64,000 bases of DNA, taken from contig JADKHN010000001.1 in assembly GCA_016721725.1 (NCBI GenBank), positions 651,617-715,616 on the forward strand, read 5' to 3'. Of the stretch, positions 1 through 64,000 are shown one piece after another. The position numbers and the translations under genes were made by a program. The DNA comes from Chitinophagaceae bacterium. GTDB taxonomy: Bacteria > Bacteroidota > Bacteroidia > Chitinophagales > Chitinophagaceae. Numbering within the stretch: position 1 is the first letter of the stretch; each line of letters opens with the position of its first letter. Below the pieces are notes generated by a model, which did no database searches, was not told the DNA's origin, and saw only the letters and a list, made by a program, of their open reading frames with translations.

Positions 1-151
1 TTCTTACACATTCCATTTTGTCACCAAATTTGTCAGCTCTAGAAAACCATACTTTTCCTTGTGATAAAAAGTCTTCCAGCCGATGAAAGGGAATAAATTT
101 AAAAAGAAATATTTCTGTAAGGTCTTTTGTATGATATGATTTCCATGGCAT
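1..151 (-). CDS. Partial cassette ORF, hypothetical protein (N-terminus only; runs off the left window edge)
   Basis: ATG at 151-149 lies 21 nt downstream (minus-strand sense) of the AAC...GTT end of repeat copy A. The frame stays open to position 2 and reads MPWKSYHTKDLTEIFLFKFIPFHRLEDFLSQGKVWFSRADKFGDKMECVR. The FSRADKFGD..E stretch faintly resembles DUF2971-type N-termini (weak). It is too short to appear in the ORF track. Confidence 0.35.
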   Translation of the reverse strand, partial: MPWKSYHTKDLTEIFLFKFIPFHRLEDFLSQGKVWFSRADKFGDKMECVR

Positions 152-171
152 AGTGATAGCTCAAAGGGTTG

Positions 172-370
172 CTTATAACGTCAACGGCTTGGCGTCAGGC
201 GGGATATTAGGATTTCGTCTGCCCGGCCGATGTCGCCCTAAGAATATAATTATTTGAAGTTACCAAAAATGCTCAAGAATAAACGGTCCAGCCCCGAGCT
301 ACTGCCTGGCCATGCACAAATGCCGAAGTTACATTGTCAGACCCCGCTTGCGCCAAACCCCTTGTTAGCA
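172..370 (-). repeat. attC-like structured repeat, copy A (about 199 bp)
   Basis: Closely similar by eye to copy C (3260-3457). Arm 186-203 GGCTTGGCGTCAGGCGGG is complementary to arm 342-359 CCCCGCTTGCGCCAAACC, with one unpaired T. Read on the minus strand the ends are TGCTAAC...GTTATAAG. It starts about 25 nt after the stop of ORF 395..808. Confidence 0.6.
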
Positions 371-394
371 GCATGGCATTTTTGTGCCTCGAAT

Positions 395-808
395 TTAGTT
401 TCTGAATTCAAATTTATCGCCCAATTTTTCAGCAATTGATCTTAATAGAGCCCAACCTTTACTTCCTTTATAATAAATTATGTTCTGCATGTTTTTGGGA
501 TTTTGAGTGTAACCCCAATCATCGATTTGCTTCAGTCCATAAATACCCGAAAACGTAACTGTGTTTTTATTAATTACTGCCATTATTCTGCATTGCCCAT
601 TGATATTTGTGAACTCCTTTGAATAAGTTGTAAGCGTGTCGTAATTGTAATTATCCTTAACTATAAAATCATAATTGACCAGAACTATTTTAACTTTTTT
701 ATATAAATCAATACTGTCTGCAACAGTAACAGTGATTTTAGTATCGCCAAATTTCTGGGCTTTGCAAAAAAAAGGGGAAATTAATATTAAGACAAGTAGG
801 TATTTCAT
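395..808 (-). CDS. Hypothetical secreted protein (cassette ORF)
   Basis: 137-aa ORF with an N-terminal signal-like peptide MKYLLVLILISPFFCKAQ. It is AT-rich and followed by repeat copy A. Confidence 0.6.
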   Translation of the reverse strand: MKYLLVLILISPFFCKAQKFGDTKITVTVADSIDLYKKVKIVLVNYDFIVKDNYNYDTLTTYSKEFTNINGQCRIMAVINKNTVTFSGIYGLKQIDDWGYTQNPKNMQNIIYYKGSKGWALLRSIAEKLGDKFEFRN

Positions 809-1035
809 TTTTTAAATTGCAGTAAAATATATCAGTATTAAAAGAGCTTCGTTTGCTTTGTGTCGTCCTGATTCTGGTTGACTCTTTTTTGCGTTATCCA
901 CAGCTGGATAAGTTGACTGTGTACTTCGCATTTAACTTTGTTTACTCATTTGCAGCCTATGCCTTTGTCAAATCTCCCCAGGCAGAGACCTTGCTTCTGT
1001 AAGCTTTCCAAACCCGTTTTAAAGCTCCGGTGCAT

Positions 1036-1836
1036 TCATGTGCCGCATTGGGGGGTAAGCCACTGTACACTTCGGTGGGGCCGATGCTGATTATAAAAAT
1101 CAATGAACTTCCTTATCTCTATTTTTGCTTCTTCAATATTACTAAAATTAATCTGACGATCGTACGTAAACTCCTCCTTGATCGTTCTGTGTATCCGCTC
1201 CGCTACCGCATTTTCCAAAGGGTCGCCGGTTTGTGTCATGCTGATCTGTATTTGCTGTTCCTCCAAGAGTTTTACATACGCATGGCAACAGTATTGCACT
1301 CCCCTGTCGCTGTGATGAATCAAGGGACGGGTGCTATCCTTTCTGCTCCTGATCGCTTGTTTTAAGGCGCTTATACAGCCTTTTACGCTTAAGGTGTCAT
1401 GAACACAATGACCCACTATTTTCCGCGAATACAGGTCGGTAATAATGCTCAGGTAGCAAAACTTGTCCTGGGGCTTTAACCACAGATAAGTAATGTCGGA
1501 CACCCAGATCTCATTAGCATTCAGTGGTTTAGATGATTCAATAAGATTCTTATACCGGTTGAAATGATGGTAACTGCACGTTGTCTTTGTTCGCCAACGT
1601 TTTGACTTGATCAGCAAATGATGGTTTCTGAGCAGATCAAAGAACTTGTCCCTTCCCATTTTTATTTCCCGCGCTTTAAATTCAGGTTGCAGGCTCTGGT
1701 GAAGGTTTCTGCCGCTGCCCCGCTTCCATATTTCCCGTTTCTTTTTGATCAGCCCAACAATGACTTCTTCCTTTAACAAGCTGTCAGCATTTTGATGATG
1801 CTGCTTATAGTAAGCCTGCTTGCTGCGCTTAAACAC
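1036..1836 (-). CDS. IS3-family transposase OrfB (DDE/rve integrase core)
   Basis: DDE-type motifs VWVSDITYL, HHSDRGVQY and ENAVAERIHRTIKEE. The frame is open upstream of the annotated GVG-type start (GTG at 1836) back into the OrfA 3' end, as expected for an OrfAB fusion. Confidence 0.85.
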   Translation of the reverse strand: MFKRSKQAYYKQHHQNADSLLKEEVIVGLIKKKREIWKRGSGRNLHQSLQPEFKAREIKMGRDKFFDLLRNHHLLIKSKRWRTKTTCSYHHFNRYKNLIESSKPLNANEIWVSDITYLWLKPQDKFCYLSIITDLYSRKIVGHCVHDTLSVKGCISALKQAIRSRKDSTRPLIHHSDRGVQYCCHAYVKLLEEQQIQISMTQTGDPLENAVAERIHRTIKEEFTYDRQINFSNIEEAKIEIRKFIDFYNQHRPHRSVQWLTPQCGT

Positions 1837-1846
1837 CTGGCAAAGC

Positions 1847-2277
1847 TCAGTTACTTTTTCTTTTGGCCTTTGCTTTTGGAAGGAGCTGATTGTTGGGCAC
1901 CATACTTTTTACGATGTCAATTTTGAACTTCTTTTCTGCTATCTCAATAGCATGCTGCCACAGGTCGGCCCGAAGTTCAGCCACCCGAAGCAACTCCCGG
2001 AGTTCCTTATTTTCCTCCTCCAGCTTTTTGTCGTGGATGTTCTTTCTCATTTCGGCAAAGTTAGCCACCGGCGTGCTTCTTTTTCACGGCCATGGAGGCC
2101 CCGGCTTTGGTTGATCCAGTAAAGAATGGTGGCATTGCCTTTAATCCCGTAGAGCAGCGAAGCCTGGCGCTTATTGAGTTTGCCACTCAGTACTTCGTCC
2201 ACAATTTTCTGCTTGAATTCCTCCGTGTAGAATAATTGCTGGGATCCCCTTCGGTTAGAGCTCTGTTTTTTACTCAT
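1847..2277 (-). pseudogene. IS3-family OrfA split into two frames (HTH part 2047..2277, leucine-zipper part 1847..2068)
   Basis: The N-terminal part, MSKKQSSNRRGSQQLFYTEEFKQKIVDEVL...ASLLYGIKGNATILYW, is HTH-like. The C-terminal part, KKLEEENKELRELLRVAELRADL, is coiled-coil-like and lies in the -1 frame. The junction is at an A5 run (plus-strand T run 2080-2084). Confidence 0.7.
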
Positions 2278-2347
2278 TTTTTGTCCTGTTTTTGGTTGAC
2301 TTATCCACTTTTTTGGAGTCAACCTATTTCAGGACTATACAGTTTGT

Positions 2348-2540
2348 GGCTAACGGGCAGGCATTTGCGAAGTTGGGGAATTAGAATTCCGTCAGCCTAG
2401 CTGGTGTCGCCCGGAGAATTTGTTATTTGAAGTTACGAAAATGCCGTTGAAGAAACGGTCAGGCCCCGGGCCGCTGCCGATAAACGGACAAAGCCGAAGT
2501 TACATTGTCAGGCCCCAATTTTGCAAATGCCAATGTTGTG
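2348..2540 (-). repeat. attC-like structured repeat, copy B (diverged)
   Basis: Same layout and conserved centre as copies A and C (TGTCGCCC..AGAAT..TTATTTGAAGTTAC..AAAATGC...GCCGAAGTTACATTGTCAGGCCCC). The arms have a different sequence but remain complementary: 2360-2378 GGCATTTGCGAAGTTGGGG versus 2513-2531 CCCCAATTTTGCAAATGCC. The minus-strand ends are CACAAC...GTTAGCC. It begins about 10 nt after the stop of ORF 2550..3236. Confidence 0.6.
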
Positions 2541-2549
2541 TGCAGCCTA

Positions 2550-3236
2550 CTACTTTTTCCTGCTTGCTTCCATTAGTGCAGGACTACCACAAAATACGAC
2601 AGCGCCTATCAAGTCATAATAAACCAATAAAGCGGCAAACACTACGGGTCTTTTATTTTTTTCATCCTTGAAAATTATATTGTTCTCATCAAATGAAAAG
2701 CCTGAAATTAAATATTTGAAAATGCTCGGATGACCAGAATATTTCCAGTTTGGATTTGTTTGTTGCAATAAATCATGAAATATAAAGCCAAGGGTCATTT
2801 GATTATTTTCACAACCATCTGCAACTACATGAATAGAGTAGTCATCGGGAACTAATTCTCCGTGCTCGTTAAAAAATATTCCTTTGAAGTTTTTGGTGTG
2901 AATATCTAGAGCATTCTTTAGTTTGAAGGTTACACTTTCAACTTGTCCGTGTTGATCGAAATTCAACCTGTTAAATGCTTTTTGTTTAAACAACCCTCGT
3001 ACAGTTTTTTCGCTTATTATTTGGTTTTCTATTAAACTCTCATTGGAAATTCCTATCATGTCTCTTATCTCACTGTCAATTGTAGAAAATTTGTTGTTGC
3101 ATTCGAAACAAGCCGGAACAGTCAATAAGTTTTGCTTATACTCATTTGGTTGCCCCGCGTATAGGTTTTTAGCTGGAATGTGTTCAGACGTTTTGCTTTC
3201 ATCTGTCAGTGTTACGCCGCAGTTATAACATATCAT
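2550..3236 (-). CDS. HNH (His-Me finger) motif protein with an uncharacterised C-terminal domain (cassette ORF)
   Basis: MICYNCGVTLTDESKTSEHIPAKNLY...NLLTVPACFECNNKFS fits CxxC...H...N...CxxCN. I moved the start to the ATG at 3236, because the track start at 3272 is a TTG inside repeat copy C. Confidence 0.65.
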   Translation of the reverse strand: MICYNCGVTLTDESKTSEHIPAKNLYAGQPNEYKQNLLTVPACFECNNKFSTIDSEIRDMIGISNESLIENQIISEKTVRGLFKQKAFNRLNFDQHGQVESVTFKLKNALDIHTKNFKGIFFNEHGELVPDDYSIHVVADGCENNQMTLGFIFHDLLQQTNPNWKYSGHPSIFKYLISGFSFDENNIIFKDEKNKRPVVFAALLVYYDLIGAVVFCGSPALMEASRKK

Positions 3237-3259
3237 AGTGAGAAGGGGTTTTATGGTTG

Positions 3260-3457
3260 CATACAACGTCAAGGGCTTGGCGTCAGGCGGGATATTAGGA
3301 TTACGTCTGCCCGGCCGATGTCGCCCTTAGAATTTAGTTATTTGAAGTTACCAAAAATGCTCAAGAATAAACGGTCCAGCCCCGAGCCACCGCCTGGCCA
3401 TGCACAAATGCTGAAGTTAGATTGTCAGGCCCCGCTTGCGCCAAACCCATGTTAACC
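3260..3457 (-). repeat. attC-like structured repeat, copy C
   Basis: Arms 3274-3291 and 3430-3447 are identical to those of copy A. The minus-strand ends are GGTTAAC...GTTGTATG. The TAA stop of ORF 3452..4018 lies inside the GGTTAAC box. Confidence 0.6.
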
Positions 3458-4018
3458 GCCGTATTTATTGTCTATGATGGTTAATCGATTAGTTTTCTTA
3501 AGGCATTCTATTAATTGCCTAGAATTTCGTGGGTCTGACCCTTTGAACCCATATTGAAAGCTAATTTCATTTTGACTTACAAAGGCATTTACTCCTAAAG
3601 GAGCTAAGGAAACATGCTTATCTATGAAGCACCCTCCGTAAACTATCTGACCATTTATAACCAAGGCAAATTGTCTAACTTGACGTACAGGTAAGTTTAG
3701 CATTTCCATCCTTTTTTCCACTGAAATTCCATATTCAGCCACATGAATTTGCTTTGAATGCCTTTTTGAACCTTTGTTGTTCATAGAGTACTTTTCAATT
3801 GTGTATGAAACAAGTTCAGAGTTTTTAATAAAGGCAGTGTCCTCAAGATCTGAGAGAATCGGCATAAATGAAACTGGCCTCTTAGAAACAGGGTCAAACA
3901 TAGGGTAGCTTTTTTTAAGAAGGTAAATTTCAATGCTGCAATCAAAAGAGCCCTTTATTTGAGAATATGAAACATGGGTAGAAAATAAGAGTACTATTAT
4001 TGCGAAAAGCTTAGGCAT
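3452..4018 (-). CDS. Hypothetical secreted protein (cassette ORF)
   Basis: 188-aa ORF with signal-like N-terminus MPKLFAIIVLLFSTHVSYSQ. It is AT-rich and its stop is embedded in repeat copy C. Confidence 0.6.
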   Translation of the reverse strand: MPKLFAIIVLLFSTHVSYSQIKGSFDCSIEIYLLKKSYPMFDPVSKRPVSFMPILSDLEDTAFIKNSELVSYTIEKYSMNNKGSKRHSKQIHVAEYGISVEKRMEMLNLPVRQVRQFALVINGQIVYGGCFIDKHVSLAPLGVNAFVSQNEISFQYGFKGSDPRNSRQLIECLKKTNRLTIIDNKYGG

Positions 4019-4058
4019 TTGTCAATAGGTTAGGAAATGGGAGCTGCCAAAATATGGC

Positions 4059-4137
4059 GGTTAACTCTTTAATAGACGCTGAATAGGATTGCCCCAAAGC
4101 TGCGTCTATTTGGGTATCGGTTTGATAACGATTGATC
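4059..4137 (-). repeat. Possible short, divergent attC-like hairpin at the array boundary
   Basis: GGTTAAC at 4059-4065 is followed by a perfect 9-bp inverted repeat, AATAGACGC (4071-4079) and GCGTCTATT (4113-4121), then GTTTGAT. It lies 41 nt upstream of the ATG of ORF 3452..4018. Confidence 0.3.
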
Positions 4138-4315
4138 TATATAAATATACGTAATTGAAAAGAGGGGCAAACAATTTCAAATACGCAATCCAGGAGCCTC
4201 CCTGTTTTTCACCCGGTCCCCAATATCATACCAGCCCCCACCCCCTTCACCGGGTTGATCAACTCATTCCTTACCGGCTCTCCGAACTGTATCCCGCTGG
4301 ATAAGACCGCAAAGA

Positions 4316-4678
4316 CTACGGTAGTCTGCTTCCCCCCTTCCCCTCCAGCCGGTCACATTCCTGAACGCTCCCCAGCCTGAATTTAAAGGGCAACCCGGTC
4401 TTTTTTTCAAACCGGATCTCCTGGCGGCAGAAAAAACCCAGGTTGGACGAATAAAAATTGGCGGGAAGCAGGGTGATCAATGAAAATGGCCGTTGAAAGC
4501 AGGCGGTATCGGTCCTGGGTTTCTTCGCATATTTTTTCAGGTCGATCGGCCGGCAACTGCGCTCAAAGCCACTGTCAGCAGGGAAATACCTCACCCGGGA
4601 TGGCGTTTTAGGTTGACCAAAAGCGGCGTTCCCCACAAAAATCATGCAGAAAATCAAAAATTTAGCTTTTTGCTTCAC
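4316..4678 (-). CDS. Hypothetical small secreted protein
   Basis: 120-aa ORF with signal-like N-terminus MKQKAKFLIFCMIFVGNAAFGQ. It overlaps a plus-strand ORF with no recognisable features. Confidence 0.4.
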   Translation of the reverse strand: MKQKAKFLIFCMIFVGNAAFGQPKTPSRVRYFPADSGFERSCRPIDLKKYAKKPRTDTACFQRPFSLITLLPANFYSSNLGFFCRQEIRFEKKTGLPFKFRLGSVQECDRLEGKGGSRLP

Positions 4679-4783
4679 TTTCCAAGGGGGTTTAGCTGTA
4701 AATTTACGCCGGGTCCGGCCTTAAAGTTACTGTTTTTGACTGGACCCGAAGTACTAAAAACCGGCAACATACCCCAATAAAAC

Positions 4784-6271
4784 ATGGCCTTAAGTCAGGG
4801 ACTATACCAAAAGCAACTCCAGAAACTGTCTCCCCAGCAGATCCAGCTGATGAAACTGTTGCAGGTGCCTACGGCCATACTGGAAGAGCGCATCAAGGAG
4901 GAAATGGAGGAAAACCCGGCCCTGGAACTGGATGAAGAAGGGCATGAGGACGAATATGATGAATCGAAGGATGAATTCAAGGAAGACGAGACCGAGGATT
5001 TTGAAGCGGACGGCAGCGAGGATGAATATGAGAACATCGACATCAGCGAATACGTGAGCGAAGGTGACGACGACGTGGGCGACTATAAGCTCCGGGACGA
5101 GAACTATCCCGAGATCGACGACAGCCGCGTCATCCCCCACAAGGTGGAGACGGGCTTCAACGAACTGATGATGGAGCAGCTGGGACAACTCAACCTGGAC
5201 GAACACCAGCAACAGGTGGCTGAACAGATCATCGGCAACCTCGACGACGATGGGTACCTGCGCCGCGACATTTCTTCTATCGTAGATGACATGGCCTTCC
5301 GGCAGAACATCATCACCTCCGAACAGGAGATCGGCCAGCTCGTCTTGCAGATCCAGCAATTCGACCCTCCCGGCATCTGCGCCCGCAACCTGCAGGAATG
5401 CCTGTTGTTACAACTGGAACGGAAATCGGATGAAGGGGCCCATGTGGAAATGGCCATCAAGGTGATGGAGAAATATTTCGATGAGTTCACCAAGAAGCAT
5501 TACGAGAAGATCCAGCGCGGCCTCAACCTCTCTGATGATCAGCTGAAAGAGGTCATCAACCAGATCATCAAACTCAATCCTAAACCCGGAGGCACGATCG
5601 GCGAAACGGGCAAGAATGAGAACTATGTGGTGCCCGATTTCTTCATATTCAACAATGCCGGCAAGCTGGAACTCACCCTGAATTCCAAGAACGCCCCCGA
5701 CCTGCGCATCAGCGAAGGCTACCGCGACATGCTGAAAGAATACGACCGCGGCAGCAAGAAGGATAAACGCCAAAAAGAGGCCGTGCTCTTCATCAAGCAA
5801 AAGATCGACGCGGCCAAATGGTTCATCGACGCCATCAAGCAAAGACAGAACACCCTGCTCAATACCATGGAAGCCATCATGAATTACCAGCGTGAGTTCT
5901 TCGTCACCGGCGATGAGACCACCCTGCGGCCCATGATCCTCAAATACATCGCGGAAGCCACCAACCTCGACATCTCAACGGTGAGCCGGGTGGCCAACAG
6001 CAAGTTCGTCCAGACGGAATTCGGCACCTACCGGCTCAAGTTCTTCTTCAGTGAAAGTCTGCAGACCGACAGCGGCGAGGAAGTGAGCACCCGGGAGGTG
6101 AAAAAGATCCTGAGCGATCTGATCGAAGCGGAAAGCAAGAAGCATCCGCTGAGCGACGAGCGGCTGACCGAGCTTTTACAGGAAAAAGGGTATAATATTG
6201 CCCGCAGGACCGTGGCCAAATACCGGGAACAACTGAATGTGCCCGTGGCGAGGCTGAGGAAAGAATTATAA
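4784..6271 (+). CDS. rpoN: RNA polymerase sigma-54 factor
   Basis: Gln-rich N-terminus (QKQLQKLSPQQIQLMKLLQ), an acidic linker and the C-terminal RpoN box IARRTVAKYREQL. Length is 495 aa. Confidence 0.95.
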   Translation: MALSQGLYQKQLQKLSPQQIQLMKLLQVPTAILEERIKEEMEENPALELDEEGHEDEYDESKDEFKEDETEDFEADGSEDEYENIDISEYVSEGDDDVGDYKLRDENYPEIDDSRVIPHKVETGFNELMMEQLGQLNLDEHQQQVAEQIIGNLDDDGYLRRDISSIVDDMAFRQNIITSEQEIGQLVLQIQQFDPPGICARNLQECLLLQLERKSDEGAHVEMAIKVMEKYFDEFTKKHYEKIQRGLNLSDDQLKEVINQIIKLNPKPGGTIGETGKNENYVVPDFFIFNNAGKLELTLNSKNAPDLRISEGYRDMLKEYDRGSKKDKRQKEAVLFIKQKIDAAKWFIDAIKQRQNTLLNTMEAIMNYQREFFVTGDETTLRPMILKYIAEATNLDISTVSRVANSKFVQTEFGTYRLKFFFSESLQTDSGEEVSTREVKKILSDLIEAESKKHPLSDERLTELLQEKGYNIARRTVAKYREQLNVPVARLRKEL

Positions 6272-6354
6272 AATTAATTGCTCCCTTTATTAAAGAGAGT
6301 TCTGAATTATAGAACGCTTCGTTTCAGGGAACTGAATTTGAGTTTACAGTAGCA

Positions 6355-6477
6355 TCCCGAAAGCTTTCGGGACTTAATCAGGGCTCCCCCGGTCCCGATA
6401 GCTATCGGGAGCGGTAATGATTGCCGGGTGTCTTTTTTGCCTGCCCCGAGAAAGACACATGAGGGCAGGCTCGGGGG
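6355..6477. repeat. Cluster of GC-rich palindromes downstream of rpoN (terminator/REP-like)
   Basis: Perfect palindromes TCCCGAAAGCTTTCGGGA (6355-6372) and TCCCGATAGCTATCGGGA (6393-6410). Further paired segments are GTGTCTTT/AAAGACAC and GCCTGCC/GGCAGGC. Confidence 0.6.
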
Positions 6478-6552
6478 ACAAGCAAAAAAGAACAAAAGAA
6501 ATAAGAATTGTTACTTAGAATTTTAATCGCTCGATATAATTTAACCTTTTCA

Positions 6553-7224
6553 ATGCAGGCTTCCATTCAAAAAGATCAGGCACCCTCCGGCAAAAAACCT
6601 TTGTTGCTGCGCTTGCTTGCCCATTTCTTCTCCTACCTCTTCCACCCGCTCTTCATTCCCGTTTATGTACTCTTGTTCCTGCTCCGGTTCCACCCTTCTT
6701 ATTTCTCCGGATTCGGCGAAGACGACCGGTTCAAACTATTACTCACCACCATCCTGAATACCGTCTTCTTCCCGGCCTTTTCCATCTTGCTGATGAAGGG
6801 ACTGGGTTTCATTCAATCGGTCCTGCTGCCCACACAAAAAGAAAGGATCGCTCCGTACCTGACTGCGATGATCTTTTATTTCTGGGCGGCCTGGGTCTAT
6901 TTTAAATTCAATCCGCAACCCGATGTTGCGCTGGCTTCTTTCATGACCGGCGTCTTCCTCACCACCGTGGCGGCCTTACTGCTCAATATCTATTTCAAGA
7001 TCAGCATGCACGCCATGGGCGTAGGCGGACTGGTGGGCTTCTTCCTCATCGTCATGAAAAGCAATTCGATGCTGATGACCTGGCCGCTTTCCCTGGCTTT
7101 TTTGATCGCAGGACTGGTCTGCACCTCCCGGATGATCGTGAGCGATCATGAACCCAGGGATATCTATGCGGGATTTTTTGTGGGAATGGGCTGCCAGTTC
7201 GTGGCGGCGGTGGTGATAATGTAA
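6553..7224 (+). CDS. PAP2-superfamily-like integral membrane phosphatase
   Basis: Multi-TM protein. SMHAMG resembles the PSGH motif, and TSRMIVSDHEPRDIYAG fits SRxxxxxHxxxD. I placed the start at the first ATG (6553) rather than the TTG at 6508. Confidence 0.55.
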   Translation: MQASIQKDQAPSGKKPLLLRLLAHFFSYLFHPLFIPVYVLLFLLRFHPSYFSGFGEDDRFKLLLTTILNTVFFPAFSILLMKGLGFIQSVLLPTQKERIAPYLTAMIFYFWAAWVYFKFNPQPDVALASFMTGVFLTTVAALLLNIYFKISMHAMGVGGLVGFFLIVMKSNSMLMTWPLSLAFLIAGLVCTSRMIVSDHEPRDIYAGFFVGMGCQFVAAVVIM

Positions 7225-7225
7225 A

Positions 7226-7382
7226 GGCCGGCCCCCTCCATCTCCCCCGAAGGGGGAGGGAAAGCCCCCTCCAAACCTCCCCCGAAGGGGGAGGCTTCAG
7301 AGAGCAAAATACTTTTAAAGAGGTTTCAATTTCGTAGAGTCTTCGGACCCTCCCCCTTCGGGGGAGATGGAGGGGGCTGGCC
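7226..7382. repeat. Composite GC-rich palindromic element (three ~30-bp units, two direct and one inverted)
   Basis: The unit is GCCCCCTCCA..CTCCCCCGAAGGGGGAG, at about 7230 and about 7264 (direct) and 7348-7382 (inverted). The outer 33-bp arms 7226-7258 and 7348-7382 are complementary with one mismatch. Confidence 0.8.
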
Positions 7383-7383
7383 T

Positions 7384-7418
7384 AAAAAGAATCCCGCCAT
7401 AATAGCGGGATCTTTTGT
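7384..7418. terminator. Rho-independent-type hairpin (possibly bidirectional)
   Basis: AAAAAGA, then stem ATCCCGC (7391-7397), loop CATAATA and stem GCGGGAT (7405-7411), then CTTTTGT. Confidence 0.6.
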
Positions 7419-7806
7419 CTCCTGTCGTGCCTAACAATAAAAACTTTAAAACTGTAGAGGGAAAAAAGCCTTTAACTGCTAAGTATCTTTGATCGGCGGC
7501 GGTTGCATTTGCCTGCAACGAGTAGGCCAATGTTGGGTTAACTTGATTTTCTTTGGTTTGGGTTGAGGTTACAAAATCTGTTTACTAAAGCGAATGATCA
7601 GCTCTTTTTATTGTGTTAACGACAAGGCTAAAACGCATTTTTTTTATTGTGATGCCATAACGGGTAATTTTACGAGGTAAGTCTACTTGAAAAGACCGGC
7701 AAATGAGTGGCTTATTATGAAAAACCTGAATACCTGCCTGGTTTTTATGATCTCAAGGTCATTTAACTACTCTTAACTAAGACTTCCCCGACCAGTCAAT
7801 ATCATT

Positions 7807-7814
7807 TATATTTG
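7807..7814 (+). promoter_or_regulatory. Bacteroidota-type -7 promoter element (TAnnTTTG)
   Basis: TATATTTG lies 21 nt upstream of the ATG at 7835. It matches the known primary-sigma -7 consensus of Bacteroidetes. Confidence 0.35.
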
Positions 7815-7834
7815 CAGTTGGTAATTTTTTCAAC

Positions 7835-8326
7835 ATGAATAGCAGGATCATACTGGCTTTAATATTGACTTTGGGCCTTTTCCCGGCCAACGGCTCGATC
7901 GGGCAAAAAGCCTTTGAACGCGGGGCGTTCTATGCCGCCATGGCCTCTTCCAAACTGGATGAAGTGGATCAGCAACTGTCTGCCCTGAAAAGTTATTCCG
8001 GTCCCGAAAAAGAGGCCTACGAAGGAGCGCTGCTCATGAAAAAATCGGGACTGATGAACAAGGCAAAGGAAAAACTGAACCTGTTCAAATCCGGCCGTTC
8101 CAAGCTGGAGGCTTCCATTGCCCGCGACAAGAACAATGCGGAATACCGTTTCCTGCGTCTCATCATACAGGAACACGCGCCCAAACTGGTCAATTACCGC
8201 AACGAGATCGATAACGACACGCGGCAGATCAGATCCAATTACAGGTCATTACCGGATGCTGTTCAACTCGCCATCCTGGATTATGCGAAAAAATCAACGG
8301 TGCTGAAAGCCTCCTTTTTCAATTGA
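7835..8326 (+). CDS. Hypothetical secreted protein, translationally coupled to darA
   Basis: 163 aa with signal-like N-terminus MNSRIILALILTLGLFPANG. Its stop lies 5 nt before the darA ATG (the TTG start alternative at 8323 would overlap it). Confidence 0.6.
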   Translation: MNSRIILALILTLGLFPANGSIGQKAFERGAFYAAMASSKLDEVDQQLSALKSYSGPEKEAYEGALLMKKSGLMNKAKEKLNLFKSGRSKLEASIARDKNNAEYRFLRLIIQEHAPKLVNYRNEIDNDTRQIRSNYRSLPDAVQLAILDYAKKSTVLKASFFN

Positions 8327-8331
8327 AGCGA

Positions 8332-9231
8332 ATGAATAAGAAGATACTGGTCATTTATTATTCCCAATCGGGTCAATTGGGTGAGATCCTGGATCGTTTC
8401 ATTGAACCCCTTCAGCGATCGGGACATACCATTGAAAAGGTCTGTGTTCAACCCGTCACCCCGTATCCTTTCCCCTGGAAGGGAAAAAGTTTCTTTGCCG
8501 TGATGCCCGAATCGGTGAGGGAAGTGCCCGCACCCTTACAACCCTTTCAGTTAAAAGAATCCCGTTACGACCTGGTGTTGCTGGGATACCAGGCCTGGTT
8601 CCTTTCCCCCAGCATCCCCGTGAATTCGATCCTGAAGACCGATGCCGTAAAAGCCGTTCTCAAAGACACCCCGGTCATAACCATTACCGGTGCCCGAAAT
8701 ATGTGGATCAGCGCGATGGAAAGGATCAGGTTCATGCTAAAAGAAGCGGGCGCCCGTCACGTGGGCAATATCGCGCTGGTGGACAAACATCATAATTTCA
8801 TCAGCTTCGTCACCATCTTTTACTGGATGTTCAAAGGAAAGAAGGATCGATGGCTGAATCGATTTCCCAAGCCGGGCGTGTCGGATGAGGATATCCTGAA
8901 TACGTCGGTATTTGGCGCGATCGTTGAACCCCATCTCGCTTCGGGCAACTGGGACGGATTGCAGGACGAGCTCCTGGCAAAAAAAGCCGTAGAGGTAAAA
9001 TACAATCTGATGTTCATAGAATCCAAGGCCAAGCGCATTTTCACGATCTGGGCAAGGTTCATTTCCAGGAGAAAAAAAAGAACAGCCTGGCTTGTTGTAT
9101 TCAAATATTATCTTTTAATTGCACTGTTTATAGCAGCTCCCATCATATTAACGGTTGATGCGATCTTTTTCAAACCCTTTTTATCAAAGCGGATCAAAAG
9201 GCAAAAACAGTATTTTTCAGGCGTAAACTAA
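8332..9231 (+). CDS. darA: Dialkylresorcinol-condensing enzyme DarA-like protein
   Basis: About 300 aa with a flavodoxin-like N-terminus KILVIYYSQSGQ and a C-terminal TM segment. It sits immediately upstream of a KAS III-like gene, which is the canonical darAB arrangement in flexirubin clusters. Start placed at the ATG at 8332. Confidence 0.7.
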   Translation: MNKKILVIYYSQSGQLGEILDRFIEPLQRSGHTIEKVCVQPVTPYPFPWKGKSFFAVMPESVREVPAPLQPFQLKESRYDLVLLGYQAWFLSPSIPVNSILKTDAVKAVLKDTPVITITGARNMWISAMERIRFMLKEAGARHVGNIALVDKHHNFISFVTIFYWMFKGKKDRWLNRFPKPGVSDEDILNTSVFGAIVEPHLASGNWDGLQDELLAKKAVEVKYNLMFIESKAKRIFTIWARFISRRKKRTAWLVVFKYYLLIALFIAAPIILTVDAIFFKPFLSKRIKRQKQYFSGVN

Positions 9232-9240
9232 CTTACAAGA

Positions 9241-10389
9241 ATGTCTTTCAACGAAGTCTACATTGTCAATACTTCTTCTTATTTCCCGAACGACCCGGTT
9301 TCGAATGAAGAGATGGAGGAATACCTGGGGTTCATCAACGAAAAACCTTCCAAATCCCGGCGTATCGTATTACGCAATAACGGTATAAAGAACCGATACT
9401 ATGCCCTTACCCGCGACGGGAAAGTGACCCATACCAATGCGCAGATCACCGCGGAGGCCGTGAAAGCGGTCACCGGTAATACGGAATCCGGGCTGAAAGC
9501 CATCGACCTCCTGTCTTGTGGCACTTCCACACCCGACCAGGTGATGCCTGCCCATGGTGTGATGGTACACGGGCTGCTCCCGGAGACCAATGCCATCGAA
9601 GTGGTTTCTCCTGCCGGCGTTTGTTGCGCGGGTATGCACGCCCTGAAATACGCTTACCTGTCGGTCAAGACCGGTGAGGCCCGGAACGCGGTGGCCACCG
9701 GATCCGAGCGGTTCTCCACCCTGCTCACCGCTTCTGTTTTTGAAGACGAGGCACAACAACTCAAGGCGCTTGAAGAAAACCCCTATATCAGTTTTGAAAA
9801 GGAATTCCTGCGCTGGATGTTGTCTGACGGAGCCGCCGCCTTCCTGATGAAGGATAAACCCAATGAGACCGGCATCAGTCTGAGGGTGGAATGGCTTGAA
9901 GGCGTTTCCTATGCGAACACCATGGAAGCCTGCATGTACAGCGCCAGTGAAAAACTTCCGGATGGCAGCCTGAAAAGCTATATGGAATATTCACCCGAGG
10001 AGATCATCCACAAATCCATACTCAGCATCAAACAGGATGTGAAACTGCTCAGCGAGAACATCGTCCCCCTGGGTGGCGTAGGCCTCAAAGCCGCACTGGA
10101 CAAGCATGGTGTAAAATCATCCGAGATCGATTATTTTCTTCCCCATATGTCGAGCGAATTCTTCAAAGACAAGATCTTTCAGCGGCTCATCGAGAATGGC
10201 ACCGGCATCACGTATGATAAATGGTTCGTCAACCTCACCACGGTAGGCAATGTCGGGGCCGCTTCCGTTTACCTCATGGTGGACGAGCTGTTCCACAGCG
10301 GCAAGCTGAAAACGGGTGATAAGATCCTGCTGCTGGTTCCGGAAAGCGCCCGCTTTTCCTATATGTACAGCCTGCTCACGGTATGCTGA
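9241..10389 (+). CDS. darB: KAS III (FabH)-like ketosynthase, DarB-like
   Basis: 382 aa. Thiolase-fold motifs are GVCCAGMHA (Cys), PHMSSEF (His) and GNVGAAS (Asn). It is adjacent to darA. Confidence 0.8.
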   Translation: MSFNEVYIVNTSSYFPNDPVSNEEMEEYLGFINEKPSKSRRIVLRNNGIKNRYYALTRDGKVTHTNAQITAEAVKAVTGNTESGLKAIDLLSCGTSTPDQVMPAHGVMVHGLLPETNAIEVVSPAGVCCAGMHALKYAYLSVKTGEARNAVATGSERFSTLLTASVFEDEAQQLKALEENPYISFEKEFLRWMLSDGAAAFLMKDKPNETGISLRVEWLEGVSYANTMEACMYSASEKLPDGSLKSYMEYSPEEIIHKSILSIKQDVKLLSENIVPLGGVGLKAALDKHGVKSSEIDYFLPHMSSEFFKDKIFQRLIENGTGITYDKWFVNLTTVGNVGAASVYLMVDELFHSGKLKTGDKILLLVPESARFSYMYSLLTVC

Positions 10390-10473
10390 TCCGGCCCCTA
10401 AACTAATCGGCCGGATAACGCATAATGCTTTAATTTCGTTCACACGCTTAAACCGTCCACCAAAGCCTGTTTT

Positions 10474-10881
10474 ATGAAAAAAGAAGATATCCCGCAGGAT
10501 GACGGCGCACTCAACAAACTGACCAAGGAAGTGGTCTATGCCGTCGATCAATCGGGTAAATACACCACGGAACTGAGTACCGGATGGGAGGTGAAGGCCA
10601 ATGCGCTTGACCTGGCCTGGAAGGACATCGGGAACCGGATCGAAAAGGCCCGCCAACAGGTACTGAACCGGGAAGCCAGTCCCCTGCTTTATTTCATGGA
10701 ATTACGTCTGATGGATATCGGGATCGTTTCCGCCTATACCGGCTTCTGGAAATGGACCATCCGCCGGCATATGAAGCCCGGCGTATTTGAGAAACTTCCC
10801 GAGAACAAATTACAGCGCTATGCCGAGGCCTTCAATGTCTCCCTCGAAGAATTAAAATCGATGAACGTTCATGAAGACTGA
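10474..10881 (+). CDS. Hypothetical protein (possible C-terminal HTH-like segment)
   Basis: 135-aa ORF whose 3' end overlaps the next gene by 11 nt, so it is operonic. No clear motif. Confidence 0.55.
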   Translation: MKKEDIPQDDGALNKLTKEVVYAVDQSGKYTTELSTGWEVKANALDLAWKDIGNRIEKARQQVLNREASPLLYFMELRLMDIGIVSAYTGFWKWTIRRHMKPGVFEKLPENKLQRYAEAFNVSLEELKSMNVHED

Positions 10882-11887
10882 ATTTCAACACCTCCAGGCC
10901 GCACATTGTGAGAACGGGGTGACCACCAACCTGCTGCGTGCCGTTGGCGCCCATCAACTCACCGAACCGCTTTCCTTTGGCATTGGTTCCGGCCTTTTTT
11001 TCATCTATATCCCCCTGCTCAAGATCAATAATGGTCCGGCATTCGCTTTCCGGACCATGCCCGGACTGATCTTTAAAAGGACCTGCAAATCACTGGCCAT
11101 CCCGGTGGTCAGGAAAAAATTCAGTTCCAGGGAAGCGGCGGAACAGGCGCTGGAAGACTGTCTTCGTGCGGGTCAGCCGGTCGGATGCCAGGTGGGTGTT
11201 TATTACCTGACCTATTTCCCCAAGGAATACCGCTTTCATTTCAATGCGCATAACCTCATTGTTTATGGAAGAGAAGAAGATCAATATCTCGTCAGTGACC
11301 CGGTCATGGAAAACGTCACCTCCTTAAGCCGTTACGAGCTGGAAAGGGTCCGTTTTGCCAAAGGAGCATTGGCGCCGAGGGGACAGCTTTATTATCCCCG
11401 GGAGAAAAAGATCGTCACGGACGACCAGCTGCGCAGCGCCATCAAAAGCGGCATTAAAAGAAATGTCAGGGACATGCTCTACATACCCGGCAGCATCGCC
11501 GGCGTGAAGGGTATCGCCTATACCGGAAAAAAAATAAAGAAATGGAGGGACAAACTGGGGCCTGAAAAGGCCGGGCTTTACCTGGCCCAATTGGTGCGTA
11601 TGCAGGAAGAGATCGGTACGGGCGGCGGAGGTTTCCGCTATATCTATGGCGCTTTTCTGCAGGAAGCCTATGCCTTTCACCCCATCGATACCCTGCCCGA
11701 AGTGTCTAAAATGATCACCGAGGCCGGCGACCTCTGGCGTGCCGCGGCTGTTCAGGCGGCAGGTATCTATAAAGGCAGGATCGGCAGCCAGGCCGATTTT
11801 GACCAGATGGGTGATTACCTGATCAAGATATCCGGGATCGAAAAAGAGGCTTTTAAAACACTGGCTAAAATCAACTGGAAGGCATGA
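10871..11887 (+). CDS. BtrH N-terminal-domain-like (papain-like Cys) protein
   Basis: 338 aa. N-terminus LQAAHCENGVTTNLLR resembles the BtrH_N catalytic-Cys region. This is recalled family similarity, not computed. Confidence 0.5.
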   Translation: MKTEFQHLQAAHCENGVTTNLLRAVGAHQLTEPLSFGIGSGLFFIYIPLLKINNGPAFAFRTMPGLIFKRTCKSLAIPVVRKKFSSREAAEQALEDCLRAGQPVGCQVGVYYLTYFPKEYRFHFNAHNLIVYGREEDQYLVSDPVMENVTSLSRYELERVRFAKGALAPRGQLYYPREKKIVTDDQLRSAIKSGIKRNVRDMLYIPGSIAGVKGIAYTGKKIKKWRDKLGPEKAGLYLAQLVRMQEEIGTGGGGFRYIYGAFLQEAYAFHPIDTLPEVSKMITEAGDLWRAAAVQAAGIYKGRIGSQADFDQMGDYLIKISGIEKEAFKTLAKINWKA

Positions 11888-12633
11888 GCTTGACCGCTGT
11901 CAGCATAGATAACCTGGGTTTTTCTTACCCCGGCCAGGACAAACCCTGCCTGCGGAACCTCTGCCTGGAGATCGGCGCCGGTGAACGGTTCGGCCTGTTC
12001 GGACCGAACGGTGCCGGTAAAACGACATTAATGAACCTCATGACCGGGCTCTTGAATATCCAGGAAGGCCATATCAAACTCTTTGGCCAGGAAGTGAGCC
12101 GGCACCAATTGTCGATCCGCAAACTATTCGGTTTCATCCCCCAGGAACTTTCCTTTTACCGCGAACTAAGCCCCGTAGAGAACATGGCTTTCTTCGGAGC
12201 CTGGGCCGGTATGGACAAAAAACAGATCCGGGACAAGACGACCGAATTGCTGGAAGTGCTCGGTCTGAGCGAAGTGCGGCATAAGCAGGTTGAAAAATTC
12301 TCCGGCGGTATGAAACGCCGTGTCAACCTGGCCATCGGGGTGATGCACAACCCCCGGATCATTTTCCTGGATGAACCCACGGTTGGCGTTGACGTACATA
12401 CCCGGCATGCCATCATCAATTACCTGAAGGCGCTGAACAGCAACGGCACCACACTGGTCTATACCTCACACCAGCTGAGTGAGGCCGAAGACCTTTGCGA
12501 CCGGATCGCCCTGATCGATGAGGGCCGCATACTGGCGCATGATACGCTGGAGAACCTGCTGGAAAGCCATCGTGAAGAAGGCCTCGAAGGTCTCTTCATT
12601 AATTTAACCGGAAAAAAATTCAGGGACAACTGA
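11884..12633 (+). CDS. ABC transporter ATP-binding protein
   Basis: Walker A GPNGAGKTT, signature FSGGMKRR, Walker B IIFLDEPTVGVD. Confidence 0.9.
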   Translation: MSLTAVSIDNLGFSYPGQDKPCLRNLCLEIGAGERFGLFGPNGAGKTTLMNLMTGLLNIQEGHIKLFGQEVSRHQLSIRKLFGFIPQELSFYRELSPVENMAFFGAWAGMDKKQIRDKTTELLEVLGLSEVRHKQVEKFSGGMKRRVNLAIGVMHNPRIIFLDEPTVGVDVHTRHAIINYLKALNSNGTTLVYTSHQLSEAEDLCDRIALIDEGRILAHDTLENLLESHREEGLEGLFINLTGKKFRDN

Positions 12634-13913
12634 TGCAGAAACTACTGGCCACGATCATCAAGGACATCCGCATCCTTACCCGGGACAAACTCGGCCTCAT
12701 CTTCATGTTCGTGATGCCTATCGTGCTGGCCATTGTGATCACCGCGGTTCAGAACAGCACTTTCGAGATCCTCAATAAAAATAAAGTCCCCCTGCTGCTC
12801 TGCAACAAGGACACCGGCCGTGCCGGCATCGACCTGGTGAAAGCCATCGATAAGGTGGGCATGTTCGAGATCAAGACCATCAGCGCAGATCAGGACCAGG
12901 CGCAGATCTCCGAAAGAATGCATGCCAAAGACGCCGTGGTAGCCATCATCATCCCGGCGGATTACAGCAGTAAAACGGAAGCCCGGTGCAAGAGCATCGC
13001 CTCCAAAGCCCTGAAGAATTTCGGGATGGAAGTGGATACCGTCAGATCCGGCCACGACAGCCTTCAGCCCATCACCTTATTATATCACCCGGTATTGCAG
13101 GAATCCTTCCGGCACTCGATGAACGGCGCATTGAAAAGCGCGCTGCAAATGGTGCAAAGCCGTTTGGTATTGAAGAACCTCTATTATTCACTCAACGAAA
13201 AAGAACTTCCCGATTCCCTGGAGAACCAGATCCTCAACAACCAGGTTGAGATCAACGAGATCCCCGTATCCAGGGATGGCAGCCGGAGTATCCCGAATGC
13301 CACACAACATAATATACCTGCCTGGACCATCTTCGCGATGTTCTTCATCGTGATCTCCCTGGGCGGCAGCGTGGTGAGGGAGAAACTGAGCGGTAGTTTC
13401 GTCCGGTTGAAGACGCTTCCCACCAATTATTTCCTGGCCCTGGTCTCCAAACAGATCACCTACCTCCTCATCACCCTGCTGCAGGTAGCGGTGATCTTTT
13501 CCATCGGCATCTGGTTATTCCCGCATATGGGACTGCCCAAACTGATTTTGCCGGCTGATATTACCGGGGTAATCATTGTTTCCTTAATTTGCGGGTGGTG
13601 TGCGGTCAGTTATGCCATTTGCATCGGCGTATTCGCCCAAACACAGGAACAGTCGAACGGGGTTGGGGCGGTTTCCATTGTTTTGATGGCCGCCATCGGC
13701 GGATTGCTGGTACCCAGCTTCGCCATGCCACAGTCGTTCCAGTTCGTGATGAAGCTCTCTCCTTTGCATTGGTGCCTGGAGGCTTTTTACGGCCTTTTCC
13801 TGGAAGGAGGTAAGCTGAGCGATATCATGTACAATATTTTGCCTTTATTGGGTATCACCGGGTTCTTTCAGCTGATCATGCTGTACGGCTTGAAAAGAAA
13901 GAACCTGATCTGA
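12633..13913 (+). CDS. ABC-2-type transporter permease
   Basis: 426 aa with an N-terminal TM segment, a large loop and five or so C-terminal TM segments. It is start/stop coupled to the ATPase gene. Confidence 0.8.
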   Translation: MQKLLATIIKDIRILTRDKLGLIFMFVMPIVLAIVITAVQNSTFEILNKNKVPLLLCNKDTGRAGIDLVKAIDKVGMFEIKTISADQDQAQISERMHAKDAVVAIIIPADYSSKTEARCKSIASKALKNFGMEVDTVRSGHDSLQPITLLYHPVLQESFRHSMNGALKSALQMVQSRLVLKNLYYSLNEKELPDSLENQILNNQVEINEIPVSRDGSRSIPNATQHNIPAWTIFAMFFIVISLGGSVVREKLSGSFVRLKTLPTNYFLALVSKQITYLLITLLQVAVIFSIGIWLFPHMGLPKLILPADITGVIIVSLICGWCAVSYAICIGVFAQTQEQSNGVGAVSIVLMAAIGGLLVPSFAMPQSFQFVMKLSPLHWCLEAFYGLFLEGGKLSDIMYNILPLLGITGFFQLIMLYGLKRKNLI

Positions 13914-13924
13914 AAAATAAAATT

Positions 13925-14188
13925 ATGGAGACCGAAGAATTAAAACTGCAATTAAAGAAACAGATCATCGAATTCCTCAACCTGATCTCCGTTAAACCCG
14001 AGGACATCAAGGACGATGAGCCCCTGTTCGGGGAAGGGCTGGGGCTTGACTCCATCGACTCCATCGAGCTGATCGTATTGCTCGGCCGGGAATACGGCAT
14101 CGACATCAAAGACCCCAAGGAGGGCCGCAAAGTACTGGTGGACATCAATACCATGGTGGCCTATATCGAACAACACAGAACCAAATAA
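13925..14188 (+). CDS. Acyl carrier protein
   Basis: 87 aa with phosphopantetheine-attachment motif GLGLDSIDSIELI. Confidence 0.9.
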   Translation: METEELKLQLKKQIIEFLNLISVKPEDIKDDEPLFGEGLGLDSIDSIELIVLLGREYGIDIKDPKEGRKVLVDINTMVAYIEQHRTK

Positions 14189-14195
14189 CCTTTCA

Positions 14196-15386
14196 TTGAG
14201 CAGGATCTTTGTCACAGGCATGGGAATCGTCAGCGCCATCGGGCGATCCCTGGTGCAAAACCACCTGTCGCTCCGGGAAGGGAAATGCGGCATCCGCAAC
14301 GAACTCGACCTCTTCCCGTCAAAATATGCCGGTGTATTGCCCTTTGGTACGGTGCCCGTCAGCAATAACGAACTCCGCCAGACGCTCCATGCGCAAGAAC
14401 CCGGCGTTACCCGAACCTCACTGCTTGCCTTACACGCATTCAACGAAGCCATTGCCGACAGCGGATTAAGCCCGGAACAACTAGCAAACACCGATACCGC
14501 CCTGGTTGGCGCAAGCACGGTCAGCGGCATGTGCCTGACCGACGAGTTGTACCACGATGCCAATAAGAAAGAAGCGGGATCCCCCTATCTCTCCTCTTAC
14601 GACAATGCGGCCGTTACCCTCTACCTGCAAAATCGTTTTGGTATGAAGGGAGTCATCAATACCATCAATACCGCCTGCTCTTCTTCGGCCAACTCCATTG
14701 TGTATGGCGCGAACCTCATCCGGCACGGACTGGCCAAACGGGCCATTGTCGGCGGCGCCGACAGCCTGGCCAAATTCACCATCAACGGGTTTAACTCGCT
14801 CCACATACTTTCCCCGGATAAATGCCAGCCCTTCGACGAACAGCGAAAAGGGTTGAACCTCGGTGAAGGCGCCGCCTTCCTGGTATTGGAAAGGGAAGAA
14901 GATACCACCGGAAAAAAAGTGTATGCCGAATTCACCGGTCATGGCAATTCCAATGACGCCTATCATCCTTCCTCTCTGTCTGATGAAGGCGAAGGCCCTT
15001 ACCTGTCCATGAAAGAAGCGCTGGACCGGGCAAGACTGGATCCCGCCCAGATCGGATTCATCAACGCCCATGGCACCGGCACCGAGAACAACGACCTGGT
15101 GGAAAGCGTGGCGATGATCCGCCTGTTCAAGAACCCGCCCGCCTTCGCGTCCACCAAATCCAATACCGGCCATACCCTGGGAGCATCCGGAGCCATTGAG
15201 GCCGTGTACAGCATATTGAACCTGGCCGAACAGGAGATCTATCCCGGTCTGCGTTTTGAACATCCCATCGCGGCGACCGGTTTGATCCCCGTACAGTCGT
15301 ACCAAAAAACGGCATTACAGCACGTGATGTCCAATTCATTCGGCTTTGGAGGAAATTGTTCATCCCTGATCTTTTCAACAATATGA
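14196..15386 (+). CDS. Beta-ketoacyl-ACP synthase (KS, FabF/type II PKS-like)
   Basis: Motifs NTACSSSANS (Cys), NAHGTGT (His) and GHTLGASG (His). TTG start at 14196. Confidence 0.9.
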   Translation: MSRIFVTGMGIVSAIGRSLVQNHLSLREGKCGIRNELDLFPSKYAGVLPFGTVPVSNNELRQTLHAQEPGVTRTSLLALHAFNEAIADSGLSPEQLANTDTALVGASTVSGMCLTDELYHDANKKEAGSPYLSSYDNAAVTLYLQNRFGMKGVINTINTACSSSANSIVYGANLIRHGLAKRAIVGGADSLAKFTINGFNSLHILSPDKCQPFDEQRKGLNLGEGAAFLVLEREEDTTGKKVYAEFTGHGNSNDAYHPSSLSDEGEGPYLSMKEALDRARLDPAQIGFINAHGTGTENNDLVESVAMIRLFKNPPAFASTKSNTGHTLGASGAIEAVYSILNLAEQEIYPGLRFEHPIAATGLIPVQSYQKTALQHVMSNSFGFGGNCSSLIFSTI

Positions 15387-16435
15387 GGCCCCTGTTTTAC
15401 ATACACCAGTCGAGTTGCATTTCCCCGCAATCCAGCTTTGAGCCGGTGGATATCGATCAGCTGTTTGAGCCGGCGGACAATAAACTGATGGCGCGGGAGC
15501 CTTCCTACGACGGGATCCCGCCCGGTATATTACGCAGGATGGGTAAAGCGGTACGAATCGGCGTGGGCGCCGCGCTGCCCATCATCAAAGGGCCTGCGGA
15601 GATCAACGGCATCATCATCGGCACGGCCAACGGCGGCATGGAAGATTGCATCAAATTCCTGAACCAGATCATCCAATATGAAGAAGGCCAGCTGACACCG
15701 GGTAATTTTGTACAAAGCACGCCCAATGGCATAGCGGCCCAGCTCGGACTGATCAGCAAGAACCGGTCGTACAACATCACGCATGTTCACCGGGGACTTT
15801 CCTTTGAGAACGCCGCGATCGACGCGGCCATGCAACTGGCCGATCATCAGGATAACAGTTATCTCCTGGGTGCGGTGGATGAGATCTCGGCCTATAACTA
15901 CAATATAGACTGGCTGGGCGATTGGTTCAAAGACGAGAACACCGGTTCCGGTACGCTTTACAACTCCGGTACCAAGGGCAGTATCGCCGGGGAAGGCGCT
16001 GCCATGTTCCTGGTCAATCGGCAAAAAGAAAACGCGGCCGCCAGTATCATTGCCATAAAAACCCTTCATACCCCTGATTTGAACCTGGTACAACAAAGCC
16101 TTGTAAATTTCTTAGAACAGAACCTGGCTGAAGGAGAAAGGATCGATCTGCTGCTGAGTGGAGAGAATGGAGATGCCCGGATCGACCCGTACTACCATGC
16201 CTGCGAAACCCTGATGGGCGAAGGAACGACCATTGCCCGCTTCAAGCACCTGTGCGGAGAATTCACCACCGCTTCGGCGATCAGTTGCTGGCTGAGCTGC
16301 CATATCCTGCAACAGCAACGCATCCCGGAGCATATGCTGAAACGCAAGGGCAACCCAAATGCCCTGAACCGGATCCTGGTTTACAATAATTACCGGGGAG
16401 AGCAGCACGGCTTCATGTTACTAGGCCGGGCTTGA
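15383..16435 (+). CDS. KS-like protein lacking the catalytic Cys context (chain-length-factor-like)
   Basis: The ATGA overlap with the KS stop supports a start at 15383. Thiolase-fold similarity (SIAGEGAAMFLV) without the CSS and HGTGT motifs. Confidence 0.7.
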   Translation: MRPLFYIHQSSCISPQSSFEPVDIDQLFEPADNKLMAREPSYDGIPPGILRRMGKAVRIGVGAALPIIKGPAEINGIIIGTANGGMEDCIKFLNQIIQYEEGQLTPGNFVQSTPNGIAAQLGLISKNRSYNITHVHRGLSFENAAIDAAMQLADHQDNSYLLGAVDEISAYNYNIDWLGDWFKDENTGSGTLYNSGTKGSIAGEGAAMFLVNRQKENAAASIIAIKTLHTPDLNLVQQSLVNFLEQNLAEGERIDLLLSGENGDARIDPYYHACETLMGEGTTIARFKHLCGEFTTASAISCWLSCHILQQQRIPEHMLKRKGNPNALNRILVYNNYRGEQHGFMLLGRA

Positions 16436-16442
16436 TGACCGA

Positions 16443-18017
16443 TCAGAGTTTCATCCAGACCAGTTTGGCCAGTTTATCCCTGCCGGAAGGCATGGCCCGG
16501 AGGGTTACAAACACATTTCCCGTCTTGTCGTAGGCCGATACGCCAAAGGAGGCGATATTGTGTTCCTTGTTGCTTTCCGGTTTTCCAAAAAGATATTGCC
16601 GGTTAGGGATGAGCTCACTGCCGGCTAAAGGCAGGTAAAACGCGTCGCAATCGCTGATACCAATGACCTTGATGGGCGCTTTATCTTTCTCGATCTTCGA
16701 GATGTTCCGCTCCGTATCGTTCAGCAACAGGTAGCTGAGTTCGCCCTTGTTGATATAAGCGAATTTCTTGTACTGGTTCCCAAAACCGTAATCGGCCGAA
16801 TAGTAAAACTCCTGCTCGATCCAGTTGCTCTTGGGAACCAGGTAGGTGCTGCGCATCTCCCCGTACCGGTCATGAACACTCACCGCAATATTGTTGAGCT
16901 CCAGGTGTGAATTGGAATAATTCCCGTTTTGTGTTGTGATGATGGCTTCTTCTTCATAAGCGATCGAGAACCCTCCGTCGTCATTGATGTAGATGTCCCG
17001 CAAGACCCCGGTGAAATCGTCTTTTTTCTTCAGCCAGCTATAGGATTTGCCATATACTTTATCCGAAAGGGCCGCCGCGATCGTCTTGATCGAACGATGG
17101 GAGACCGGGTCTACGATGGTAAGATAGTTATATACCGTCTGCGATCTTTCTTTTTCGAGCAGGCTGGCCACAACGATCAATTGCTGCGTGATCGGATTGT
17201 ACCGGATGGCGCCGTGATGCACCACGCTGTCCTTCGGCAGGTCGATCTGGTAAAAGTTGACTGAACCGCTTCCCTTGGGAAGGTCTCCCAGCAGGATCTC
17301 GCTTGACTTTCCGCCCGATGCCCGGGTATTGTATCCGTTTACAAGCAGGCAAACCCGCTGGTCATCCAGCAATTCCATATCCAGGAAATCCAGGTATTTG
17401 TATTTCTCCTCCGGAGAAGAATAATAAGTACGGCTGATTTGTTTGTGGTCGGGGCCAAAGACCAGGATCTCGATCCGCTTATTCCGGTCAGACTCGAAGG
17501 TGTTGAATGCCGCGACAGCGTAACAATTGCCCGACTGACTGGCATGCGCATAAAATTGCGGCATCTTAACGCCGCCGAACATCATGGCATAACCCTGGCC
17601 CATGTTTATCTTCATCAGTTCTTTTACCCGATCCTCTTTTTTAAGCCGTCCGGTCTTGCCGTCAAGGACCAAACGGGTCAGAACGGGCATTTTATCCTCG
17701 AAGTTGCTGATCAGGATGACCACGTCGCCATTGATCTCAAAAGCCCCTGAAATACTGGCGCCCTTGGTCAGCTTTTCATATCCGGGTTCGATCGTTGTGG
17801 CGACCTTCTCTTTATGGTTGGGATCGTACACCCTGATGTCAATGCCTTCTTTGAGGGTTACGCGAAAAAAGACCGTACCGCCGCTTTTCAACTGTATCAG
17901 CTGGGTATAACCGCTTTTAGGCTCGTCGAATTCCGGGCCCTCGGCGATCTTGGTGAACTGGGCATTCAATGATAAAAAAGATAGTGTCAATACAATAAGA
18001 GCGGATATCCTCTTCAT
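16443..18017 (-). CDS. Hypothetical secreted protein
   Basis: 524 aa with signal peptide-like MKRISALIVLTLSFLSLNAQ. No recognisable catalytic motif. Confidence 0.65.
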   Translation of the reverse strand: MKRISALIVLTLSFLSLNAQFTKIAEGPEFDEPKSGYTQLIQLKSGGTVFFRVTLKEGIDIRVYDPNHKEKVATTIEPGYEKLTKGASISGAFEINGDVVILISNFEDKMPVLTRLVLDGKTGRLKKEDRVKELMKINMGQGYAMMFGGVKMPQFYAHASQSGNCYAVAAFNTFESDRNKRIEILVFGPDHKQISRTYYSSPEEKYKYLDFLDMELLDDQRVCLLVNGYNTRASGGKSSEILLGDLPKGSGSVNFYQIDLPKDSVVHHGAIRYNPITQQLIVVASLLEKERSQTVYNYLTIVDPVSHRSIKTIAAALSDKVYGKSYSWLKKKDDFTGVLRDIYINDDGGFSIAYEEEAIITTQNGNYSNSHLELNNIAVSVHDRYGEMRSTYLVPKSNWIEQEFYYSADYGFGNQYKKFAYINKGELSYLLLNDTERNISKIEKDKAPIKVIGISDCDAFYLPLAGSELIPNRQYLFGKPESNKEHNIASFGVSAYDKTGNVFVTLRAMPSGRDKLAKLVWMKL

Positions 18018-18117
18018 AAATTCAATTGTTGTTTGTTTGAGTATGGTCGTAAATGGCCGACGCGGCTCTTAGGAGACGCCTGGTAAAACTAGGATAAAAA
18101 ACAATTCGGGGAGGGCA

Positions 18118-19812
18118 TCATTCAGGGACCTGCATTACCGGCTGTGCAGCGCTCTTCGTCCGCTTTTTACGTTCGGCTATTTTCTGCCGAAGCCATTCGG
18201 GCCAGTTGGAATCATCATCCGCATCATAAACCCTTACTTCGTTTGAAGGATCTTCGCGGATGAGGTCTTCTTCTTTGCATTTCAATACCATCGCGGCGGT
18301 CTTCACCCCCGAATAGCTTGAACCGGAAACACCATGCGCCATGATGCTGGCGCCACACATATACAACTGCTCGATCTCGGTCTGGGCCGAATAGGAGAAC
18401 GGTCCTGTCTGGAAAAACCCCTTTTCAGTCCCATATACATTGCCCCGGGTGGACTTGATATAGAATTCATTCGTTGTCGGCGTGCCCAATTCCAGGTGGA
18501 TGATATGATCTTTGATCCCGGGAACTATCCTGTTCAGGGTGTTCACCAATTTATCGCAAAGCTTTTCCTTGAATTTCTTATAATCGCCGTTCAGTTGCTC
18601 CGGGTGAGCCAGTTTGTCTTTAAAAGCATCGTAATTGATAAAGGTGACCACTTCGATGGTATGTTGGCGGCCATTGAAACTGGTGGGGTCTTTCAGGGAG
18701 GAACAACTGATGAACAGGGAAGGGAACTCATCCGAAGCCAGGATATCGACCGATGTAAGGTCATTATAAACATCGTCGATCTCGCAATCGGGCATCAGCC
18801 AGATATTCCCCGAATCGAGTCCCGCTTTCCGGACATCCATCTCCACTGTAAGGAAGAACATCAGCGAAGTGACCGAGTACTTTGTCTTGGCCAGTTTGGC
18901 CTTCAGTTTATCGCTCAGATTCTCCATCCCGACAAGTCCATAGGTTGCAGTCGGGTCGGCATTGGAAATGACCTGGGTGGCCAATAGTCTTTCGCCGTTT
19001 TGGAGTTCGATACCCGTAGCCTTCCATTTGCCTTTCTTTGAACCCGGTTCCAGCAGGATGCTTTTGACCGATTGGCCGGTCTTCACTTCTCCTCCCTGTT
19101 TCTTAATGGCATTGGTCATGGCCTTTACAATGGCGCCGCCGCCACCCATCGGATAAAATCCTCCATTTATATAATGATCCATCAAGGCGCAATGCAGCGG
19201 GAAACTGGCTTTTGAGGGGGGAAGCCCGTGGTCTCCGCATTGTATATTGATCACTTTCTGCAACAGGGGGTCCTTGATATGCCAGCCCACCACCCGTTTC
19301 AGACTGAACAAACCGTACTTGCCCAGGTGCCGGGTGCGGTAAGCGATGGTGACATTATCCCAAAAACCGTTCATGGTTGAGATCAGCTGTATCTCCTTGC
19401 TGACCTTCTGGATGAGCGCCAGGTATTTCTTCAACCCCTTTTTTTCTTTTGGAAACCTTTCCGAAAGGGATTCATATAAACGGGCCGGCGTTGCGGGCAT
19501 ATCGATCTTCTCATTACCGATCCAGCAATGTTCATATCCCGCGGGATTCATCCGGAAGAAGACCAGGTCCTTACCGATACCCAGGCCCTCATATAATCTA
19601 CTGGTCGACTGACCCTTATCCAGGCTGCCGATATAATGCACCCCCGGACTGAATCGGTGGCCATTCAGGTAAAAGCTATGACACCAGCCGCCCGGTACAT
19701 AATGCTGTTCGATCACGGCCACTTTTTGTCCGGCGCGGGCCAGGCATATGGCGGCGGACAATCCCCCGGCACCTGATCCGATGATGATGGTATCGTATTC
19801 GTTTGGCTGCAT
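18118..19812 (-). CDS. FAD-dependent oxidoreductase, phytoene-desaturase (CrtI)-like
   Basis: N-terminal Rossmann motif IIIGSGAGGLSAAICLARAGQKVAVIEQ. Length 564 aa. Confidence 0.8.
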   Translation of the reverse strand: MQPNEYDTIIIGSGAGGLSAAICLARAGQKVAVIEQHYVPGGWCHSFYLNGHRFSPGVHYIGSLDKGQSTSRLYEGLGIGKDLVFFRMNPAGYEHCWIGNEKIDMPATPARLYESLSERFPKEKKGLKKYLALIQKVSKEIQLISTMNGFWDNVTIAYRTRHLGKYGLFSLKRVVGWHIKDPLLQKVINIQCGDHGLPPSKASFPLHCALMDHYINGGFYPMGGGGAIVKAMTNAIKKQGGEVKTGQSVKSILLEPGSKKGKWKATGIELQNGERLLATQVISNADPTATYGLVGMENLSDKLKAKLAKTKYSVTSLMFFLTVEMDVRKAGLDSGNIWLMPDCEIDDVYNDLTSVDILASDEFPSLFISCSSLKDPTSFNGRQHTIEVVTFINYDAFKDKLAHPEQLNGDYKKFKEKLCDKLVNTLNRIVPGIKDHIIHLELGTPTTNEFYIKSTRGNVYGTEKGFFQTGPFSYSAQTEIEQLYMCGASIMAHGVSGSSYSGVKTAAMVLKCKEEDLIREDPSNEVRVYDADDDSNWPEWLRQKIAERKKRTKSAAQPVMQVPE

Positions 19813-20068
19813 GATGCCCTAAGTTAATCTATTTAATGAAAGTTTTTCCGGTCACGCGATTTACACCAGGTTTATAATATCTGACCGGAATGTTTAAATC
19901 CAATGCCGCAAAACGGTTCTCCATTTCAACAATCCAATCACGCTTTGCCATTATTGAATAATTCTGAATAACTTTAAGCGGTTGATCTGTATCAGAATTA
20001 TTCCTGTCTGCATTAATTCTGCCTACCGGAACGACCGCAATGCCAAAATCTTAACCGCTATCTGAACA

Positions 20069-21508
20069 ATGAAGAAAAAGCAGGGACTCCTATTTTATTT
20101 TACCACGATCGTAATTTTTGGCGGGGCCATGTACTGGATCGTTCAAAAAGGCAATCTCCTGCAAAAAGAACGGTTGGGTTCGTTGAACAATGAGACCGGA
20201 AATCTTTCACAGCCGGTCGATTATTTCAGGCTATTCACCGACTCGTTTCACGCCAACCTCAACCAGCCGCTGGCCATTCTCTTATTACAGATCATCGTCA
20301 TCGTGGCTTCCGCCCGCATGATGGGTTATGTGTTCAGAAAGATCGGTCAACCCGCAGTGATCGGGGAGATCATCGCCGGCATCGTTCTGGGGCCATCGAT
20401 ATTGGGATTGGTATTGCCTTCCGTGAATCATTTCATCTTTCCCGTGGCTTCGCTGGTCAATATCCAATTCCTGAGCCAGATCGGGTTGATCCTCTTCATG
20501 TATGTCATCGGCATGGAACTGGAAGTGAGTGCCATTCGCAAACAGGCCTTCGGCGCCATCATTGTCAGCCATACCAGTATCATTTTTCCTTTCGCGTTGG
20601 GAATGGGACTGGCCTATTTCTTATACGACCAGTTCGCGCCGGCCAATATCTCCTTCCTCGCCTTCTCCCTGTTCATGGGTGTCGCCATGAGCATTACGGC
20701 CTTTCCCGTCCTGGCCCGTATACTACAGGAAAAGGATCTTACGAAGACCAGCCTCGGCACCATGGCCATCACATCAGCGGCCATCGGCGACCTGACTGCC
20801 TGGTTCCTGCTGGCAGCGGTGATCGCCATTGTAAAGGCCGGGTCCTCCATCAGTATTTTATATTCACTGGGATTGACACTACTTTATGTATCGGTGATGT
20901 TCTTAGTGGTAAAACCTTTATTGCATAAGCTGGGGACCATCTATGCCCATCACGAAATAAAAAGAAAGACCGTCATCGCCGTTATCTTCATGCTTTTGCT
21001 TCTTTCCTCCTATGCTACTGAAGTGATCGGCATCCATGCCCTCTTCGGCGCCTTCCTGGTGGGTGTGATCATGCCTTCGAGCCTGAATTTCCGGAAGATC
21101 GTCACTGATAAGATCGAAGACGTGAGCATCGTTTTGCTGTTGCCCCTCTTTTTCGTGTTCAACGGGCTGCGTACACAGATCGGGTTGCTGAATGAACCTC
21201 ATCTTTGGGTGATCTGCGGATGGGTGGTGCTGGTGGCGGTTGTGGGGAAGTTTGGCGGAAGCGCCATCTCGGCGAGGATCGTTGGTCAGAGCTGGAAAGA
21301 CAGTTTATCGATCGGTGTGCTGATGAATACCCGCGGACTGATGGAACTGATCATCCTCAATATCGGGTACGACCTGGGGATCCTGTCTCCCGAAATATTC
21401 ACCATGATGGTGCTGATGGCCATCATCACTACTTTCATGACCGGGCCGGCGCTGGACCTCATCAACTGGCTGATGAAGGAGAACCCGGTTTCCGGAACGA
21501 ACCCTTGA
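20069..21508 (+). CDS. Cation:proton antiporter (CPA2/Kef-type)
   Basis: 479 aa with 12 or so TM segments. Sequence is typical of the Na+/H+ exchanger family (IGQPAVIGEIIAGIVLGPS). Confidence 0.85.
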   Translation: MKKKQGLLFYFTTIVIFGGAMYWIVQKGNLLQKERLGSLNNETGNLSQPVDYFRLFTDSFHANLNQPLAILLLQIIVIVASARMMGYVFRKIGQPAVIGEIIAGIVLGPSILGLVLPSVNHFIFPVASLVNIQFLSQIGLILFMYVIGMELEVSAIRKQAFGAIIVSHTSIIFPFALGMGLAYFLYDQFAPANISFLAFSLFMGVAMSITAFPVLARILQEKDLTKTSLGTMAITSAAIGDLTAWFLLAAVIAIVKAGSSISILYSLGLTLLYVSVMFLVVKPLLHKLGTIYAHHEIKRKTVIAVIFMLLLLSSYATEVIGIHALFGAFLVGVIMPSSLNFRKIVTDKIEDVSIVLLLPLFFVFNGLRTQIGLLNEPHLWVICGWVVLVAVVGKFGGSAISARIVGQSWKDSLSIGVLMNTRGLMELIILNIGYDLGILSPEIFTMMVLMAIITTFMTGPALDLINWLMKENPVSGTNP

Positions 21509-21851
21509 ACTTAAAATGGACCAGCTCATCTTTGAACAGGCTCGCGACCACATGGAGCTGATCCTCATCCACCGCCATGATCTTCAACCGGGCCTCAACC
21601 TTATTGTTCCTTACCGGATCGATGATGGCCAGGAATTTCATGTCATCCGCTGTCAGCAATTGTAAACGACAGCCAACCGCTTTTTCCGCGATCTCCTGGA
21701 TCATCTGCATCATGCAAACCCCCGGGGTCACGGGTTGCCCCGGGAAATGGCCTTCGAATATCCGGTGCCCCGCATGGATCTCCAGTGAGGCTTCGATCGC
21801 TCCCTCTTCGGAGGTGAACCGGCTGATGGTATACAGGTCGTTCAGTAACAT
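21462..21851 (-). CDS. Hotdog-fold 3-hydroxyacyl-ACP dehydratase (FabZ/FabA-like)
   Basis: FEGHFPGQPVTPGVCMMQMIQE matches the HFP..P..PG...E dehydratase motif. Confidence 0.8.
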   Translation of the reverse strand: MLLNDLYTISRFTSEEGAIEASLEIHAGHRIFEGHFPGQPVTPGVCMMQMIQEIAEKAVGCRLQLLTADDMKFLAIIDPVRNNKVEARLKIMAVDEDQLHVVASLFKDELVHFKFKGSFRKPGSPSSAS

Positions 21852-22471
21852 TATCGTTCCAGTCTTTTTAAACCGATGGTGAAATCCACTTTATGGTGGG
21901 TGATGCCGATGGTGTCGGGAATGCCGTTCACATAACGACGCATGATCGTAGTGGCAACGGGCTCCTGTTTCGAACTTCTCTCCAGGCGCAGCAACTCCGT
22001 TCCGCCGGAGTTGGTGACATAACAGCTGAACCCTTTCCCGGCAGGGTAAATATAGTACAGGTTCCCGTCCCCGTCTTTCTTCACGTTGAGCTTTCCGGGA
22101 TCGAGTCCCTGCATCAGGACCAGTTCAAAATCGTGACGAAGGGTTTTGATCACCGCCTTGCGGTTCATTTTTTTGATGATGGAATACACTTTGAAACCGC
22201 CGCCGGATGAGAATTCAAAATCAAAGAATTTGAATCCCACTTCATTGGAGAAAACCATCCGGATCGAACTGTCGGGCATTTTCTTGATCAGGAGAAGGCC
22301 GCTCAAATGATTATCCAGCACGTCGATCGAAGCGCTGTACAGGGCAACGGAAAAATCAGGCTTGAAGGTTTGGAGGACAGCGGCGTTACCGGTTGCCGCG
22401 GGCAGTTCTTTATAAACCGTTACACAGCCCGTCAGCCAGATGAAGCAGCTACTGAATAGTAAACAACGCAT
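21851..22471 (-). CDS. Hypothetical lipoprotein (DUF3261-like position in aryl-polyene clusters)
   Basis: Internal Met gives MRCLLFSSCFIWLTGC, a lipobox-like signal. It follows the LolA-like gene. The track ORF extends to 22537. Confidence 0.5.
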   Translation of the reverse strand: MRCLLFSSCFIWLTGCVTVYKELPAATGNAAVLQTFKPDFSVALYSASIDVLDNHLSGLLLIKKMPDSSIRMVFSNEVGFKFFDFEFSSGGGFKVYSIIKKMNRKAVIKTLRHDFELVLMQGLDPGKLNVKKDGDGNLYYIYPAGKGFSCYVTNSGGTELLRLERSSKQEPVATTIMRRYVNGIPDTIGITHHKVDFTIGLKRLER

Positions 22472-23084
22472 CGGTAAGGGTTGTGTTGAGTTCTTTGTTG
22501 TTGAATCGAATGCTGGTATTGTCGCCTGATAATTCAAGCATCTCCAGGTTGATGACCGAAAAGTCCTTCTTATCGATATAGACGGTGATGGTCCTGAACA
22601 TTTCCTTCAGTCCCTTCACCACGGGGGTCAACTCGACCAGGTAGGCCGGCCTGCCTTCGAATACCCTGGTCTTGAAATCGGTATTGTTCAAGGCCGTGCC
22701 TTGCATGCAATCCACCATGATCCGGTTGATCTGCTGGAATAGCTTATTCGATTTGGAAGAGACCTTGTTCTCCTTCTGCCCGTCGCGGATGAAGACCTTG
22801 TCCTTATTGATGATCATCAGGTATTGAAACGGGTGATTGTATTCCATCCGCACCATTCCGGCTTTCTTGAACCAGAACTTTCCTTTGGAAATGATCTTTT
22901 CCGACAGCATGCTCAGGTTCTTTTCCTGAACGAAATCGCTTTTGATGCTGTTTGTCTTCAGCGAGGCCGCCGAGAACTGTTCCCTGAATTTCACCGGGTC
23001 GGCAATGGGCGTATAACCCGTATACTGCGCCGTCAGGCGGATTCCGGCAAGCAATAGGGTCAGGATAAAAAATAATTTACGCAT
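22449..23084 (-). CDS. LolA-like outer-membrane lipoprotein carrier family protein
   Basis: 211 aa with a signal peptide. Its size and position match the LolA-like genes of aryl-polyene and flexirubin clusters (recalled similarity). Confidence 0.6.
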   Translation of the reverse strand: MRKLFFILTLLLAGIRLTAQYTGYTPIADPVKFREQFSAASLKTNSIKSDFVQEKNLSMLSEKIISKGKFWFKKAGMVRMEYNHPFQYLMIINKDKVFIRDGQKENKVSSKSNKLFQQINRIMVDCMQGTALNNTDFKTRVFEGRPAYLVELTPVVKGLKEMFRTITVYIDKKDFSVINLEMLELSGDNTSIRFNNKELNTTLTDALFTIQ

Positions 23085-23850
23085 AAGGGGGCAAATTTAG
23101 CATTTTATCCAACCGCGTTATGCGATAGCCCATGGCTTTAACTTTTTCAATAAAAACAGGCAGGATGGCCAGGGTGGAGGCGCAGGTATCGTGAAAAAGG
23201 AATACGGCGCCGGGTTTGATCCCTTTGCTGACCCGTTCGAGTAGTTTATGTTCATCCCGGATCACCGTATCGAATGAACGAACATTCCATCCAACGGGGA
23301 TATAATCTCCCTGCCGGATGGCCCTGGCCAGGTTGGGATTGGTGACTCCGTAAGGCGGCCTGAACAGACGGGGTCTTATGCCGATGACCTTCATCGTTTC
23401 CTGGTCCATCTGCTTCATATCGGCCAGCATCCTGGACGTGGAGAAAAGGTCGAACCAGGTATGGTGAGAATGACTGTGGTTGCCGATGATATGACCTCCT
23501 TCGCTGATCCGTTTGAACAAAGTTTCATTACCCGGTATCCGGTTGCCGATGCAAAAGAAGGCCGCTTCGATCTCCTGTTCACGAAGCAGTTGCAGGATCT
23601 GCGGTGTGAATTTTTCAGCGGGACCGTCATCAAAACTGATGGCGATCACTTTATCCGTTGTCTGGGCCGAACAGGTGATGGGTATGAAAAAACCCGAGCC
23701 CACATTATAACAACCGTAAAAAACGACCAATGAGTATAGAATGAAAGCCAGGAGATAAACATACCACGGCAGCCCGTAGAAATAATGTATGCCGATGAGT
23801 GATGCGGTAAGTACGGCAAAGACCCAATTGGTATTCCGGAAGTTTAACAT
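23077..23850 (-). CDS. Polysaccharide deacetylase (NodB-domain) family protein, membrane-anchored
   Basis: Motifs ISFDDGP and GNHSHSHH. Two N-terminal TM segments. Confidence 0.8.
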   Translation of the reverse strand: MLNFRNTNWVFAVLTASLIGIHYFYGLPWYVYLLAFILYSLVVFYGCYNVGSGFFIPITCSAQTTDKVIAISFDDGPAEKFTPQILQLLREQEIEAAFFCIGNRIPGNETLFKRISEGGHIIGNHSHSHHTWFDLFSTSRMLADMKQMDQETMKVIGIRPRLFRPPYGVTNPNLARAIRQGDYIPVGWNVRSFDTVIRDEHKLLERVSKGIKPGAVFLFHDTCASTLAILPVFIEKVKAMGYRITRLDKMLNLPPYA

Positions 23851-24905
23851 GCGGATAGCAATACGAATGAATGATGTATGTTGCCGTATTGGTTATAGAT
23901 CAGGATACGGTTTATCTTTTCCTGTTCAGCAACTGATGGTGCGAGCAATGGGGGAAGGTCTCCTGACTTCAGGATATTCGCGGCCATCCAAACTGCGAAC
24001 GCGGTGGAAGTGGGATACTCGCCGCAGAGCTGCTTATAGCTGACCTGGGGACATATCTGGAGAGCCTTGAGTTCATCATATACCTGGTCATGCTTCAAAT
24101 CCCCGTTTCGCCCGTTGATCACCAGGTCGATATCGCTGAAGTCAAGTTGATTCGCTTCCAGGAATGAATTCAGTTTTTGTTCAATGACCGCTGGGCCATC
24201 CGGTTTATACAAGGTGGCCAATCCGTCCAGCCTGGCATAATCGGTTGCTGATCTTTCGGATGCGACCAAAAAGAAAGCCGCGCCTTCGCCTGCCATCGTG
24301 CCCCTGGAGGGTTGTTCAAGCAGATCAAGGTTTGAAGCATGGCCTCTCCGGTATAAACCCATGCGGGAAAGAATGGTATGACTGTAATCGGTGATCTCAT
24401 CAATGCCGCCCACCAGGACATGTTGGGCTTCTTCCTCCTGTAACAGCATCATGGCATCAAGCAGTGCGCTTTCAAAGGAAAAGCCGCGGTGAACGAACGC
24501 GTTATTATACCGGTTGCATTTCAGCATCAGCCCGATCTGCGCGCCGATGGTATTATGGGTGGACTGGATGAATGCCGTCGGTGTCAGTAGCTCTTCATTC
24601 TGGGAAACCATCCTGGAGATGAAATGCCCCGTATCTTCCAGGCATCCGTATGCGGTTCCGGTGACAATGGCATCGGGCATGGACACGCCCGCTTCCTGAA
24701 GGCATTCGGTTGCGGCGGCTACGCCCATCCGTATGATGCGGCTCATGCGCCGGATCAGTTTCACATCGATGAGATCCTTATAATCCGGCTCGGCACAGTT
24801 CATCCGGGTACCCGTATACTCCTGAAGTGGACCGGCCAGGAATGGCGGATGCCCGGCGGTGAGTTGTGGTGATATGTTCCCGGTTGCCCGTATATAACAA
24901 TTCAT
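23844..24905 (-). CDS. KS-like protein (chain-length-factor-like), paralogue of 15383..16435
   Basis: 353 aa with thiolase-fold similarity (TMAGEGAAFFLV) and no CSS or HGTGT motifs. It lies immediately downstream of a KS gene. Confidence 0.7.
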   Translation of the reverse strand: MNCYIRATGNISPQLTAGHPPFLAGPLQEYTGTRMNCAEPDYKDLIDVKLIRRMSRIIRMGVAAATECLQEAGVSMPDAIVTGTAYGCLEDTGHFISRMVSQNEELLTPTAFIQSTHNTIGAQIGLMLKCNRYNNAFVHRGFSFESALLDAMMLLQEEEAQHVLVGGIDEITDYSHTILSRMGLYRRGHASNLDLLEQPSRGTMAGEGAAFFLVASERSATDYARLDGLATLYKPDGPAVIEQKLNSFLEANQLDFSDIDLVINGRNGDLKHDQVYDELKALQICPQVSYKQLCGEYPTSTAFAVWMAANILKSGDLPPLLAPSVAEQEKINRILIYNQYGNIHHSFVLLSAC

Positions 24906-24906
24906 C

Positions 24907-26106
24907 TTATGCTTTTGAAAAGATCAATGAGGTGCAGTTGCCCCCGAACCCGAATGAGTTGGACAATACATGCTCTACGGCCGCATGCCTTTGCAAACGG
25001 GTCTGCACCCGGAACGGCAGGTCCTTCATCGGTGTCTCCAGGCGCAGGTTGGGATAGATCAAGCCTTCCCGTATGGCCAGTATGGAATAAACCGCTTCCA
25101 GTCCGCCACAACCGCCCAGTGTATGCCCCGTGTAAGCCTTGGTTGAACTCATGGGCGGGTAATGAGGGTCGAACAGCCGTTTAATGGCCGTTCCTTCCGC
25201 AATATCATTGTTCTGGGTGCCGGTTCCGTGCAGGTTGATGTAACTGATGTCGGCCGGATTCAAACCGCTTTTTTGCAATGCCCCGCTCATGGCCAGGAAT
25301 GAACCGGTGCCATCGGGAGATGAAGCGGTCTGGTGATAGGCATCATTGGCATTGCAATAGCCACTGAGCCTGCAGATGGGTTTTTGATCCAGGGTTGCGG
25401 CCAGTTTTTCAGATACCAGTACCACATAGCCGGCGCCTTCTCCCAGGTTAAGTCCTTTCCGGTTCTCATCGAATGGTTTACACAGGGCGCTATCGAGGAT
25501 CATCAGGGTATTAAAGCCATTGAGGGTGAATTTGGTGAGCGAATCGGCCCCGCCGGCGACCACTACATCGAGCAGGCCATTGCGGATTAGCCTTGCCCCG
25601 AAGAAGATGGCGTTGGCCGAAGAGGAACAGGCCGTACTGATGGTGGTGACCTGGTCTTTGATACCCAGTTTGTCGGCAACCAGTTCGGTCACCGTTCCGC
25701 ATTCATGATGAACCACATCACGCAGTCGTCCGCGCTGGTTGTTTTCCATGAAAGGGATGAAGAATTTTTCCGTGCGGTCCATACCGCCAACCGAATTCGC
25801 GGAGATGAAACCGGAACGTAATTTGCCGAATCCGGGAATGGCCGCGCTTCCCAGCGCTTCGCGGGCGGCGACCGCGCTTAACAAAGCGGTACGACTGATC
25901 CCTTCCGGAAGACCGGCCAGTGAGGCCAGCGCCTGATGATCCATTTTCACTTCGGCCACCGGCAGCTGATCGCGATGGACCGAATCAAGACCGGTCATTT
26001 TTCCGATCCCCGTCGTCTCACTCAACAGTGCGTTCAGGTTCTCGGCAATATTGTTACCGATGGCCGATATAGCCCCGATGCCGGCAACAAAGACGGGTTC
26101 ATTCAT
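24907..26106 (-). CDS. Beta-ketoacyl-ACP synthase (KS)
   Basis: Motifs STACSSSANA, NLHGTGT and GHTLGGCG. Confidence 0.9.
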   Translation of the reverse strand: MNEPVFVAGIGAISAIGNNIAENLNALLSETTGIGKMTGLDSVHRDQLPVAEVKMDHQALASLAGLPEGISRTALLSAVAAREALGSAAIPGFGKLRSGFISANSVGGMDRTEKFFIPFMENNQRGRLRDVVHHECGTVTELVADKLGIKDQVTTISTACSSSANAIFFGARLIRNGLLDVVVAGGADSLTKFTLNGFNTLMILDSALCKPFDENRKGLNLGEGAGYVVLVSEKLAATLDQKPICRLSGYCNANDAYHQTASSPDGTGSFLAMSGALQKSGLNPADISYINLHGTGTQNNDIAEGTAIKRLFDPHYPPMSSTKAYTGHTLGGCGGLEAVYSILAIREGLIYPNLRLETPMKDLPFRVQTRLQRHAAVEHVLSNSFGFGGNCTSLIFSKA

Positions 26107-26108
26107 TC

Positions 26109-26372
26109 TTAGGCGTTCTGGGCTTGGTGTGCTTTAATGTATTCAGCCATGGTCCTTACGGTCTTGAAAACCTTCGGTCCGTCCTCGGCATTGGACAACT
26201 TGATCTTGTATTCTTGCTGTAACAATACGATCAACTCCAGGGCGTCAATGGAATCCAATCCGAGGCCATCAACGAACAGCGGCTGGTCGTCGCCGATCTC
26301 TTCGGGTTTTACATCCTGTAAATTCAGCTGGGCGATGATCTGTGACTTCAGATCCGACATGAGTTTAACCAT
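26109..26372 (-). CDS. Acyl carrier protein
   Basis: GLGLDSIDALELI motif. Clear paralogue of ACP 13925..14188. Confidence 0.9.
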   Translation of the reverse strand: MVKLMSDLKSQIIAQLNLQDVKPEEIGDDQPLFVDGLGLDSIDALELIVLLQQEYKIKLSNAEDGPKVFKTVRTMAEYIKAHQAQNA

Positions 26373-26997
26373 TTTCTGTAGTAAAGTTTTTAATGATGTT
26401 CGCGGTATTGAAAGGCTGGGCCAGACCCCGGGCCTCTTTCTCCACCAAAAATAACACAGTTTTGTATTGTTGGCCCAGTAAATCCACCCAGCCGCAGATC
26501 CCGGCCTGCAAGATATTATTATTAATGAGTTGACTCATGTATTGCTGCATTAAATCAGCGTCAAATTCCTCCTGGACGAAAAAAGCGTTCTCCCCTTTGA
26601 ACCCGTGCCGGATACAGATCTCGCCGGTAACAATATTGGGCAGGGTGTACACGAACAGGGCCGGACTGGCCATGACCCGTGTGGTTTCAAAATATTTCAG
26701 GTCGGTATCCAGGCTCGAATTGGCGTTGGACAATACCACACCGATCCTTTGTGGCGAGACCCTTTGGTTCAGGCTGCTTCCATCTAAGAGGCATTCAGCC
26801 GCCAGCCATCCCATCTTGCTGAGCAGGTCCATTTTATGGAACTTGGGATATTGAACCTCCAGGTTTCGGTAAACGGCCAGTAAAAAACCAGGCAGGTCTT
26901 CCTCCGGAAGATTCAGGATCTCCCTGCCGTTTTGGATCACTTTGTTCCGACAGATGACGGTAGTTGCCGTTATATAGGATTCGGTAGCCGGGGTCAT
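26365..26997 (-). CDS. Small KS-N-terminal-like protein without a catalytic Cys
   Basis: 210 aa. SPALFVYTLPNIVTGEICIRHGFKGENAFF resembles a thiolase-fold segment. It is coupled to both neighbouring genes. Confidence 0.5.
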   Translation of the reverse strand: MTPATESYITATTVICRNKVIQNGREILNLPEEDLPGFLLAVYRNLEVQYPKFHKMDLLSKMGWLAAECLLDGSSLNQRVSPQRIGVVLSNANSSLDTDLKYFETTRVMASPALFVYTLPNIVTGEICIRHGFKGENAFFVQEEFDADLMQQYMSQLINNNILQAGICGWVDLLGQQYKTVLFLVEKEARGLAQPFNTANIIKNFTTENG

Positions 26998-28259
26998 GGT
27001 TTGCTGGTCATTGATTGAGCAGCCGTTATCCCTTCTTCCAGGTGGATCAGCCGGGCCAGTTTCTTTAACGCGTTGGCATGGTCTTTAACATAGGGATTGT
27101 TCAGGTCCCAGACATAACCTGCCAGAACCGAACAGATCATGTTCTTGATCTCTTGGTTGGGTCTATCCGCAAAGAAGATCGTATCCAGCGTACCGTCGTA
27201 CCAGGCATTGACGTAGGAGCGGAAGGTATCCACACCCTGCATCATGGGTTCGGTATATTCCTTATTCCAATCGATGTTCTCCCCGTGGAGTTTCCGGATG
27301 ACCAGGTGGGCCGCCAGCTGACTGGAAACCGTGGCCAGTGTAACCCCGGAGGAGAAGACCGGATCCAGGAATTCGGTCACATTCCCCGTCAGTACAAATC
27401 CGTCGCCGAAAAAGGTGGAGGAAGTGGCCGACCAGGATTGAAGGATCCGGGGTTCAAACACAAAATCAACATCCTTCATCCGTTCGCTCAGGTAAGGCTC
27501 CGTATCGATCAGGGCACGCAACTGTTCTTCAAGGGTGCCACTTACTTTATCGAAGAATTCGGGCTCCCCGACAAATCCCACGGAGGTCTTGCCATTGGAA
27601 AACGGGATCACCCAGATCCAGATGCCTTTCTGGTGTACGATGATGGTGATCCGGTTGGGCTCATCAGACATGGAGCGCTTTACATCCACTACATGGGTGA
27701 ACAAGGTTTTGCGGGAGGGGAGGTGAGAAGGCCTGTCGAGATCGAATAATTTGGGGATCACCCTTCCGTATCCGCTGCCATCGATGATGAAGCGGGCCCT
27801 GATCTGAGATACGTTACCCTCTTTGTCTTCTACGGTGGTGACCGAATCCGACCCGTTGAATTCGATACCAGTCACGGTTGTCTCATAACTGACCGGTACA
27901 CCCATTTCTTCGACGGTATCCGCCAGTTTCTGATCAAACTCCTCGCGGGGCACCTGCCAGGTCCAGCTCCATCCGGGTGTGAACTGGTCGGCAAAGAAAT
28001 AATCGCAGACCTTGCCGTTCTTGACGAATTTGGCGCCGAATTTCTCCTGGAATCCGCATGATTTCACCGCATCGATGAATCCCGCTTCAGTGAGCGCTTC
28101 CATACAACGGGGCAACAGGCTCTCCCCGATCACGAACCGGGGGAATCGCAGTTTTTCAACGATCTTTACTTTGAACCCGGCCTTGTTCACAATGGACGCG
28201 GCTACGGTTCCTGACGGTCCGGCACCAATGACCAAAACGTCTACCTGTTCTGTTTTCAT
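26994..28259 (-). CDS. Flavin-dependent halogenase family protein
   Basis: GxGxxG motif VLVIGAGPSGTVAA, plus the hallmark WxWxIP motif GIWIWVIPFSNG. Confidence 0.8.
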   Translation of the reverse strand: MKTEQVDVLVIGAGPSGTVAASIVNKAGFKVKIVEKLRFPRFVIGESLLPRCMEALTEAGFIDAVKSCGFQEKFGAKFVKNGKVCDYFFADQFTPGWSWTWQVPREEFDQKLADTVEEMGVPVSYETTVTGIEFNGSDSVTTVEDKEGNVSQIRARFIIDGSGYGRVIPKLFDLDRPSHLPSRKTLFTHVVDVKRSMSDEPNRITIIVHQKGIWIWVIPFSNGKTSVGFVGEPEFFDKVSGTLEEQLRALIDTEPYLSERMKDVDFVFEPRILQSWSATSSTFFGDGFVLTGNVTEFLDPVFSSGVTLATVSSQLAAHLVIRKLHGENIDWNKEYTEPMMQGVDTFRSYVNAWYDGTLDTIFFADRPNQEIKNMICSVLAGYVWDLNNPYVKDHANALKKLARLIHLEEGITAAQSMTSKP

Positions 28260-28278
28260 GATATTGATTTTTAGTTTT

Positions 28279-29364
28279 CTAAATCGTAGTTGTTGATCTC
28301 CGGCATTTTAAGAGGGTCTGACTCAAGCCGATCTGGTTGGTCTCTTCCAGTATTTCAAAACCGGCCGCCCGGATACAGCGAAGAAATACTTCAGCGCTGT
28401 ACATCTGACTGTTGCCATTGGCAACGGTGGTAAAATACAGGGAGGTTTGATGCAAACAAAAAGCCGCGATCTCAAACCTTTGACGGTCCCAGAATGGTTC
28501 TAAAATAAACAAAAAGCCTTCATTATTCAATGCTTTGTGGCATCTTTTAAGGATGGAAATGATCTCTGCTTCAGCAAAGCAATCCAGGCACTGACTCAAC
28601 CAGATGGCATCAAAACCGGCGGGTACCGCAAAGCTCTCTTCCAGGATATTGGCCGGAAGGAATGAGACCCTTTCCGAAAGTCCCATCGCTTCGATATGGC
28701 CCCGGGCCATTTCCAGCTGACCGGGCAGGTCAACAATGGTGACCGTGATATCTGGTTGGTACCGGGTGGACGCGATCGCCCATTTGCCGGTATTACCGCC
28801 GATATCGAGCAATTTTTTCACCCCGTCGCGATAGACCAGGGGAAGTATCACTCGAAAAACATCATCGGAAAAAAAATGATCGAAGTTGAACCAACTCTCC
28901 TGGGCATGCTTAGGGAGCTGAGCAAGTCCTTCATAAACGGTCTTCCATTCGCCGAATTCTTTCAGGCCAACCGGAGTTCCGGTTTCTATACTCTTATCCA
29001 GCGTGAACATGGCCTTATAGCAGATATCGTGTTCGAAATCCATATTCACGCGAGTGAGCGGATCATGCAAAATGAAATAGCCGGTTTTCGTGATCCGGTA
29101 AAGATCCTCCTTTACCGTTACGAGGCCGATGCTGAGTCCTGCTTCCAGCAAAACACGAACCCCATAGACGGGGAGATTGACTTTCTGCGCTATCGCATCC
29201 AATCCAATACCGTTTCGCCTGCTGTCTTCTATCACCTGCAGGATACCCGAATTTCTCAGTACACGGGCAGCCTGGAAAACGGTGGGTCCAAAGGCGATCC
29301 ATTGTGCCGATTCTTTGGCTTGCAAAGCAGTGAGTTTGTCATCCTGGAAAAAAGGTTCTGGCAT
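28279..29364 (-). CDS. Class I SAM-dependent (O-)methyltransferase
   Basis: SAM-binding motif LLDIGGNTGKW. The N-terminal dimerisation-like domain is typical of small-molecule O-methyltransferases. Confidence 0.75.
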   Translation of the reverse strand: MPEPFFQDDKLTALQAKESAQWIAFGPTVFQAARVLRNSGILQVIEDSRRNGIGLDAIAQKVNLPVYGVRVLLEAGLSIGLVTVKEDLYRITKTGYFILHDPLTRVNMDFEHDICYKAMFTLDKSIETGTPVGLKEFGEWKTVYEGLAQLPKHAQESWFNFDHFFSDDVFRVILPLVYRDGVKKLLDIGGNTGKWAIASTRYQPDITVTIVDLPGQLEMARGHIEAMGLSERVSFLPANILEESFAVPAGFDAIWLSQCLDCFAEAEIISILKRCHKALNNEGFLFILEPFWDRQRFEIAAFCLHQTSLYFTTVANGNSQMYSAEVFLRCIRAAGFEILEETNQIGLSQTLLKCRRSTTTI

Positions 29365-29375
29365 AGTTATCTTTA

Positions 29376-30491
29376 TTATGATGTTATTGTGATTGCGGCA
29401 TTACAGCCTCCGAAACCGGAAGCCGTTTTTAGACAATGGCGAATGGTTGCTCTCCTCAGCTGGTTGCTGACATTCACCGGCTGGCTCACCCCCATTTGTT
29501 CGTAACCTGGTGTTGGCAGGATGATGCCCTGCCGCATCGACCAAACAGAGGCCACGGTCTCGATCAAACCGGCCGCCCCAAGTGTATGGCCATAATATCC
29601 TTTCAGGCTGTTCACCGGAACTTCCTGCAGCCCGGCCAGGTTGATCGCTTTCGCCTCCATCTCATCGTTATAGAGTGTGGCGGTTCCATGCGCCGATACC
29701 AGGTCAATGTCCTTTGAGGTCAATCCCGCCTCTTCCATAGCGCGATGCATGGATTGGAACAGCTCTTCGCCGGTTCTTGAAGGGCCTGAAATATGATTGG
29801 CGTCGTTGCTGACCGAACCTCCCGTCAGTTTTACGGATCGCTCAATCATTTCCTTACGGGAAAGAATGACCGTAGCCGCACCTTCGCCCAGATTGATCCC
29901 GGCGCGGGCGATATCAAATGGCTTGCAGGGTTGGTCGCTAACGGCCTGAAACGACTGAAAGCCGGAGAGGATGAATTTTGAGATCAGGTCGGCACCGGCG
30001 ACCACAACCTGGTCATACCTGCCCGAATGGATCAGCCTCATGCCGGTGATCATCGCCAGCAAACCGGAGATGCAGGCATTGGAGATCACCAGGGGCGGTT
30101 GTGTGAACCCGAAATGCGCGGCGATCCGTTTAGCGGAATCGTGCAGGGACACCCGCTGATGGATCCCTTCCGGCAGATCCCGGTTTTCGATCAGGCTGAT
30201 ATTTCCCTTTGTGGTGGAGATGATCAGCCCGGTCCGTTGATCCGAAGGATCGATGAGGTTTTGTTTCAGGACCTCGGAGATGGAATTAATGAGCAGTTGC
30301 TCAAAAGGGGTATGGACATCCTCTTCATTAAAAACGGCCGGGTCAAAAAGAGAGGCGAAGAAGGGTTGTTCCGACTTGCCGGGATTCTCATGCCGCCTGA
30401 TGCCGCTTTCCAGCCTGGTGAGCCGGTTGAAATTCTCCTCCGAGGTTTTCCCCAGGGGAGAATAAATATTATCGGCAATGATAAAAACCAT
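29376..30491 (-). CDS. Beta-ketoacyl synthase (aryl-polyene-type KS)
   Basis: Motifs SNACISGLLA (Cys), SAHGTATLYND and GHTLGAAG. Confidence 0.85.
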   Translation of the reverse strand: MVFIIADNIYSPLGKTSEENFNRLTRLESGIRRHENPGKSEQPFFASLFDPAVFNEEDVHTPFEQLLINSISEVLKQNLIDPSDQRTGLIISTTKGNISLIENRDLPEGIHQRVSLHDSAKRIAAHFGFTQPPLVISNACISGLLAMITGMRLIHSGRYDQVVVAGADLISKFILSGFQSFQAVSDQPCKPFDIARAGINLGEGAATVILSRKEMIERSVKLTGGSVSNDANHISGPSRTGEELFQSMHRAMEEAGLTSKDIDLVSAHGTATLYNDEMEAKAINLAGLQEVPVNSLKGYYGHTLGAAGLIETVASVWSMRQGIILPTPGYEQMGVSQPVNVSNQLRRATIRHCLKTASGFGGCNAAITITS

Positions 30492-30509
30492 GTTCTTCTT
30501 CGATTGGAA

Positions 30510-30935
30510 TTATGCCAGTCCTTGTTTCTTTTTCCAGGCTTCAAAAAATGGCGGATTCGATAACTGAAGTAAGGATTCTTCCTTATCCAAAAAAACCTGT
30601 ACGGAGGAGCCCGTCGCCACCAGGTCTCCGGTGGCCGCATTGAACAACCGGTAGCTGAATTTCAACTTGGCCGCCTCGCAGGGAATGAACCGGGTTTCCA
30701 CGATCACGGTATCGCCGTAACGCAATGATTTTTTGAAATCACAGGCCACGCTGACTACGGGTATGACATAGCCCAGTTTGAAAACATCGAGATAACTGAG
30801 GCTGTGCTCTTTACCGAAAGCCTCACGGCCGTCCTCGAAATAACGGATGTAATGGCCATGCCAGACGATCCCGAGTGGATCAGCCTCATTGAACCGGATC
30901 GAAATTTCGGTCCGGCAGATCAGTTTCTTATGCAT
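30510..30935 (-). CDS. 4HBT/YbgC-type hotdog acyl-CoA (or acyl-ACP) thioesterase
   Basis: 141 aa. RFNEADPLGIVWHGHYIRYFEDGREAF is typical of the 4HBT family. Confidence 0.75.
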   Translation of the reverse strand: MHKKLICRTEISIRFNEADPLGIVWHGHYIRYFEDGREAFGKEHSLSYLDVFKLGYVIPVVSVACDFKKSLRYGDTVIVETRFIPCEAAKLKFSYRLFNAATGDLVATGSSVQVFLDKEESLLQLSNPPFFEAWKKKQGLA

Positions 30936-30957
30936 AAAGGTTCAGCTTGGGCAGCTA

Positions 30958-31611
30958 TTATTCAGCATACCTCTTCTTCCATTCTTTGAATTTCTTTTTA
31001 TCAATATCGTCGATCAGTTCCTTGATGGTGGATGCCCAGTAATTACGGAATCCAAAACCGCCTTTGGCTTCTTCGACCATCCTTTCGGTCATCAGCATTT
31101 TTTTGGATTTAAGGTCAACAAAGGTCACCCAGATGGCGGCATCCCCTTTTTTATCCACCTTACGCATGGCTTCCATGATGAATACCACTCCAACGCCTTC
31201 CTTTCCTTTGATATCAAGTCCTTTGACCGCCGTTACAATATCACTTTCCTTCATGAAATTGAAATCGGAAGGGTTGTTGGAGATGATATCGCTGAGGTTC
31301 GCTTTTTGGTTCTTCTCCGAAACGGCGCTGGCGTAATTCTCCACATAGGATTTCCTGAAAGCGCCTTTGATGTCGAACTTCTTGAATTCATCCACAACAA
31401 GCTGATTGATGCTGTTGTAAAGTCGGTTCCGGATATCATCGGCATTACCCTGGTCGAGGATACGGGTCTTGCTGAAATCGATACCCAGGTAAACCAATGG
31501 AGTTTCACTGTTCGAAAAAACATCTTTCAGGGTCTGGGATGAAGCGGTCAGTGAAATTCCGCAGAAGAGCAAAGCGGCGAAAAGCCCTTTGAGGGTGATC
31601 CTACGTTTCAT
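30958..31611 (-). CDS. Hypothetical secreted protein
   Basis: 217 aa with a signal-like N-terminus ending in SSQ. Confidence 0.6.
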   Translation of the reverse strand: MKRRITLKGLFAALLFCGISLTASSQTLKDVFSNSETPLVYLGIDFSKTRILDQGNADDIRNRLYNSINQLVVDEFKKFDIKGAFRKSYVENYASAVSEKNQKANLSDIISNNPSDFNFMKESDIVTAVKGLDIKGKEGVGVVFIMEAMRKVDKKGDAAIWVTFVDLKSKKMLMTERMVEEAKGGFGFRNYWASTIKELIDDIDKKKFKEWKKRYAE

Positions 31612-31616
31612 AGTGT

Positions 31617-32066
31617 TTATTTTATGGGGTTGATGAATATTTTCATTTCACATTCTGCCAGCAATTCGTCACCGCAAAGAACACGGCCGGTGATCATCAT
31701 CACGTCGAATATCTGGTTGACGATGGTGATCTCGGTGACCAGTTCATTCCCGGTCTTCGGCAGAGCGTGGATCCGGAGGTTCTTGATCCCCCCGATAAAG
31801 CCTACCGGGGCCGGCAAATCTTGCTGGCTGGCGCTGAAACCCGATCTTGCCGCGGCGGTCTGGGCGATGTTCTCCGTCAGCCCGGGCGCGGTCAATACCC
31901 CGTCCTCCACAAAGAGATTATCGACCCTTACCGTCAGCCCCGTGCGGGCGGTTGTCTCATCACAATACAACAGCCGGTCGATCATCACAAAGGGCGGTCT
32001 TTGCGGGATTAAAGTTAGTATAGTATTGTCGGGTAAATTCATTTTTTGTTTAATTCCAGAAATCAA
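31617..32066 (-). CDS. Hotdog-fold dehydratase-like protein
   Basis: LIPQRPPFVMIDRLLY resembles the FabZ N-terminal motif. The start could instead be the Met at 32042. Confidence 0.65.
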   Translation of the reverse strand: MISGIKQKMNLPDNTILTLIPQRPPFVMIDRLLYCDETTARTGLTVRVDNLFVEDGVLTAPGLTENIAQTAAARSGFSASQQDLPAPVGFIGGIKNLRIHALPKTGNELVTEITIVNQIFDVMMITGRVLCGDELLAECEMKIFINPIK

Positions 32067-32928
32067 AATAATTGAACCATTGGTCCGGGTAGCGTTTTAG
32101 TTTTTCTTCCATCGTTACGGCGTAATCTTCCAGCATTTCCTGCATCACTTTTTCCCGGTTGAATTGGCTGTAATCCCGGATATCCGTAGCGAACAGGTGA
32201 TAATGCAAGGGGCTTTCCTTTACGGCGAATACAAATGATACCGGCACTTTAAAGGTCGCGGCCAGGATAAAAGGTCCCTGTGGGAACCGGGCCGGTGAAC
32301 CCAGGAAATCTGCCCTGATCGTTTTATTGCCTTCGATGAACCGGTCGGCGTGCAGGCAAACCAGTTCATTCCGCTGCAAGGCGTTACTGATCGCATAGAT
32401 ATGTGAAAGGTCATTCCTGATCACGATGATATTCATGATCCGTCCGCCGGTCACCCCATCAAGATACTGTTTAATCTGTTCATGCTCGCCGTCGAATAAC
32501 ACGATATTTATAGGGGTCTCCAGGCGTTTGAACAGGTGCCCGGCGATGTCCCAGTTACCAATGTGAGCGCTCAGCAGGATACCGCCTTTTCCCATGGCCG
32601 CGATCTTGCGCAGGTTCTCCTCTCCGTCGAAATGAAAACTGAACTGGTTGGGTATGCCCGACATCACCACCACTTTATCGATAAGGCCCTGCCCCAGCAT
32701 ATAATAATTGCGGTAGATCTTGAATACCGACCTGAGGCGGCCATAGCCCAGTTTATGACGGTAAAGGGAATAAATTGCCTTGGAGGCCCTGGCTGAAGTG
32801 AGAAAAAAATAAACGGTGACGAACCGCAGCAGAAAATAGGCAGGCCTGACCCCAAAACGCCTGATCACCCATACAAAGATCCGGTAACCCAGTTTGGTAC
32901 CCCGGGATTTTCCGTGCCAGGAGGACAT
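32050..32928 (-). CDS. LpxL/HtrB-like lysophospholipid/lipid A acyltransferase family protein
   Basis: 292 aa with an N-terminal TM segment. The family is recalled from aryl-polyene clusters. ATGA coupling to the upstream ACP gene. Confidence 0.6.
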   Translation of the reverse strand: MSSWHGKSRGTKLGYRIFVWVIRRFGVRPAYFLLRFVTVYFFLTSARASKAIYSLYRHKLGYGRLRSVFKIYRNYYMLGQGLIDKVVVMSGIPNQFSFHFDGEENLRKIAAMGKGGILLSAHIGNWDIAGHLFKRLETPINIVLFDGEHEQIKQYLDGVTGGRIMNIIVIRNDLSHIYAISNALQRNELVCLHADRFIEGNKTIRADFLGSPARFPQGPFILAATFKVPVSFVFAVKESPLHYHLFATDIRDYSQFNREKVMQEMLEDYAVTMEEKLKRYPDQWFNYFDFWN

Positions 32929-33185
32929 CAGACCAGCTCTTTTGCGTTAACGCGCGTTATGACGTAGTTGTAAAAATCTTCCAGGGTAACAATGCCTACA
33001 AAGTCTTCAGGCTTTACTTTGAAAGCGAAGTTGCTTTCGATCACCACCACCAGGTCAATATAATCCAGGCTATCCAGCCCGACGGTTTCTTTCAGATTGG
33101 CTTCAGGGATCAGTTTCTCGGCGTCCACTTCAAATTCCTCGGTGAGGAAACTATTGATCTTGTCGATGATTTCATTGTTCGTCAT
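32928..33185 (-). CDS. Acyl carrier protein
   Basis: 85 aa with VGLDSLDYIDLVV motif. Confidence 0.9.
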   Translation of the reverse strand: MTNNEIIDKINSFLTEEFEVDAEKLIPEANLKETVGLDSLDYIDLVVVIESNFAFKVKPEDFVGIVTLEDFYNYVITRVNAKELV

Positions 33186-33195
33186 AAGCGGTCTG

Positions 33196-34416
33196 TTAAG
33201 TTAATTTTCTGATGATCAGGGACGAGTTGGTACCTCCAAAACCAAAGGAGTTGGACAAAAATACAACTATATCTTTTTCCGTCGCATTTTTTACAATATT
33301 CAATTTGGCCGAATCCTCATCGGGATTCTCAAAGTTGATATTGGGTGCGAGGAAACCGTTCTGCATCATCAGTACAGAATATACGATCTCACTGGCGCCG
33401 GCCATCCAGCATTCGTGGCCGGTCATCGATTTGGTTGAACTGACAAAGGGTCTGCTGGCACCGAAGACCTCATCAATGGCGCGGGCCTCACTGGAATCAC
33501 CGGCTGGCGTGGAAGTGGCGTGCGCATTGATATAATCGATCTCCGAAGCGGAAATACCCGCGTCCCGGAGGGCCATATGGAGCGACCGGACCGGGCCTTC
33601 AACGGTAGGATTGGAAATATGCGCCCCGTTGGAGGAGAATCCATAGCCGATCACTTCGCCCAATATCTTCGCGCCCCTTTTTTGCGCCGATTCCAGGCTT
33701 TCCAGGATCACGGTGGCTGCGCCTCCACTGGGTATGAGCCCGTCGCGGTCGCGGTCGAAAGGCCGGGAAGCCCGGGTGGGATCGGATTCCAGAACGGAAA
33801 ACGCAGAGAGCGCGTCAAAATTACCCATGGATAAGTGACTGAGCTCCTGGGCCCCTCCGCAAATGATGCGTTCCTGCAATCCGGTCTTGATGAAATGATA
33901 TCCCAGCCCGATGGCATGGGAGCCGCTGGCACAGGCCGCGCTGATGGTGAAATTGATCCCCCTGAGCTTGAAAATGGTGGCCAGGTTCATGGTCACGGTG
34001 CAGTTCATGGTCTGGAATACCGACCCGGAACCCACCAGCATGGTATCTTTTTTCTCCCGGATGATGTCGTTTGATTCGATGACCGCCTTGGCCGAACTGT
34101 CGTTCCCGTATAAAATGCCCACTTCGTTCGCATTGATATAGTCCTGGTCGATACCCGCGATCTTAAGGGCTTCCAGGGTGGCAATATAGGCGTACTCGCC
34201 CTGTTCGGGCAGCATGATCCTCGCCCTGCGGTCGAGCAGCCCCTTCAGGTCGGGCCGGTCAACATAACCGGTCAGTCCCGAACGGTAACCATAAGCCTTC
34301 CTTACGGGATCGAGGATGATGCCGGACTTCCCCTTGTACAGGGAATCCCTCACTTCATCCAGGTTCTTGCCGATGCAGGAATAAATACCGATACCGGTTA
34401 TGACGACTCTGTTCAT
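33196..34416 (-). CDS. Beta-ketoacyl-ACP synthase I/II (FabB/FabF-like)
   Basis: Motifs SAACASGSHA, NAHATSTPAGD and GHECWMAG. Start placed at MNRVVITG. Confidence 0.9.
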   Translation of the reverse strand: MNRVVITGIGIYSCIGKNLDEVRDSLYKGKSGIILDPVRKAYGYRSGLTGYVDRPDLKGLLDRRARIMLPEQGEYAYIATLEALKIAGIDQDYINANEVGILYGNDSSAKAVIESNDIIREKKDTMLVGSGSVFQTMNCTVTMNLATIFKLRGINFTISAACASGSHAIGLGYHFIKTGLQERIICGGAQELSHLSMGNFDALSAFSVLESDPTRASRPFDRDRDGLIPSGGAATVILESLESAQKRGAKILGEVIGYGFSSNGAHISNPTVEGPVRSLHMALRDAGISASEIDYINAHATSTPAGDSSEARAIDEVFGASRPFVSSTKSMTGHECWMAGASEIVYSVLMMQNGFLAPNINFENPDEDSAKLNIVKNATEKDIVVFLSNSFGFGGTNSSLIIRKLT

Positions 34417-34514
34417 ATAAAAAGTCAAAAATTAAAAGGCAAAATTTAAAACTGCTCAATGATCGAAAGAACCATCCTGTCAAAAGCGCTGACTTCTGGG
34501 TTTTCACTTTTGCC

Positions 34515-35243
34515 TTAAGAATATAACCCTCCGTTCACCGAGATCACTTCTCCGGTGATATACCCCGCTTCGGGTGCGACCAGAAATCCAACCGCATGCG
34601 CCACTTCTTCGGGTGTTCCAAACCGTTTTACCGGTATCATGTTCTTCAGTTCCTTTTCATCCAGGCCTTCGGTCATATCCGTTTTGATGAATCCGGGGGC
34701 CACCGCGTTCACGGTAACGCCCTTCCGGCCTACTTCCTGGGCCAGGGCCTTGGTGGCGCCGATGACCCCGGCCTTCGCGGCGGAATAATTGGTCTGGCCG
34801 GGCAGTCCTTTCAGACCGGACAAAGAAACGATATTGATGATGCGGCCGAATTTCTTCACCAGCATATCGCCGATCAGCAGCCGGGTGACAAAGAAAAATC
34901 CGTCGAGGTTGATCTTGAGCACGTTGTCCCACTGCTCATCTTTCATGAACACCAGTAAAGCGTCTTCCCGGATCCCCGCATTATTGATCAGCACTTCAAT
35001 GGTCTTGTCCGGATTCTTTTCGATCCAGTCGCCCAGCTTTTGTTTGATGTCCCCGCGGTCCGAAACATCGAATTGAAGCAATTCCCCGTCGGCACCCCTT
35101 TCCCTTACCAGGGCCAGGGTCTGTATGGCTTCTGCTTCGTTCGACTTATAATTGATGATGATATGATATCCCATACCGGCCAGTTTGACGCAGACCGCCC
35201 TTCCGATACCCCTTGAACCGCCGGTGACTAATGCAAATTTCAT
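34515..35243 (-). CDS. fabG: 3-oxoacyl-ACP reductase (SDR)
   Basis: TGGSRGIGRA cofactor motif and catalytic YSAAK. Confidence 0.9.
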   Translation of the reverse strand: MKFALVTGGSRGIGRAVCVKLAGMGYHIIINYKSNEAEAIQTLALVRERGADGELLQFDVSDRGDIKQKLGDWIEKNPDKTIEVLINNAGIREDALLVFMKDEQWDNVLKINLDGFFFVTRLLIGDMLVKKFGRIINIVSLSGLKGLPGQTNYSAAKAGVIGATKALAQEVGRKGVTVNAVAPGFIKTDMTEGLDEKELKNMIPVKRFGTPEEVAHAVGFLVAPEAGYITGEVISVNGGLYS

Positions 35244-35280
35244 GATTCTTTTTTTGATCCCTTACTGATGCAATCGGGCA

Positions 35281-36852
35281 CTAGGCTGATGCGGTCCCGT
35301 TGTTGAACGCGATCAGGAGGCCTGATTCTTCAAAATGTTTTTTTATCCTCGCCAGGTCCTTGTACTTCGGCGCGTCTTCCACGAATTTCGGGAAAATGGC
35401 CCGAATGGACTGATAGATCTTGTGCGTTTCCGGGGACAGCCTCGGAACGCATTTCAGGTGGTCGATGGCCTGTAATACCGTCATCATCTGGATGGCCAGC
35501 ACTTCAAAAGAGTTATCGATCACCCGCTTGGTCATCAGGGCCGCATTGCAACCCATGCTCACGATATCCTGGTTGTCGTTGTTATTGGGTATGCTGTGGA
35601 GATACATCGGGAAGGACAGGGTCTGGTTCTCGGCCACCGTCGAGGTAGCGGTGAACTGCATGCCCTGCATGCCGAAATTGAAGCCCAGCACGCCCAGGTT
35701 AACAAAGGGCGGGAATTTCTGGTTGAGCTTTTCGTTCAGCAGATAATTCAACTGGCGCTCCGACAGCATCGAGAGTTTGGTCACGGCGATCTTCAGCTTG
35801 TCCATTTCCAGGGAAACATAATCACCATGAAAATTGCCGCCATGGAAAATATTCTTGTTCACATGGTCGATCACGGGGTTGTCATTGACCGAGTTGAGCT
35901 CGTTGACCACCACTTTCTCGGCCTGGACGATCGTATCATAAATCGGGCCCAGAACCTGGGTCACACAGCGCAGAGAATAATACTCCTGGACCTTATCCTC
36001 GAACACTTCCTGGTTCAGCTTATCGGGGTTGTACAGGTGTTCGGAACGGTCGCGGATCATCTTGCTGTCCTTGAGGATATTGCGAAGCATGGCCGCGATC
36101 TTGTTTTGCCCCGTGTGCTTTTTAACGATGTTCAGTTCATGGGAATAATGGTCGTCAAAGGCTTCCACCACTTCATTGATCATGGCCGACAACATCACCG
36201 ACCATTCCAGGAGTTTCTGTGCCTGGATGATGTTCACCATGCCGATCCCGGTCATGGCTGAAGTTCCGTTGAGTATGGCCAGTCCTTCGCGGATGCGGAT
36301 GTTCAGGGGCTGGATCTTCAGTTTATTGAATACTTCTGCCGTTGGCTGGACCTTATCCTCGTAGATGACCTCTCCTTCACCGATCAGCACCAGTCCGAGA
36401 TGTGCCAGCTGAACCAGGTCGCCGCTGGCGCCCACTCCCCCGTGTTCGAAAATGCAGGGATATACGTTCTTGTTGATCAGATCCTTCAGCAATCCGGCCA
36501 CTTCGGGGTGTACGCCCGAATAAGCCTGGATGAGGCTGTTGAGCCGGGCGATCATGACCGCTTTCACCAGCAGAGGCGGCATGAGGTTGCCGCCGCCGGA
36601 ACTGTGGCTGCGGATGAGGTTATATTGCAGTTGAAGGAGGTTCTCTTCACTGATCTTGTACTGTGCCATCGGGCCAAAACCCGTATTGATGCCATAGATC
36701 AGCTTATTGGAGGAAAATTGCTGTAAAAAAGCGAAATTCTCTGCCACTTTATCAAGCGCCCCTGCCTGCAAGTCTACCGGACTGCCCTTAAAAAGGATCT
36801 CCGAAAAATCATCGAGCGTAAGGGTGCCTTCGCCAACTTGTATCATATCCAT
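35281..36852 (-). CDS. Aromatic amino acid ammonia-lyase (HAL/TAL/PAL family); probable tyrosine ammonia-lyase
   Basis: MIO-forming GASGDL motif (GGVGASGDLVQLAHL). The cluster context implies a 4-coumarate starter. Substrate assignment is an inference. Confidence 0.85.
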   Translation of the reverse strand: MDMIQVGEGTLTLDDFSEILFKGSPVDLQAGALDKVAENFAFLQQFSSNKLIYGINTGFGPMAQYKISEENLLQLQYNLIRSHSSGGGNLMPPLLVKAVMIARLNSLIQAYSGVHPEVAGLLKDLINKNVYPCIFEHGGVGASGDLVQLAHLGLVLIGEGEVIYEDKVQPTAEVFNKLKIQPLNIRIREGLAILNGTSAMTGIGMVNIIQAQKLLEWSVMLSAMINEVVEAFDDHYSHELNIVKKHTGQNKIAAMLRNILKDSKMIRDRSEHLYNPDKLNQEVFEDKVQEYYSLRCVTQVLGPIYDTIVQAEKVVVNELNSVNDNPVIDHVNKNIFHGGNFHGDYVSLEMDKLKIAVTKLSMLSERQLNYLLNEKLNQKFPPFVNLGVLGFNFGMQGMQFTATSTVAENQTLSFPMYLHSIPNNNDNQDIVSMGCNAALMTKRVIDNSFEVLAIQMMTVLQAIDHLKCVPRLSPETHKIYQSIRAIFPKFVEDAPKYKDLARIKKHFEESGLLIAFNNGTASA

Positions 36853-37188
36853 TATTTATCTTCTTTCAATAGTACTTAACGATGCCGGTAAAAATAGAAT
36901 AAAGATTGCAATTATTAATTTTTTGAGGCTTCATCCCCCTTTAAAGTATAAATAAGGTTGAAACGGATCCGTTCCGCCCTTTGAGCCGGTGCAAATTTAA
37001 TTCAACGGGGGCAGCCCGGAGCAGCTTGTTGATGAATATAAAAAAAATACGGACTGTTTCCTGAACGGCACGATCTTCCCTGAGGATGCATTATTCCCGG
37101 CGAAAGGTTTTTAACTTTTCTCCAGTAACTAAAAGGTATTGATTAAGTTATTTTCTCTAATTTTATTTTTCATTAAAATCAATAAGAG

Positions 37189-37791
37189 ATGAAATCAATC
37201 ACAAAGATTTTTGTTTTGGCCGGCATGGTGGCTTTTTCCATGAGTGCGAACGCGCAAAAGATCAAAACGGTGGAAGGCGACCCCTCCGTTTTGAAAAATG
37301 AATCCAACATCAATATCGAATTCACCTACGACAATATCTCCGTTGGCAAGTTTGACAATGAAAAGGACTATATCAAGAAAAAGACCGATGAATACAATGC
37401 CAAGGACCCCGGTCGCGGCGATATCTGGGCCAAGAACTGGATCAACGACAGGCAGGCCAGGTATGAGCCCAAATTCACCGACCTCTACATCATCACCAGC
37501 CATAAAACCCTCAGTAAGGACGCCAAGTACACGATGATCTTCAAAACCCTGTCCATTGAGCCCGGCTATAATGTCGCCGGCGGAATGGTGGCTTTTGGGG
37601 GAAGGAAGAACGCGGAAATTGACGCCGAGGTCTGGATCGTGGAAACAGCCAACAGGAGCAATAAGGTCGCCGTACTTTCTGTTACTAACGCACCCGGTGG
37701 CACCTGGGGCGGTTACGACTATGATACCGGTACCCGCATCGCGGAGTCTTATGCCATTTCCGGTAAAAAACTGGCCAAGTACATCTATTAA
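37189..37791 (+). CDS. Hypothetical secreted protein
   Basis: 200 aa with signal peptide-like MKSITKIFVLAGMVAFSMSANAQ. It is on the opposite strand to the flanking biosynthetic operons. Confidence 0.6.
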   Translation: MKSITKIFVLAGMVAFSMSANAQKIKTVEGDPSVLKNESNINIEFTYDNISVGKFDNEKDYIKKKTDEYNAKDPGRGDIWAKNWINDRQARYEPKFTDLYIITSHKTLSKDAKYTMIFKTLSIEPGYNVAGGMVAFGGRKNAEIDAEVWIVETANRSNKVAVLSVTNAPGGTWGGYDYDTGTRIAESYAISGKKLAKYIY

Positions 37792-37842
37792 TAACTTTGT
37801 GTCAGCATAATAAAAAGGGCTTCCGTTTGGAAGCCCTTTTTA

Positions 37843-39135
37843 TTATCGCCGGTCGATGAATTTCACCGCCTTTCTTCCCGTTTCGGGGAACTGGATCTTC
37901 AGTATCTCTTCCCGTGTCATGTATATGATGTGCGGGCTTACCCTCAGCCTGGCCTGCAGGTTGGCCCTGATCTTCCGTTCGGTCTGTTCGTTTCGTTCCG
38001 CGGGCAATACGTAGAGCAACACTTCATCCATGCCGAGATCGTTGGTATAAACTTCAGCCACGAATTCCTTCACTTCCTCCATTTCATTGAGCAGGTCGAA
38101 AATGGCCGGCGGATACAAGGTGGTTCCTTTGAATTTGATCATGTGCTTCTTCCTGCCCATCACCGGGGATAGCCGCAGGGTATTGCGCCCGCAGGAACAG
38201 GGTTCATCATGGTAGCTGCAGATGTCGCCAGTCTTGTAACGCAACAAAGGCATGCCTTCAACGCCCAGCGTGGTGATGGTCACTTCGCCCGGTTGTCCCG
38301 GAGCGACGGGCTGGTTGGTCTCATCCAGTATTTCAATGATGACCAGTTCTGGTTGAAGATGGCCGCCCTTGCATTCGGTGCATTCGGTGAAAGCCGTCTG
38401 CATTTCCGTTGACGCATAAGTGGAAAAGAGCTGGATGTTCCAGGCATCGGTGATCCTTTTACCCAGGGTATTCAACGTGAAATCGGCGTTCCGGATATTC
38501 TCACCGATGCAGATCGCCTTTTTCACGGTGGAAGCGTTCATGTCGATATGATGTTCCCGGGCATAATCGATCAGCTTGATGATGAACGAAGGAACGGCCA
38601 CGATGGCGGTTGGTCTCAGTCTTAATATGGTCTCCCATTGCAGGGACGGAACACCCGGTCCCAGCCTGATGATCCCGGCGCCCATCATCCGAAGTCCGGA
38701 GTAATAGGCCATCCCGGCCATGAACTGGCGGTCGAGCGTGAGCATCATCTGGTATACTTCATCCTGATTTCCACCGGCGCTGATGAAGGACAGGTATTCG
38801 TTGTAAGCCAGTCGTTCCAGGTCGTTTTCGGTGAGGGCCACCATCACCGGGTTACCCAGGGTGCCCGAAGTGGAACTGTATTCGATGATCTTGTTGCGGG
38901 GTACACAGAGGAAATCATCGTTCCGTTGTTGCAGGTCCTCCTTAACGGTGGTGGGCAACACGTTCAGGTCTTCGATGGTCTTGATCCCCCGGGGATTGAA
39001 GCCGGTCTTTGTGAAGAGCTCCTTGTAAAAGGGTGAAAACTCATTCAGGTAAGCGATGGTCTCCTGCAGTTTTTTTTCCTGCATGGCCTTGATGGTTTCG
39101 CGGCTTTTGAAAACGAAGTCGGGTGAATAGTTCAT
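37843..39135 (-). CDS. PaaK/coenzyme F390 synthetase-like adenylate-forming acyl-CoA ligase
   Basis: AMP-binding motif YSSTSGTLGNPV. At 430 aa it has the size typical of phenylacetate-CoA ligase-like enzymes. Confidence 0.8.
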   Translation of the reverse strand: MNYSPDFVFKSRETIKAMQEKKLQETIAYLNEFSPFYKELFTKTGFNPRGIKTIEDLNVLPTTVKEDLQQRNDDFLCVPRNKIIEYSSTSGTLGNPVMVALTENDLERLAYNEYLSFISAGGNQDEVYQMMLTLDRQFMAGMAYYSGLRMMGAGIIRLGPGVPSLQWETILRLRPTAIVAVPSFIIKLIDYAREHHIDMNASTVKKAICIGENIRNADFTLNTLGKRITDAWNIQLFSTYASTEMQTAFTECTECKGGHLQPELVIIEILDETNQPVAPGQPGEVTITTLGVEGMPLLRYKTGDICSYHDEPCSCGRNTLRLSPVMGRKKHMIKFKGTTLYPPAIFDLLNEMEEVKEFVAEVYTNDLGMDEVLLYVLPAERNEQTERKIRANLQARLRVSPHIIYMTREEILKIQFPETGRKAVKFIDRR

Positions 39136-39509
39136 ATGCTTTCAATTATAACTACAGCCGAAGCTATGGTTTTAAGATGTGACAGGGAAACCGTAACCCG
39201 AAGGGGGCCCATCGAAGCAATGGTCTCGGCCGTAGTGCCCAGGAAACTGATCTCGGGTCTTCCAATCTCGTTGTTGAGCACCTGCACTTCGTGAAAGGCC
39301 GTTCCATTCACCCAACCGGTTCCCATCGCTTTAAAAAATGCTTCTTTGGCGGCAAAACGGGCGGCATAATGTTCGTACTTGTTGGCCTTCGATTCGCAAT
39401 ACTCGATCTCACTTGTTGAAAAGACCAATTCCCGGAAACCTTCTTTTTTGCCTACCCGGTAAGCAACCCTTTCCACTTCAATAAGATCGATACCCAATCC
39501 GGTGATCAT
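39132..39509 (-). CDS. acpS: Holo-ACP synthase (4'-phosphopantetheinyl transferase)
   Basis: 125 aa with N-terminus MITGLGIDLIEVERV, typical of AcpS. Confidence 0.85.
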   Translation of the reverse strand: MITGLGIDLIEVERVAYRVGKKEGFRELVFSTSEIEYCESKANKYEHYAARFAAKEAFFKAMGTGWVNGTAFHEVQVLNNEIGRPEISFLGTTAETIASMGPLRVTVSLSHLKTIASAVVIIESI

Positions 39510-41182
39510 GGTGCGGGAGTCAGTTTTTTATTCAGTTTCCTGATCTGTTTATTGATTTGCTCCTTCTCTTTCGCCGTGGCGATCTCCAGCTTCAGGGCCT
39601 GCTGATAAAAATACAATGCTTTTTGATATTGTTCCTTTTTATACGCATAATCACCGGCCAACGCCCAGGCATGGTAAAAATTAGGATTACTGGCCACCAG
39701 GCTGTCGGTATTGATCACGCCGTCATCCAGGATGGTTTGCTTCATTTTCCTGAACGCTTCAAACTGCCGGTAGGCCGGGGTCAGCAGGAAGGTGTCGGCA
39801 AGGACGGTCAGGCTGCTGTCCGTTACCTCCCGGTTCTCTTTCATTCCTTTCAGCGCGAATATCTTGTTCAGGTCGTAAGAAACATATTGACCCAGCTGCC
39901 AGGGAGAGGTGGATACCCAGACCAGCAATTTTTGCGGTTCAAAGACAACGGAGTGGTGTGCGATCAGCTGGTTGATGGCTTTTTCATTGCCCATGCCGAT
40001 GTCGGCGCCGTTCAGCCCTTTCTGGTCACGCAGGATATTGACCGTCTTTTGCACCGTGTTCGGGCCGTTGGCCGATAACAATTCCATCAGTCGCTGGTAG
40101 CGGTAAGACGAAGCACTCTCTTTCACCTGTTCAATATTCTTTTTCGAATTGGCCAGTCCTTTACTCTGAAAATGATTGGTGCAAACGATAAAATCTTTCT
40201 GGGGGTCATACACATCCAGGTCATCGGGCGTCTTTTCAATGATCACCGCTTTTTTATCCGCCGCGGAGGCAATGAGAAAGGATTCAGAGACGAACATCTT
40301 CCGGTTACGGGCGATCGCCAGCGCTTCCCGGATATTACCGGCGTATTGCAATATCTCCCTCGCCACCAGCGATACCGGTGTGGCCGAACCCAGCGGATAG
40401 GAGGATTTGGCCGCGTTGATGGTGACGGTAAGGCCCTTGTCGTTCATGCCGGAAACGGCGCCGATGAAGCCGCCCCAGGTAATGGTCATGAATTTATGTC
40501 CCTGTTTGGGATTGAAGAAGGCCACGATCTTGTCTTCCGCGAATTTATCGCCAACGTAAAAATCAAAATTGCGGCCAATGATCATGGTGCTGTCCTGCGA
40601 CCGGGCGTCCCAGGTACCAAAGGAGGTACAGCCTACCAGGGCGAGGTTCTGCAGCGCATGCCCGATATCGTGAGCAGCATGGTAGTTGAGGATGCGCTGG
40701 TAATTGGTACCGAGGTATTTGTATTTTTCGGAAGCCGATTCCGAGATGCCGTATATCTCTTCCTTGTATTCCTGAGAGATGTTCTTATCCAGGTTCCGGT
40801 TGAACCATCCGATGAAGTATTTCAGGAACTGCCGGTAAAAGGAAGAAGGGATCATTTTGGTGATCTGTTCCGCGAAATGGTCTTCCTGCCGTTTCACCAG
40901 TTCGGTGGTGAGCTTGCCGTTGATCACGCCTCTTTCAAACCCGTCGCCTTCCACATATAATTCATAGAGGCCGCTTTTGCTTTTCCGGAACCAGCTGTCC
41001 TTCAGGGTATAGAATCCGCCGCCATGATCCACCCGTTGCAGCTGCAGACTGCTCTTGTCCTTTACCTCCGGCGGCGATACTTTGGACACCTGCACCACAT
41101 AGATGACCAGGACCAGCAACAAAATGAACAGGCCGGCAAAGAAATAACCGACCCTTTTCCAGAATTTCCTCTTCTTAAGCAT
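39506..41182 (-). CDS. C45-family (acyl-CoA:6-APA acyltransferase-like) Ntn protein with a C-terminal TPR-like region
   Basis: N-terminal TM segment. GCTSFGTW is a candidate Ntn Cys. The C-terminal helical repeats (YHAWALAGDYAYKKEQYQKALYFYQQALKLE) are TPR-like. Confidence 0.6.
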   Translation of the reverse strand: MLKKRKFWKRVGYFFAGLFILLLVLVIYVVQVSKVSPPEVKDKSSLQLQRVDHGGGFYTLKDSWFRKSKSGLYELYVEGDGFERGVINGKLTTELVKRQEDHFAEQITKMIPSSFYRQFLKYFIGWFNRNLDKNISQEYKEEIYGISESASEKYKYLGTNYQRILNYHAAHDIGHALQNLALVGCTSFGTWDARSQDSTMIIGRNFDFYVGDKFAEDKIVAFFNPKQGHKFMTITWGGFIGAVSGMNDKGLTVTINAAKSSYPLGSATPVSLVAREILQYAGNIREALAIARNRKMFVSESFLIASAADKKAVIIEKTPDDLDVYDPQKDFIVCTNHFQSKGLANSKKNIEQVKESASSYRYQRLMELLSANGPNTVQKTVNILRDQKGLNGADIGMGNEKAINQLIAHHSVVFEPQKLLVWVSTSPWQLGQYVSYDLNKIFALKGMKENREVTDSSLTVLADTFLLTPAYRQFEAFRKMKQTILDDGVINTDSLVASNPNFYHAWALAGDYAYKKEQYQKALYFYQQALKLEIATAKEKEQINKQIRKLNKKLTPAP

Positions 41183-42689
41183 TCCTGATTTTTTCTATGA
41201 TGTCCTCATTCCCTAAAAAAGCCGTACAGGTCACCAGTCCGCTCATGGTGGCGCCCAATATGCCGTGCAAATTAAGATTTTGGCCGGTAAGGTAGAGGTT
41301 CGGCAGCTTGGTACGCGGTGAAATGAAGGTCTTGAGCGGATTGTGATAATCCTTTACGATACCATACATCGAGCCGTCCTCATTACCGATATAATCCCGG
41401 TAGGAAAGCGGCGTTGCCGTATAATAAGACTTGATACTTTCCCGCAATTTGGGGAAACGCTCCTCCACACAATCCAGCAGGGTCTCGGCCTTATGTTTTT
41501 TAAAAGCCGCGTAGTCGGGGCCCCGGTCATCTTCAGCGGAAACGGTATTGAAGGTGCTTTCCCATTGACGCACTTCATCATACCGCATATAGGCCAGTAT
41601 CGTCATCGATTCGGCGTAACGGTCTGTTTTGGAGGAGGCCGAGAAGAACACCGCGTAACAAAGCGGCCAGTTGGCTTCGGTATGATCCGCCATATTCCAC
41701 ACATGTCCTTCTTTATGATAATAGTAATTGTGCCTGTTATACGGGTAATGGTCTTTTTTGAAAACAATGTTGAGCACAAAACCGCCGATCGAATTCTCCA
41801 GGTTCCTGATCCGGTTCTTGTAGGCTTGTTTGATGATATCCGTTTCCAGCATGTCGAGGGTACGCACCGGGTGCATGTTGGAGATGAAATGCTTTCCCTT
41901 CACCTGCGATCCGTCGGCCAGTTGAACGGCCGCCACCCGATTCTCTTCCACGATGAATTTTTTCACCTCGGTATTACGGTGTATGACGCCTCCGTGCTCC
42001 CGGATGTTCTTCGCCATGATCTTCCCGATGACCGAACCGCCGTCAATGCATTTCCAGGAACTTTCGATATAGCTGTTCAGGATCATGGCGTGCACGTAAA
42101 AAGGCGTCTTGTCGGCCTGCAATACGTACAGCATATTGTTGCCCACGAGCACGGCCTGCAGTTTCTTATTATCAGTGATCGACTCGATAAAGGCCTTGGT
42201 GTCGATCTCGAGTACGGTGGTCTTCTCGTTCACATCACCACCGGTCCTCAGGTTGTACAAGGGGAATTTGCTGCACACTTCCCTGATCTTGTCGCAATAG
42301 AGACGGAGCGCTTTCTCTTCCCCGGGAAAATCAACCAGCAGTTTTTGAATGAAGTTCTCGTAACCCTGTGCGAAGACGTATTCCTTATCATCGTTTTCAA
42401 CCAGTATCCGGTCAAAGCTGTCCTCATCCATTTTTTGCAGCTTGAGCTTATCGATGATGCCCAGGTATTTGAACACCTGGTAAAGGTTCTGTCCCTCAGC
42501 AAGGCCCCCGAGGTAGTGTACGCCCGAATCGAAGATCACTTTGTCACGTACATAGGTCTGCAGGCAACCGCCGATCTGTTTGTTCTTTTCCAGGACACAG
42601 ACCGAATAGCCTTCCCGGCTCAGGATGTCGGCGCAAACCAATCCTCCCATGCCGCTTCCGATGATCACGATATCAAATGGTTCCGTCAT
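41175..42689 (-). CDS. FAD-dependent oxidoreductase (phytoene desaturase-like)
   Basis: Rossmann motif IVIIGSGMGGLVCADILSREGYSVCVLE. Confidence 0.8.
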   Translation of the reverse strand: MTEPFDIVIIGSGMGGLVCADILSREGYSVCVLEKNKQIGGCLQTYVRDKVIFDSGVHYLGGLAEGQNLYQVFKYLGIIDKLKLQKMDEDSFDRILVENDDKEYVFAQGYENFIQKLLVDFPGEEKALRLYCDKIREVCSKFPLYNLRTGGDVNEKTTVLEIDTKAFIESITDNKKLQAVLVGNNMLYVLQADKTPFYVHAMILNSYIESSWKCIDGGSVIGKIMAKNIREHGGVIHRNTEVKKFIVEENRVAAVQLADGSQVKGKHFISNMHPVRTLDMLETDIIKQAYKNRIRNLENSIGGFVLNIVFKKDHYPYNRHNYYYHKEGHVWNMADHTEANWPLCYAVFFSASSKTDRYAESMTILAYMRYDEVRQWESTFNTVSAEDDRGPDYAAFKKHKAETLLDCVEERFPKLRESIKSYYTATPLSYRDYIGNEDGSMYGIVKDYHNPLKTFISPRTKLPNLYLTGQNLNLHGILGATMSGLVTCTAFLGNEDIIEKIRNA

Positions 42690-45600
42690 ATTGTACCCCC
42701 TGCAGCGGTTAATATAAAAATGGTGTTCGAGGTCAGTTTTGAATCGGCTATCTCGCTACAGGACATATTCCTGGCAGCCGCCAGGTCCCTGATCAGTTGT
42801 CCTGAAAAAAAGTTCAGCCCGCTACCGGTCGTTTTATTGAAATGCAAGATACGGGTTGAAAAGGTTTCGGTTAGCCGGGTTCGCCGGTGAAGGTCTTTTC
42901 GGTCCTTGTCCCCGTCACGGAGGATCAGTTTCCCCCCTGGGTTGAGATTGTCGAGGCAACGTTCCAGGAGTTTTTGCTGGTCGGCCACCGGGAGGTAATG
43001 GAGTACATCGGCCAGTATGATGGTGTCATAATGATCCAGTTCCATACTCATTACATCGGCGGCGATGAAATGCAGGCGGCCGGTCTTGCTGAAACAATGC
43101 GCTGCGGTCGCGATCTTATCCTCATCATAATCGATCCCGGTGATCTCCCTTTCCTCGGAAGTGAACGACAACATATAACACAGGAACCCATAGCCGCAAC
43201 CGATGTCCAGTATCTTTCCCTTCTCCGGCACCAGGTCATTGAAAACCCGGTAATTCTTTTCCAGTCGGGTCTTGATGCGCATATACCATTCGAGGACAGG
43301 GCCCTTGTACAAATAATTATACACCAGCTTTTCCCTGAAATAGACCGGTTGCTCGATCTCTTTACGCAACAACCTGAATTCCTCCCTGAAATAACGGCCC
43401 ACCAGTTTGGCCCTTTCGGAATAACCAGCGCCATAACGGGTGTCGCCCGGTTTGATGCGGGGAAGGAATTTCACCGTCAGCTGTCCGTCCTTAAGCAGCT
43501 TGTCCTGCTTGGTCAGGGTATAATTGGTACCATGGATCATGATGGGCAGGATATCCACCTGCAGTTTTTCGGCCAGGAAGAAGGCCCCTTTGTGAAAACG
43601 GCCGATCGTACCGTCCTCCGACCGGGTTCCTTCGGGAAAGATGATCACCGAATAGCCGTTCCGGATTCGTTCGGCCACCGGGCCGGTATCGGCCTCGATC
43701 TGTTCGGAGGGAAAATAATCGGCCAGGCGGATCACTTTGCCAAAGAGCGGCGAGTTCCAGATGCGGTTATTGGTGACCATGATCAGCTTGGGATGCAGCA
43801 TGATCAGGGGTAGTATATCCAGGGATGACTGGTGATTGGCGATGATGATGGCGGGTTCAGAGAAATTCTCCTGGTCGGGATTGATGATCTTCTTTTTTAC
43901 ATTGATCATCACGTACACCAGCCGGCGGCAGACCTTGCTGATGATGGTATGAAAGGCCAGTTTACCCTTTTCACCCAGTTTGAAGATGGAGAAGACACCC
44001 GAGATGAGGGTAAAGGCCACACTCCACCCGATGAAATAGGAGAACGCAAAAGATGATTTTAAAAAACCCATCAATGTCCAGGGATAACGGTTTCGCTTCA
44101 CCCGGTTCGTGATCAGGATGGAGAAAAGGTAAGGGATCAGCACCTGCGACATGAGCACCACACTCAGGATGCCGATGATGGAGATCAGGGCGATGGACTG
44201 AAGCGCCGGGTGTTTAGCGAAGATCAGCACCCCCAGTCCGGCGATGGTGGTGATCGCCGAAAGGAAGATGGATGACTTGAAGGAAGAGAGATTCTTCTTG
44301 CCGGTCTTGTATTCCTGTAACAGGCCATCCATGATGAAAAGCGAGTAATCGTCCCCCAGCCCGAAGATCAGGGCCGAGACGATGATGTTGACGATATTGA
44401 ACGAGATGCCCGCCAGCGCCATGATGCCCAGGATCCAGACCCAGCTGATGAACATGGGGATGAAGGAGACCAGCGTCAGTTCTATTCTTCCATACATGAG
44501 TAACAACACGATGAATACGAGCAGGGAGGTCATGATGGCGATACTCCCGAAATCGCTGTTGATGATCTCCACGAATTTGCTGGTGAGGTATTGCTTGTCG
44601 AGCACCGTGACATCCGGGTTCTTCTCAAACGCGTCGTAAACCTGTTTTTTATCGCCTGCCGATACCTTGAGCAGGGTGACCACCGAGGCATGACCGGGTT
44701 TTTCGGTGATGTAATCATCCAGGAAATTCCTGCGCACTGAGGCCATGACGCTGTCACCAGCGACGGTGAACTCCCGGTCAAGCATGGCCGCGAATGGCGC
44801 GAATGCGGAAGGATTGAATTTCAGCGTCCTTCCTTCCAGATCCAGTGTCGCCAATAAGGTTTTCTTTTTTTCAGGTGTCCAGTAGGCGGTCCATTTTTCA
44901 ATACGGGCTTTCTGAAGCGAATCGGAAATGATCAGCGACGAGACCCCGGAATATTTTTTCACTACGCCTTGTTCCTGGAGTCGGTCGATGACCTGGCTGA
45001 GTTTTTCATTATGGATCAACGCCTGGTTCAGGGTGTTGCCTTCGGTAACGAGATAGACCGATTGCAGGGCGAAGGCATTGATACGGTTGAGCTGATCCTC
45101 TGACGCCTTGAGGGAAGGAGCCATGAAATTCATCCGCTGCATATCCGATTCAAAGCTCACTTTGGGGGCCCACCAGGCGAAAAAGGCCGTGAGCGCCAGG
45201 ATCAGGAGCACCAGGTATTTATTATACTCGGGCCTTAGTCCGGCGATCCGGTCGATCCAGGACCGTTTCACTTCCAGTTGCTGATGGTTCTCTTTCCGGG
45301 AAGCGATGAAGTGAGGCAGGAAGATGAGTGAGCAAAGCGAAGCGCCGATCAGGCTGAAGGCGGCGAAGAGTCCAAGGTCCTTCAGCATTTCGGATTTCAC
45401 GAATTCAAGACAGAGGAAGCCGCCGATGGTGGTGAAGCTGCCCACGGTCATGGGCATGGCCAGGTCGTTGATCAGGTCGCGGATATTGCGGGTATGCCGG
45501 TAATGGTTGAAGACGTGCAGCGAATAGTTCACGGCGATACCCAGTATGACGGAACCGGTTCCCAGGGCGATCACCGATATCTGCCCCTTGATGAAATAAA

Positions 45601-46540
45601 TGGCGGCCAGGGAGAAGAGTCCACCGAATAAGACCGGCAGCAAGATGATGAAGGGAGCTCTTTTCTTCCGGAAATAGAATCCCAGGAAAATGATGATGAA
45701 GAGCACCGTCACCCCCTGGGTCAATAGGGAATCCCGGCGCAACTGAAGGGCATTGCCCACGGAAACAGCTGTTGCGCCAAAGTACCGGGTTTGAATATTG
45801 GGGTAATGGCCCTTGCTCAATTGACTGATCACATCATCCAGCCCGCTCAGTAAAAGTGCATTCTTCCCGGTATTGTTGGGCGGGAAGGCCGGGGTGATGA
45901 AGAAGAGCAGGTTACGCTGGTCCCTGGTGAATACATAATTATCGTAGAGTTCGAAATTCTCATCGTACTGCAGCTGGCGTATCTTCTTCAGGCCCAGGAA
46001 ACTGATTCCCACCGGATCCTGGCTGATCATTTGTTTCAGCGCGAAGCCCGCGGGGGATGTGAGCGTACGCAGGTCCTGCTCCAGGGTTTGCCTGATCCTT
46101 CCGGGAGTGATCAGCGAATCGATGGCCTGGTAATCCCGGTCGTCCAGGTATATGGGCAGGTGATCGTTGATGGTGCCAAAGAGTTCCAGGGCCAGGCCGT
46201 CATCCACTTTATCACTGATCTTGGCGACAAAGGGATTGAGTTTTTCCCTTATGGCGTCGACCATGTCATCGGCAAAAGCCACCAGGCTGTCGGGCTCGGT
46301 GGCCGAACTGTCTTTCAGGGATACCATGACCACCAGCTTATCCATGAATTTGGATTGCTGGAAGACCTGGTTCAGTTTTTCGATCTTCTGGTCCCGGGGC
46401 AGTATCTTGGAAATGTCCTCTTCAAATTTCAACTGGCTGGCAAACCATCCGAATAAAGACAATAACGCGATGAAGAGGCTGTAAAGCAGAACACGCCGCT
46501 GTTCAAAAAAATCATAAATACGGATGAATAGTTTTCCCAT
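42686..46540 (-). CDS. Triple fusion: MMPL/RND-like transporter + PlsC-type acyltransferase + class I SAM methyltransferase
   Basis: 1284 aa. The N-terminal ~800 aa have two six-TM bundles, as in MMPL proteins. Next come NHQSSLD (HX4D) and FPEGTRS acyltransferase motifs. The C-terminus carries ILDIGCGYGF, a SAM-binding motif. Confidence 0.8.
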   Translation of the reverse strand: MGKLFIRIYDFFEQRRVLLYSLFIALLSLFGWFASQLKFEEDISKILPRDQKIEKLNQVFQQSKFMDKLVVMVSLKDSSATEPDSLVAFADDMVDAIREKLNPFVAKISDKVDDGLALELFGTINDHLPIYLDDRDYQAIDSLITPGRIRQTLEQDLRTLTSPAGFALKQMISQDPVGISFLGLKKIRQLQYDENFELYDNYVFTRDQRNLLFFITPAFPPNNTGKNALLLSGLDDVISQLSKGHYPNIQTRYFGATAVSVGNALQLRRDSLLTQGVTVLFIIIFLGFYFRKKRAPFIILLPVLFGGLFSLAAIYFIKGQISVIALGTGSVILGIAVNYSLHVFNHYRHTRNIRDLINDLAMPMTVGSFTTIGGFLCLEFVKSEMLKDLGLFAAFSLIGASLCSLIFLPHFIASRKENHQQLEVKRSWIDRIAGLRPEYNKYLVLLILALTAFFAWWAPKVSFESDMQRMNFMAPSLKASEDQLNRINAFALQSVYLVTEGNTLNQALIHNEKLSQVIDRLQEQGVVKKYSGVSSLIISDSLQKARIEKWTAYWTPEKKKTLLATLDLEGRTLKFNPSAFAPFAAMLDREFTVAGDSVMASVRRNFLDDYITEKPGHASVVTLLKVSAGDKKQVYDAFEKNPDVTVLDKQYLTSKFVEIINSDFGSIAIMTSLLVFIVLLLMYGRIELTLVSFIPMFISWVWILGIMALAGISFNIVNIIVSALIFGLGDDYSLFIMDGLLQEYKTGKKNLSSFKSSIFLSAITTIAGLGVLIFAKHPALQSIALISIIGILSVVLMSQVLIPYLFSILITNRVKRNRYPWTLMGFLKSSFAFSYFIGWSVAFTLISGVFSIFKLGEKGKLAFHTIISKVCRRLVYVMINVKKKIINPDQENFSEPAIIIANHQSSLDILPLIMLHPKLIMVTNNRIWNSPLFGKVIRLADYFPSEQIEADTGPVAERIRNGYSVIIFPEGTRSEDGTIGRFHKGAFFLAEKLQVDILPIMIHGTNYTLTKQDKLLKDGQLTVKFLPRIKPGDTRYGAGYSERAKLVGRYFREEFRLLRKEIEQPVYFREKLVYNYLYKGPVLEWYMRIKTRLEKNYRVFNDLVPEKGKILDIGCGYGFLCYMLSFTSEEREITGIDYDEDKIATAAHCFSKTGRLHFIAADVMSMELDHYDTIILADVLHYLPVADQQKLLERCLDNLNPGGKLILRDGDKDRKDLHRRTRLTETFSTRILHFNKTTGSGLNFFSGQLIRDLAAARNMSCSEIADSKLTSNTIFILTAAGGTI

Positions 46541-46551
46541 GTTTCGTTCGT

Positions 46552-47742
46552 CTATCCGGCCGGCGCCGTTTTCTTTGAAAACAATTTCAACAACACGTAG
46601 GCGATCAATCCAAAGACCACTCCGGCCGCAACAGCCAGGGTGATGCTGCCGAAAATATATTGCTGCAGGTTATGTTGTATCGTTTCGAAGGTGATGGACC
46701 GGTCGAAATGCAGGTCCTGCGCCCCTGACCCCATCCAGAAGGCTCCGGCCTTATGGCTGAGGAACAGGATCAGCGGGATCATGGGCGGGATACTGATATT
46801 GGCCGCGATGATCACCAGCGGTTTGTTGAGCTTCAGAAGAACCGCTAAAAATATGGCGGTGACCAGTTGAAATCCCCAGATGGGCACGATTCCCATGAAT
46901 ACACCCAGTCCGATCGACAGGGCTTTCACCTGGGCCGAATGATGGGGGTTGAACAGGTGATCGTTCATCATCTGGCGGAATTTATCCCGGTTGAAAAGCG
47001 TACGGATGAAATTACGGGGCTTGATGTACAGGAATGCGATCAATACCAGCAGGGTGTTGAGGATACTGATCCGGATGAAATCACGGGTTGGCCTGAAATG
47101 AGAGACCCTTTTTTCCTTGGGCGCATAATAGACCGTGATGGGAACCGAGGTTACCGGTACATCTTTCCAGGCGGCCCTGACCAGCACTTCGATCTCAAAT
47201 TCATACTTGCGGGTGAAGAAGCGCATCTTCTGTAAGGGTAACAGGGGATAGAGCCTGAACCCGGATTGGGTGTCCGGGCAATGGATCCCGGTTTCCACCC
47301 TGAACCAGAAATTGGAGAACTTATATCCGAAGCTGCTCTTACCGGGAACCGATGATTGGTTCATATTCCGGGATCCGATGATCAGCGAGCCGGGTTCCGC
47401 GCTTAACTTATCCAGGAAGGCGGGAAGGTCCTTGGCGAAATGCTGCCCGTCAGAATCAATAGTGATCGCATAGTGGTAGCCTTTCTCAATTGCATAGGCA
47501 AAGGCCTTGCGGAGCGCCCAACCCTTACCCACGTTCTTTTCATAGCTGATCAGTTGAATACCCGGGAAATCTTTCATTATCCCGGCGGTTTGGTCCGTGG
47601 AACCGTCGTTCACCACGATGATCCGATCGGTATAAGACAGTACATCCCGGATCACCGTGGCCAGGGTGGCCGCATTATTATAAGTTGGGATGATCACACA
47701 GGCCCGGAAGGCTTCCATATTCTCAGCAAATGATCCCGGCAT
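46552..47742 (-). CDS. Family 2 glycosyltransferase fused to a DUF2062-like membrane domain
   Basis: GT2 motifs VIIPTYNNAATL and DSDGQH. The C-terminal half has about four TM segments. Confidence 0.75.
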   Translation of the reverse strand: MPGSFAENMEAFRACVIIPTYNNAATLATVIRDVLSYTDRIIVVNDGSTDQTAGIMKDFPGIQLISYEKNVGKGWALRKAFAYAIEKGYHYAITIDSDGQHFAKDLPAFLDKLSAEPGSLIIGSRNMNQSSVPGKSSFGYKFSNFWFRVETGIHCPDTQSGFRLYPLLPLQKMRFFTRKYEFEIEVLVRAAWKDVPVTSVPITVYYAPKEKRVSHFRPTRDFIRISILNTLLVLIAFLYIKPRNFIRTLFNRDKFRQMMNDHLFNPHHSAQVKALSIGLGVFMGIVPIWGFQLVTAIFLAVLLKLNKPLVIIAANISIPPMIPLILFLSHKAGAFWMGSGAQDLHFDRSITFETIQHNLQQYIFGSITLAVAAGVVFGLIAYVLLKLFSKKTAPAG

Positions 47743-47994
47743 GTATGGTTATAAATTTGACTTCGTTAGAAATGGCACAAAAGCGGCTAAAATTATAAAA
47801 TTAAAAGCAATAAGCGGGCAGCTGTTTAGCTTTTTGGCAGCGGGCAAGAAGAAGTTAAAATGGTTTAAGGACGGGGAATTTCCATCGCCCATTGATCCTG
47901 TTAATAAATCGTGGCATGATTTTGGAAATTAACCCTGATGTGCTCCGAGCACAGAATATCCGTTTCGATTTAACCACTTTAAAATCATAATATC

Positions 47995-48966
47995 ATGTCT
48001 ACTACAAACAATTTCCCGGATGCGGCCGTGCAACCACAAGCCGCCCGCAAGAGTCCCAAAAATCTCATCATCGGATGCCTGGCCGCCGTTTCCCTTGGCC
48101 TGGGAGGATTTCTCTTTTACGAAAAGAACAAGGCCGGCATGGCCCTGAAAGAAAAAGAGGACAAGATCGCTGTGGTCACGGTAGAAAAAAGCAGTCTGCA
48201 AACCAGTTTTGACGCCTCACTGGCCCGGCTGGATTCCATGTCTACCGTGAACACCGGTTTACAAAGCGAGCTGACGGACAAGAACCAGGAGATCGCCCGG
48301 GTAAAATCCGAGATCCGCACGATCCTCAATAAGAAGAATGCTACGGCCGCTGAGCTGTCAAAAGCGAAAGAACTCATCGCTTCCCTGAATAACAAGATCA
48401 CGGGATTGGAGGCGGATATCGCCCGGCTGACCGGTGAGAACCAGGTCCTGGCGAATGATAAGATGGTATTGACCCAGGAAAAGGAAAAGCTGAACCAGGA
48501 TCTGGAAAAGACCTCGACCGCCAAGAAAGAACTGGAAAAGAAGGTCGACATCGCCTCTACGCTCAATGCTTCCAATATTGTCATCACTCCCATCAATGTA
48601 AAAAATGGCGGAAAGGAAAAAGTGAACAATACGGCCAAGCGGGTGGATAAGCTGGTGATCCGGTTCGATGTGAACAACCGCATCGCCGAACCGGGTAATA
48701 CGGATGTCTATGTACTGGTGATCGGCCCGGACGGAAAACCGATGACCACCGGAACCGAAACCTTTGTCACCCGTGAGGACGGTGAAAAGACCTATACGGC
48801 CAAAATGCCCGTAGCGATCGAAACCGCCACAAAGAAGAACCTGGAATTCGCTTTTGCCCCCGGAACATCCTTCCAGGAAGGCAGTTACCGGGTATTGATC
48901 TATCAGAACGGTTTCCTGATCGGAGAAGGCGTTCAGGAACTCAAAAAAGGCGGACTATTTAGTTGA
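47995..48966 (+). CDS. Membrane-anchored coiled-coil protein, unknown function
   Basis: One TM segment (LIIGCLAAVSLGLGGFLF), about 130 aa of heptad-like sequence, then a beta-rich C-terminal domain. Confidence 0.6.
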   Translation: MSTTNNFPDAAVQPQAARKSPKNLIIGCLAAVSLGLGGFLFYEKNKAGMALKEKEDKIAVVTVEKSSLQTSFDASLARLDSMSTVNTGLQSELTDKNQEIARVKSEIRTILNKKNATAAELSKAKELIASLNNKITGLEADIARLTGENQVLANDKMVLTQEKEKLNQDLEKTSTAKKELEKKVDIASTLNASNIVITPINVKNGGKEKVNNTAKRVDKLVIRFDVNNRIAEPGNTDVYVLVIGPDGKPMTTGTETFVTREDGEKTYTAKMPVAIETATKKNLEFAFAPGTSFQEGSYRVLIYQNGFLIGEGVQELKKGGLFS

Positions 48967-48988
48967 TAATCTGCACATTATAAACATT

Positions 48989-49022
48989 AAGGCCGCAAAG
49001 AACTTCATTTCTTTGTGGCCTT
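48989..49022 (+). terminator. Hairpin terminator candidate after 47995..48966
   Basis: AAGGCCGCAAAG (48989-49000) pairs with CTTTGTGGCCTT (49011-49022), with one G-T pair. The motif also belongs to the GGCCACAAAG repeat family. Confidence 0.45.
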
Positions 49023-49493
49023 TGTGCTTGACCTGTTCTGTAGCCCCTGTGGCAAAAGATCTTTCCCCATTCCCGTTCGGTATTCAAAAAAGCCGGTTCG
49101 GAGGTAAAATTGCCCTTTTGGTGGCCTTTTAGTTTTTAACCCCCATTTCCCGATGTATGTTTACATCAGAAACCAATTATCCAATATCCTGAAAGAAAGT
49201 CCAAATCCAAATCCTTAAGAAAACCGGTGGTTAAATATCCAAATCCTTAGAAAAAACCAATTACCACTGAACAAAAAAAGCTTCAATGCCTCCGTTAAAA
49301 CGGGGGCATTCGGTTTTAAAGCCCCCTCCATCGCGATAGCTATCGGGATAGAGGGGCTTTTTAATGGCTATTAACATTTCAATCACCATAATTTATTAAA
49401 CAGGTTTTTGATGTGTGTTCAGTCGCGGCTAACTTTGCGGCCGCCATCAGCGAAATAGTTCAGGCTGGTGTTTTTTCAATCTAAAACCCATTT

Positions 49494-50093
49494 ATGAAAA
49501 AGACGATCTTATCTGTATTCCTGTTCTGTTTTTTATGCCCCGCTTTCAGCCAGAGCTTCATGCATGGCGCGGGTATCACGGTACTCGGCAGCAGCACCGG
49601 TGGCAATTTTTCCTATGGCGAGGGTTTAACCTATTCCCCCCGGTTCAATTTCGTTGAGAATGAAAAGCTTTCAGTGTCGGTGGGTATTCCACTCAGCCTG
49701 GCCATTTCAGTGAGTACCTCCACCGTGTATGATTCTTACTTTAACGATTATACCGATAATGTGTCTGTTGGATTTGTCATAAACGCCCCCCTGATCGTCA
49801 ACCTGAACATGGGCCGCGGCTCAACCAAAGAGAACAGGCAAAAATTCGGATACTTTGTCGGTGCGGGCTTCGGTTATCATCATGGCGATTTTTTGGTGGA
49901 TGAAACGGATGCCCAGGGTTATAACTATGTCGGTTCCAGGAGCCTGAACACCTTTGGTCCGGCAGCCAATGCCGGGGTTCGTTTTGGCGTGGGTCGCAAA
50001 TACCGCAATATCGAAGTGCGTCTTTCCTACATGAAAGGATTGAATGACACCAAACCGAATGTTTTCGGTATTTCGGGTTTATTCAATTTTTAA
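49494..50093 (+). CDS. Small outer-membrane beta-barrel family protein
   Basis: Signal peptide, alternating Gly/aromatic-rich beta-strand pattern, and a C-terminal GLFNF ending in Phe. Confidence 0.6.
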   Translation: MKKTILSVFLFCFLCPAFSQSFMHGAGITVLGSSTGGNFSYGEGLTYSPRFNFVENEKLSVSVGIPLSLAISVSTSTVYDSYFNDYTDNVSVGFVINAPLIVNLNMGRGSTKENRQKFGYFVGAGFGYHHGDFLVDETDAQGYNYVGSRSLNTFGPAANAGVRFGVGRKYRNIEVRLSYMKGLNDTKPNVFGISGLFNF

Positions 50094-50293
50094 GAAGGGG
50101 TCAAGCAGCTTCTATGATTCTCCCTGGTATGTCAGATTCAGTGAGGGATTACTTCGTGTTTTAGCGGGATAAAAAAATACGACAGCATCGCAAGATCAAT
50201 TCATCTTCGCCAGGAAGACGCCTGCCCTGCAGTATTGGGGGGTGGACAAGGGACTTGTTCATAAACAGTATGCCTTAACTTCGTCCTAAAATC

Positions 50294-50923
50294 ATGCTAC
50301 AGGTCGCCCCTTATTTCGGATACCTCGCTTCCCTTTTGTTGATCATCGCCCTGTTGATGAGCAACGACCTGAAATTCCGTTGGTTCACCGCCGCCGGTAA
50401 CATCGCTTTTATCTGTTATGCCCTTTTACTGAATGCCTTCCCGGTTCTCATCACTAATTGCATCCTGTTAACCATCAATGCCGCTTACCTGGTCAGGGTA
50501 TACAGCAGGAAGGAAAAATTCGACCTGATCGAATTCACCGGGGAGGAAAAGATGGTCAGGAAATTCATGGAATTCCATCAAACCGATATCCAGGATTATT
50601 TCCCTGCTTTCAGCGAAGCGGATTTACCGGGGAATCTCAATTTCATTGTACTCCGTGACCTGGTGATCTCCAATATCTTCAGCGCCAGGATCTCACCGTC
50701 GGGTGATGCCGAAGTAGTATTGAACTATACACTGAAAAAATACCGCGACTATAAAGTGGGCAGGTATATTTTTGAAAAAGAGAACCAGATACTGCTGGAC
50801 AAAGGAGTGAAACGGATCGTGTATATGACCTCCGTTCATAAGAATCACCTGCGTTTTTTAAAGGTCATGGGATTTGAAAAACAATCCATTCACGGCAGGG
50901 ATTGTTTTGTGAAAAATATTTGA
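50294..50923 (+). CDS. Hypothetical membrane protein with a soluble C-terminal domain
   Basis: 209 aa with three N-terminal TM segments. Confidence 0.55.
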   Translation: MLQVAPYFGYLASLLLIIALLMSNDLKFRWFTAAGNIAFICYALLLNAFPVLITNCILLTINAAYLVRVYSRKEKFDLIEFTGEEKMVRKFMEFHQTDIQDYFPAFSEADLPGNLNFIVLRDLVISNIFSARISPSGDAEVVLNYTLKKYRDYKVGRYIFEKENQILLDKGVKRIVYMTSVHKNHLRFLKVMGFEKQSIHGRDCFVKNI

Positions 50924-50943
50924 GGACCTGCCTTCCCGTTCAT

Positions 50944-52008
50944 TTAAAGTTTCCTGATCTCTTCATCCAGGAAGGGGATGCACATAAAATCGACCTTCTT
51001 ATATTCCGAACGTTCATCCAGCGATGCCCGCAATTCCCGCAAAGCGGGGCGGTAATCTATCCCCGAATCCCGGAATCGCCTAACGGTCAGCAATACCCGT
51101 TCCACTTCCCAGGAAAATTGTCCGGCATAAAAATGGGAGTCATGTGAACAACGACGGATATGTTCCCGGATCAACCTGGCCTGCACCCCGATCCCCCTGC
51201 GGACCGGCTCGGCAAACAGTCCCGGTTCGTCCACGGCATGTGAAGCCAGGAAGGTGAAAACCTCCGGAGCCCAGTCGGTATCCAGCAACCGGATCAATTC
51301 CGCTTTCCATTCCGGGTTGGTCTTGAGCTTGGCCACGGCCCGGTCCTTTACCTCGGGGATCTTGTTGTAGTCGGTGAACACGAGAAGGAATACCAGGTTC
51401 TTATTCACATCAACCTCATCGATCTCCCGCATCATCCGTTTATTATTGTCATCATAATCGCTTTCCCGGCGTTTCTGCACGGCTGTGCGGTTACGATTCC
51501 GTTGGGTGACCAGGTCGGACAGGGCCGCCAGGATACCGGTCACCCCCAATACCCCATCAATGACCAGCGGCCATTGAACTACGGCAACCGGGACGGTTTG
51601 CCTGATCCCGCTGTTGAGCAGGATGGCGAAAATGAGGATCAGGGAACCGGGAACCAGGATTGGCACGAAAACAGAATAGAAACGGAGCAGGGGAGAAACA
51701 GGTCCGCTCTCATTTTTGAACAAAGCGCTCAGGGCGGTTGTGACCATGGCCGACAAAAATCCAAGGATAACCAGCAGGTATTTCATGCCCTTATTGGCGG
51801 GGATCCAGTTGAAGCCCCCTTCCCCGGCCACCATGATCAAAGCGAGGGCCATACATACCGAAAAGGCGATGTACTGGAAGATGATGCCCCAGATATAACT
51901 GACTGCCGCGTCGCCACCCCTTGGCGCTTTTTTGAAATACAAGACGGAGATCTGGGAAAACCAGATCAGGACTGAGATAAAAAGCAGGATGTTGCCGATG
52001 AGGGTCAT
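50944..52008 (-). CDS. Hypothetical integral membrane protein
   Basis: 354 aa with about six N-terminal TM segments and a charged C-terminal domain. Confidence 0.55.
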   Translation of the reverse strand: MTLIGNILLFISVLIWFSQISVLYFKKAPRGGDAAVSYIWGIIFQYIAFSVCMALALIMVAGEGGFNWIPANKGMKYLLVILGFLSAMVTTALSALFKNESGPVSPLLRFYSVFVPILVPGSLILIFAILLNSGIRQTVPVAVVQWPLVIDGVLGVTGILAALSDLVTQRNRNRTAVQKRRESDYDDNNKRMMREIDEVDVNKNLVFLLVFTDYNKIPEVKDRAVAKLKTNPEWKAELIRLLDTDWAPEVFTFLASHAVDEPGLFAEPVRRGIGVQARLIREHIRRCSHDSHFYAGQFSWEVERVLLTVRRFRDSGIDYRPALRELRASLDERSEYKKVDFMCIPFLDEEIRKL

Positions 52009-52155
52009 GTATTATACTTAGAAAACAAATCTCAAAAGACAAAAGTGCAATAAACCCGCTTAGAAAAAAAACAATTCGCCCATTACCGTTCATGATCGCC
52101 TGAATGGTCTTCGTTGCTGCTGACAATATGATTAACTTTAGGAAATACATGCACC

Positions 52156-52722
52156 GTGATGGATCAGCTGTTTCAATATTTCAACAAGTTCAACCCGCTG
52201 GATCAAGAGGCCATGCAGGCGATCGAAGCCATCAGCCGGATCATTACGATAAAAAAGAACCAGGACCTGCAACCGATCGGCCATACCTGCAAGACCATCT
52301 ATTTCATTAAAAAGGGCATGGCCCGCATTTATTATTACAAGGATGGCATCGACATAACGGACAGCTTTGCTTTTGAGAACAAGATCATCGTTCGGGTGGA
52401 AAGCCTGTTCACCGGGAAACCCAGCCGGAAAGCCATCCAGGCCATGGAAGATTCGGAGATCATTGCCATCGACGCCGCCAAATTGTTCAAATTATATGAT
52501 CGTTACCCGGGGATAGAACGCTTATTCCGGAAAATATTTGAAGCCAGCCATGTGGAAACGGTGAACCGGATCGAAGGGATCCAGTTTCATTCTGCCGAAG
52601 AGCGATATAAGGCGCTGCTCAGCGAAGCGCCCGACATCATAAAACGTGTTCCTCTCAAATACATCGCATCCTACCTCGGCATCACTCCCGTAAGCCTAAG
52701 CCGCATCCGCGGGCAACGCTGA
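52156..52722 (+). CDS. Crp/Fnr-family transcriptional regulator
   Basis: cNMP-binding-like beta-roll and a C-terminal HTH (IASYLGITPVSLSRIR). Confidence 0.8.
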   Translation: MMDQLFQYFNKFNPLDQEAMQAIEAISRIITIKKNQDLQPIGHTCKTIYFIKKGMARIYYYKDGIDITDSFAFENKIIVRVESLFTGKPSRKAIQAMEDSEIIAIDAAKLFKLYDRYPGIERLFRKIFEASHVETVNRIEGIQFHSAEERYKALLSEAPDIIKRVPLKYIASYLGITPVSLSRIRGQR

Positions 52723-52787
52723 TTATTTATCTTATGATAAGAGAATAGCCATTTTCAAAATTCACCTTTGGGAACTAAAGTTCAATC

Positions 52788-54098
52788 ATGGGTGTCGTAA
52801 GGAAAATGCATGTTCAACTGGGCCTGAAAGCGAACTGGAAACAGTTCACTTTACTGGTGATCATCAATGCCTTTGTTGGTGGCATGGTGGGACTGGAACG
52901 GAGTATCCTGCCCCGGATCGCGGATGCTGAATTTCACATCGCGGCTAAAACAGCGATCCTTTCCTTCATCATTGTATTCGGTATTATAAAAGCCATCACC
53001 AATTATTACACCGGGGTACTGGCGAATAAATTCGGCAGGAGGAATTTACTCCTGGCCGGGTGGATCATCGCCCTGCCCATTCCCTTCCTGTTGATGTGGG
53101 CGCCATCCTGGGGCTGGATCATCGCGGCCAATGTACTCCTGGGCATCAACCAGGGGCTCACCTGGTCCAGTACCGTGGTGATGAAGATCGACCTCGTGGG
53201 TGAGAAGGAACGGGGCTTTGCGATGGGACTGAATGAATTCGCCGGTTACCTGGCGGTGGCGCTGGTCGCCTTTCTGACCGGTTGGATCGCCAGTGAATAC
53301 GGGATCAGGCCCTATCCCTTTTATGTGGGGATCGTACTGGTGGCCCTGGGGTTACTGGGCAGTTTGTTTTTTATCCGGGACACCAAGCACCATGTGGCGT
53401 TGGAAACAGTCACCAATAACATACCCAGGCTAAAGCATATCTTTTGGGAAACAACCTGGAAGAACAGGAACCTGGGATCCGTGACCCAGGCCGGTTTGAT
53501 CAATAACCTGAACGATGGCATGGTATGGGGCATCTTACCCATCCTGTTGGCGACGAAGGGTTTTAGCCTCGGGGAGATCGGATTGATTACGGCCATCTAT
53601 CCGGCCGTTTGGGGCATCGGACAATTAATCACCGGCCGTATGTCGGATATCTTTTGTAAGAAAGACATGATGTTCACCGGCATGGTGTTGCAAGCCATCG
53701 CGCTCATCGCCCTGATCTGGGCGAACAGCCTGTTGGTTTTTATTTTGATCTCCGCATTGCTGGGATGGGGAACAGCCATGGTCTATCCTACCTTCCTGGC
53801 CACGGTTGCGGAAAATACCCATCCGCTGGACCGCGCGAAAAGCATTGGCATATTCAGGTTGTGGAGAGACCTGGGATACGCGATCGGGGCCCTGCTCACC
53901 GGCCTGATCGCCGACCTGGTCAATGTGCAGGCGGCCATCCTTTTCATCGGGGTGCTTACGTTTATCTCCGCAGGGATCATCCGTTACAGGATGCATTGTA
54001 AGACAAAGGATCTGGTCAACCCGGGTGACCGGAAAAAAATTGACCCCGGACCTGTATCGGGTCCATTCCGTGAAAACTACCTGTTCACTACAAAATAA
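52788..54098 (+). CDS. MFS transporter
   Basis: 12 TM segments, with an MFS loop motif near GVLANKFGRRNLLL. Confidence 0.85.
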   Translation: MGVVRKMHVQLGLKANWKQFTLLVIINAFVGGMVGLERSILPRIADAEFHIAAKTAILSFIIVFGIIKAITNYYTGVLANKFGRRNLLLAGWIIALPIPFLLMWAPSWGWIIAANVLLGINQGLTWSSTVVMKIDLVGEKERGFAMGLNEFAGYLAVALVAFLTGWIASEYGIRPYPFYVGIVLVALGLLGSLFFIRDTKHHVALETVTNNIPRLKHIFWETTWKNRNLGSVTQAGLINNLNDGMVWGILPILLATKGFSLGEIGLITAIYPAVWGIGQLITGRMSDIFCKKDMMFTGMVLQAIALIALIWANSLLVFILISALLGWGTAMVYPTFLATVAENTHPLDRAKSIGIFRLWRDLGYAIGALLTGLIADLVNVQAAILFIGVLTFISAGIIRYRMHCKTKDLVNPGDRKKIDPGPVSGPFRENYLFTTK

Positions 54099-54498
54099 AA
54101 GGGATCCGTTCCAAAAATCCGGAGCCCTGCCTGAGAGAGGCTGCCCCGTCATTTCACCAGCACCCCGTATCTCCAGGCATCGAGGGTAACCGAATCATCT
54201 CCTTTCAAGGTGGAGGTCTATGTCTGCTGGTCAGAAATAGCGTGGTGTTTTTTTGTGGATATATACATTTTGATTCGTCAGAGACGAATGACCAAACCAT
54301 CCCTGTCTGCCGAACTGGCTCCGTCATAGCGGCTACGCAAAGGCCGACAGGCAGGCTTCCCTCAATTCTTCGCGACAGGCTTCGGTACGAGAACGAGCAT
54401 GCCCTTTGTGGTAATCATGTAAGCAATAGGAGAACTTGTGTAACAAATAAGGGGTTGTACTGGTAGACCTTTGATCTTCATAAATCAAATCAACTACC

Positions 54499-54933
54499 AT
54501 GAAAAAGCTATTATTCATATCCACATTACTGTTTTCCTTTTTCGCCTTGTTCTCTTCCTGTTCGAAATCGGATCCGGGTGTGATCAACCCTACCAACACC
54601 AGCGCCATCCTGGTGCAAAGTAACTGGAGGATAACCTATTACAGCGATAACGGCACTGAAGGCACCTCAGATTTTAACGGATTCAAATTCACGTTCTCTG
54701 CCAATGGAACCGTCTCGGCAGCCAATGATATTTTGGCGATCCCCGGAAACTGGAGTTCATATTCGGATGATAGCCGGAATAACCTGTTGTTGAATTTCAG
54801 CAATATCCTTCCCGTGATCGCCACATTGAATCACGACTGGCATATCATTGAAAAAACGACCATTAAAATTCGCCTGGAAGATGTGAGTGGCGGAGGTGGC
54901 GGGACTGACTACCTTACCCTGGAAAGGAATTAA
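54499..54933 (+). CDS. Hypothetical lipoprotein
   Basis: Lipobox-like LFSSCSKSD after a signal peptide. Confidence 0.6.
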   Translation: MKKLLFISTLLFSFFALFSSCSKSDPGVINPTNTSAILVQSNWRITYYSDNGTEGTSDFNGFKFTFSANGTVSAANDILAIPGNWSSYSDDSRNNLLLNFSNILPVIATLNHDWHIIEKTTIKIRLEDVSGGGGGTDYLTLERN

Positions 54934-54976
54934 CCGGTTCCTGTTAAACTCTATGACTCAAGCCTGCTTCGGGAGT

Positions 54977-55324
54977 TTATTGTTTGGGTTGGGGCAGTAA
55001 TTCAAAATACGAGACCACGAATTTATCCCCCACCACATTCCCCTGCACTTTGGCTTTCCTTATCGCATTACAAAAACCATCCTTGCCATGGGCGTCTCCA
55101 TGATCATCGATTTCCGTGCCTTCCACCAGGTAGGGCTTGCCTTCGAATCTTACCGCAAGCGGGCAACCCTTGGCTTTCATTTTGAACTGGCAGGTACCAC
55201 AGGAGGCTTCCAGTTCATAAACAGCTTTGGTTGGATCAAGAACCATTCTCTTTTTAGTGTCATTCTGGGAAAAAGAGGACAGGCAGATCAATGATACCAG
55301 GCTGAACAAAAAGATTTTTTTCAT
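54977..55324 (-). CDS. Small secreted Cys/His-rich protein
   Basis: Start placed at MKKIFLFSLVSLICLSSFSQ. Contains CGTCQFKMKAKGC and DDHGDAHGKDGFC. Confidence 0.55.
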   Translation of the reverse strand: MKKIFLFSLVSLICLSSFSQNDTKKRMVLDPTKAVYELEASCGTCQFKMKAKGCPLAVRFEGKPYLVEGTEIDDHGDAHGKDGFCNAIRKAKVQGNVVGDKFVVSYFELLPQPKQ

Positions 55325-55426
55325 GTAGTTTGTTTTTATTATTCCCATTCCATTAAAATTAATCAAAAGAAATTAAACTCCCGGGAAGCCGGCATATAAT
55401 GCATATAGTCCGTTTCCCGCCAAAGA

Positions 55427-58400
55427 TCAATTCAACTTGATGAACTTCTCCACCACAAATTCCTCTTCCTCATAAGTCGTAACCTTAATTGTATATTGGC
55501 CTCCGGACAAGTTGCTCACATCCAATATCGTTTGGCTCAAGCCAGCGCCCAATGATCTGCTGGTTCGACTGACCAGGCGGCCGATCGCATCATAGATCGA
55601 GAAGTCAACATCCCCTGCTGCAGGCAGATCAATCACCACATACAAAACAGACCGGGCCGGGTTCGGATAGATGCCGGTAACCGGCCTGGGGATCGCCTGC
55701 GTATTCAAGGCAAAAGAGGAAAAAGCCGTCAGGTTGTTGAGCGATTGGGTGAATGGCTCGGTACCCGTTGCATTGGTGGCCGAACCGGTGGTCCAGGTAG
55801 TACCGTTATGCCGCATCACATAACAGCGGCTTCGGGTAAAACCGGATAGTTCCTGCACACCGGACCATTGCAGTTTCAGGTTCACATTGCTGCCCCCAGA
55901 TATGCCTTCATTGATGATCCAGGTGCGGTCGACCACCTGGCTGCTGTACAATGTTCCGGAAACGCCATTGACAAATACACCCTGTTTCACCCTAACCGTG
56001 AAATTATCGGTCAGGTGCCCCGCATTGCCCGAGAGGACCACCGGGTTATAGCTGGCTGCATCACTTCCCACCGGAATGGCCCGGCTTTCGCCTGCCGCCA
56101 GGTTCAACACCACCACAAAACCTGATCCGTTGGTAATGATATGGGAAGCCGAAGAGCCCAGGCTGGTGGAGGCCAGCGAAATGTTGAAACCACCAACCGT
56201 GATATGACCATTGGTCAGGGTGAGTGTTCCGGTTACGGCTGCAAGTCCTCCCAGGATCACACCACCGGCCCCATTCATGGTGACATTGATGGTACTGAAT
56301 CCGGGAATGGATTGTGGAGCGCCCCCCCTGAAAGCCAGGTTACCGGCCGTAGCATTGAACACGCCGTTCCGGATCAGGTTCCCGTAGATCTCCAGTAATC
56401 CCCCAGTACCCACCGTAAGCAAAGCTCCTGTATTGATGGTGATGTGGCGGGCTGCCCCGGTTCCCCCGCTGAGGTTGGGCATATTGGGAGCGCCGGCCGG
56501 GATCAACACATCGGTAGCGGACGTAGGTATCCCTCCGCACCAGTTGGATGCGGTATTCCAGTTGCTGCTGGTGATCCCGATCCAGGTTCCGGTAGCCGTT
56601 ACCGTAAGTATGGCGGTTGCTGATGTGATGCTGCCGCAGGTCCCGCTCACCACCACATCATAGTTTCCGGCATCGCCGGCAGTTACCCCGGTCAGGGTAT
56701 AAGAGGAGTTGGTTGCTCCGGCAATATTCCCGCCGCCCTTCCTCCATTGATAAGTTAAACTGCCCCCTGTAGCCACAACCGTGAAGGTTACATTCCCACC
56801 GACGCACAAGGCTTGGCTGAGGGGCTGCGTAGTAATGGTTGTGCCCACATTAACAGTGAGCGCGGCAGAATTGGAAGTCTCTGTGCCGCAGGTACCGGTC
56901 ACCACCACATCGTAATTGCCGGCATCGCCAGCTACGACGCCTGTTATGGTATAGGTGGCATTGGTAGCGCCGCCGATATTCACGGTATTCTTTCTCCATT
57001 GGTAACTAAGTCCGGTACCGGTAGCGGCAACGGTAAAACTTACATTGACGCCGGCGCAAACCGACTGGCTGGCGGGCTGGATACTAATGACCGTGCCCGC
57101 ATTGATCGTGAGCGTGGCGATATTGGAAGTCGCTGTTCCGCAGGTTCCTGTAACCACCACGTCATAATTGCCGGCATCACCCGCTGCAACTCCGGTCAGG
57201 GTATAAGAAGCATTGGTCGCGCCGCCGATATTCACGGTATTCTTTCTCCATTGGTAACTGAGCCCGGTACCCGAAGCCACAACGGTGAAGGTCACGTTGG
57301 CGCCGGTACATACCGACTGGCTGGCGGGTTGTGTGGTGATGGCAGTACCGGCGTTCACGGTGAGCACAGCAATATTTGAGGTTAACGGTCCGCAGGCGCC
57401 GGTCACCACTACATCATAATTGCCGGCATCGCCAACCGTTACGCCCGTTATGGTATAAGAAGCATTGGTCGCGCCGCCGATATTCACGGTATTCTTTCTC
57501 CACTGGTAACTGAGACCAGTACCCGAAGCTACAACGGTAAAGGTCACGTTGGCGCCGGCACAAACGGTTTGTGAAACAGGATGCGTTGCGATGGAAACCG
57601 GTTGATTCACCGAGATCATCACGGTATTGGAATAGGAGGAAGTGGGTCCGACCGAACAGGTCACTTTCAACCGGTACCAGGTGGTGCTGGTGATGGTGCC
57701 CGTGGATGCAGAGGCGGGATTGGTTTGTCCGGCCAGGTCATTGATGTTGGTCACGAAATTATCATTGGAATACTGCCATTGATAACTGATGCTGGCGCCC
57801 CCGGAATAACCTGTAGCGGTTACCGTACCCGAGCCCGAATTACAGAAGGGTCCGGATGAAGTGGCCGCCGTACCGCCGGTCGGGGTTGAACAGGCGGCAG
57901 GACTGAACTCAATGGCACCGGGATCGGGATTGGCGCTTCGCACCACATCGAAGAAATCATCCAGGATGCCGCCTACCGCGGTGGTACCCATGGTAGCGCC
58001 ATCCACCGTTCCATTCGTTGGTTGAAGATCCCCGGCGGGCAGGTTGACGAACTGCGGATCGGCAAAGACCGAATTGGCGTCTTTACCGGTGAGCGTTTGC
58101 CAGTCGCTGAACGTGGTGTAAGTGGTGCTGCCGATCTGTCCATAGGTTTGCGTTCCTCCCGGTGCGTTCAGGTAGGTGGCATTGTAATTGGAGGTCAATG
58201 GTGCGGAGGATGCGGCCACATCGATGATCCTTTTTATACCCGTACCGCCCCGGGTGACCACAAAAATATTATTCCGGATATCCATGCCGTTCTGCGTGGT
58301 CAGGTTCGAAAGATTGAGCGCATTGGTATTGGACGTACTGGCGCCGGTGGCGTTATTCAATACGATGGTGTTGTGGTAGATGTTCACCGGACCGGTCACG

Positions 58401-61156
58401 GAATTATTTTGAATGCCGTATTGCGCGCCGTCATTATTCATGCCATAGATCAGGTTATTTTGTATGGTCCCAGAGGTGGGCGCCGTGGTGGTTCCGCTCA
58501 TGTGCACACCCCGGCTGATGGTTGATGTACCGGGCATGGCCAGGTGCAGGTCGTAGATCCTGTTCTTTTCCAGCAGGAAAGTCAGGGAGCCCGCGGGAAC
58601 CGTGATGCCAGCCGGTGTGACCGCGTCACTGCCCGAATTGGTCCGGTTGGGGCGACGGATGATGTTCTTCGACACCAGGGCCCCATTGGTGTAGGACAGG
58701 TAAACGCCAAACCCATACCAGTCGAGCACAGTATTGTTGATCACCGAAATACGGGTCAGCGGCGTGGTCCAGTGTACTCCCGATAACTGGATCGCCGAAT
58801 AACCTCCTGAAACGGTATTGCCGGAGATCACCACACTGTCGGACAGGGAGCCATCCAACAACCAGTTGGAGCCGGAAATGATGATGCCGAAAGCAGAGGA
58901 AGTGGCATTGGTGAGGGATACGTTCACGGTATTATTCCGGATGGCCAGTTTCGATGAACCGTTGGTGATGTGGATGCCCCGCCCTTGTGTGGCGTTGAGG
59001 CTGTTCACCGTCAGGTTCTCCACGATCACATAATTTACCGCATTCAGCTGCAGGATATGATCGATGCTGGCATTGGTGGGATCGTATTGCAGCACCTGCC
59101 CGTTCCCGTTAAGGGTGACCCGGTTCACGGCGCTTGTTCCGGGTATGGTATTGAACACCACCTGTTCGGTATAAGGTCCATTGAGAACATTGATGGTCAC
59201 CGCGGAACAAACCCCGTGCAGGCTCAAAGCATCGGCCATGGACTGGAAGCTTTGGTAGTTGGTGGAAGAAGCAGGCGCGCCACCATTGATGGTGAACACT
59301 CCTTCCAGCCCTCTGCGGAACCCATTGTAGGTATAACTGTCATTACCCGGGTTCGAATCCGGGCCGCCGTTGGGATTGGAAGTAGTGGCGGTGAAGTTAT
59401 AGATGTTGGACCCCGTCACCGGAACGGTTCCCAGCGTAACCACGGTTGACATCCCGGAAGGAAGCGATGGGCCGGTCCAGTTCACAACGGGTTGAGGAAC
59501 GCCGTTCACGGTCCAGTTGATCGTTACAGTATTCAAGGGATCGCCTCCCGCATTGGTGAGTTCGAACTGTACCGAAAGCGTATTGGCGCAATGCGGGATC
59601 GGGGGCAGGATGAAATCGGTGATTGAAGCATCACCTGATGGCGGGGAGAATTCATAAGCACCGGGATCAGGTGCGGCGCCGCGGGTGGCATTGGTGATAT
59701 CGGTGGTGATCCCGGTACCCGGTAAGGCCTGGTTATTGATGACCCCGGAAGAGGGAATCGGGTTATTCACCGCCTGGAAGGATGGATCAGCCTCAAAACT
59801 GGCAGCGTCCTGCGTGCTGGCCGTTTGCCAGGCATTCAGTGTGGCGTAAGCCGTGGTACTCCGCATCGCCACGTTGCCCCCCGGCACCCAGAAATCATTG
59901 TAATTGCTGTTGATGGCTGTGGTCACGTTACTGGTTGAGGCCAGCTCAATAGCCGTCTTGGTACCGCTGGTATTTTGTTTGATGCTGAAAATATTATTCC
60001 GCAATACCGAACCCGTATTGCTCAGTTCTTCCCGGAATCCTTTTAAGTTTCCACTGGTTGCAGCCGCATTATCAATGGAAATGGTATTGAAATAGATCTC
60101 CGGCGAGCTGCCACCGGTACGCACCCGGATACCCTCGATGGTTCCGGTAGTGGAGCGTATGTCGTAAACCAGGTTATTGTACACTTTGTGCCCGGTGCCG
60201 GCGAACAGGTAGATCCCTACCAGGCTGCCGGCGGTTTGCGACATCTTGATGTAATTGCCAAAGATCCTTCCGTTGACATTTGCTGATTGCGCCAGCTGAA
60301 TGGCATTGACGGAAGCGGTTACGCCGGCGCTTTTATCGAAATGATTCCCGCTGACGATGGCGCCGTCGGTCTCCCGCAGGTATACGCCGTTGGTGTTAAA
60401 ATCATTGATGGTATTGTTGTTGATCAGCACATTGGTGGCCAGGGGGGAGGCAAGTCCGCTTAAAGAAACACCGTAGCCGCCACCTGTCGTGGTATTGCCG
60501 GTAAAGCTGATGAGATCGAATGTACCGCCGGGTGTTAAGATGCTGGACGCGATGCCATTGGCCACAAAGGCGCCCAGCAGGGTACTGGTTGCGGAACCCA
60601 TATTCACCACACAGTTGCTGATGGTGATGTGGTTTCCCGAATTGAGGATATGGATCCCGATGAACCCGGTAGAGCCCGGGAACATGTCCACATGCAGGTT
60701 ATTGATGGTGAAATACTGCAGGTCGATCAGGCGGATGATATGCCGGTTGGGATTGGAGCCGGTCTGGTTGATCGCCGTATCCGAAGTGATGGTCTCCCCG
60801 CTGCCTTCAATGGTAATGGTTGCACCCGCGCCCAGTCCGCTGATGTTTTGAAAGATCACCTGCTCGGTATAGGGGCCAGTGCCCGGAGTGACCGTGGCCA
60901 CCACATTACCGGTAACGCCCTGTGCGGTGAGGGCTGCGGAAAAATCCGTGAAGCTGTTGAAGTTGTTACCCGCGGTTGGTAATGTCTGGTTGATGGTATA
61001 GGGTCCGCTCAGGGCAAAGTTCCTTTTACCGGCGAATGCACTCCCCGTGAATAACAGAATTCCAGCGATGAGGAGTAAAAAGGTCAGAAAAGGACTCTTC
61101 CCTTTCCTGGAAGTCTTTTCGCAAAAGAAATCAGCGTATAGATTTTTTGACCTCAT
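55427..61156 (-). CDS. Giant secreted T9SS cargo protein: right-handed beta-helix repeats + tandem Ig-like domains + C-terminal sorting domain
   Basis: 1909 aa with a signal peptide. The N-terminal ~1000 aa have many N/G/T-rich beta-helix-like repeats. Five Ig-like units follow (SYQWRKNTVNIGGATNASYT..GDAGNYDVVVTG.CG). The C-terminus IYPNPARSVLYVV...IKLN is typical of a T9SS type A sorting domain. Confidence 0.85.
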   Translation of the reverse strand: MRSKNLYADFFCEKTSRKGKSPFLTFLLLIAGILLFTGSAFAGKRNFALSGPYTINQTLPTAGNNFNSFTDFSAALTAQGVTGNVVATVTPGTGPYTEQVIFQNISGLGAGATITIEGSGETITSDTAINQTGSNPNRHIIRLIDLQYFTINNLHVDMFPGSTGFIGIHILNSGNHITISNCVVNMGSATSTLLGAFVANGIASSILTPGGTFDLISFTGNTTTGGGYGVSLSGLASPLATNVLINNNTINDFNTNGVYLRETDGAIVSGNHFDKSAGVTASVNAIQLAQSANVNGRIFGNYIKMSQTAGSLVGIYLFAGTGHKVYNNLVYDIRSTTGTIEGIRVRTGGSSPEIYFNTISIDNAAATSGNLKGFREELSNTGSVLRNNIFSIKQNTSGTKTAIELASTSNVTTAINSNYNDFWVPGGNVAMRSTTAYATLNAWQTASTQDAASFEADPSFQAVNNPIPSSGVINNQALPGTGITTDITNATRGAAPDPGAYEFSPPSGDASITDFILPPIPHCANTLSVQFELTNAGGDPLNTVTINWTVNGVPQPVVNWTGPSLPSGMSTVVTLGTVPVTGSNIYNFTATTSNPNGGPDSNPGNDSYTYNGFRRGLEGVFTINGGAPASSTNYQSFQSMADALSLHGVCSAVTINVLNGPYTEQVVFNTIPGTSAVNRVTLNGNGQVLQYDPTNASIDHILQLNAVNYVIVENLTVNSLNATQGRGIHITNGSSKLAIRNNTVNVSLTNATSSAFGIIISGSNWLLDGSLSDSVVISGNTVSGGYSAIQLSGVHWTTPLTRISVINNTVLDWYGFGVYLSYTNGALVSKNIIRRPNRTNSGSDAVTPAGITVPAGSLTFLLEKNRIYDLHLAMPGTSTISRGVHMSGTTTAPTSGTIQNNLIYGMNNDGAQYGIQNNSVTGPVNIYHNTIVLNNATGASTSNTNALNLSNLTTQNGMDIRNNIFVVTRGGTGIKRIIDVAASSAPLTSNYNATYLNAPGGTQTYGQIGSTTYTTFSDWQTLTGKDANSVFADPQFVNLPAGDLQPTNGTVDGATMGTTAVGGILDDFFDVVRSANPDPGAIEFSPAACSTPTGGTAATSSGPFCNSGSGTVTATGYSGGASISYQWQYSNDNFVTNINDLAGQTNPASASTGTITSTTWYRLKVTCSVGPTSSYSNTVMISVNQPVSIATHPVSQTVCAGANVTFTVVASGTGLSYQWRKNTVNIGGATNASYTITGVTVGDAGNYDVVVTGACGPLTSNIAVLTVNAGTAITTQPASQSVCTGANVTFTVVASGTGLSYQWRKNTVNIGGATNASYTLTGVAAGDAGNYDVVVTGTCGTATSNIATLTINAGTVISIQPASQSVCAGVNVSFTVAATGTGLSYQWRKNTVNIGGATNATYTITGVVAGDAGNYDVVVTGTCGTETSNSAALTVNVGTTITTQPLSQALCVGGNVTFTVVATGGSLTYQWRKGGGNIAGATNSSYTLTGVTAGDAGNYDVVVSGTCGSITSATAILTVTATGTWIGITSSNWNTASNWCGGIPTSATDVLIPAGAPNMPNLSGGTGAARHITINTGALLTVGTGGLLEIYGNLIRNGVFNATAGNLAFRGGAPQSIPGFSTINVTMNGAGGVILGGLAAVTGTLTLTNGHITVGGFNISLASTSLGSSASHIITNGSGFVVVLNLAAGESRAIPVGSDAASYNPVVLSGNAGHLTDNFTVRVKQGVFVNGVSGTLYSSQVVDRTWIINEGISGGSNVNLKLQWSGVQELSGFTRSRCYVMRHNGTTWTTGSATNATGTEPFTQSLNNLTAFSSFALNTQAIPRPVTGIYPNPARSVLYVVIDLPAAGDVDFSIYDAIGRLVSRTSRSLGAGLSQTILDVSNLSGGQYTIKVTTYEEEEFVVEKFIKLN
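56590..57590 (-). repeat. Four near-identical ~246-bp tandem coding repeats (Ig-like units); a fifth diverged unit extends to about 57860
   Basis: Recurrent DNA blocks, for example GATATTCACGGTATTCTTTCTCCATTGGTAACT at about 56980, 57225 and 57478. Confidence 0.85.
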
Positions 61157-61439
61157 ACCAGGCGGGTTTGAACAATGAAAAAAATGCGCTGTGCTTGAAC
61201 GACATTTCCGGGTTGTTTCTGTATAGCCAGTCCCATCGTAGTTTCCAGAGAAGGTAAGTTAGGGTTAATTTTTGAAAAATGGGTAGCAGATGGGTAAGAC
61301 CCAGGGTGCCTGGATCACCCGGTTCCTCGGTCGGTGAGTACACCGATCGGAATTATCCGGTTGAAAGATGCGGTGGGGTATGTGCTGCAGGGGACGGTGA
61401 TGGTGACCAGGTGAAAAAAGCTGAAAGAAGCCTTCGGCT

Positions 61440-61690
61440 TTGCGAGCCCATTTTACCGTCATTGCGAGGAAGAATGACGAAGCAATCCCCCGAATACGGA
61501 GGATAGTGATACAGGTGAAATAAAAAACGCTGACCTGCCTGCCGGTAGGCAAGTTGAAGCCTGAGGCTTTGCGGCCTTCGGCCGTTTTTTTTACCACAAA
61601 GGCCACAAAGTTTTTTCACAGAGGTCACAAAGGAGAGTATCCGCTTTGTGTGCTTTGTGTTGCCTTCTCTTTGTGGCCTTTGTGGTCAAA
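61440..61690. repeat. Cluster of REP-like hairpin elements
   Basis: CGTCATTGCGAGGAAGAATGACG hairpin, GCCTGCCGGTAGGC hairpin, and the 17-bp perfect inverted repeat CCACAAAGGCCACAAAG (about 61594-61610) / CTTTGTGGCCTTTGTGG (about 61669-61685). Confidence 0.7.
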
Positions 61691-61697
61691 TCTCAAT

Positions 61698-63710
61698 TCA
61701 CCACCCCACAATGACAGATTCACCATCTTTAATCAGTTTACTGATCATCATCTTACCCCTATCCATTACAGTTACCCTTAGTTTCAAGGCCTCCCGTTCA
61801 ATGGTAATATCCATATCCCTTCCGAATGCACGGATATGACGAAGGCGCATGACCGGCCAGCCGGAGGGCAGGCGGGGTGTGATGCTGAAACGATGCAATC
61901 CGGTTGGCCGGATCCCGAACAGCCCTTCCGTGAAGATCCGGCAATACAACCCGCTTTCCGCCGAAAGATGCCGCTGGTTTCCCTCTGGATAGGCTTCTAC
62001 CGGGTAAGGAACATGGTCGCCCAATAAACGGCGGTTGGAATAATCGTGTAAGAAACGCAGGGCCTTATCGGTTTCGCCGGCAGCCAATACGCCACGCAAC
62101 GCGTAAAGTGTGGAGCGGTCCCAAAAGGTCTTATCACCGGCAAGACTGGCCAGTCCGTCGGCCGTCCATAATTTTGAAGAGAACAAGGCATCAATGGTAC
62201 CTGCCCTTCTTTCATACAAACCCATGGTAAGCGGAATACAGATCCAGGCCCGCAGGGTGTCGTTCTCTTTATAATATTTATAGGTATCGAATCCATCGAT
62301 CCTTGAACCAAAATATTTTTCAATCGCCGCCCGGAGTTTCACCGCCTGTTCCCGGTAAGCCTTCAGCAGTTTTTTATCCTTATCCAGGTCTGCCCCCAGG
62401 TAAGCCGCAGAGATCAATGCGTCATAATAAAGGGAGGAAGTGCAAAGATTGGCCGTGCCTGAAGGGAAGCGGCCTTCCAGTTCATCCGAGTCAGAGTTCA
62501 CCACGCCCTCCGCATTCAGTTTCCGCCTGCAGTATTCCAGGCACCACTCGATCAGGGGCCATAATTGTTCCGCCTGTTTTTTATCCCCGCCGGCCAATGC
62601 GTATCGGGCGGCGCCATAAGCGATCATCGCAGCGTCGCCCCGGTCACCGGCGCCGTCCCATATATCCGTTCCTTCCGCGATGATGGAACTGGGGATGGGT
62701 TTGAATGCGACGTTCATGAACCTCGCGAAATGAAAATAAGCGTTAAGGGAAGCTTTGTTCCCATAGTCATAACCCAGGTAAGGAAAGAAGGGCCCGATGT
62801 ATTCGGCCTGGTCGTTGGCCCAGATCGCGGCATAATAAGCCTCTCCACCGGGGCCGTGCATGGGACCGCCTTTCGTTTCAAAAATGCTTTCCGCGGCGCG
62901 GATCTTGGCAAAGGCGAAAGCCCGGTTCAATACCGTATCCGGTGTTTCCAGGATGAGGTCGCTCCATACCGTTCGGACAAAGGCCAGTCGTTTTTCTTTT
63001 TCCTGTTCAAGGTCTGCAACCAACGTTTGTTCATTCGCCTTTAGGCCCGAATAGAGAATGGAAAAACGAACCGACTCATTGGGCTCCAGGTTAAAGCTGC
63101 CACTGTTGAATAAGTCAACATGCAAGGCATAACTGCCATCGGTTCCTTTTGCCGGATCGGTTTGATAAACCAGGTTCGATCCGGGGATCTCCACCACGCA
63201 TTTTTTTGCGGAGGTATTTTTGAGGGTATAGATCTCGCAGTAGGCCGGCAGATCGGTTGACGGAAAGTATTGGCGGGTCAGTTCAAGTTCTTTCCCTACC
63301 CGGGTTTGTACCAGCAGGGAGCCGTTAAGGGTTATGGAGATGGTCTTCTCCGCGGCAATGGGCCGGTAGTTGACGGTCACCAGGCCAAATCCATCTTGTG
63401 CAAAGCGGCGGGTCAGACTGGCATGGGTATTATTGGGGATGGTCCTGAGCATGGGCCATACCAGGCTCCGGGTAGCGTGAAATGAACCATCAGCCGCAAC
63501 GCCATACCGGAGAATGCAGGAGATCCGCTTGCCGCTCATTTCAATATGGTCGTCGTGCGGAATCGTATTGCTGACGGGCCAGGAGATGGATCCGTCGGTA
63601 TTGATTTGCCAGCGGCGGTAGTCTTGCGAAAAGGCTGTTCCTGTAATAACAAAGAACAGGGCCGCCATCCAGCATTGAGGTAGTCTTAGCAGATTGTAGG
63701 TTACTTTCAT
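61698..63710 (-). CDS. Secreted protein, possibly an (alpha/alpha)6-type glycoside hydrolase
   Basis: 670 aa with a signal peptide ending AFSQ. The helical C-terminal two-thirds have an Asp/Glu/Trp-rich pattern. The family assignment is only an impression. Confidence 0.5.
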   Translation of the reverse strand: MKVTYNLLRLPQCWMAALFFVITGTAFSQDYRRWQINTDGSISWPVSNTIPHDDHIEMSGKRISCILRYGVAADGSFHATRSLVWPMLRTIPNNTHASLTRRFAQDGFGLVTVNYRPIAAEKTISITLNGSLLVQTRVGKELELTRQYFPSTDLPAYCEIYTLKNTSAKKCVVEIPGSNLVYQTDPAKGTDGSYALHVDLFNSGSFNLEPNESVRFSILYSGLKANEQTLVADLEQEKEKRLAFVRTVWSDLILETPDTVLNRAFAFAKIRAAESIFETKGGPMHGPGGEAYYAAIWANDQAEYIGPFFPYLGYDYGNKASLNAYFHFARFMNVAFKPIPSSIIAEGTDIWDGAGDRGDAAMIAYGAARYALAGGDKKQAEQLWPLIEWCLEYCRRKLNAEGVVNSDSDELEGRFPSGTANLCTSSLYYDALISAAYLGADLDKDKKLLKAYREQAVKLRAAIEKYFGSRIDGFDTYKYYKENDTLRAWICIPLTMGLYERRAGTIDALFSSKLWTADGLASLAGDKTFWDRSTLYALRGVLAAGETDKALRFLHDYSNRRLLGDHVPYPVEAYPEGNQRHLSAESGLYCRIFTEGLFGIRPTGLHRFSITPRLPSGWPVMRLRHIRAFGRDMDITIEREALKLRVTVMDRGKMMISKLIKDGESVIVGW

Positions 63711-64000
63711 AAAGCAGACCTTGGTTTATGGGAACTTAAATTAAGGCCTTTGGATGAGTTATAGTGATTGCGAGGGATAAAAAACAGGAATTTGAACAGA
63801 AATAAAAGGTGTTGTGGCCTGGTTGAATTCTTATTGAACTCTTGTTGAATTCTTGTTTTGGAGCCAAAACCCCTATGTCAACCAAAGCAAGACCAAAACA
63901 AGGCACTGAAAAAAATACTCTTCCGGGGACAAAAAGGGTTCCTATGCCGGTAAACCGTTGGCTATACTGATGACCTGCATCATTGTAACAGACCCTACCT

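Follow-up and report, generated by a model that had tools for sequence, protein, structure and literature searches.

Standard surveys find next to no integrons, the textbook device for gene capture, in Bacteroidota; for Bacteroidetes, the IntegronFinder 2.0 record was limited to In0 elements plus one complete integron (Salinibacter). The described system closest to the locus presented here is the rAID-1 system (recombinase-associated acquired interbacterial defence) of Bacteroidales (Ross et al., 2019, bioRxiv 10.1101/471110; PMC12247911). According to Ross et al. (2019), rAID-1 arrays comprise a 5′ XerD-like recombinase that is at least 44% identical to BF9343_RS08045, at least two co-oriented downstream genes with a G+C content of at most 41%, and repetitive intergenic motifs. 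Their cargo consists of orphan immunity genes against interbacterial toxins (Ross et al., 2019).

We analyzed a stretch of 64,000 nt from a Chitinophagaceae bacterium (GCA_016721725.1 JADKHN010000001.1:651617-715616), which is referred to as the window. Positions 1-4065 are best explained as belonging to a recombinase-less array of mobile cassettes, of which they form the promoter-proximal part. We consider it probable that this array belongs to an integron-like platform of Bacteroidota, with rAID-1 as its described relative.

Layout of the cassette array

The features of the array are listed in Table 1. A profile search recovered three copies of a structured repeat in the window with E values of 1e-37 to 1e-50, and the next best match in the 64 kb had an E value of 0.17. 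This confirmed a previous sequence-only reading of the window, according to which small minus-strand ORFs are each followed by such a repeat. From AAC box to GTT box, the three copies measured 186-190 nt, close enough to the ~195 bp given in that reading. The spacings described there were borne out as well: stop codon and AAC box of the window cassettes are separated by 0-28 nt, with the TAA stop codon of ORF4 overlapping GGTTAAC at 3451-3457, and the next ATG follows the GTT box after 26-45 nt, except where an insertion sequence (IS) intervenes. The same holds true for the AT-rich composition and the IS. The G+C content was 0.31-0.45 across positions 1-4200 (0.31-0.38 in intervals centred on the ORFs) versus 0.50-0.57 from position 4800 on, and an IS3-family element is located between repeat B and ORF2.

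At the upstream junction, GTTAACCGCCATATT is the reverse complement, in 14/15 positions, of the repeat A head AATACGGCGGTTAAC. The junction did not resemble attI regions from other loci or genomes. At the opposite end, ORF1 continues in the source contig, where it is the 5′ portion of a DUF2971 gene; the 237-aa product matches the PADLOC candidate defence gene PDC-S31 (E = 3e-17). The site head of the ORF1 cassette, GCTTATAAC, is complementary to the tail of site C in 9/9 positions. The array runs on to the left of the window with two further repeats and comprises at least five cassettes in the source contig. A cassette just left of the window is frameshifted; the frameshifts may be Nanopore errors.

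Table 1. Coordinates of the array features within the window (a slash marks the putative crossover position)
Feature	Position	Strand	Remarks
Upstream array junction (attI-like position)	4056..4065	-	minus-strand reading ...TCTATTAAAGA/GTTAACCGCC; first cassette from G/TT (4065/4064)
Cassette 1 (ORF4 + site A)	3267..4064	-	
ORF4	3452-4018	-	188 aa, signal peptide, no known family
Site A	AAC box 3453-3451 to GTT box 3267-3265	-	15-nt outer-stem extension up to 3468
GGC(N1-2)GAC motifs of site A	3424..3431 (GGCCTGAC); 3374-3381 (GGCTGGAC); 3305-3311 (GGCAGAC)	-	three, direct
Cassette 2 (ORF3 + site B)	2354..3266	-	
ORF3	2550-3236	-	228 aa; weak N-terminal HNH_5 match, E = 0.012, below cut-off
Site B	2352..2537	-	most divergent copy (77% identity); compensatory stem changes relative to A and C
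Cassette 3 (ORF2 + site C)	179..2353	-	split 5′ of ORF2 by the IS
IS3-family IS	about 876-2324	-	within 5′ leader of cassette 3; inverted ends GGTTGACTC...GAGTCAACC
IS3-family IS genes	HTH orfA 2047-2322; rve orfB 1036-1836	-	
ORF2	395-808	-	137 aa, signal peptide, no family
Site C	AAC 366-364 to GTT 179-177	-	
Cassette 4, start only (ORF1)	1..178	-	ATG at 151, runs off the window (ORF1, 1-151)

Structure of the sites and cassette boundaries

The five sites of the array (three in the window, two to its left) were 77-94% identical and had intact stems and motifs. Like site A, sites B and C carry three GGC(N1-2)GAC motifs. These motifs occurred at fixed positions with a frequency of 2.5 per site, whereas shuffled sequences contained 0.07 and the opposite strand none. 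The exact window repeat was absent from the GTDB representative genomes and JGI metagenomes searched. Across Chitinophagaceae, site lengths ranged from about 125 to 190 nt.

For structural analysis, 20 sites were rebuilt as excised circles. In the resulting fold, a 15-bp outer stem (...NNNNAAC / GTTNNNN...) is followed by a 3x5 internal loop, which lies where an attC spacer would be expected, an inner stem of ~19 bp, and a ~155-nt centre with the three GGC(N1-2)GAC motifs. Altogether, 88.8% of cells paired, versus 33-47% in slid controls. Compensatory changes on both sides were found in 22/33 stem pairs, a value matched by none of 500 shuffles, and RNAalifold independently returned the same helices. 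In place of clear bulged bases, the stems contain conserved mismatch or wobble positions, namely C.A (20/20), T.G (18/20), and A.C (15/20). The top-strand C.A mismatch turns into a G.T pair on the bottom strand, whose stems were more stable in 18 of the 20 sites. Single copies in their array form folded no better than shuffled sequence (z of -0.5 to +1.5). The case for structure rests on covariation. AAC and GTT were invariant in all 20 sites, and a purine follows GTT. Of the RYYYAAC and GTTRRRY boxes proposed in the sequence-only reading, this core and the purine were retained, but the 7-mers otherwise deviate from the full consensus.

The pairing partners of the outer stem define the cassette boundaries. 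Over about 15 nt, the GTT tail of a repeat is complementary to the AAC head of the following repeat and not to its own head. We compared the tetranucleotide after GTT with the one preceding the next AAC for 21 successive repeats from six loci. All four positions were complementary in 14 of the 21 cases, versus 3.7% of 681 unrelated pairs and 11% for the repeat's own head. Among the remaining cases, two are pairs without true adjacency, and in another the head is misaligned. The outer stem joins sequences that lie 0.5-7 kb apart in a transcript, which makes sense only in an excised circle. These sequence relationships support a crossover at or near G/TT, in which case the TT... end of each site would belong to the next cassette.

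The repeat might instead be a dispersed, non-autonomous element of the MITE/REP kind, or it might act at the RNA level, for example as a terminator, promoter, or leader, and lie between genes by chance. It is indeed intergenic, moderately G+C-rich, and bounded by terminal inverted repeats, and about 11 copies share a weak central motif (TTTG...TAnnTTTG) that resembles promoters of the Bacteroidota type. This motif, however, did not exceed shuffled controls (8.0 vs 7.4 of 10), Rfam contained no matching family, and the pairing between successive repeats points to an excised circle. Dispersal, which the sequence-only reading had named as the finding that would speak for a MITE or REP, was not observed: the only three copies in 64 kb all lie in the array, and the 40-odd copies in about 200 kb of related loci all share the strand of the genes and are situated inside a run of co-oriented genes or at its edge. 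Already largely refuted, this explanation is barely credible.

Linked recombinases and cassette mobility

Neither tblastn nor a profile HMM search of every six-frame ORF from 80 aa upwards (best E value, 0.71) revealed an Xer/IntI-type tyrosine recombinase in the 64-kb window, in agreement with the earlier reading, and none was present in the 6.5 kb to its left. In loci L009, L014, L015, L017, and L018/L019 of related Chitinophagaceae genomes, the same repeat family is located directly downstream of a co-oriented, Xer-like tyrosine recombinase of ~400 aa. The linked recombinase could be aligned from end to end with XerA/XerC-like structures, and it possesses an extra N-terminal domain. It lacks residues 182-245 of IntI4 and the insertion that IntI enzymes have between patches II and III; alignment with IntI4 (2A3V) was confined to positions 12-181 and 246-318, with about 40 insertion residues missing. 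The NCBIfam integron-integrase model TIGR02249 scored 170-189 bits, compared to a cut-off of 265. Over the core, the enzyme is 43% identical to the recombinase heading the Bacteroides ovatus array L022, which has rAID-1 features. Members of the recombinase family are also encoded by named genomes of Chitinophagaceae (Ferruginibacter sp. SUN106 and Agriterribacter sp.). Arrays tend to break assemblies, and contigs often stop just past the recombinase.

These data bear on the possibility that the array is a classical integron remnant (CALIN), that is, a set of true attC sites serviced by an IntI enzyme elsewhere in the genome. AAC...GTT boxes, a crossover consistent with G/TT, an imperfect palindrome with an unpaired spacer, and co-oriented ORFs that look promoter-less would all fit; moreover, the class is common, and there are reports of Bacteroidota integrons (PMC8618304; PMC9024848). 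Every related array with an adjoining recombinase, however, has a co-oriented Xer-like enzyme that is devoid of the IntI insertion and falls short of the TIGR02249 cut-off. The sites far exceed classical attC sites in length; their outer stem measures 15 bp and has a conserved mismatch, they contain three direct motifs in their interior, and they show no consistent extrahelical bases. We know of no classical attC site with such an outer stem and three internal GGC(N1-2)GAC motifs. Furthermore, the scarcity of IntegronFinder 2.0 hits in Bacteroidetes, despite the occurrence of the recombinase family in named genomes, suggests that the standard model misses these sites. We regard a CALIN as very improbable, and the term "integron-type" used in the sequence-only reading does not apply in the strict sense. 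Its suggestion of an uncharacterised attC class or an unrecognised cassette platform did gain support. As the recombinase beside related arrays, where there is one, is Xer-like and not an integron integrase, we conclude that the window array probably represents a rAID-like, integron-like platform with long sites, a little-described gene-capture system of Bacteroidota.

One cassette of the window is reused in other arrays. Homologues of ORF4 with 60-63% identity are present in the arrays of L009, L011, L012, and L013, and the L011 cassette has the same boundaries (GTTAACCGCCAT...ACGGCGGTTAAC). Strain-level turnover takes place at the junction: L014 and L015 have the same recombinase sequence and flanks that are 94% identical, and they part exactly after ...CTACGT/GTT. 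Together with the tail/head rule and the stem covariation, this substantiates the alternating order of ORFs and sites that had been read as cassette grammar. The nearest rpoN relatives (91-93% identity) have the gene order DegT - small ORF - rpoN, and both array and repeat are absent there. The position next to rpoN, noted in the sequence-only reading, is incidental. Two assemblies of the source population (99.5-99.7% identical) carry the same array and hence provide no direct sign of recent shuffling at this locus.

The presence of the same array in both assemblies is also compatible with a fossil array, built by the same mechanism and now inert, either through loss of the recombinase from the genome or through disuse of the sites. 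The lack of a recombinase in the window and in the 6.5 kb to its left points in this direction, and the IS3 insertion and the frameshifted cassette are compatible with decay. On the other hand, the frameshifts may be of technical origin, and the five sites have retained intact stems and motifs at 77-94% identity. L018, moreover, shows that a recombinase-linked array can coexist in one genome with a second, recombinase-less mini-array, which has an attI-region copy to itself. We consider a fossil array unlikely.

In the integron-like platform that we favour, the mobile unit would consist of one ORF (or, in relatives, a defence operon) and a 186-190-nt site that folds in the excised circular form. 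An Xer-like tyrosine recombinase, presumably encoded elsewhere in the genome and acting in trans on the window array, would cut at or beside G/TT, excise cassettes as circles, and insert them at the GTT junction. The folded single strand, more precisely the bottom strand, is probably the substrate, and the extra N-terminal domain of the recombinase may bind the three internal motifs. The cargo of relatives comprises a type VI retron, DndD/PbeC-like genes, a restriction-modification system, and SMI1_KNR4 (one cassette, in L018). Their cassettes sometimes hold a whole defence operon, and L014 contains multi-gene units of 7 kb.

More tentatively, Bacteroidota may own an integron equivalent that arose without the IntI-specific domain. 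An Xer-like recombinase with an added N-terminal domain would capture circular cassettes via folded single-stranded hairpin sites whose outer stem is long and which, in Chitinophagaceae, contain three arm-type GGC(N1-2)GAC motifs; arrays lacking a recombinase, such as that of the window, would be served in trans. rAID-1 of gut Bacteroidales would then be only one branch, with short sites and immunity genes, and the Chitinophagaceae branch would store whole anti-phage systems. The data suggest a parallel platform that current tools miss, as its recombinase does not pass the IntI test and the length of its sites exceeds that of classical attC. The site anatomy of stems, conserved mismatch, and three internal motifs is clear and testable. 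These results link the rAID-1 immunity arrays of the gut to environmental arrays with retrons, restriction-modification, and Dnd-like systems, and provide both compact defence genes from a new source and a second, independent system in which folded-DNA recombination can be studied.

Comparison with known systems

With classical integrons and CALINs, the array shares circularisable single-ORF cassettes, the passage of the 3′ part of a site to the next cassette, hairpin sites that are conserved in structure but variable in sequence and have AAC/GTT boxes plus an unpaired spacer, the existence of integrase-less arrays, and the bottom-strand bias. An IS inserted in a site is a further parallel; in L009, this is an IS110-family element, which we take to recall the IS1111-attC group. 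The internal direct repeats and the co-oriented recombinase without the IntI-specific domain are unlike classical integrons.

λ Int is a heterobivalent integrase with arm-type sites, and XerCD acts on the folded single-stranded attP of phage CTX-φ. By analogy, the extra N-terminal recombinase domain and the repeated direct motifs away from the crossover may resemble the former, and the use of a folded single strand by an Xer-type enzyme the latter.

Sedentary chromosomal integrons that serve as anti-phage stores (bioRxiv 10.1101/2024.07.02.601686) are likewise chromosomal arrays with lineage-specific homogenised sites and compact defence cassettes. They differ in recombinase family and phylum, and some cassettes of the present platform are 7-kb, multi-gene units (L014). 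The polyimmunity loci near XerC/D (Zhang et al., 2012, PMC3482391) are co-oriented, strain-variable tandem arrays, sometimes beside an Xer-type recombinase; they have been described by gene content only, with undefined recombination sites, and the window cassettes encode no match to immunity families.

The closest resemblance is to rAID-1, in which an XerD-like tyrosine recombinase precedes a co-oriented array of short, low-G+C genes with repetitive intergenic motifs. The window has four ORFs of low G+C content, all on the minus strand, and repeats as intergenic motifs. No recombinase adjoins the window array, and the 43% identity of the relatives' enzyme, just under the 44% threshold, refers to the B. 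ovatus protein and not to BF9343_RS08045. The sites are 186-190 nt long compared to about 55-60 nt in rAID-1, with a GTT instead of an ATT junction and three internal GGC(N1-2)GAC motifs, and the Chitinophagaceae recombinase has a different N-terminal domain. Instead of orphan immunity genes only, the Chitinophagaceae cargo includes anti-phage systems (retron, restriction-modification, Dnd-like). The short intergenic hairpins of the B. ovatus array L022, which contains immunity genes, follow the same rule, with the tail of each site complementary to the head of the next.

Layout of the array in and beyond the window

The sequence-only reading had placed minus-strand ORFs, each followed by a copy of one repeat, at positions 1-4140, in an AT-rich region with an IS and without a tyrosine recombinase gene in the window. 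Our analysis confirmed this observation and recovered four ORFs and three repeat copies, the AAC box lying 0-28 nt past each stop codon and the GTT 26-45 nt before the next ATG. The G+C content was 0.31-0.45 in the array region versus 0.50-0.57 from rpoN onward, the IS was identified as a member of the IS3 family, and no Xer/IntI-type recombinase was encoded anywhere in the 64-kb window. A sensitive profile search of the 64 kb returned these three repeat copies only (next-best E = 0.17). No function could be assigned to ORF2, ORF3 and ORF4 from Pfam, NCBIfam or PADLOC.

Coordinates of the array features in the window
Feature	Position	Strand	Remarks
ORF1 (partial)	1-151	minus	ORF call
ORF2	395-808	minus	ORF call
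ORF3	2550-3236	minus	ORF call
ORF4	3452-4018	minus	ORF call
Site A	3453->3265	minus	repeat copy, AAC box to GTT box (186-190 nt in the three copies)
Site B	2537->2352	minus	repeat copy, AAC box to GTT box
Site C	366->177	minus	repeat copy, AAC box to GTT box
IS3-family IS	876-2324 (about)		HTH orfA, frameshift, rve orfB; between site B and ORF2

The insertion point of the IS3-family IS lies ~30 nt past the GTT junction of cassette 3, and this IS together with ORF2 was also present on two short Logan contigs from the source activated-sludge samples (SRR10931997, SRR10932013).

Contig JADJKA010000001.1 of GCA_016706245.1 matches the window at 99.5-99.7% identity, and the window's rpoN is 85-93% identical to that of Ferruginibacter-like Chitinophagaceae. 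In JADJKA010000001.1, the array extends leftward past the window. The complete ORF1 encodes a 237-aa DUF2971 protein that matches the PADLOC candidate PDC-S31; next come site four, a lipoprotein-like cassette with a frameshift, and site five. Past this last site, a 229-nt stretch (15678-15906 of L005, just left of the window) shares 88% identity with the leader that opens a 7.4-kb Dnd-like cassette of another genome (L014, 12404-12631). The leader, possibly a regulatory module common to large defence cassettes, is non-coding, and a 50-70-nt core of it was found again in L009, L011 and L014. Further left, a gene for a PLD-family nuclease is followed by genes of the Eco57I/MmeI type; the 6.5 kb left of the window contain no recombinase.

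The window and the GenBank record differ at five positions inside the repeats (185, 341, 3391, 3412 and 3420), which could reflect strain variation, polishing error or gene conversion. At 341 and 3420, the base in the GenBank copies is also that of the array's four other sites. Most of the indels between the two sequences are concentrated at 7225-7383, directly downstream of a PAP2-like gene, where a 36-nt inverted repeat (97% complementary) consists of nested G+C-rich hairpins. An Rfam search of the array gave no match; its sole signal was sub-threshold noise from plant miRNA and SRP models at 7225-7383. Elsewhere in the window, three tandem 252-nt units with 68-69% identity (56603-57406) are 84-aa protein repeats within a 1909-aa minus-strand ORF (55427-61156) and no DNA element. 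A 31-nt palindrome with overlapping arms (84% complementary) is located at 49315-49364. The Pfam matches listed for the source contig at ~9000-17000 of the window (ACP_syn_III_C, BtrH_N/DUF4872, ABC-2 membrane protein, PP-binding and Ketoacyl-synt_2) form a set of genes typically seen in aryl-polyene/flexirubin-type biosynthesis.

Cassette boundaries and mobility

In true cassettes, whatever lies past the crossover is part of the following cassette, and this is also the case here. The tail (GTT-box end) of site C, GTTATAAGC, is exactly complementary to the head (AAC-box end) of the next site, GCTTATAAC. Likewise, GTTGTACGCC matches GGCGTACAAC, two sites on from C, and GTTAACCGCC upstream of ORF4 matches the head of site A, GGCGGTTAAC. 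The tail/head complementarity spans ~15 nt with one conserved C.A mismatch. Across six loci, the variable tetranucleotide was complementary at 4/4 positions in 14 of 21 successive repeats, compared with 3.7% of 681 unrelated pairs and 11% when the repeat's own head was used; among the failures are one misaligned head and two pairs of repeats that are not really neighbours.

Relatives were reached solely via a cassette protein and then via the recombinase. Exact-pattern scans with the conserved blocks yielded only a chance match in genome contigs, at a Rhodoferax TRAP transporter locus, and only unrelated sequence in metagenome contigs, indicating that the exact repeat sequence is lineage-specific. 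Homologues of ORF4 with 60-63% identity occur in other Chitinophagaceae MAGs, where they are located in arrays built of a diverged version of the window's repeat. In L011, the ORF4 cassette lies in the interior of the array, and its boundaries are those found in the window. Two further loci, L014 and L015, share an identical recombinase and flanks with 94% identity; they split exactly past ...CTACGT|GTT, and their first cassettes differ. The nearest rpoN relatives (91-93% identity) have the gene order DegT - small ORF - rpoN and lack the array, the restriction-modification island and the repeat. At only 77-81% DNA identity to the nearest relatives, alignment left the right border of the island without an exact position, and gene order was used instead. 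DNA comparison revealed no similarity between the upstream junction of the window's array and the attI regions (upstream of the first cassette) of other genomes.

At the empty site of the nearest relative (L023, 9480-9530), the DegT/small-ORF intergenic region contains the hairpin GCATCGTTAACAGCGATGC, whose loop includes GTTAAC; in the window, the array starts at ...AAAGA|GTTAAC. The hairpin is possibly of the kind of secondary site used in ectopic insertion.

Structure of the sites

Twenty sites were rebuilt in the form expected of an excised circle, combining the head and core of repeat N+1 with the tail of repeat N. In each, a 15-bp outer stem leads through a 3x5 internal loop to a ~19-bp inner stem, which encloses the centre. 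On this structure, 88.8% of the cells paired versus 33-47% with the partner slid, and both sides had changed in 22 of 33 pairs; none of 500 shuffles reached the observed values. Both helices were also returned by RNAalifold, which detected no conserved structure in the ~155-nt centre. Three direct GGC(N1-2)GAC motifs occupy fixed positions in the centre (2.5 per site; shuffles had 0.07 and the opposite strand 0). The bottom-strand stems were the more stable ones in 18/20 sites. Single array copies folded no better than shuffles, either as DNA or as RNA (z -0.5 to +1.5), so the structural argument rests on covariation in the reconstituted sites. A Bacteroidota promoter inside the repeat was also considered and dropped, its signal being no higher than in shuffles.

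Recombinase of related arrays and comparison with known systems

In L009, L014, L015, L017 and L018/L019, the repeat family starts 110-360 bp downstream of, and in the same orientation as, a gene for a ~400-aa tyrosine recombinase. The recombinase belongs to a large family, whose members in Ferruginibacter, Agriterribacter and Puia are 68-90% identical. It aligns end to end with XerA/XerC-like structures. Its alignment with IntI4 (2A3V) is limited to residues 12-181 and 246-318, which means that the IntI-specific insertion is absent, and its NCBIfam score is below the integron-integrase cut-off. An additional N-terminal alpha/beta domain of ~85 residues (model pLDDT ~85) has no match in Pfam. 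Of the top recombinase matches, P0108 and P0050 were ruled out as the window genome's own enzyme, as both stem from other MAGs. L018 contains a second array, a mini-array without a recombinase, with an 85%-identical copy of the L018 attI region at its head; it is a precedent for recombinase-less arrays such as that of the window. Contigs frequently stop 0.4-8 kb past the recombinase gene (L015, L017, L025, L027), as would happen if the repeated sites disrupted assembly; MAGs probably under-represent such arrays.

The best reading is that a Xer-like recombinase would exchange circular cassettes at G|TT by acting on folded sites. The folded strand is presumably the recombination substrate, and the N-terminal domain may bind the internal motifs. 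The recombinase serving the window's array would be encoded elsewhere in the same genome or have been lost.

Cassettes of the relatives carry a type VI retron, DndD/PbeC-like genes, a methylase with a BsuBI/PstI-type restriction partner, a PIN toxin pair and SMI1_KNR4. IS110-family genes were observed at several arrays: a transposase splits a recombination site in L009 (8573/9914), genes on the opposite strand lie inside the arrays of L020 (13284-14285) and L021 (15950-17008), and another directly follows the last detected site of L018 (20396-21194). The IS1111-attC group targets integron attC sites, and by analogy the IS110-family insertions recall this group.

Full-length homologues of the recombinase (34-37% identity) are encoded on plasmids of Chryseobacterium, Rufibacter, Pontibacter and other Bacteroidota; at the two loci examined, from Chryseobacterium and Rufibacter, the homologue again heads a co-oriented array. 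A recombinase with 43% identity, encoded on a Bacteroides ovatus plasmid, stands at the head of an array of SMI1/KNR4, Imm26, PoNe and Tdi1 immunity genes with rAID-1 features; the 55-60-nt hairpins of this array obey the same tail/head rule. The rAID-1 loci were described as recombinase-associated arrays with 'repetitive intergenic sequences reminiscent of integrons' (10.1101/471110), and polyimmunity loci adjoining XerC/D had been recorded earlier (PMC3482391). IntegronFinder 2.0 reported almost nothing for Bacteroidetes, and our literature search retrieved no published description of Chitinophagaceae arrays or of their site anatomy.

Of the proposed integron-type array, the cassette boundaries stand, with exchange probably at or near G|TT, but the array is not a classical integron because IntI, the criterion for that class, is lacking. 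Nor is it a strict rAID-1 array, since it has no adjacent recombinase, a different cargo and much longer sites. In its manner of working, the window's array resembles both systems.

Follow-up and report, generated by a model that had tools for sequence, protein, structure and literature searches.

A repeat of about 195 bp in the first kilobases of the window, by which we mean the whole 64-kb stretch of DNA analysed here, raises the question of what kind of element it belongs to. From the pairing of its arms, the original prediction had interpreted the repeat as an attC site that is recombined as a folded single strand. The analysis described below indicates that the repeats are probably attC sites of an integron-type gene-cassette array; they were identified by anatomy and not with the IntegronFinder covariance model.

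Repeat searches of the 64-kb window recovered exactly three copies (A, B and C), all within the first 3.5 kb, against a chance expectation of 0.3. The window was matched with 99.5-99.7% identity to contig JADJKA010000001.1 of NCBI assembly GCA_016706245.1, from which two further copies (D and E), located left of the window, were obtained. Over window positions 1-16238 the two assemblies differ by ~0.3-0.5%, with several of the differing positions inside attC sites A and C (for example GTCAAC versus GTCAAG, and GAAGTTAG versus GAAGTTAC). These mismatches may mean that the window is a second assembly or strain, or may stem from polishing noise within the repeats.

The sites are composed of a 7-nt box ending in AAC, a 5-nt spacer, a stem, a centre of ~140 nt, the return stem, a 2-3-nt spacer and a GTT-box, and the complementary arms that form the stem are 18-19 bp long in all five copies. 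On the plus strand, the AAC of the start box and the GTT of the end box are invariant (5/5 sites). Compared with the consensus RYYYAAC ... GTTRRRY, the 7-nt boxes deviate at one or two positions each, as in GTTGTAC and GTTAGCA. The arms of B, GGCATTTGCGAAGTTGGGG (2360-2378) and CCCCAATTTTGCAAATGCC (2513-2531), form 19 contiguous, bulge-free pairs that include two G.T pairs on the plus strand. Those of A and C (GGCTTGGCG-T-CAGGCGGG and CCCCGCTTGCGCCAAACC) contain a single bulged T together with a C.A mismatch and a G.T pair, and the arms of D and E are identical to them. The coordinates and arm sequences first given for A, B and C were correct, including the pairing of the B arms at all but the two G.T positions. 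That the sites are longer than classical attC sites was likewise confirmed: box to box they measure 194-198 nt (five copies), compared with 57-141 bp for classical sites (PMC5027507), a range that is descriptive and not mechanistic. The positions of all sites, ORFs and associated features are listed in Table 1.

Table 1. Positions of the repeat copies, cassette ORFs and associated elements. Coordinates are those of the window unless stated otherwise.
Feature	Position	Strand	Description
attC-like site A	173-370	-	198 nt; plus strand TTATAAC ... GTTAGCA; arms 186-204 and 342-360; follows ORF 395-808
attC-like site B	2348-2541	-	194 nt; GGCTAAC ... GTTGTGT; arms 2360-2378 and 2513-2531; follows ORF 2550-3236
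attC-like site C	3261-3457	-	197 nt; ATACAAC ... GTTAACC; arms 3273-3291 and 3431-3448; follows ORF 3452-4018
Copy D	left of window, JADJKA010000001.1 (stretch numbering 4427-4624)		
Copy E	left of window, JADJKA010000001.1 (stretch numbering 3564-3761)		
Terminal half-site AAATATGGCGGTTAAC	4050-4065	-	15/16 complementary to the tail of site C after GTT
Cassette ORF	3452-4018	-	188 aa; no family match; stop codon inside the right box of C, GTTAACC
Cassette ORF	2550-3236	-	228 aa (240 aa from an upstream TTG); no family match
Cassette ORF	395-808	-	137 aa; no family match
Cassette ORF, N-terminal part	1-146	-	237 aa as a whole; DUF2971 / PADLOC PDC-S31; its attC is copy D
IS3-family insertion sequence	859-2341	-	26-nt imperfect terminal inverted repeats; rve integrase core

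The array comprises five units of 0.6-0.95 kb each (one of them enlarged by an insertion sequence), and in every unit a single short ORF on the minus strand precedes a site of ~197 bp. The ORFs between the copies are unrelated and all lie on the minus strand, with each stop codon 0-25 nt from its repeat. The cassettes (ORF segments) have a GC content of 30-37%, against ~50% in the flanks. For the analysis of cassette junctions, the 16-nt tail after the GTT of each site was compared with the 16 nt that precede the AAC of the next site. Complementarity across sites was 14/16 from E to D, 14/16 from D to A, 11/16 from B to C and 15/16 from C to the terminal half-site, and was lower, at 6-11/16, between the tail and its own site. 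At the junction from A to B, where the tail is interrupted by the insertion sequence, the match within the box is 6/7. The best tail match was site n+1 in four of the five junctions. The bases past GTT thus fit the next site and not their own, as is characteristic of cassette joining at G|TT. Because the ends match across sites and ORF and site recur as a unit, the region was read as five ORF+attC cassettes, and the half-site at 4050-4065 marks the rpoN-side end of the array. The attC interpretation put forward originally is therefore supported, mostly by evidence beyond that on which it was based, namely the co-oriented, AT-rich array of ORFs with sites, the invariant AAC and GTT, and the cross-site tails.

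The IS3-family element has inserted into the cassette that separates B from A, at a distance of 6 bp from B's left box, and is an intruder outside the array proper. Its repeats are TGTGTCGTCC...GGACTATACA, and it carries one ORF with an HTH and another, frameshifted, with the rve integrase core. The same IS-cassette junction was found in two Logan assemblies (SRR10931997 and SRR10932013). At the other end of the array, a 9-bp hairpin (AATAGACGC / GCGTCTATT, 21-nt loop, z of -1.3 and -2.1) was noted at 4050-4133 beside the terminal half-site (GGCGGTTAAC), with an AAC 5 nt before it and a GTT 9 nt beyond it. This hairpin could be a short attC of a different kind, an attI-like remnant or a chance structure.

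For covariation analysis, the five copies were aligned over 17 arm pairs, of which 98.8% of cells are paired. B departs from the other copies at seven positions per arm, and all pairs are nonetheless kept. Five arm pairs are changed on both sides and one has changed from GC to GU. None of 500 shuffles reached the observed level, and slid-partner controls were all 0. All of the covariation is traceable to a single diverged copy or lineage, B. The paired substitutions, which had been taken to indicate selection for a folded hairpin, are thus real (five double-sided changes, 0/500 shuffles), but with one diverged copy they fall short of proving such selection, since template-switch correction, or binding of a symmetric protein, can make inverted repeats co-vary as well. 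Under the integron mechanism only pairing would be needed in the stem, which would account for the conservation of structure over sequence in the arms of B.

Arms-only hairpins, joined by a tetraloop, had z-scores of -4.5 to -6.4, and 0/200 shuffles folded as well. The whole ~198-nt element was not more stable than its shuffles (z of +0.4 and +0.1 for D, -1.1 and -1.7 for B). A fold more stable than shuffled controls, as expected from the original prediction, was accordingly seen for the arms and not for the entire element. On both strands, all MFE and centroid structures had the arms paired. The folding signal is confined to the arms, and the ~140-nt centre adds no stability. Length above the classical range, a whole-element fold no better than shuffles, covariation that comes from B alone, a bulged T on the unexpected arm (and none in B), the lack of an integrase near the array and the absence of further copies from the collections scanned count against an identification as attC.

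The centre is conserved at the level of sequence blocks. Identity between B and D amounts to 77% for the centre (107/139), as against 61% for the arms (22/36; Fisher p = 0.06), and the long blocks that are identical in the centre include TTATTTGAAGTTA and GAAGTTACATTGTCAGGCCCC. The direct duplication that had been described for the central module was recovered, with GAAGTTAC present twice in every copy; in shuffles, the repeat was obtained in 0/100 cases as a 9-mer in D and in 10/100 as an 8-mer in B. An internal duplication of the centre as a whole was considered and rejected, as the shared part is only this 8-9-mer. A small hairpin of 6-7 bp, CGTCNGC-NNN-GCNGRTG, is kept in 5/5 copies (plus strand, alignment columns 51-67). 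Central helices proposed by RNAalifold were rejected as they are broken by B, no covariation was detected within the centre among the five copies, and no conserved terminator or promoter was found in the repeat across copies. A small ORF across the repeat was rejected as well: the frame changes in B, so the central module is non-coding. The centre was regarded as a terminal structure that is long and variable and that the copies share by descent; a function at the sequence level is possible.

The steps by which such sites would recombine are inferred from the established integron mechanism (PMC5027507), the array anatomy itself being observed. One strand would fold on itself such that the AAC and GTT boxes pair (R box), and the 18-19-bp stem would provide the L box and the stem of the hairpin. 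An IntI-type tyrosine recombinase encoded elsewhere would then bind the hairpin, with strand exchange at AA|C (G|TT on the opposite strand), and units of ORF and attC would be excised and inserted by the integron integrase. A hairpin with exchange at AA|C would explain why the bases beyond GTT match the next site. The long centre would correspond to the variable terminal structure, its copies being alike by common origin and possibly also by a role at the sequence level. Homogeneous attC sites and long branched terminal structures have been described for CALINs and sedentary arrays (PMC4889954, PMC5027507).

Strand assignment gave conflicting indications. In attC sites, the extrahelical bases of the recombined bottom strand lie in the L'' arm at about positions 16 and 23/24, and a T at position 23/24 is conserved (PMC5027507). 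Since the ORFs lie on the minus strand, this strand counts as the 'top' and the plus strand as the 'bottom' one, which is recombined. With plus as bottom, a T is found at position 23 from the GTT-side box in 5/5 copies, but it is G.T-paired; the bulged T (plus strand, 4/5 copies) is on the arm opposite that expected from ORF direction, and B is bulge-free. With minus as bottom, four of the five copies have an A bulged out at position 23 and, at the canonical 6-bp spacing, a G at 16 in a wobble pair; the ORFs are then inverted. Folding energy favours the minus strand in four copies (A, C, D and E) and the plus strand in B, and base skews are near zero. The recombined strand is therefore ambiguous. 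This conflict between ORF direction and bulge position makes it possible to ask, in a concrete case, how the choice of strand is encoded outside Proteobacteria.

The sites may form a distinct class of attC in Bacteroidota, in which strand and extrahelical bases are mirrored relative to the ORFs, or in which the ~140-nt centre is a functional platform. In the second variant, the GAAGTTAC boxes or the centre might bind an accessory factor or extra integrase, by analogy with the direct repeats of attI1. A distinct class appears rather unlikely; if it existed, a lineage-specific integrase would be expected that reads the site differently from IntI1 or VchIntIA.

The arms could also act without any hairpin, either as double-stranded sites for a symmetric protein (TIR-like, or for another site-specific recombinase) or as a quasi-palindrome corrected by template switching. 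The ~140 nt between the arms that contribute no folding stability, the covariation from one lineage only and the lower identity of B and D in the arms (61%) than in the centre (77%), unlike what a simple hairpin constraint predicts, would agree with such sites. However, complementarity of the ends is greater across sites than within a site, where a transposon with terminal repeats would give the reverse, and the units come without an associated transposase or recombinase. The units of ORF plus site with AAC/GTT junctions fit integron cassettes, and both mismatches retained in the arms of B are G.T on one strand. Protein sites or a corrected quasi-palindrome were consequently judged improbable, and the attC reading was retained.

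Intergenic palindromic repeats of the REP/BIME or MITE type, accumulated between genes, resemble the repeat in being short, palindromic, intergenic and multi-copy. In contrast to such dispersed elements, all five copies lie in one ~6-kb array and the other 60 kb of the window contain none; target-site duplications are absent, and the ends are complementary to neighbouring sites and not to their own. The repeat is also missing from the public collections that were scanned. An exact-pattern scan of representative genomes gave 14 matches, all due to chance, two metagenome scans with independent conserved blocks gave 0 matches, viral contigs gave chance matches only, and plasmid BLAST gave no match. 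A protein-word search with the peptide read through the repeat, aimed at spurious ORF calls on related sites, returned nothing, and the repeat is absent from one longer contig that is related through a homologue of the 138-aa neighbour. An origin as REP, BIME or MITE is thus very improbable.

A reading of the repeat as a non-coding structured RNA, or as an element of the 3'-UTR, in which the arms would form a closing stem tolerant of compensatory change around a conserved core, would match the variable stem with conserved internal blocks, the location of the repeat in the 3' region of each ORF and the small hairpin kept in all copies, but is the least credible of the explanations given that Rfam gave no match at gathering score (whole window) or even at E<=5 (positions 1-4200), that the central helices are broken by B and the centre lacks covariation, that z-scores of the whole element are near 0, that a conserved terminator or promoter is absent, and that the complementarity of boxes across sites would be left unexplained.

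For the attC reading, the neighbourhood of the array was inspected for a recombinase. Over the interval that begins 7.4 kb left of the window and ends ~36 kb into it, the gene tables list no integron integrase or tyrosine recombinase. A scan of the window for integrase motifs, a weak test, was negative, and positions 36-64 kb were covered by this motif scan together with a large-ORF family scan. The intI gene and attI site that a complete integron has within ~4 kb of its array were not found. As no integrase lies next to it, the array was classed as a CALIN and not as a complete integron by published definitions (PMC4889954, PMC9024848), a classification that refers to the neighbourhood of the array. 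It shares with CALINs the presence of two or more co-oriented attC-like sites, spaced by less than 4 kb, and the lack of a nearby integrase; the sites were called here by anatomy and not by the IntegronFinder model. CALINs contain on average five to six sites (PMC9024848).

The host is a Ferruginibacter-like member of the Chitinophagaceae. It has a T9SS sorting domain and the flexirubin gene FlxA, and the rpoN homologues are from organisms named as Ferruginibacter or Chitinophagaceae. The locus was compared with two relatives whose rpoN is 91-93% identical. In both, the array is absent and the order is DegT, 48 bp, a gene of 110 aa and rpoN; homology to the window starts at ~4320. Since the relatives have the locus without the array, the region was interpreted as an acquired island that ends right after the stop codon of the small gene (4316). 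The array is part of this island of defence genes, inserted downstream of the small gene that neighbours rpoN. Among the five cassettes, the one ahead of copy D is alone in matching a candidate defence family, PDC-S31 (3e-17). Left of copy E, genes for a PLD-family nuclease and type IIG restriction-modification enzymes were found. As the restriction-modification block and the array are both absent at the rpoN locus of the relatives, they probably form one defence island.

Further features were noted left of the window. The PLD-family nuclease and the Eco57I/MmeI-like type IIG enzymes adjoin the array at 15228-20687, in the numbering of a separate stretch. A 330-bp non-coding stretch lies left of copy E, between the last attC and the PLD-family nuclease gene (3226-3560 in the numbering used for copies D and E); it contains the G-rich motif GGGTGGGTGGGCT twice and a 20-bp hairpin with 90% complementarity (ATTTTTAGC...GCTAAAAAT).

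Several structures were recorded elsewhere in the window. A large GC-rich inverted repeat, GGCCGGCCCCCTCCATCTCCCCCGAAGGGGGAG ... CTCCCCCTTCGGGGGAGATGGAGGGGGCTGGCC, with repeated CCCCCGAAGGGGGAG palindromes, is located downstream of a PAP2 gene at 7225-7385, and smaller hairpins (cccgaaagctttcggg and cccgatagctatcggg) are located at 6355-6410. At 56603-57406, three tandem 252-bp repeats with 68-69% identity lie inside an ORF of 1909 aa with a T9SS sorting domain at its end; they probably correspond to repeats of a protein domain. Positions 15000-47000 hold a flexirubin / aryl-polyene-type cluster with the FlxA tyrosine ammonia-lyase, several ketoacyl synthases, ACPs, ApeI/ApeP-like proteins, LolA and an RND-like transporter fused to acyltransferase and methyltransferase. 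The cluster is ordinary for Bacteroidota and unrelated to the attC repeats.

Compared with attC sites of sedentary chromosomal integrons, the sites described here share the AAC...GTT boxes, the spacer that stays unpaired, the non-Watson-Crick positions within a paired stem and the long terminal region. At the level of the array, the near-identical sites, the single promoterless and co-oriented ORF per site and a GTT tail that belongs to the next cassette are shared as well. The repeats of Vibrio cholerae, which are attC sites of a sedentary chromosomal integron, measure ~120-130 bp, whereas the present sites measure 194-198 bp and have a ~140-nt centre that is essentially unstructured yet conserved in blocks, with two GAAGTTAC boxes. 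They also differ in having one bulged base, which is on the unexpected arm and is missing in B. Integron cassettes can carry anti-phage defence genes (bioRxiv 10.1101/2024.07.02.601686). Such cassettes are paralleled here by the one PDC-S31 cassette and by the restriction-modification genes that the array abuts; unlike them, one of five cassettes has a match and the restriction genes are not flanked by the repeat. Integrons have rarely been reported in Bacteroidota (PMC9024848), and a Chitinophagaceae host is unlike that of usual integrons.

The array is thus a known type of element, integron cassettes with no adjacent integrase, and is unusual in the length of its sites, in their unstructured but conserved centre and in its host. 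It adds an integron-type cassette array for Chitinophagaceae from activated sludge, in which at least one cassette is defence-like and which lies within a restriction-modification island. A length of nearly 200 bp is about the upper limit that attC detectors accept (the default size limit of IntegronFinder). With sites at this limit, similar arrays may be under-counted.
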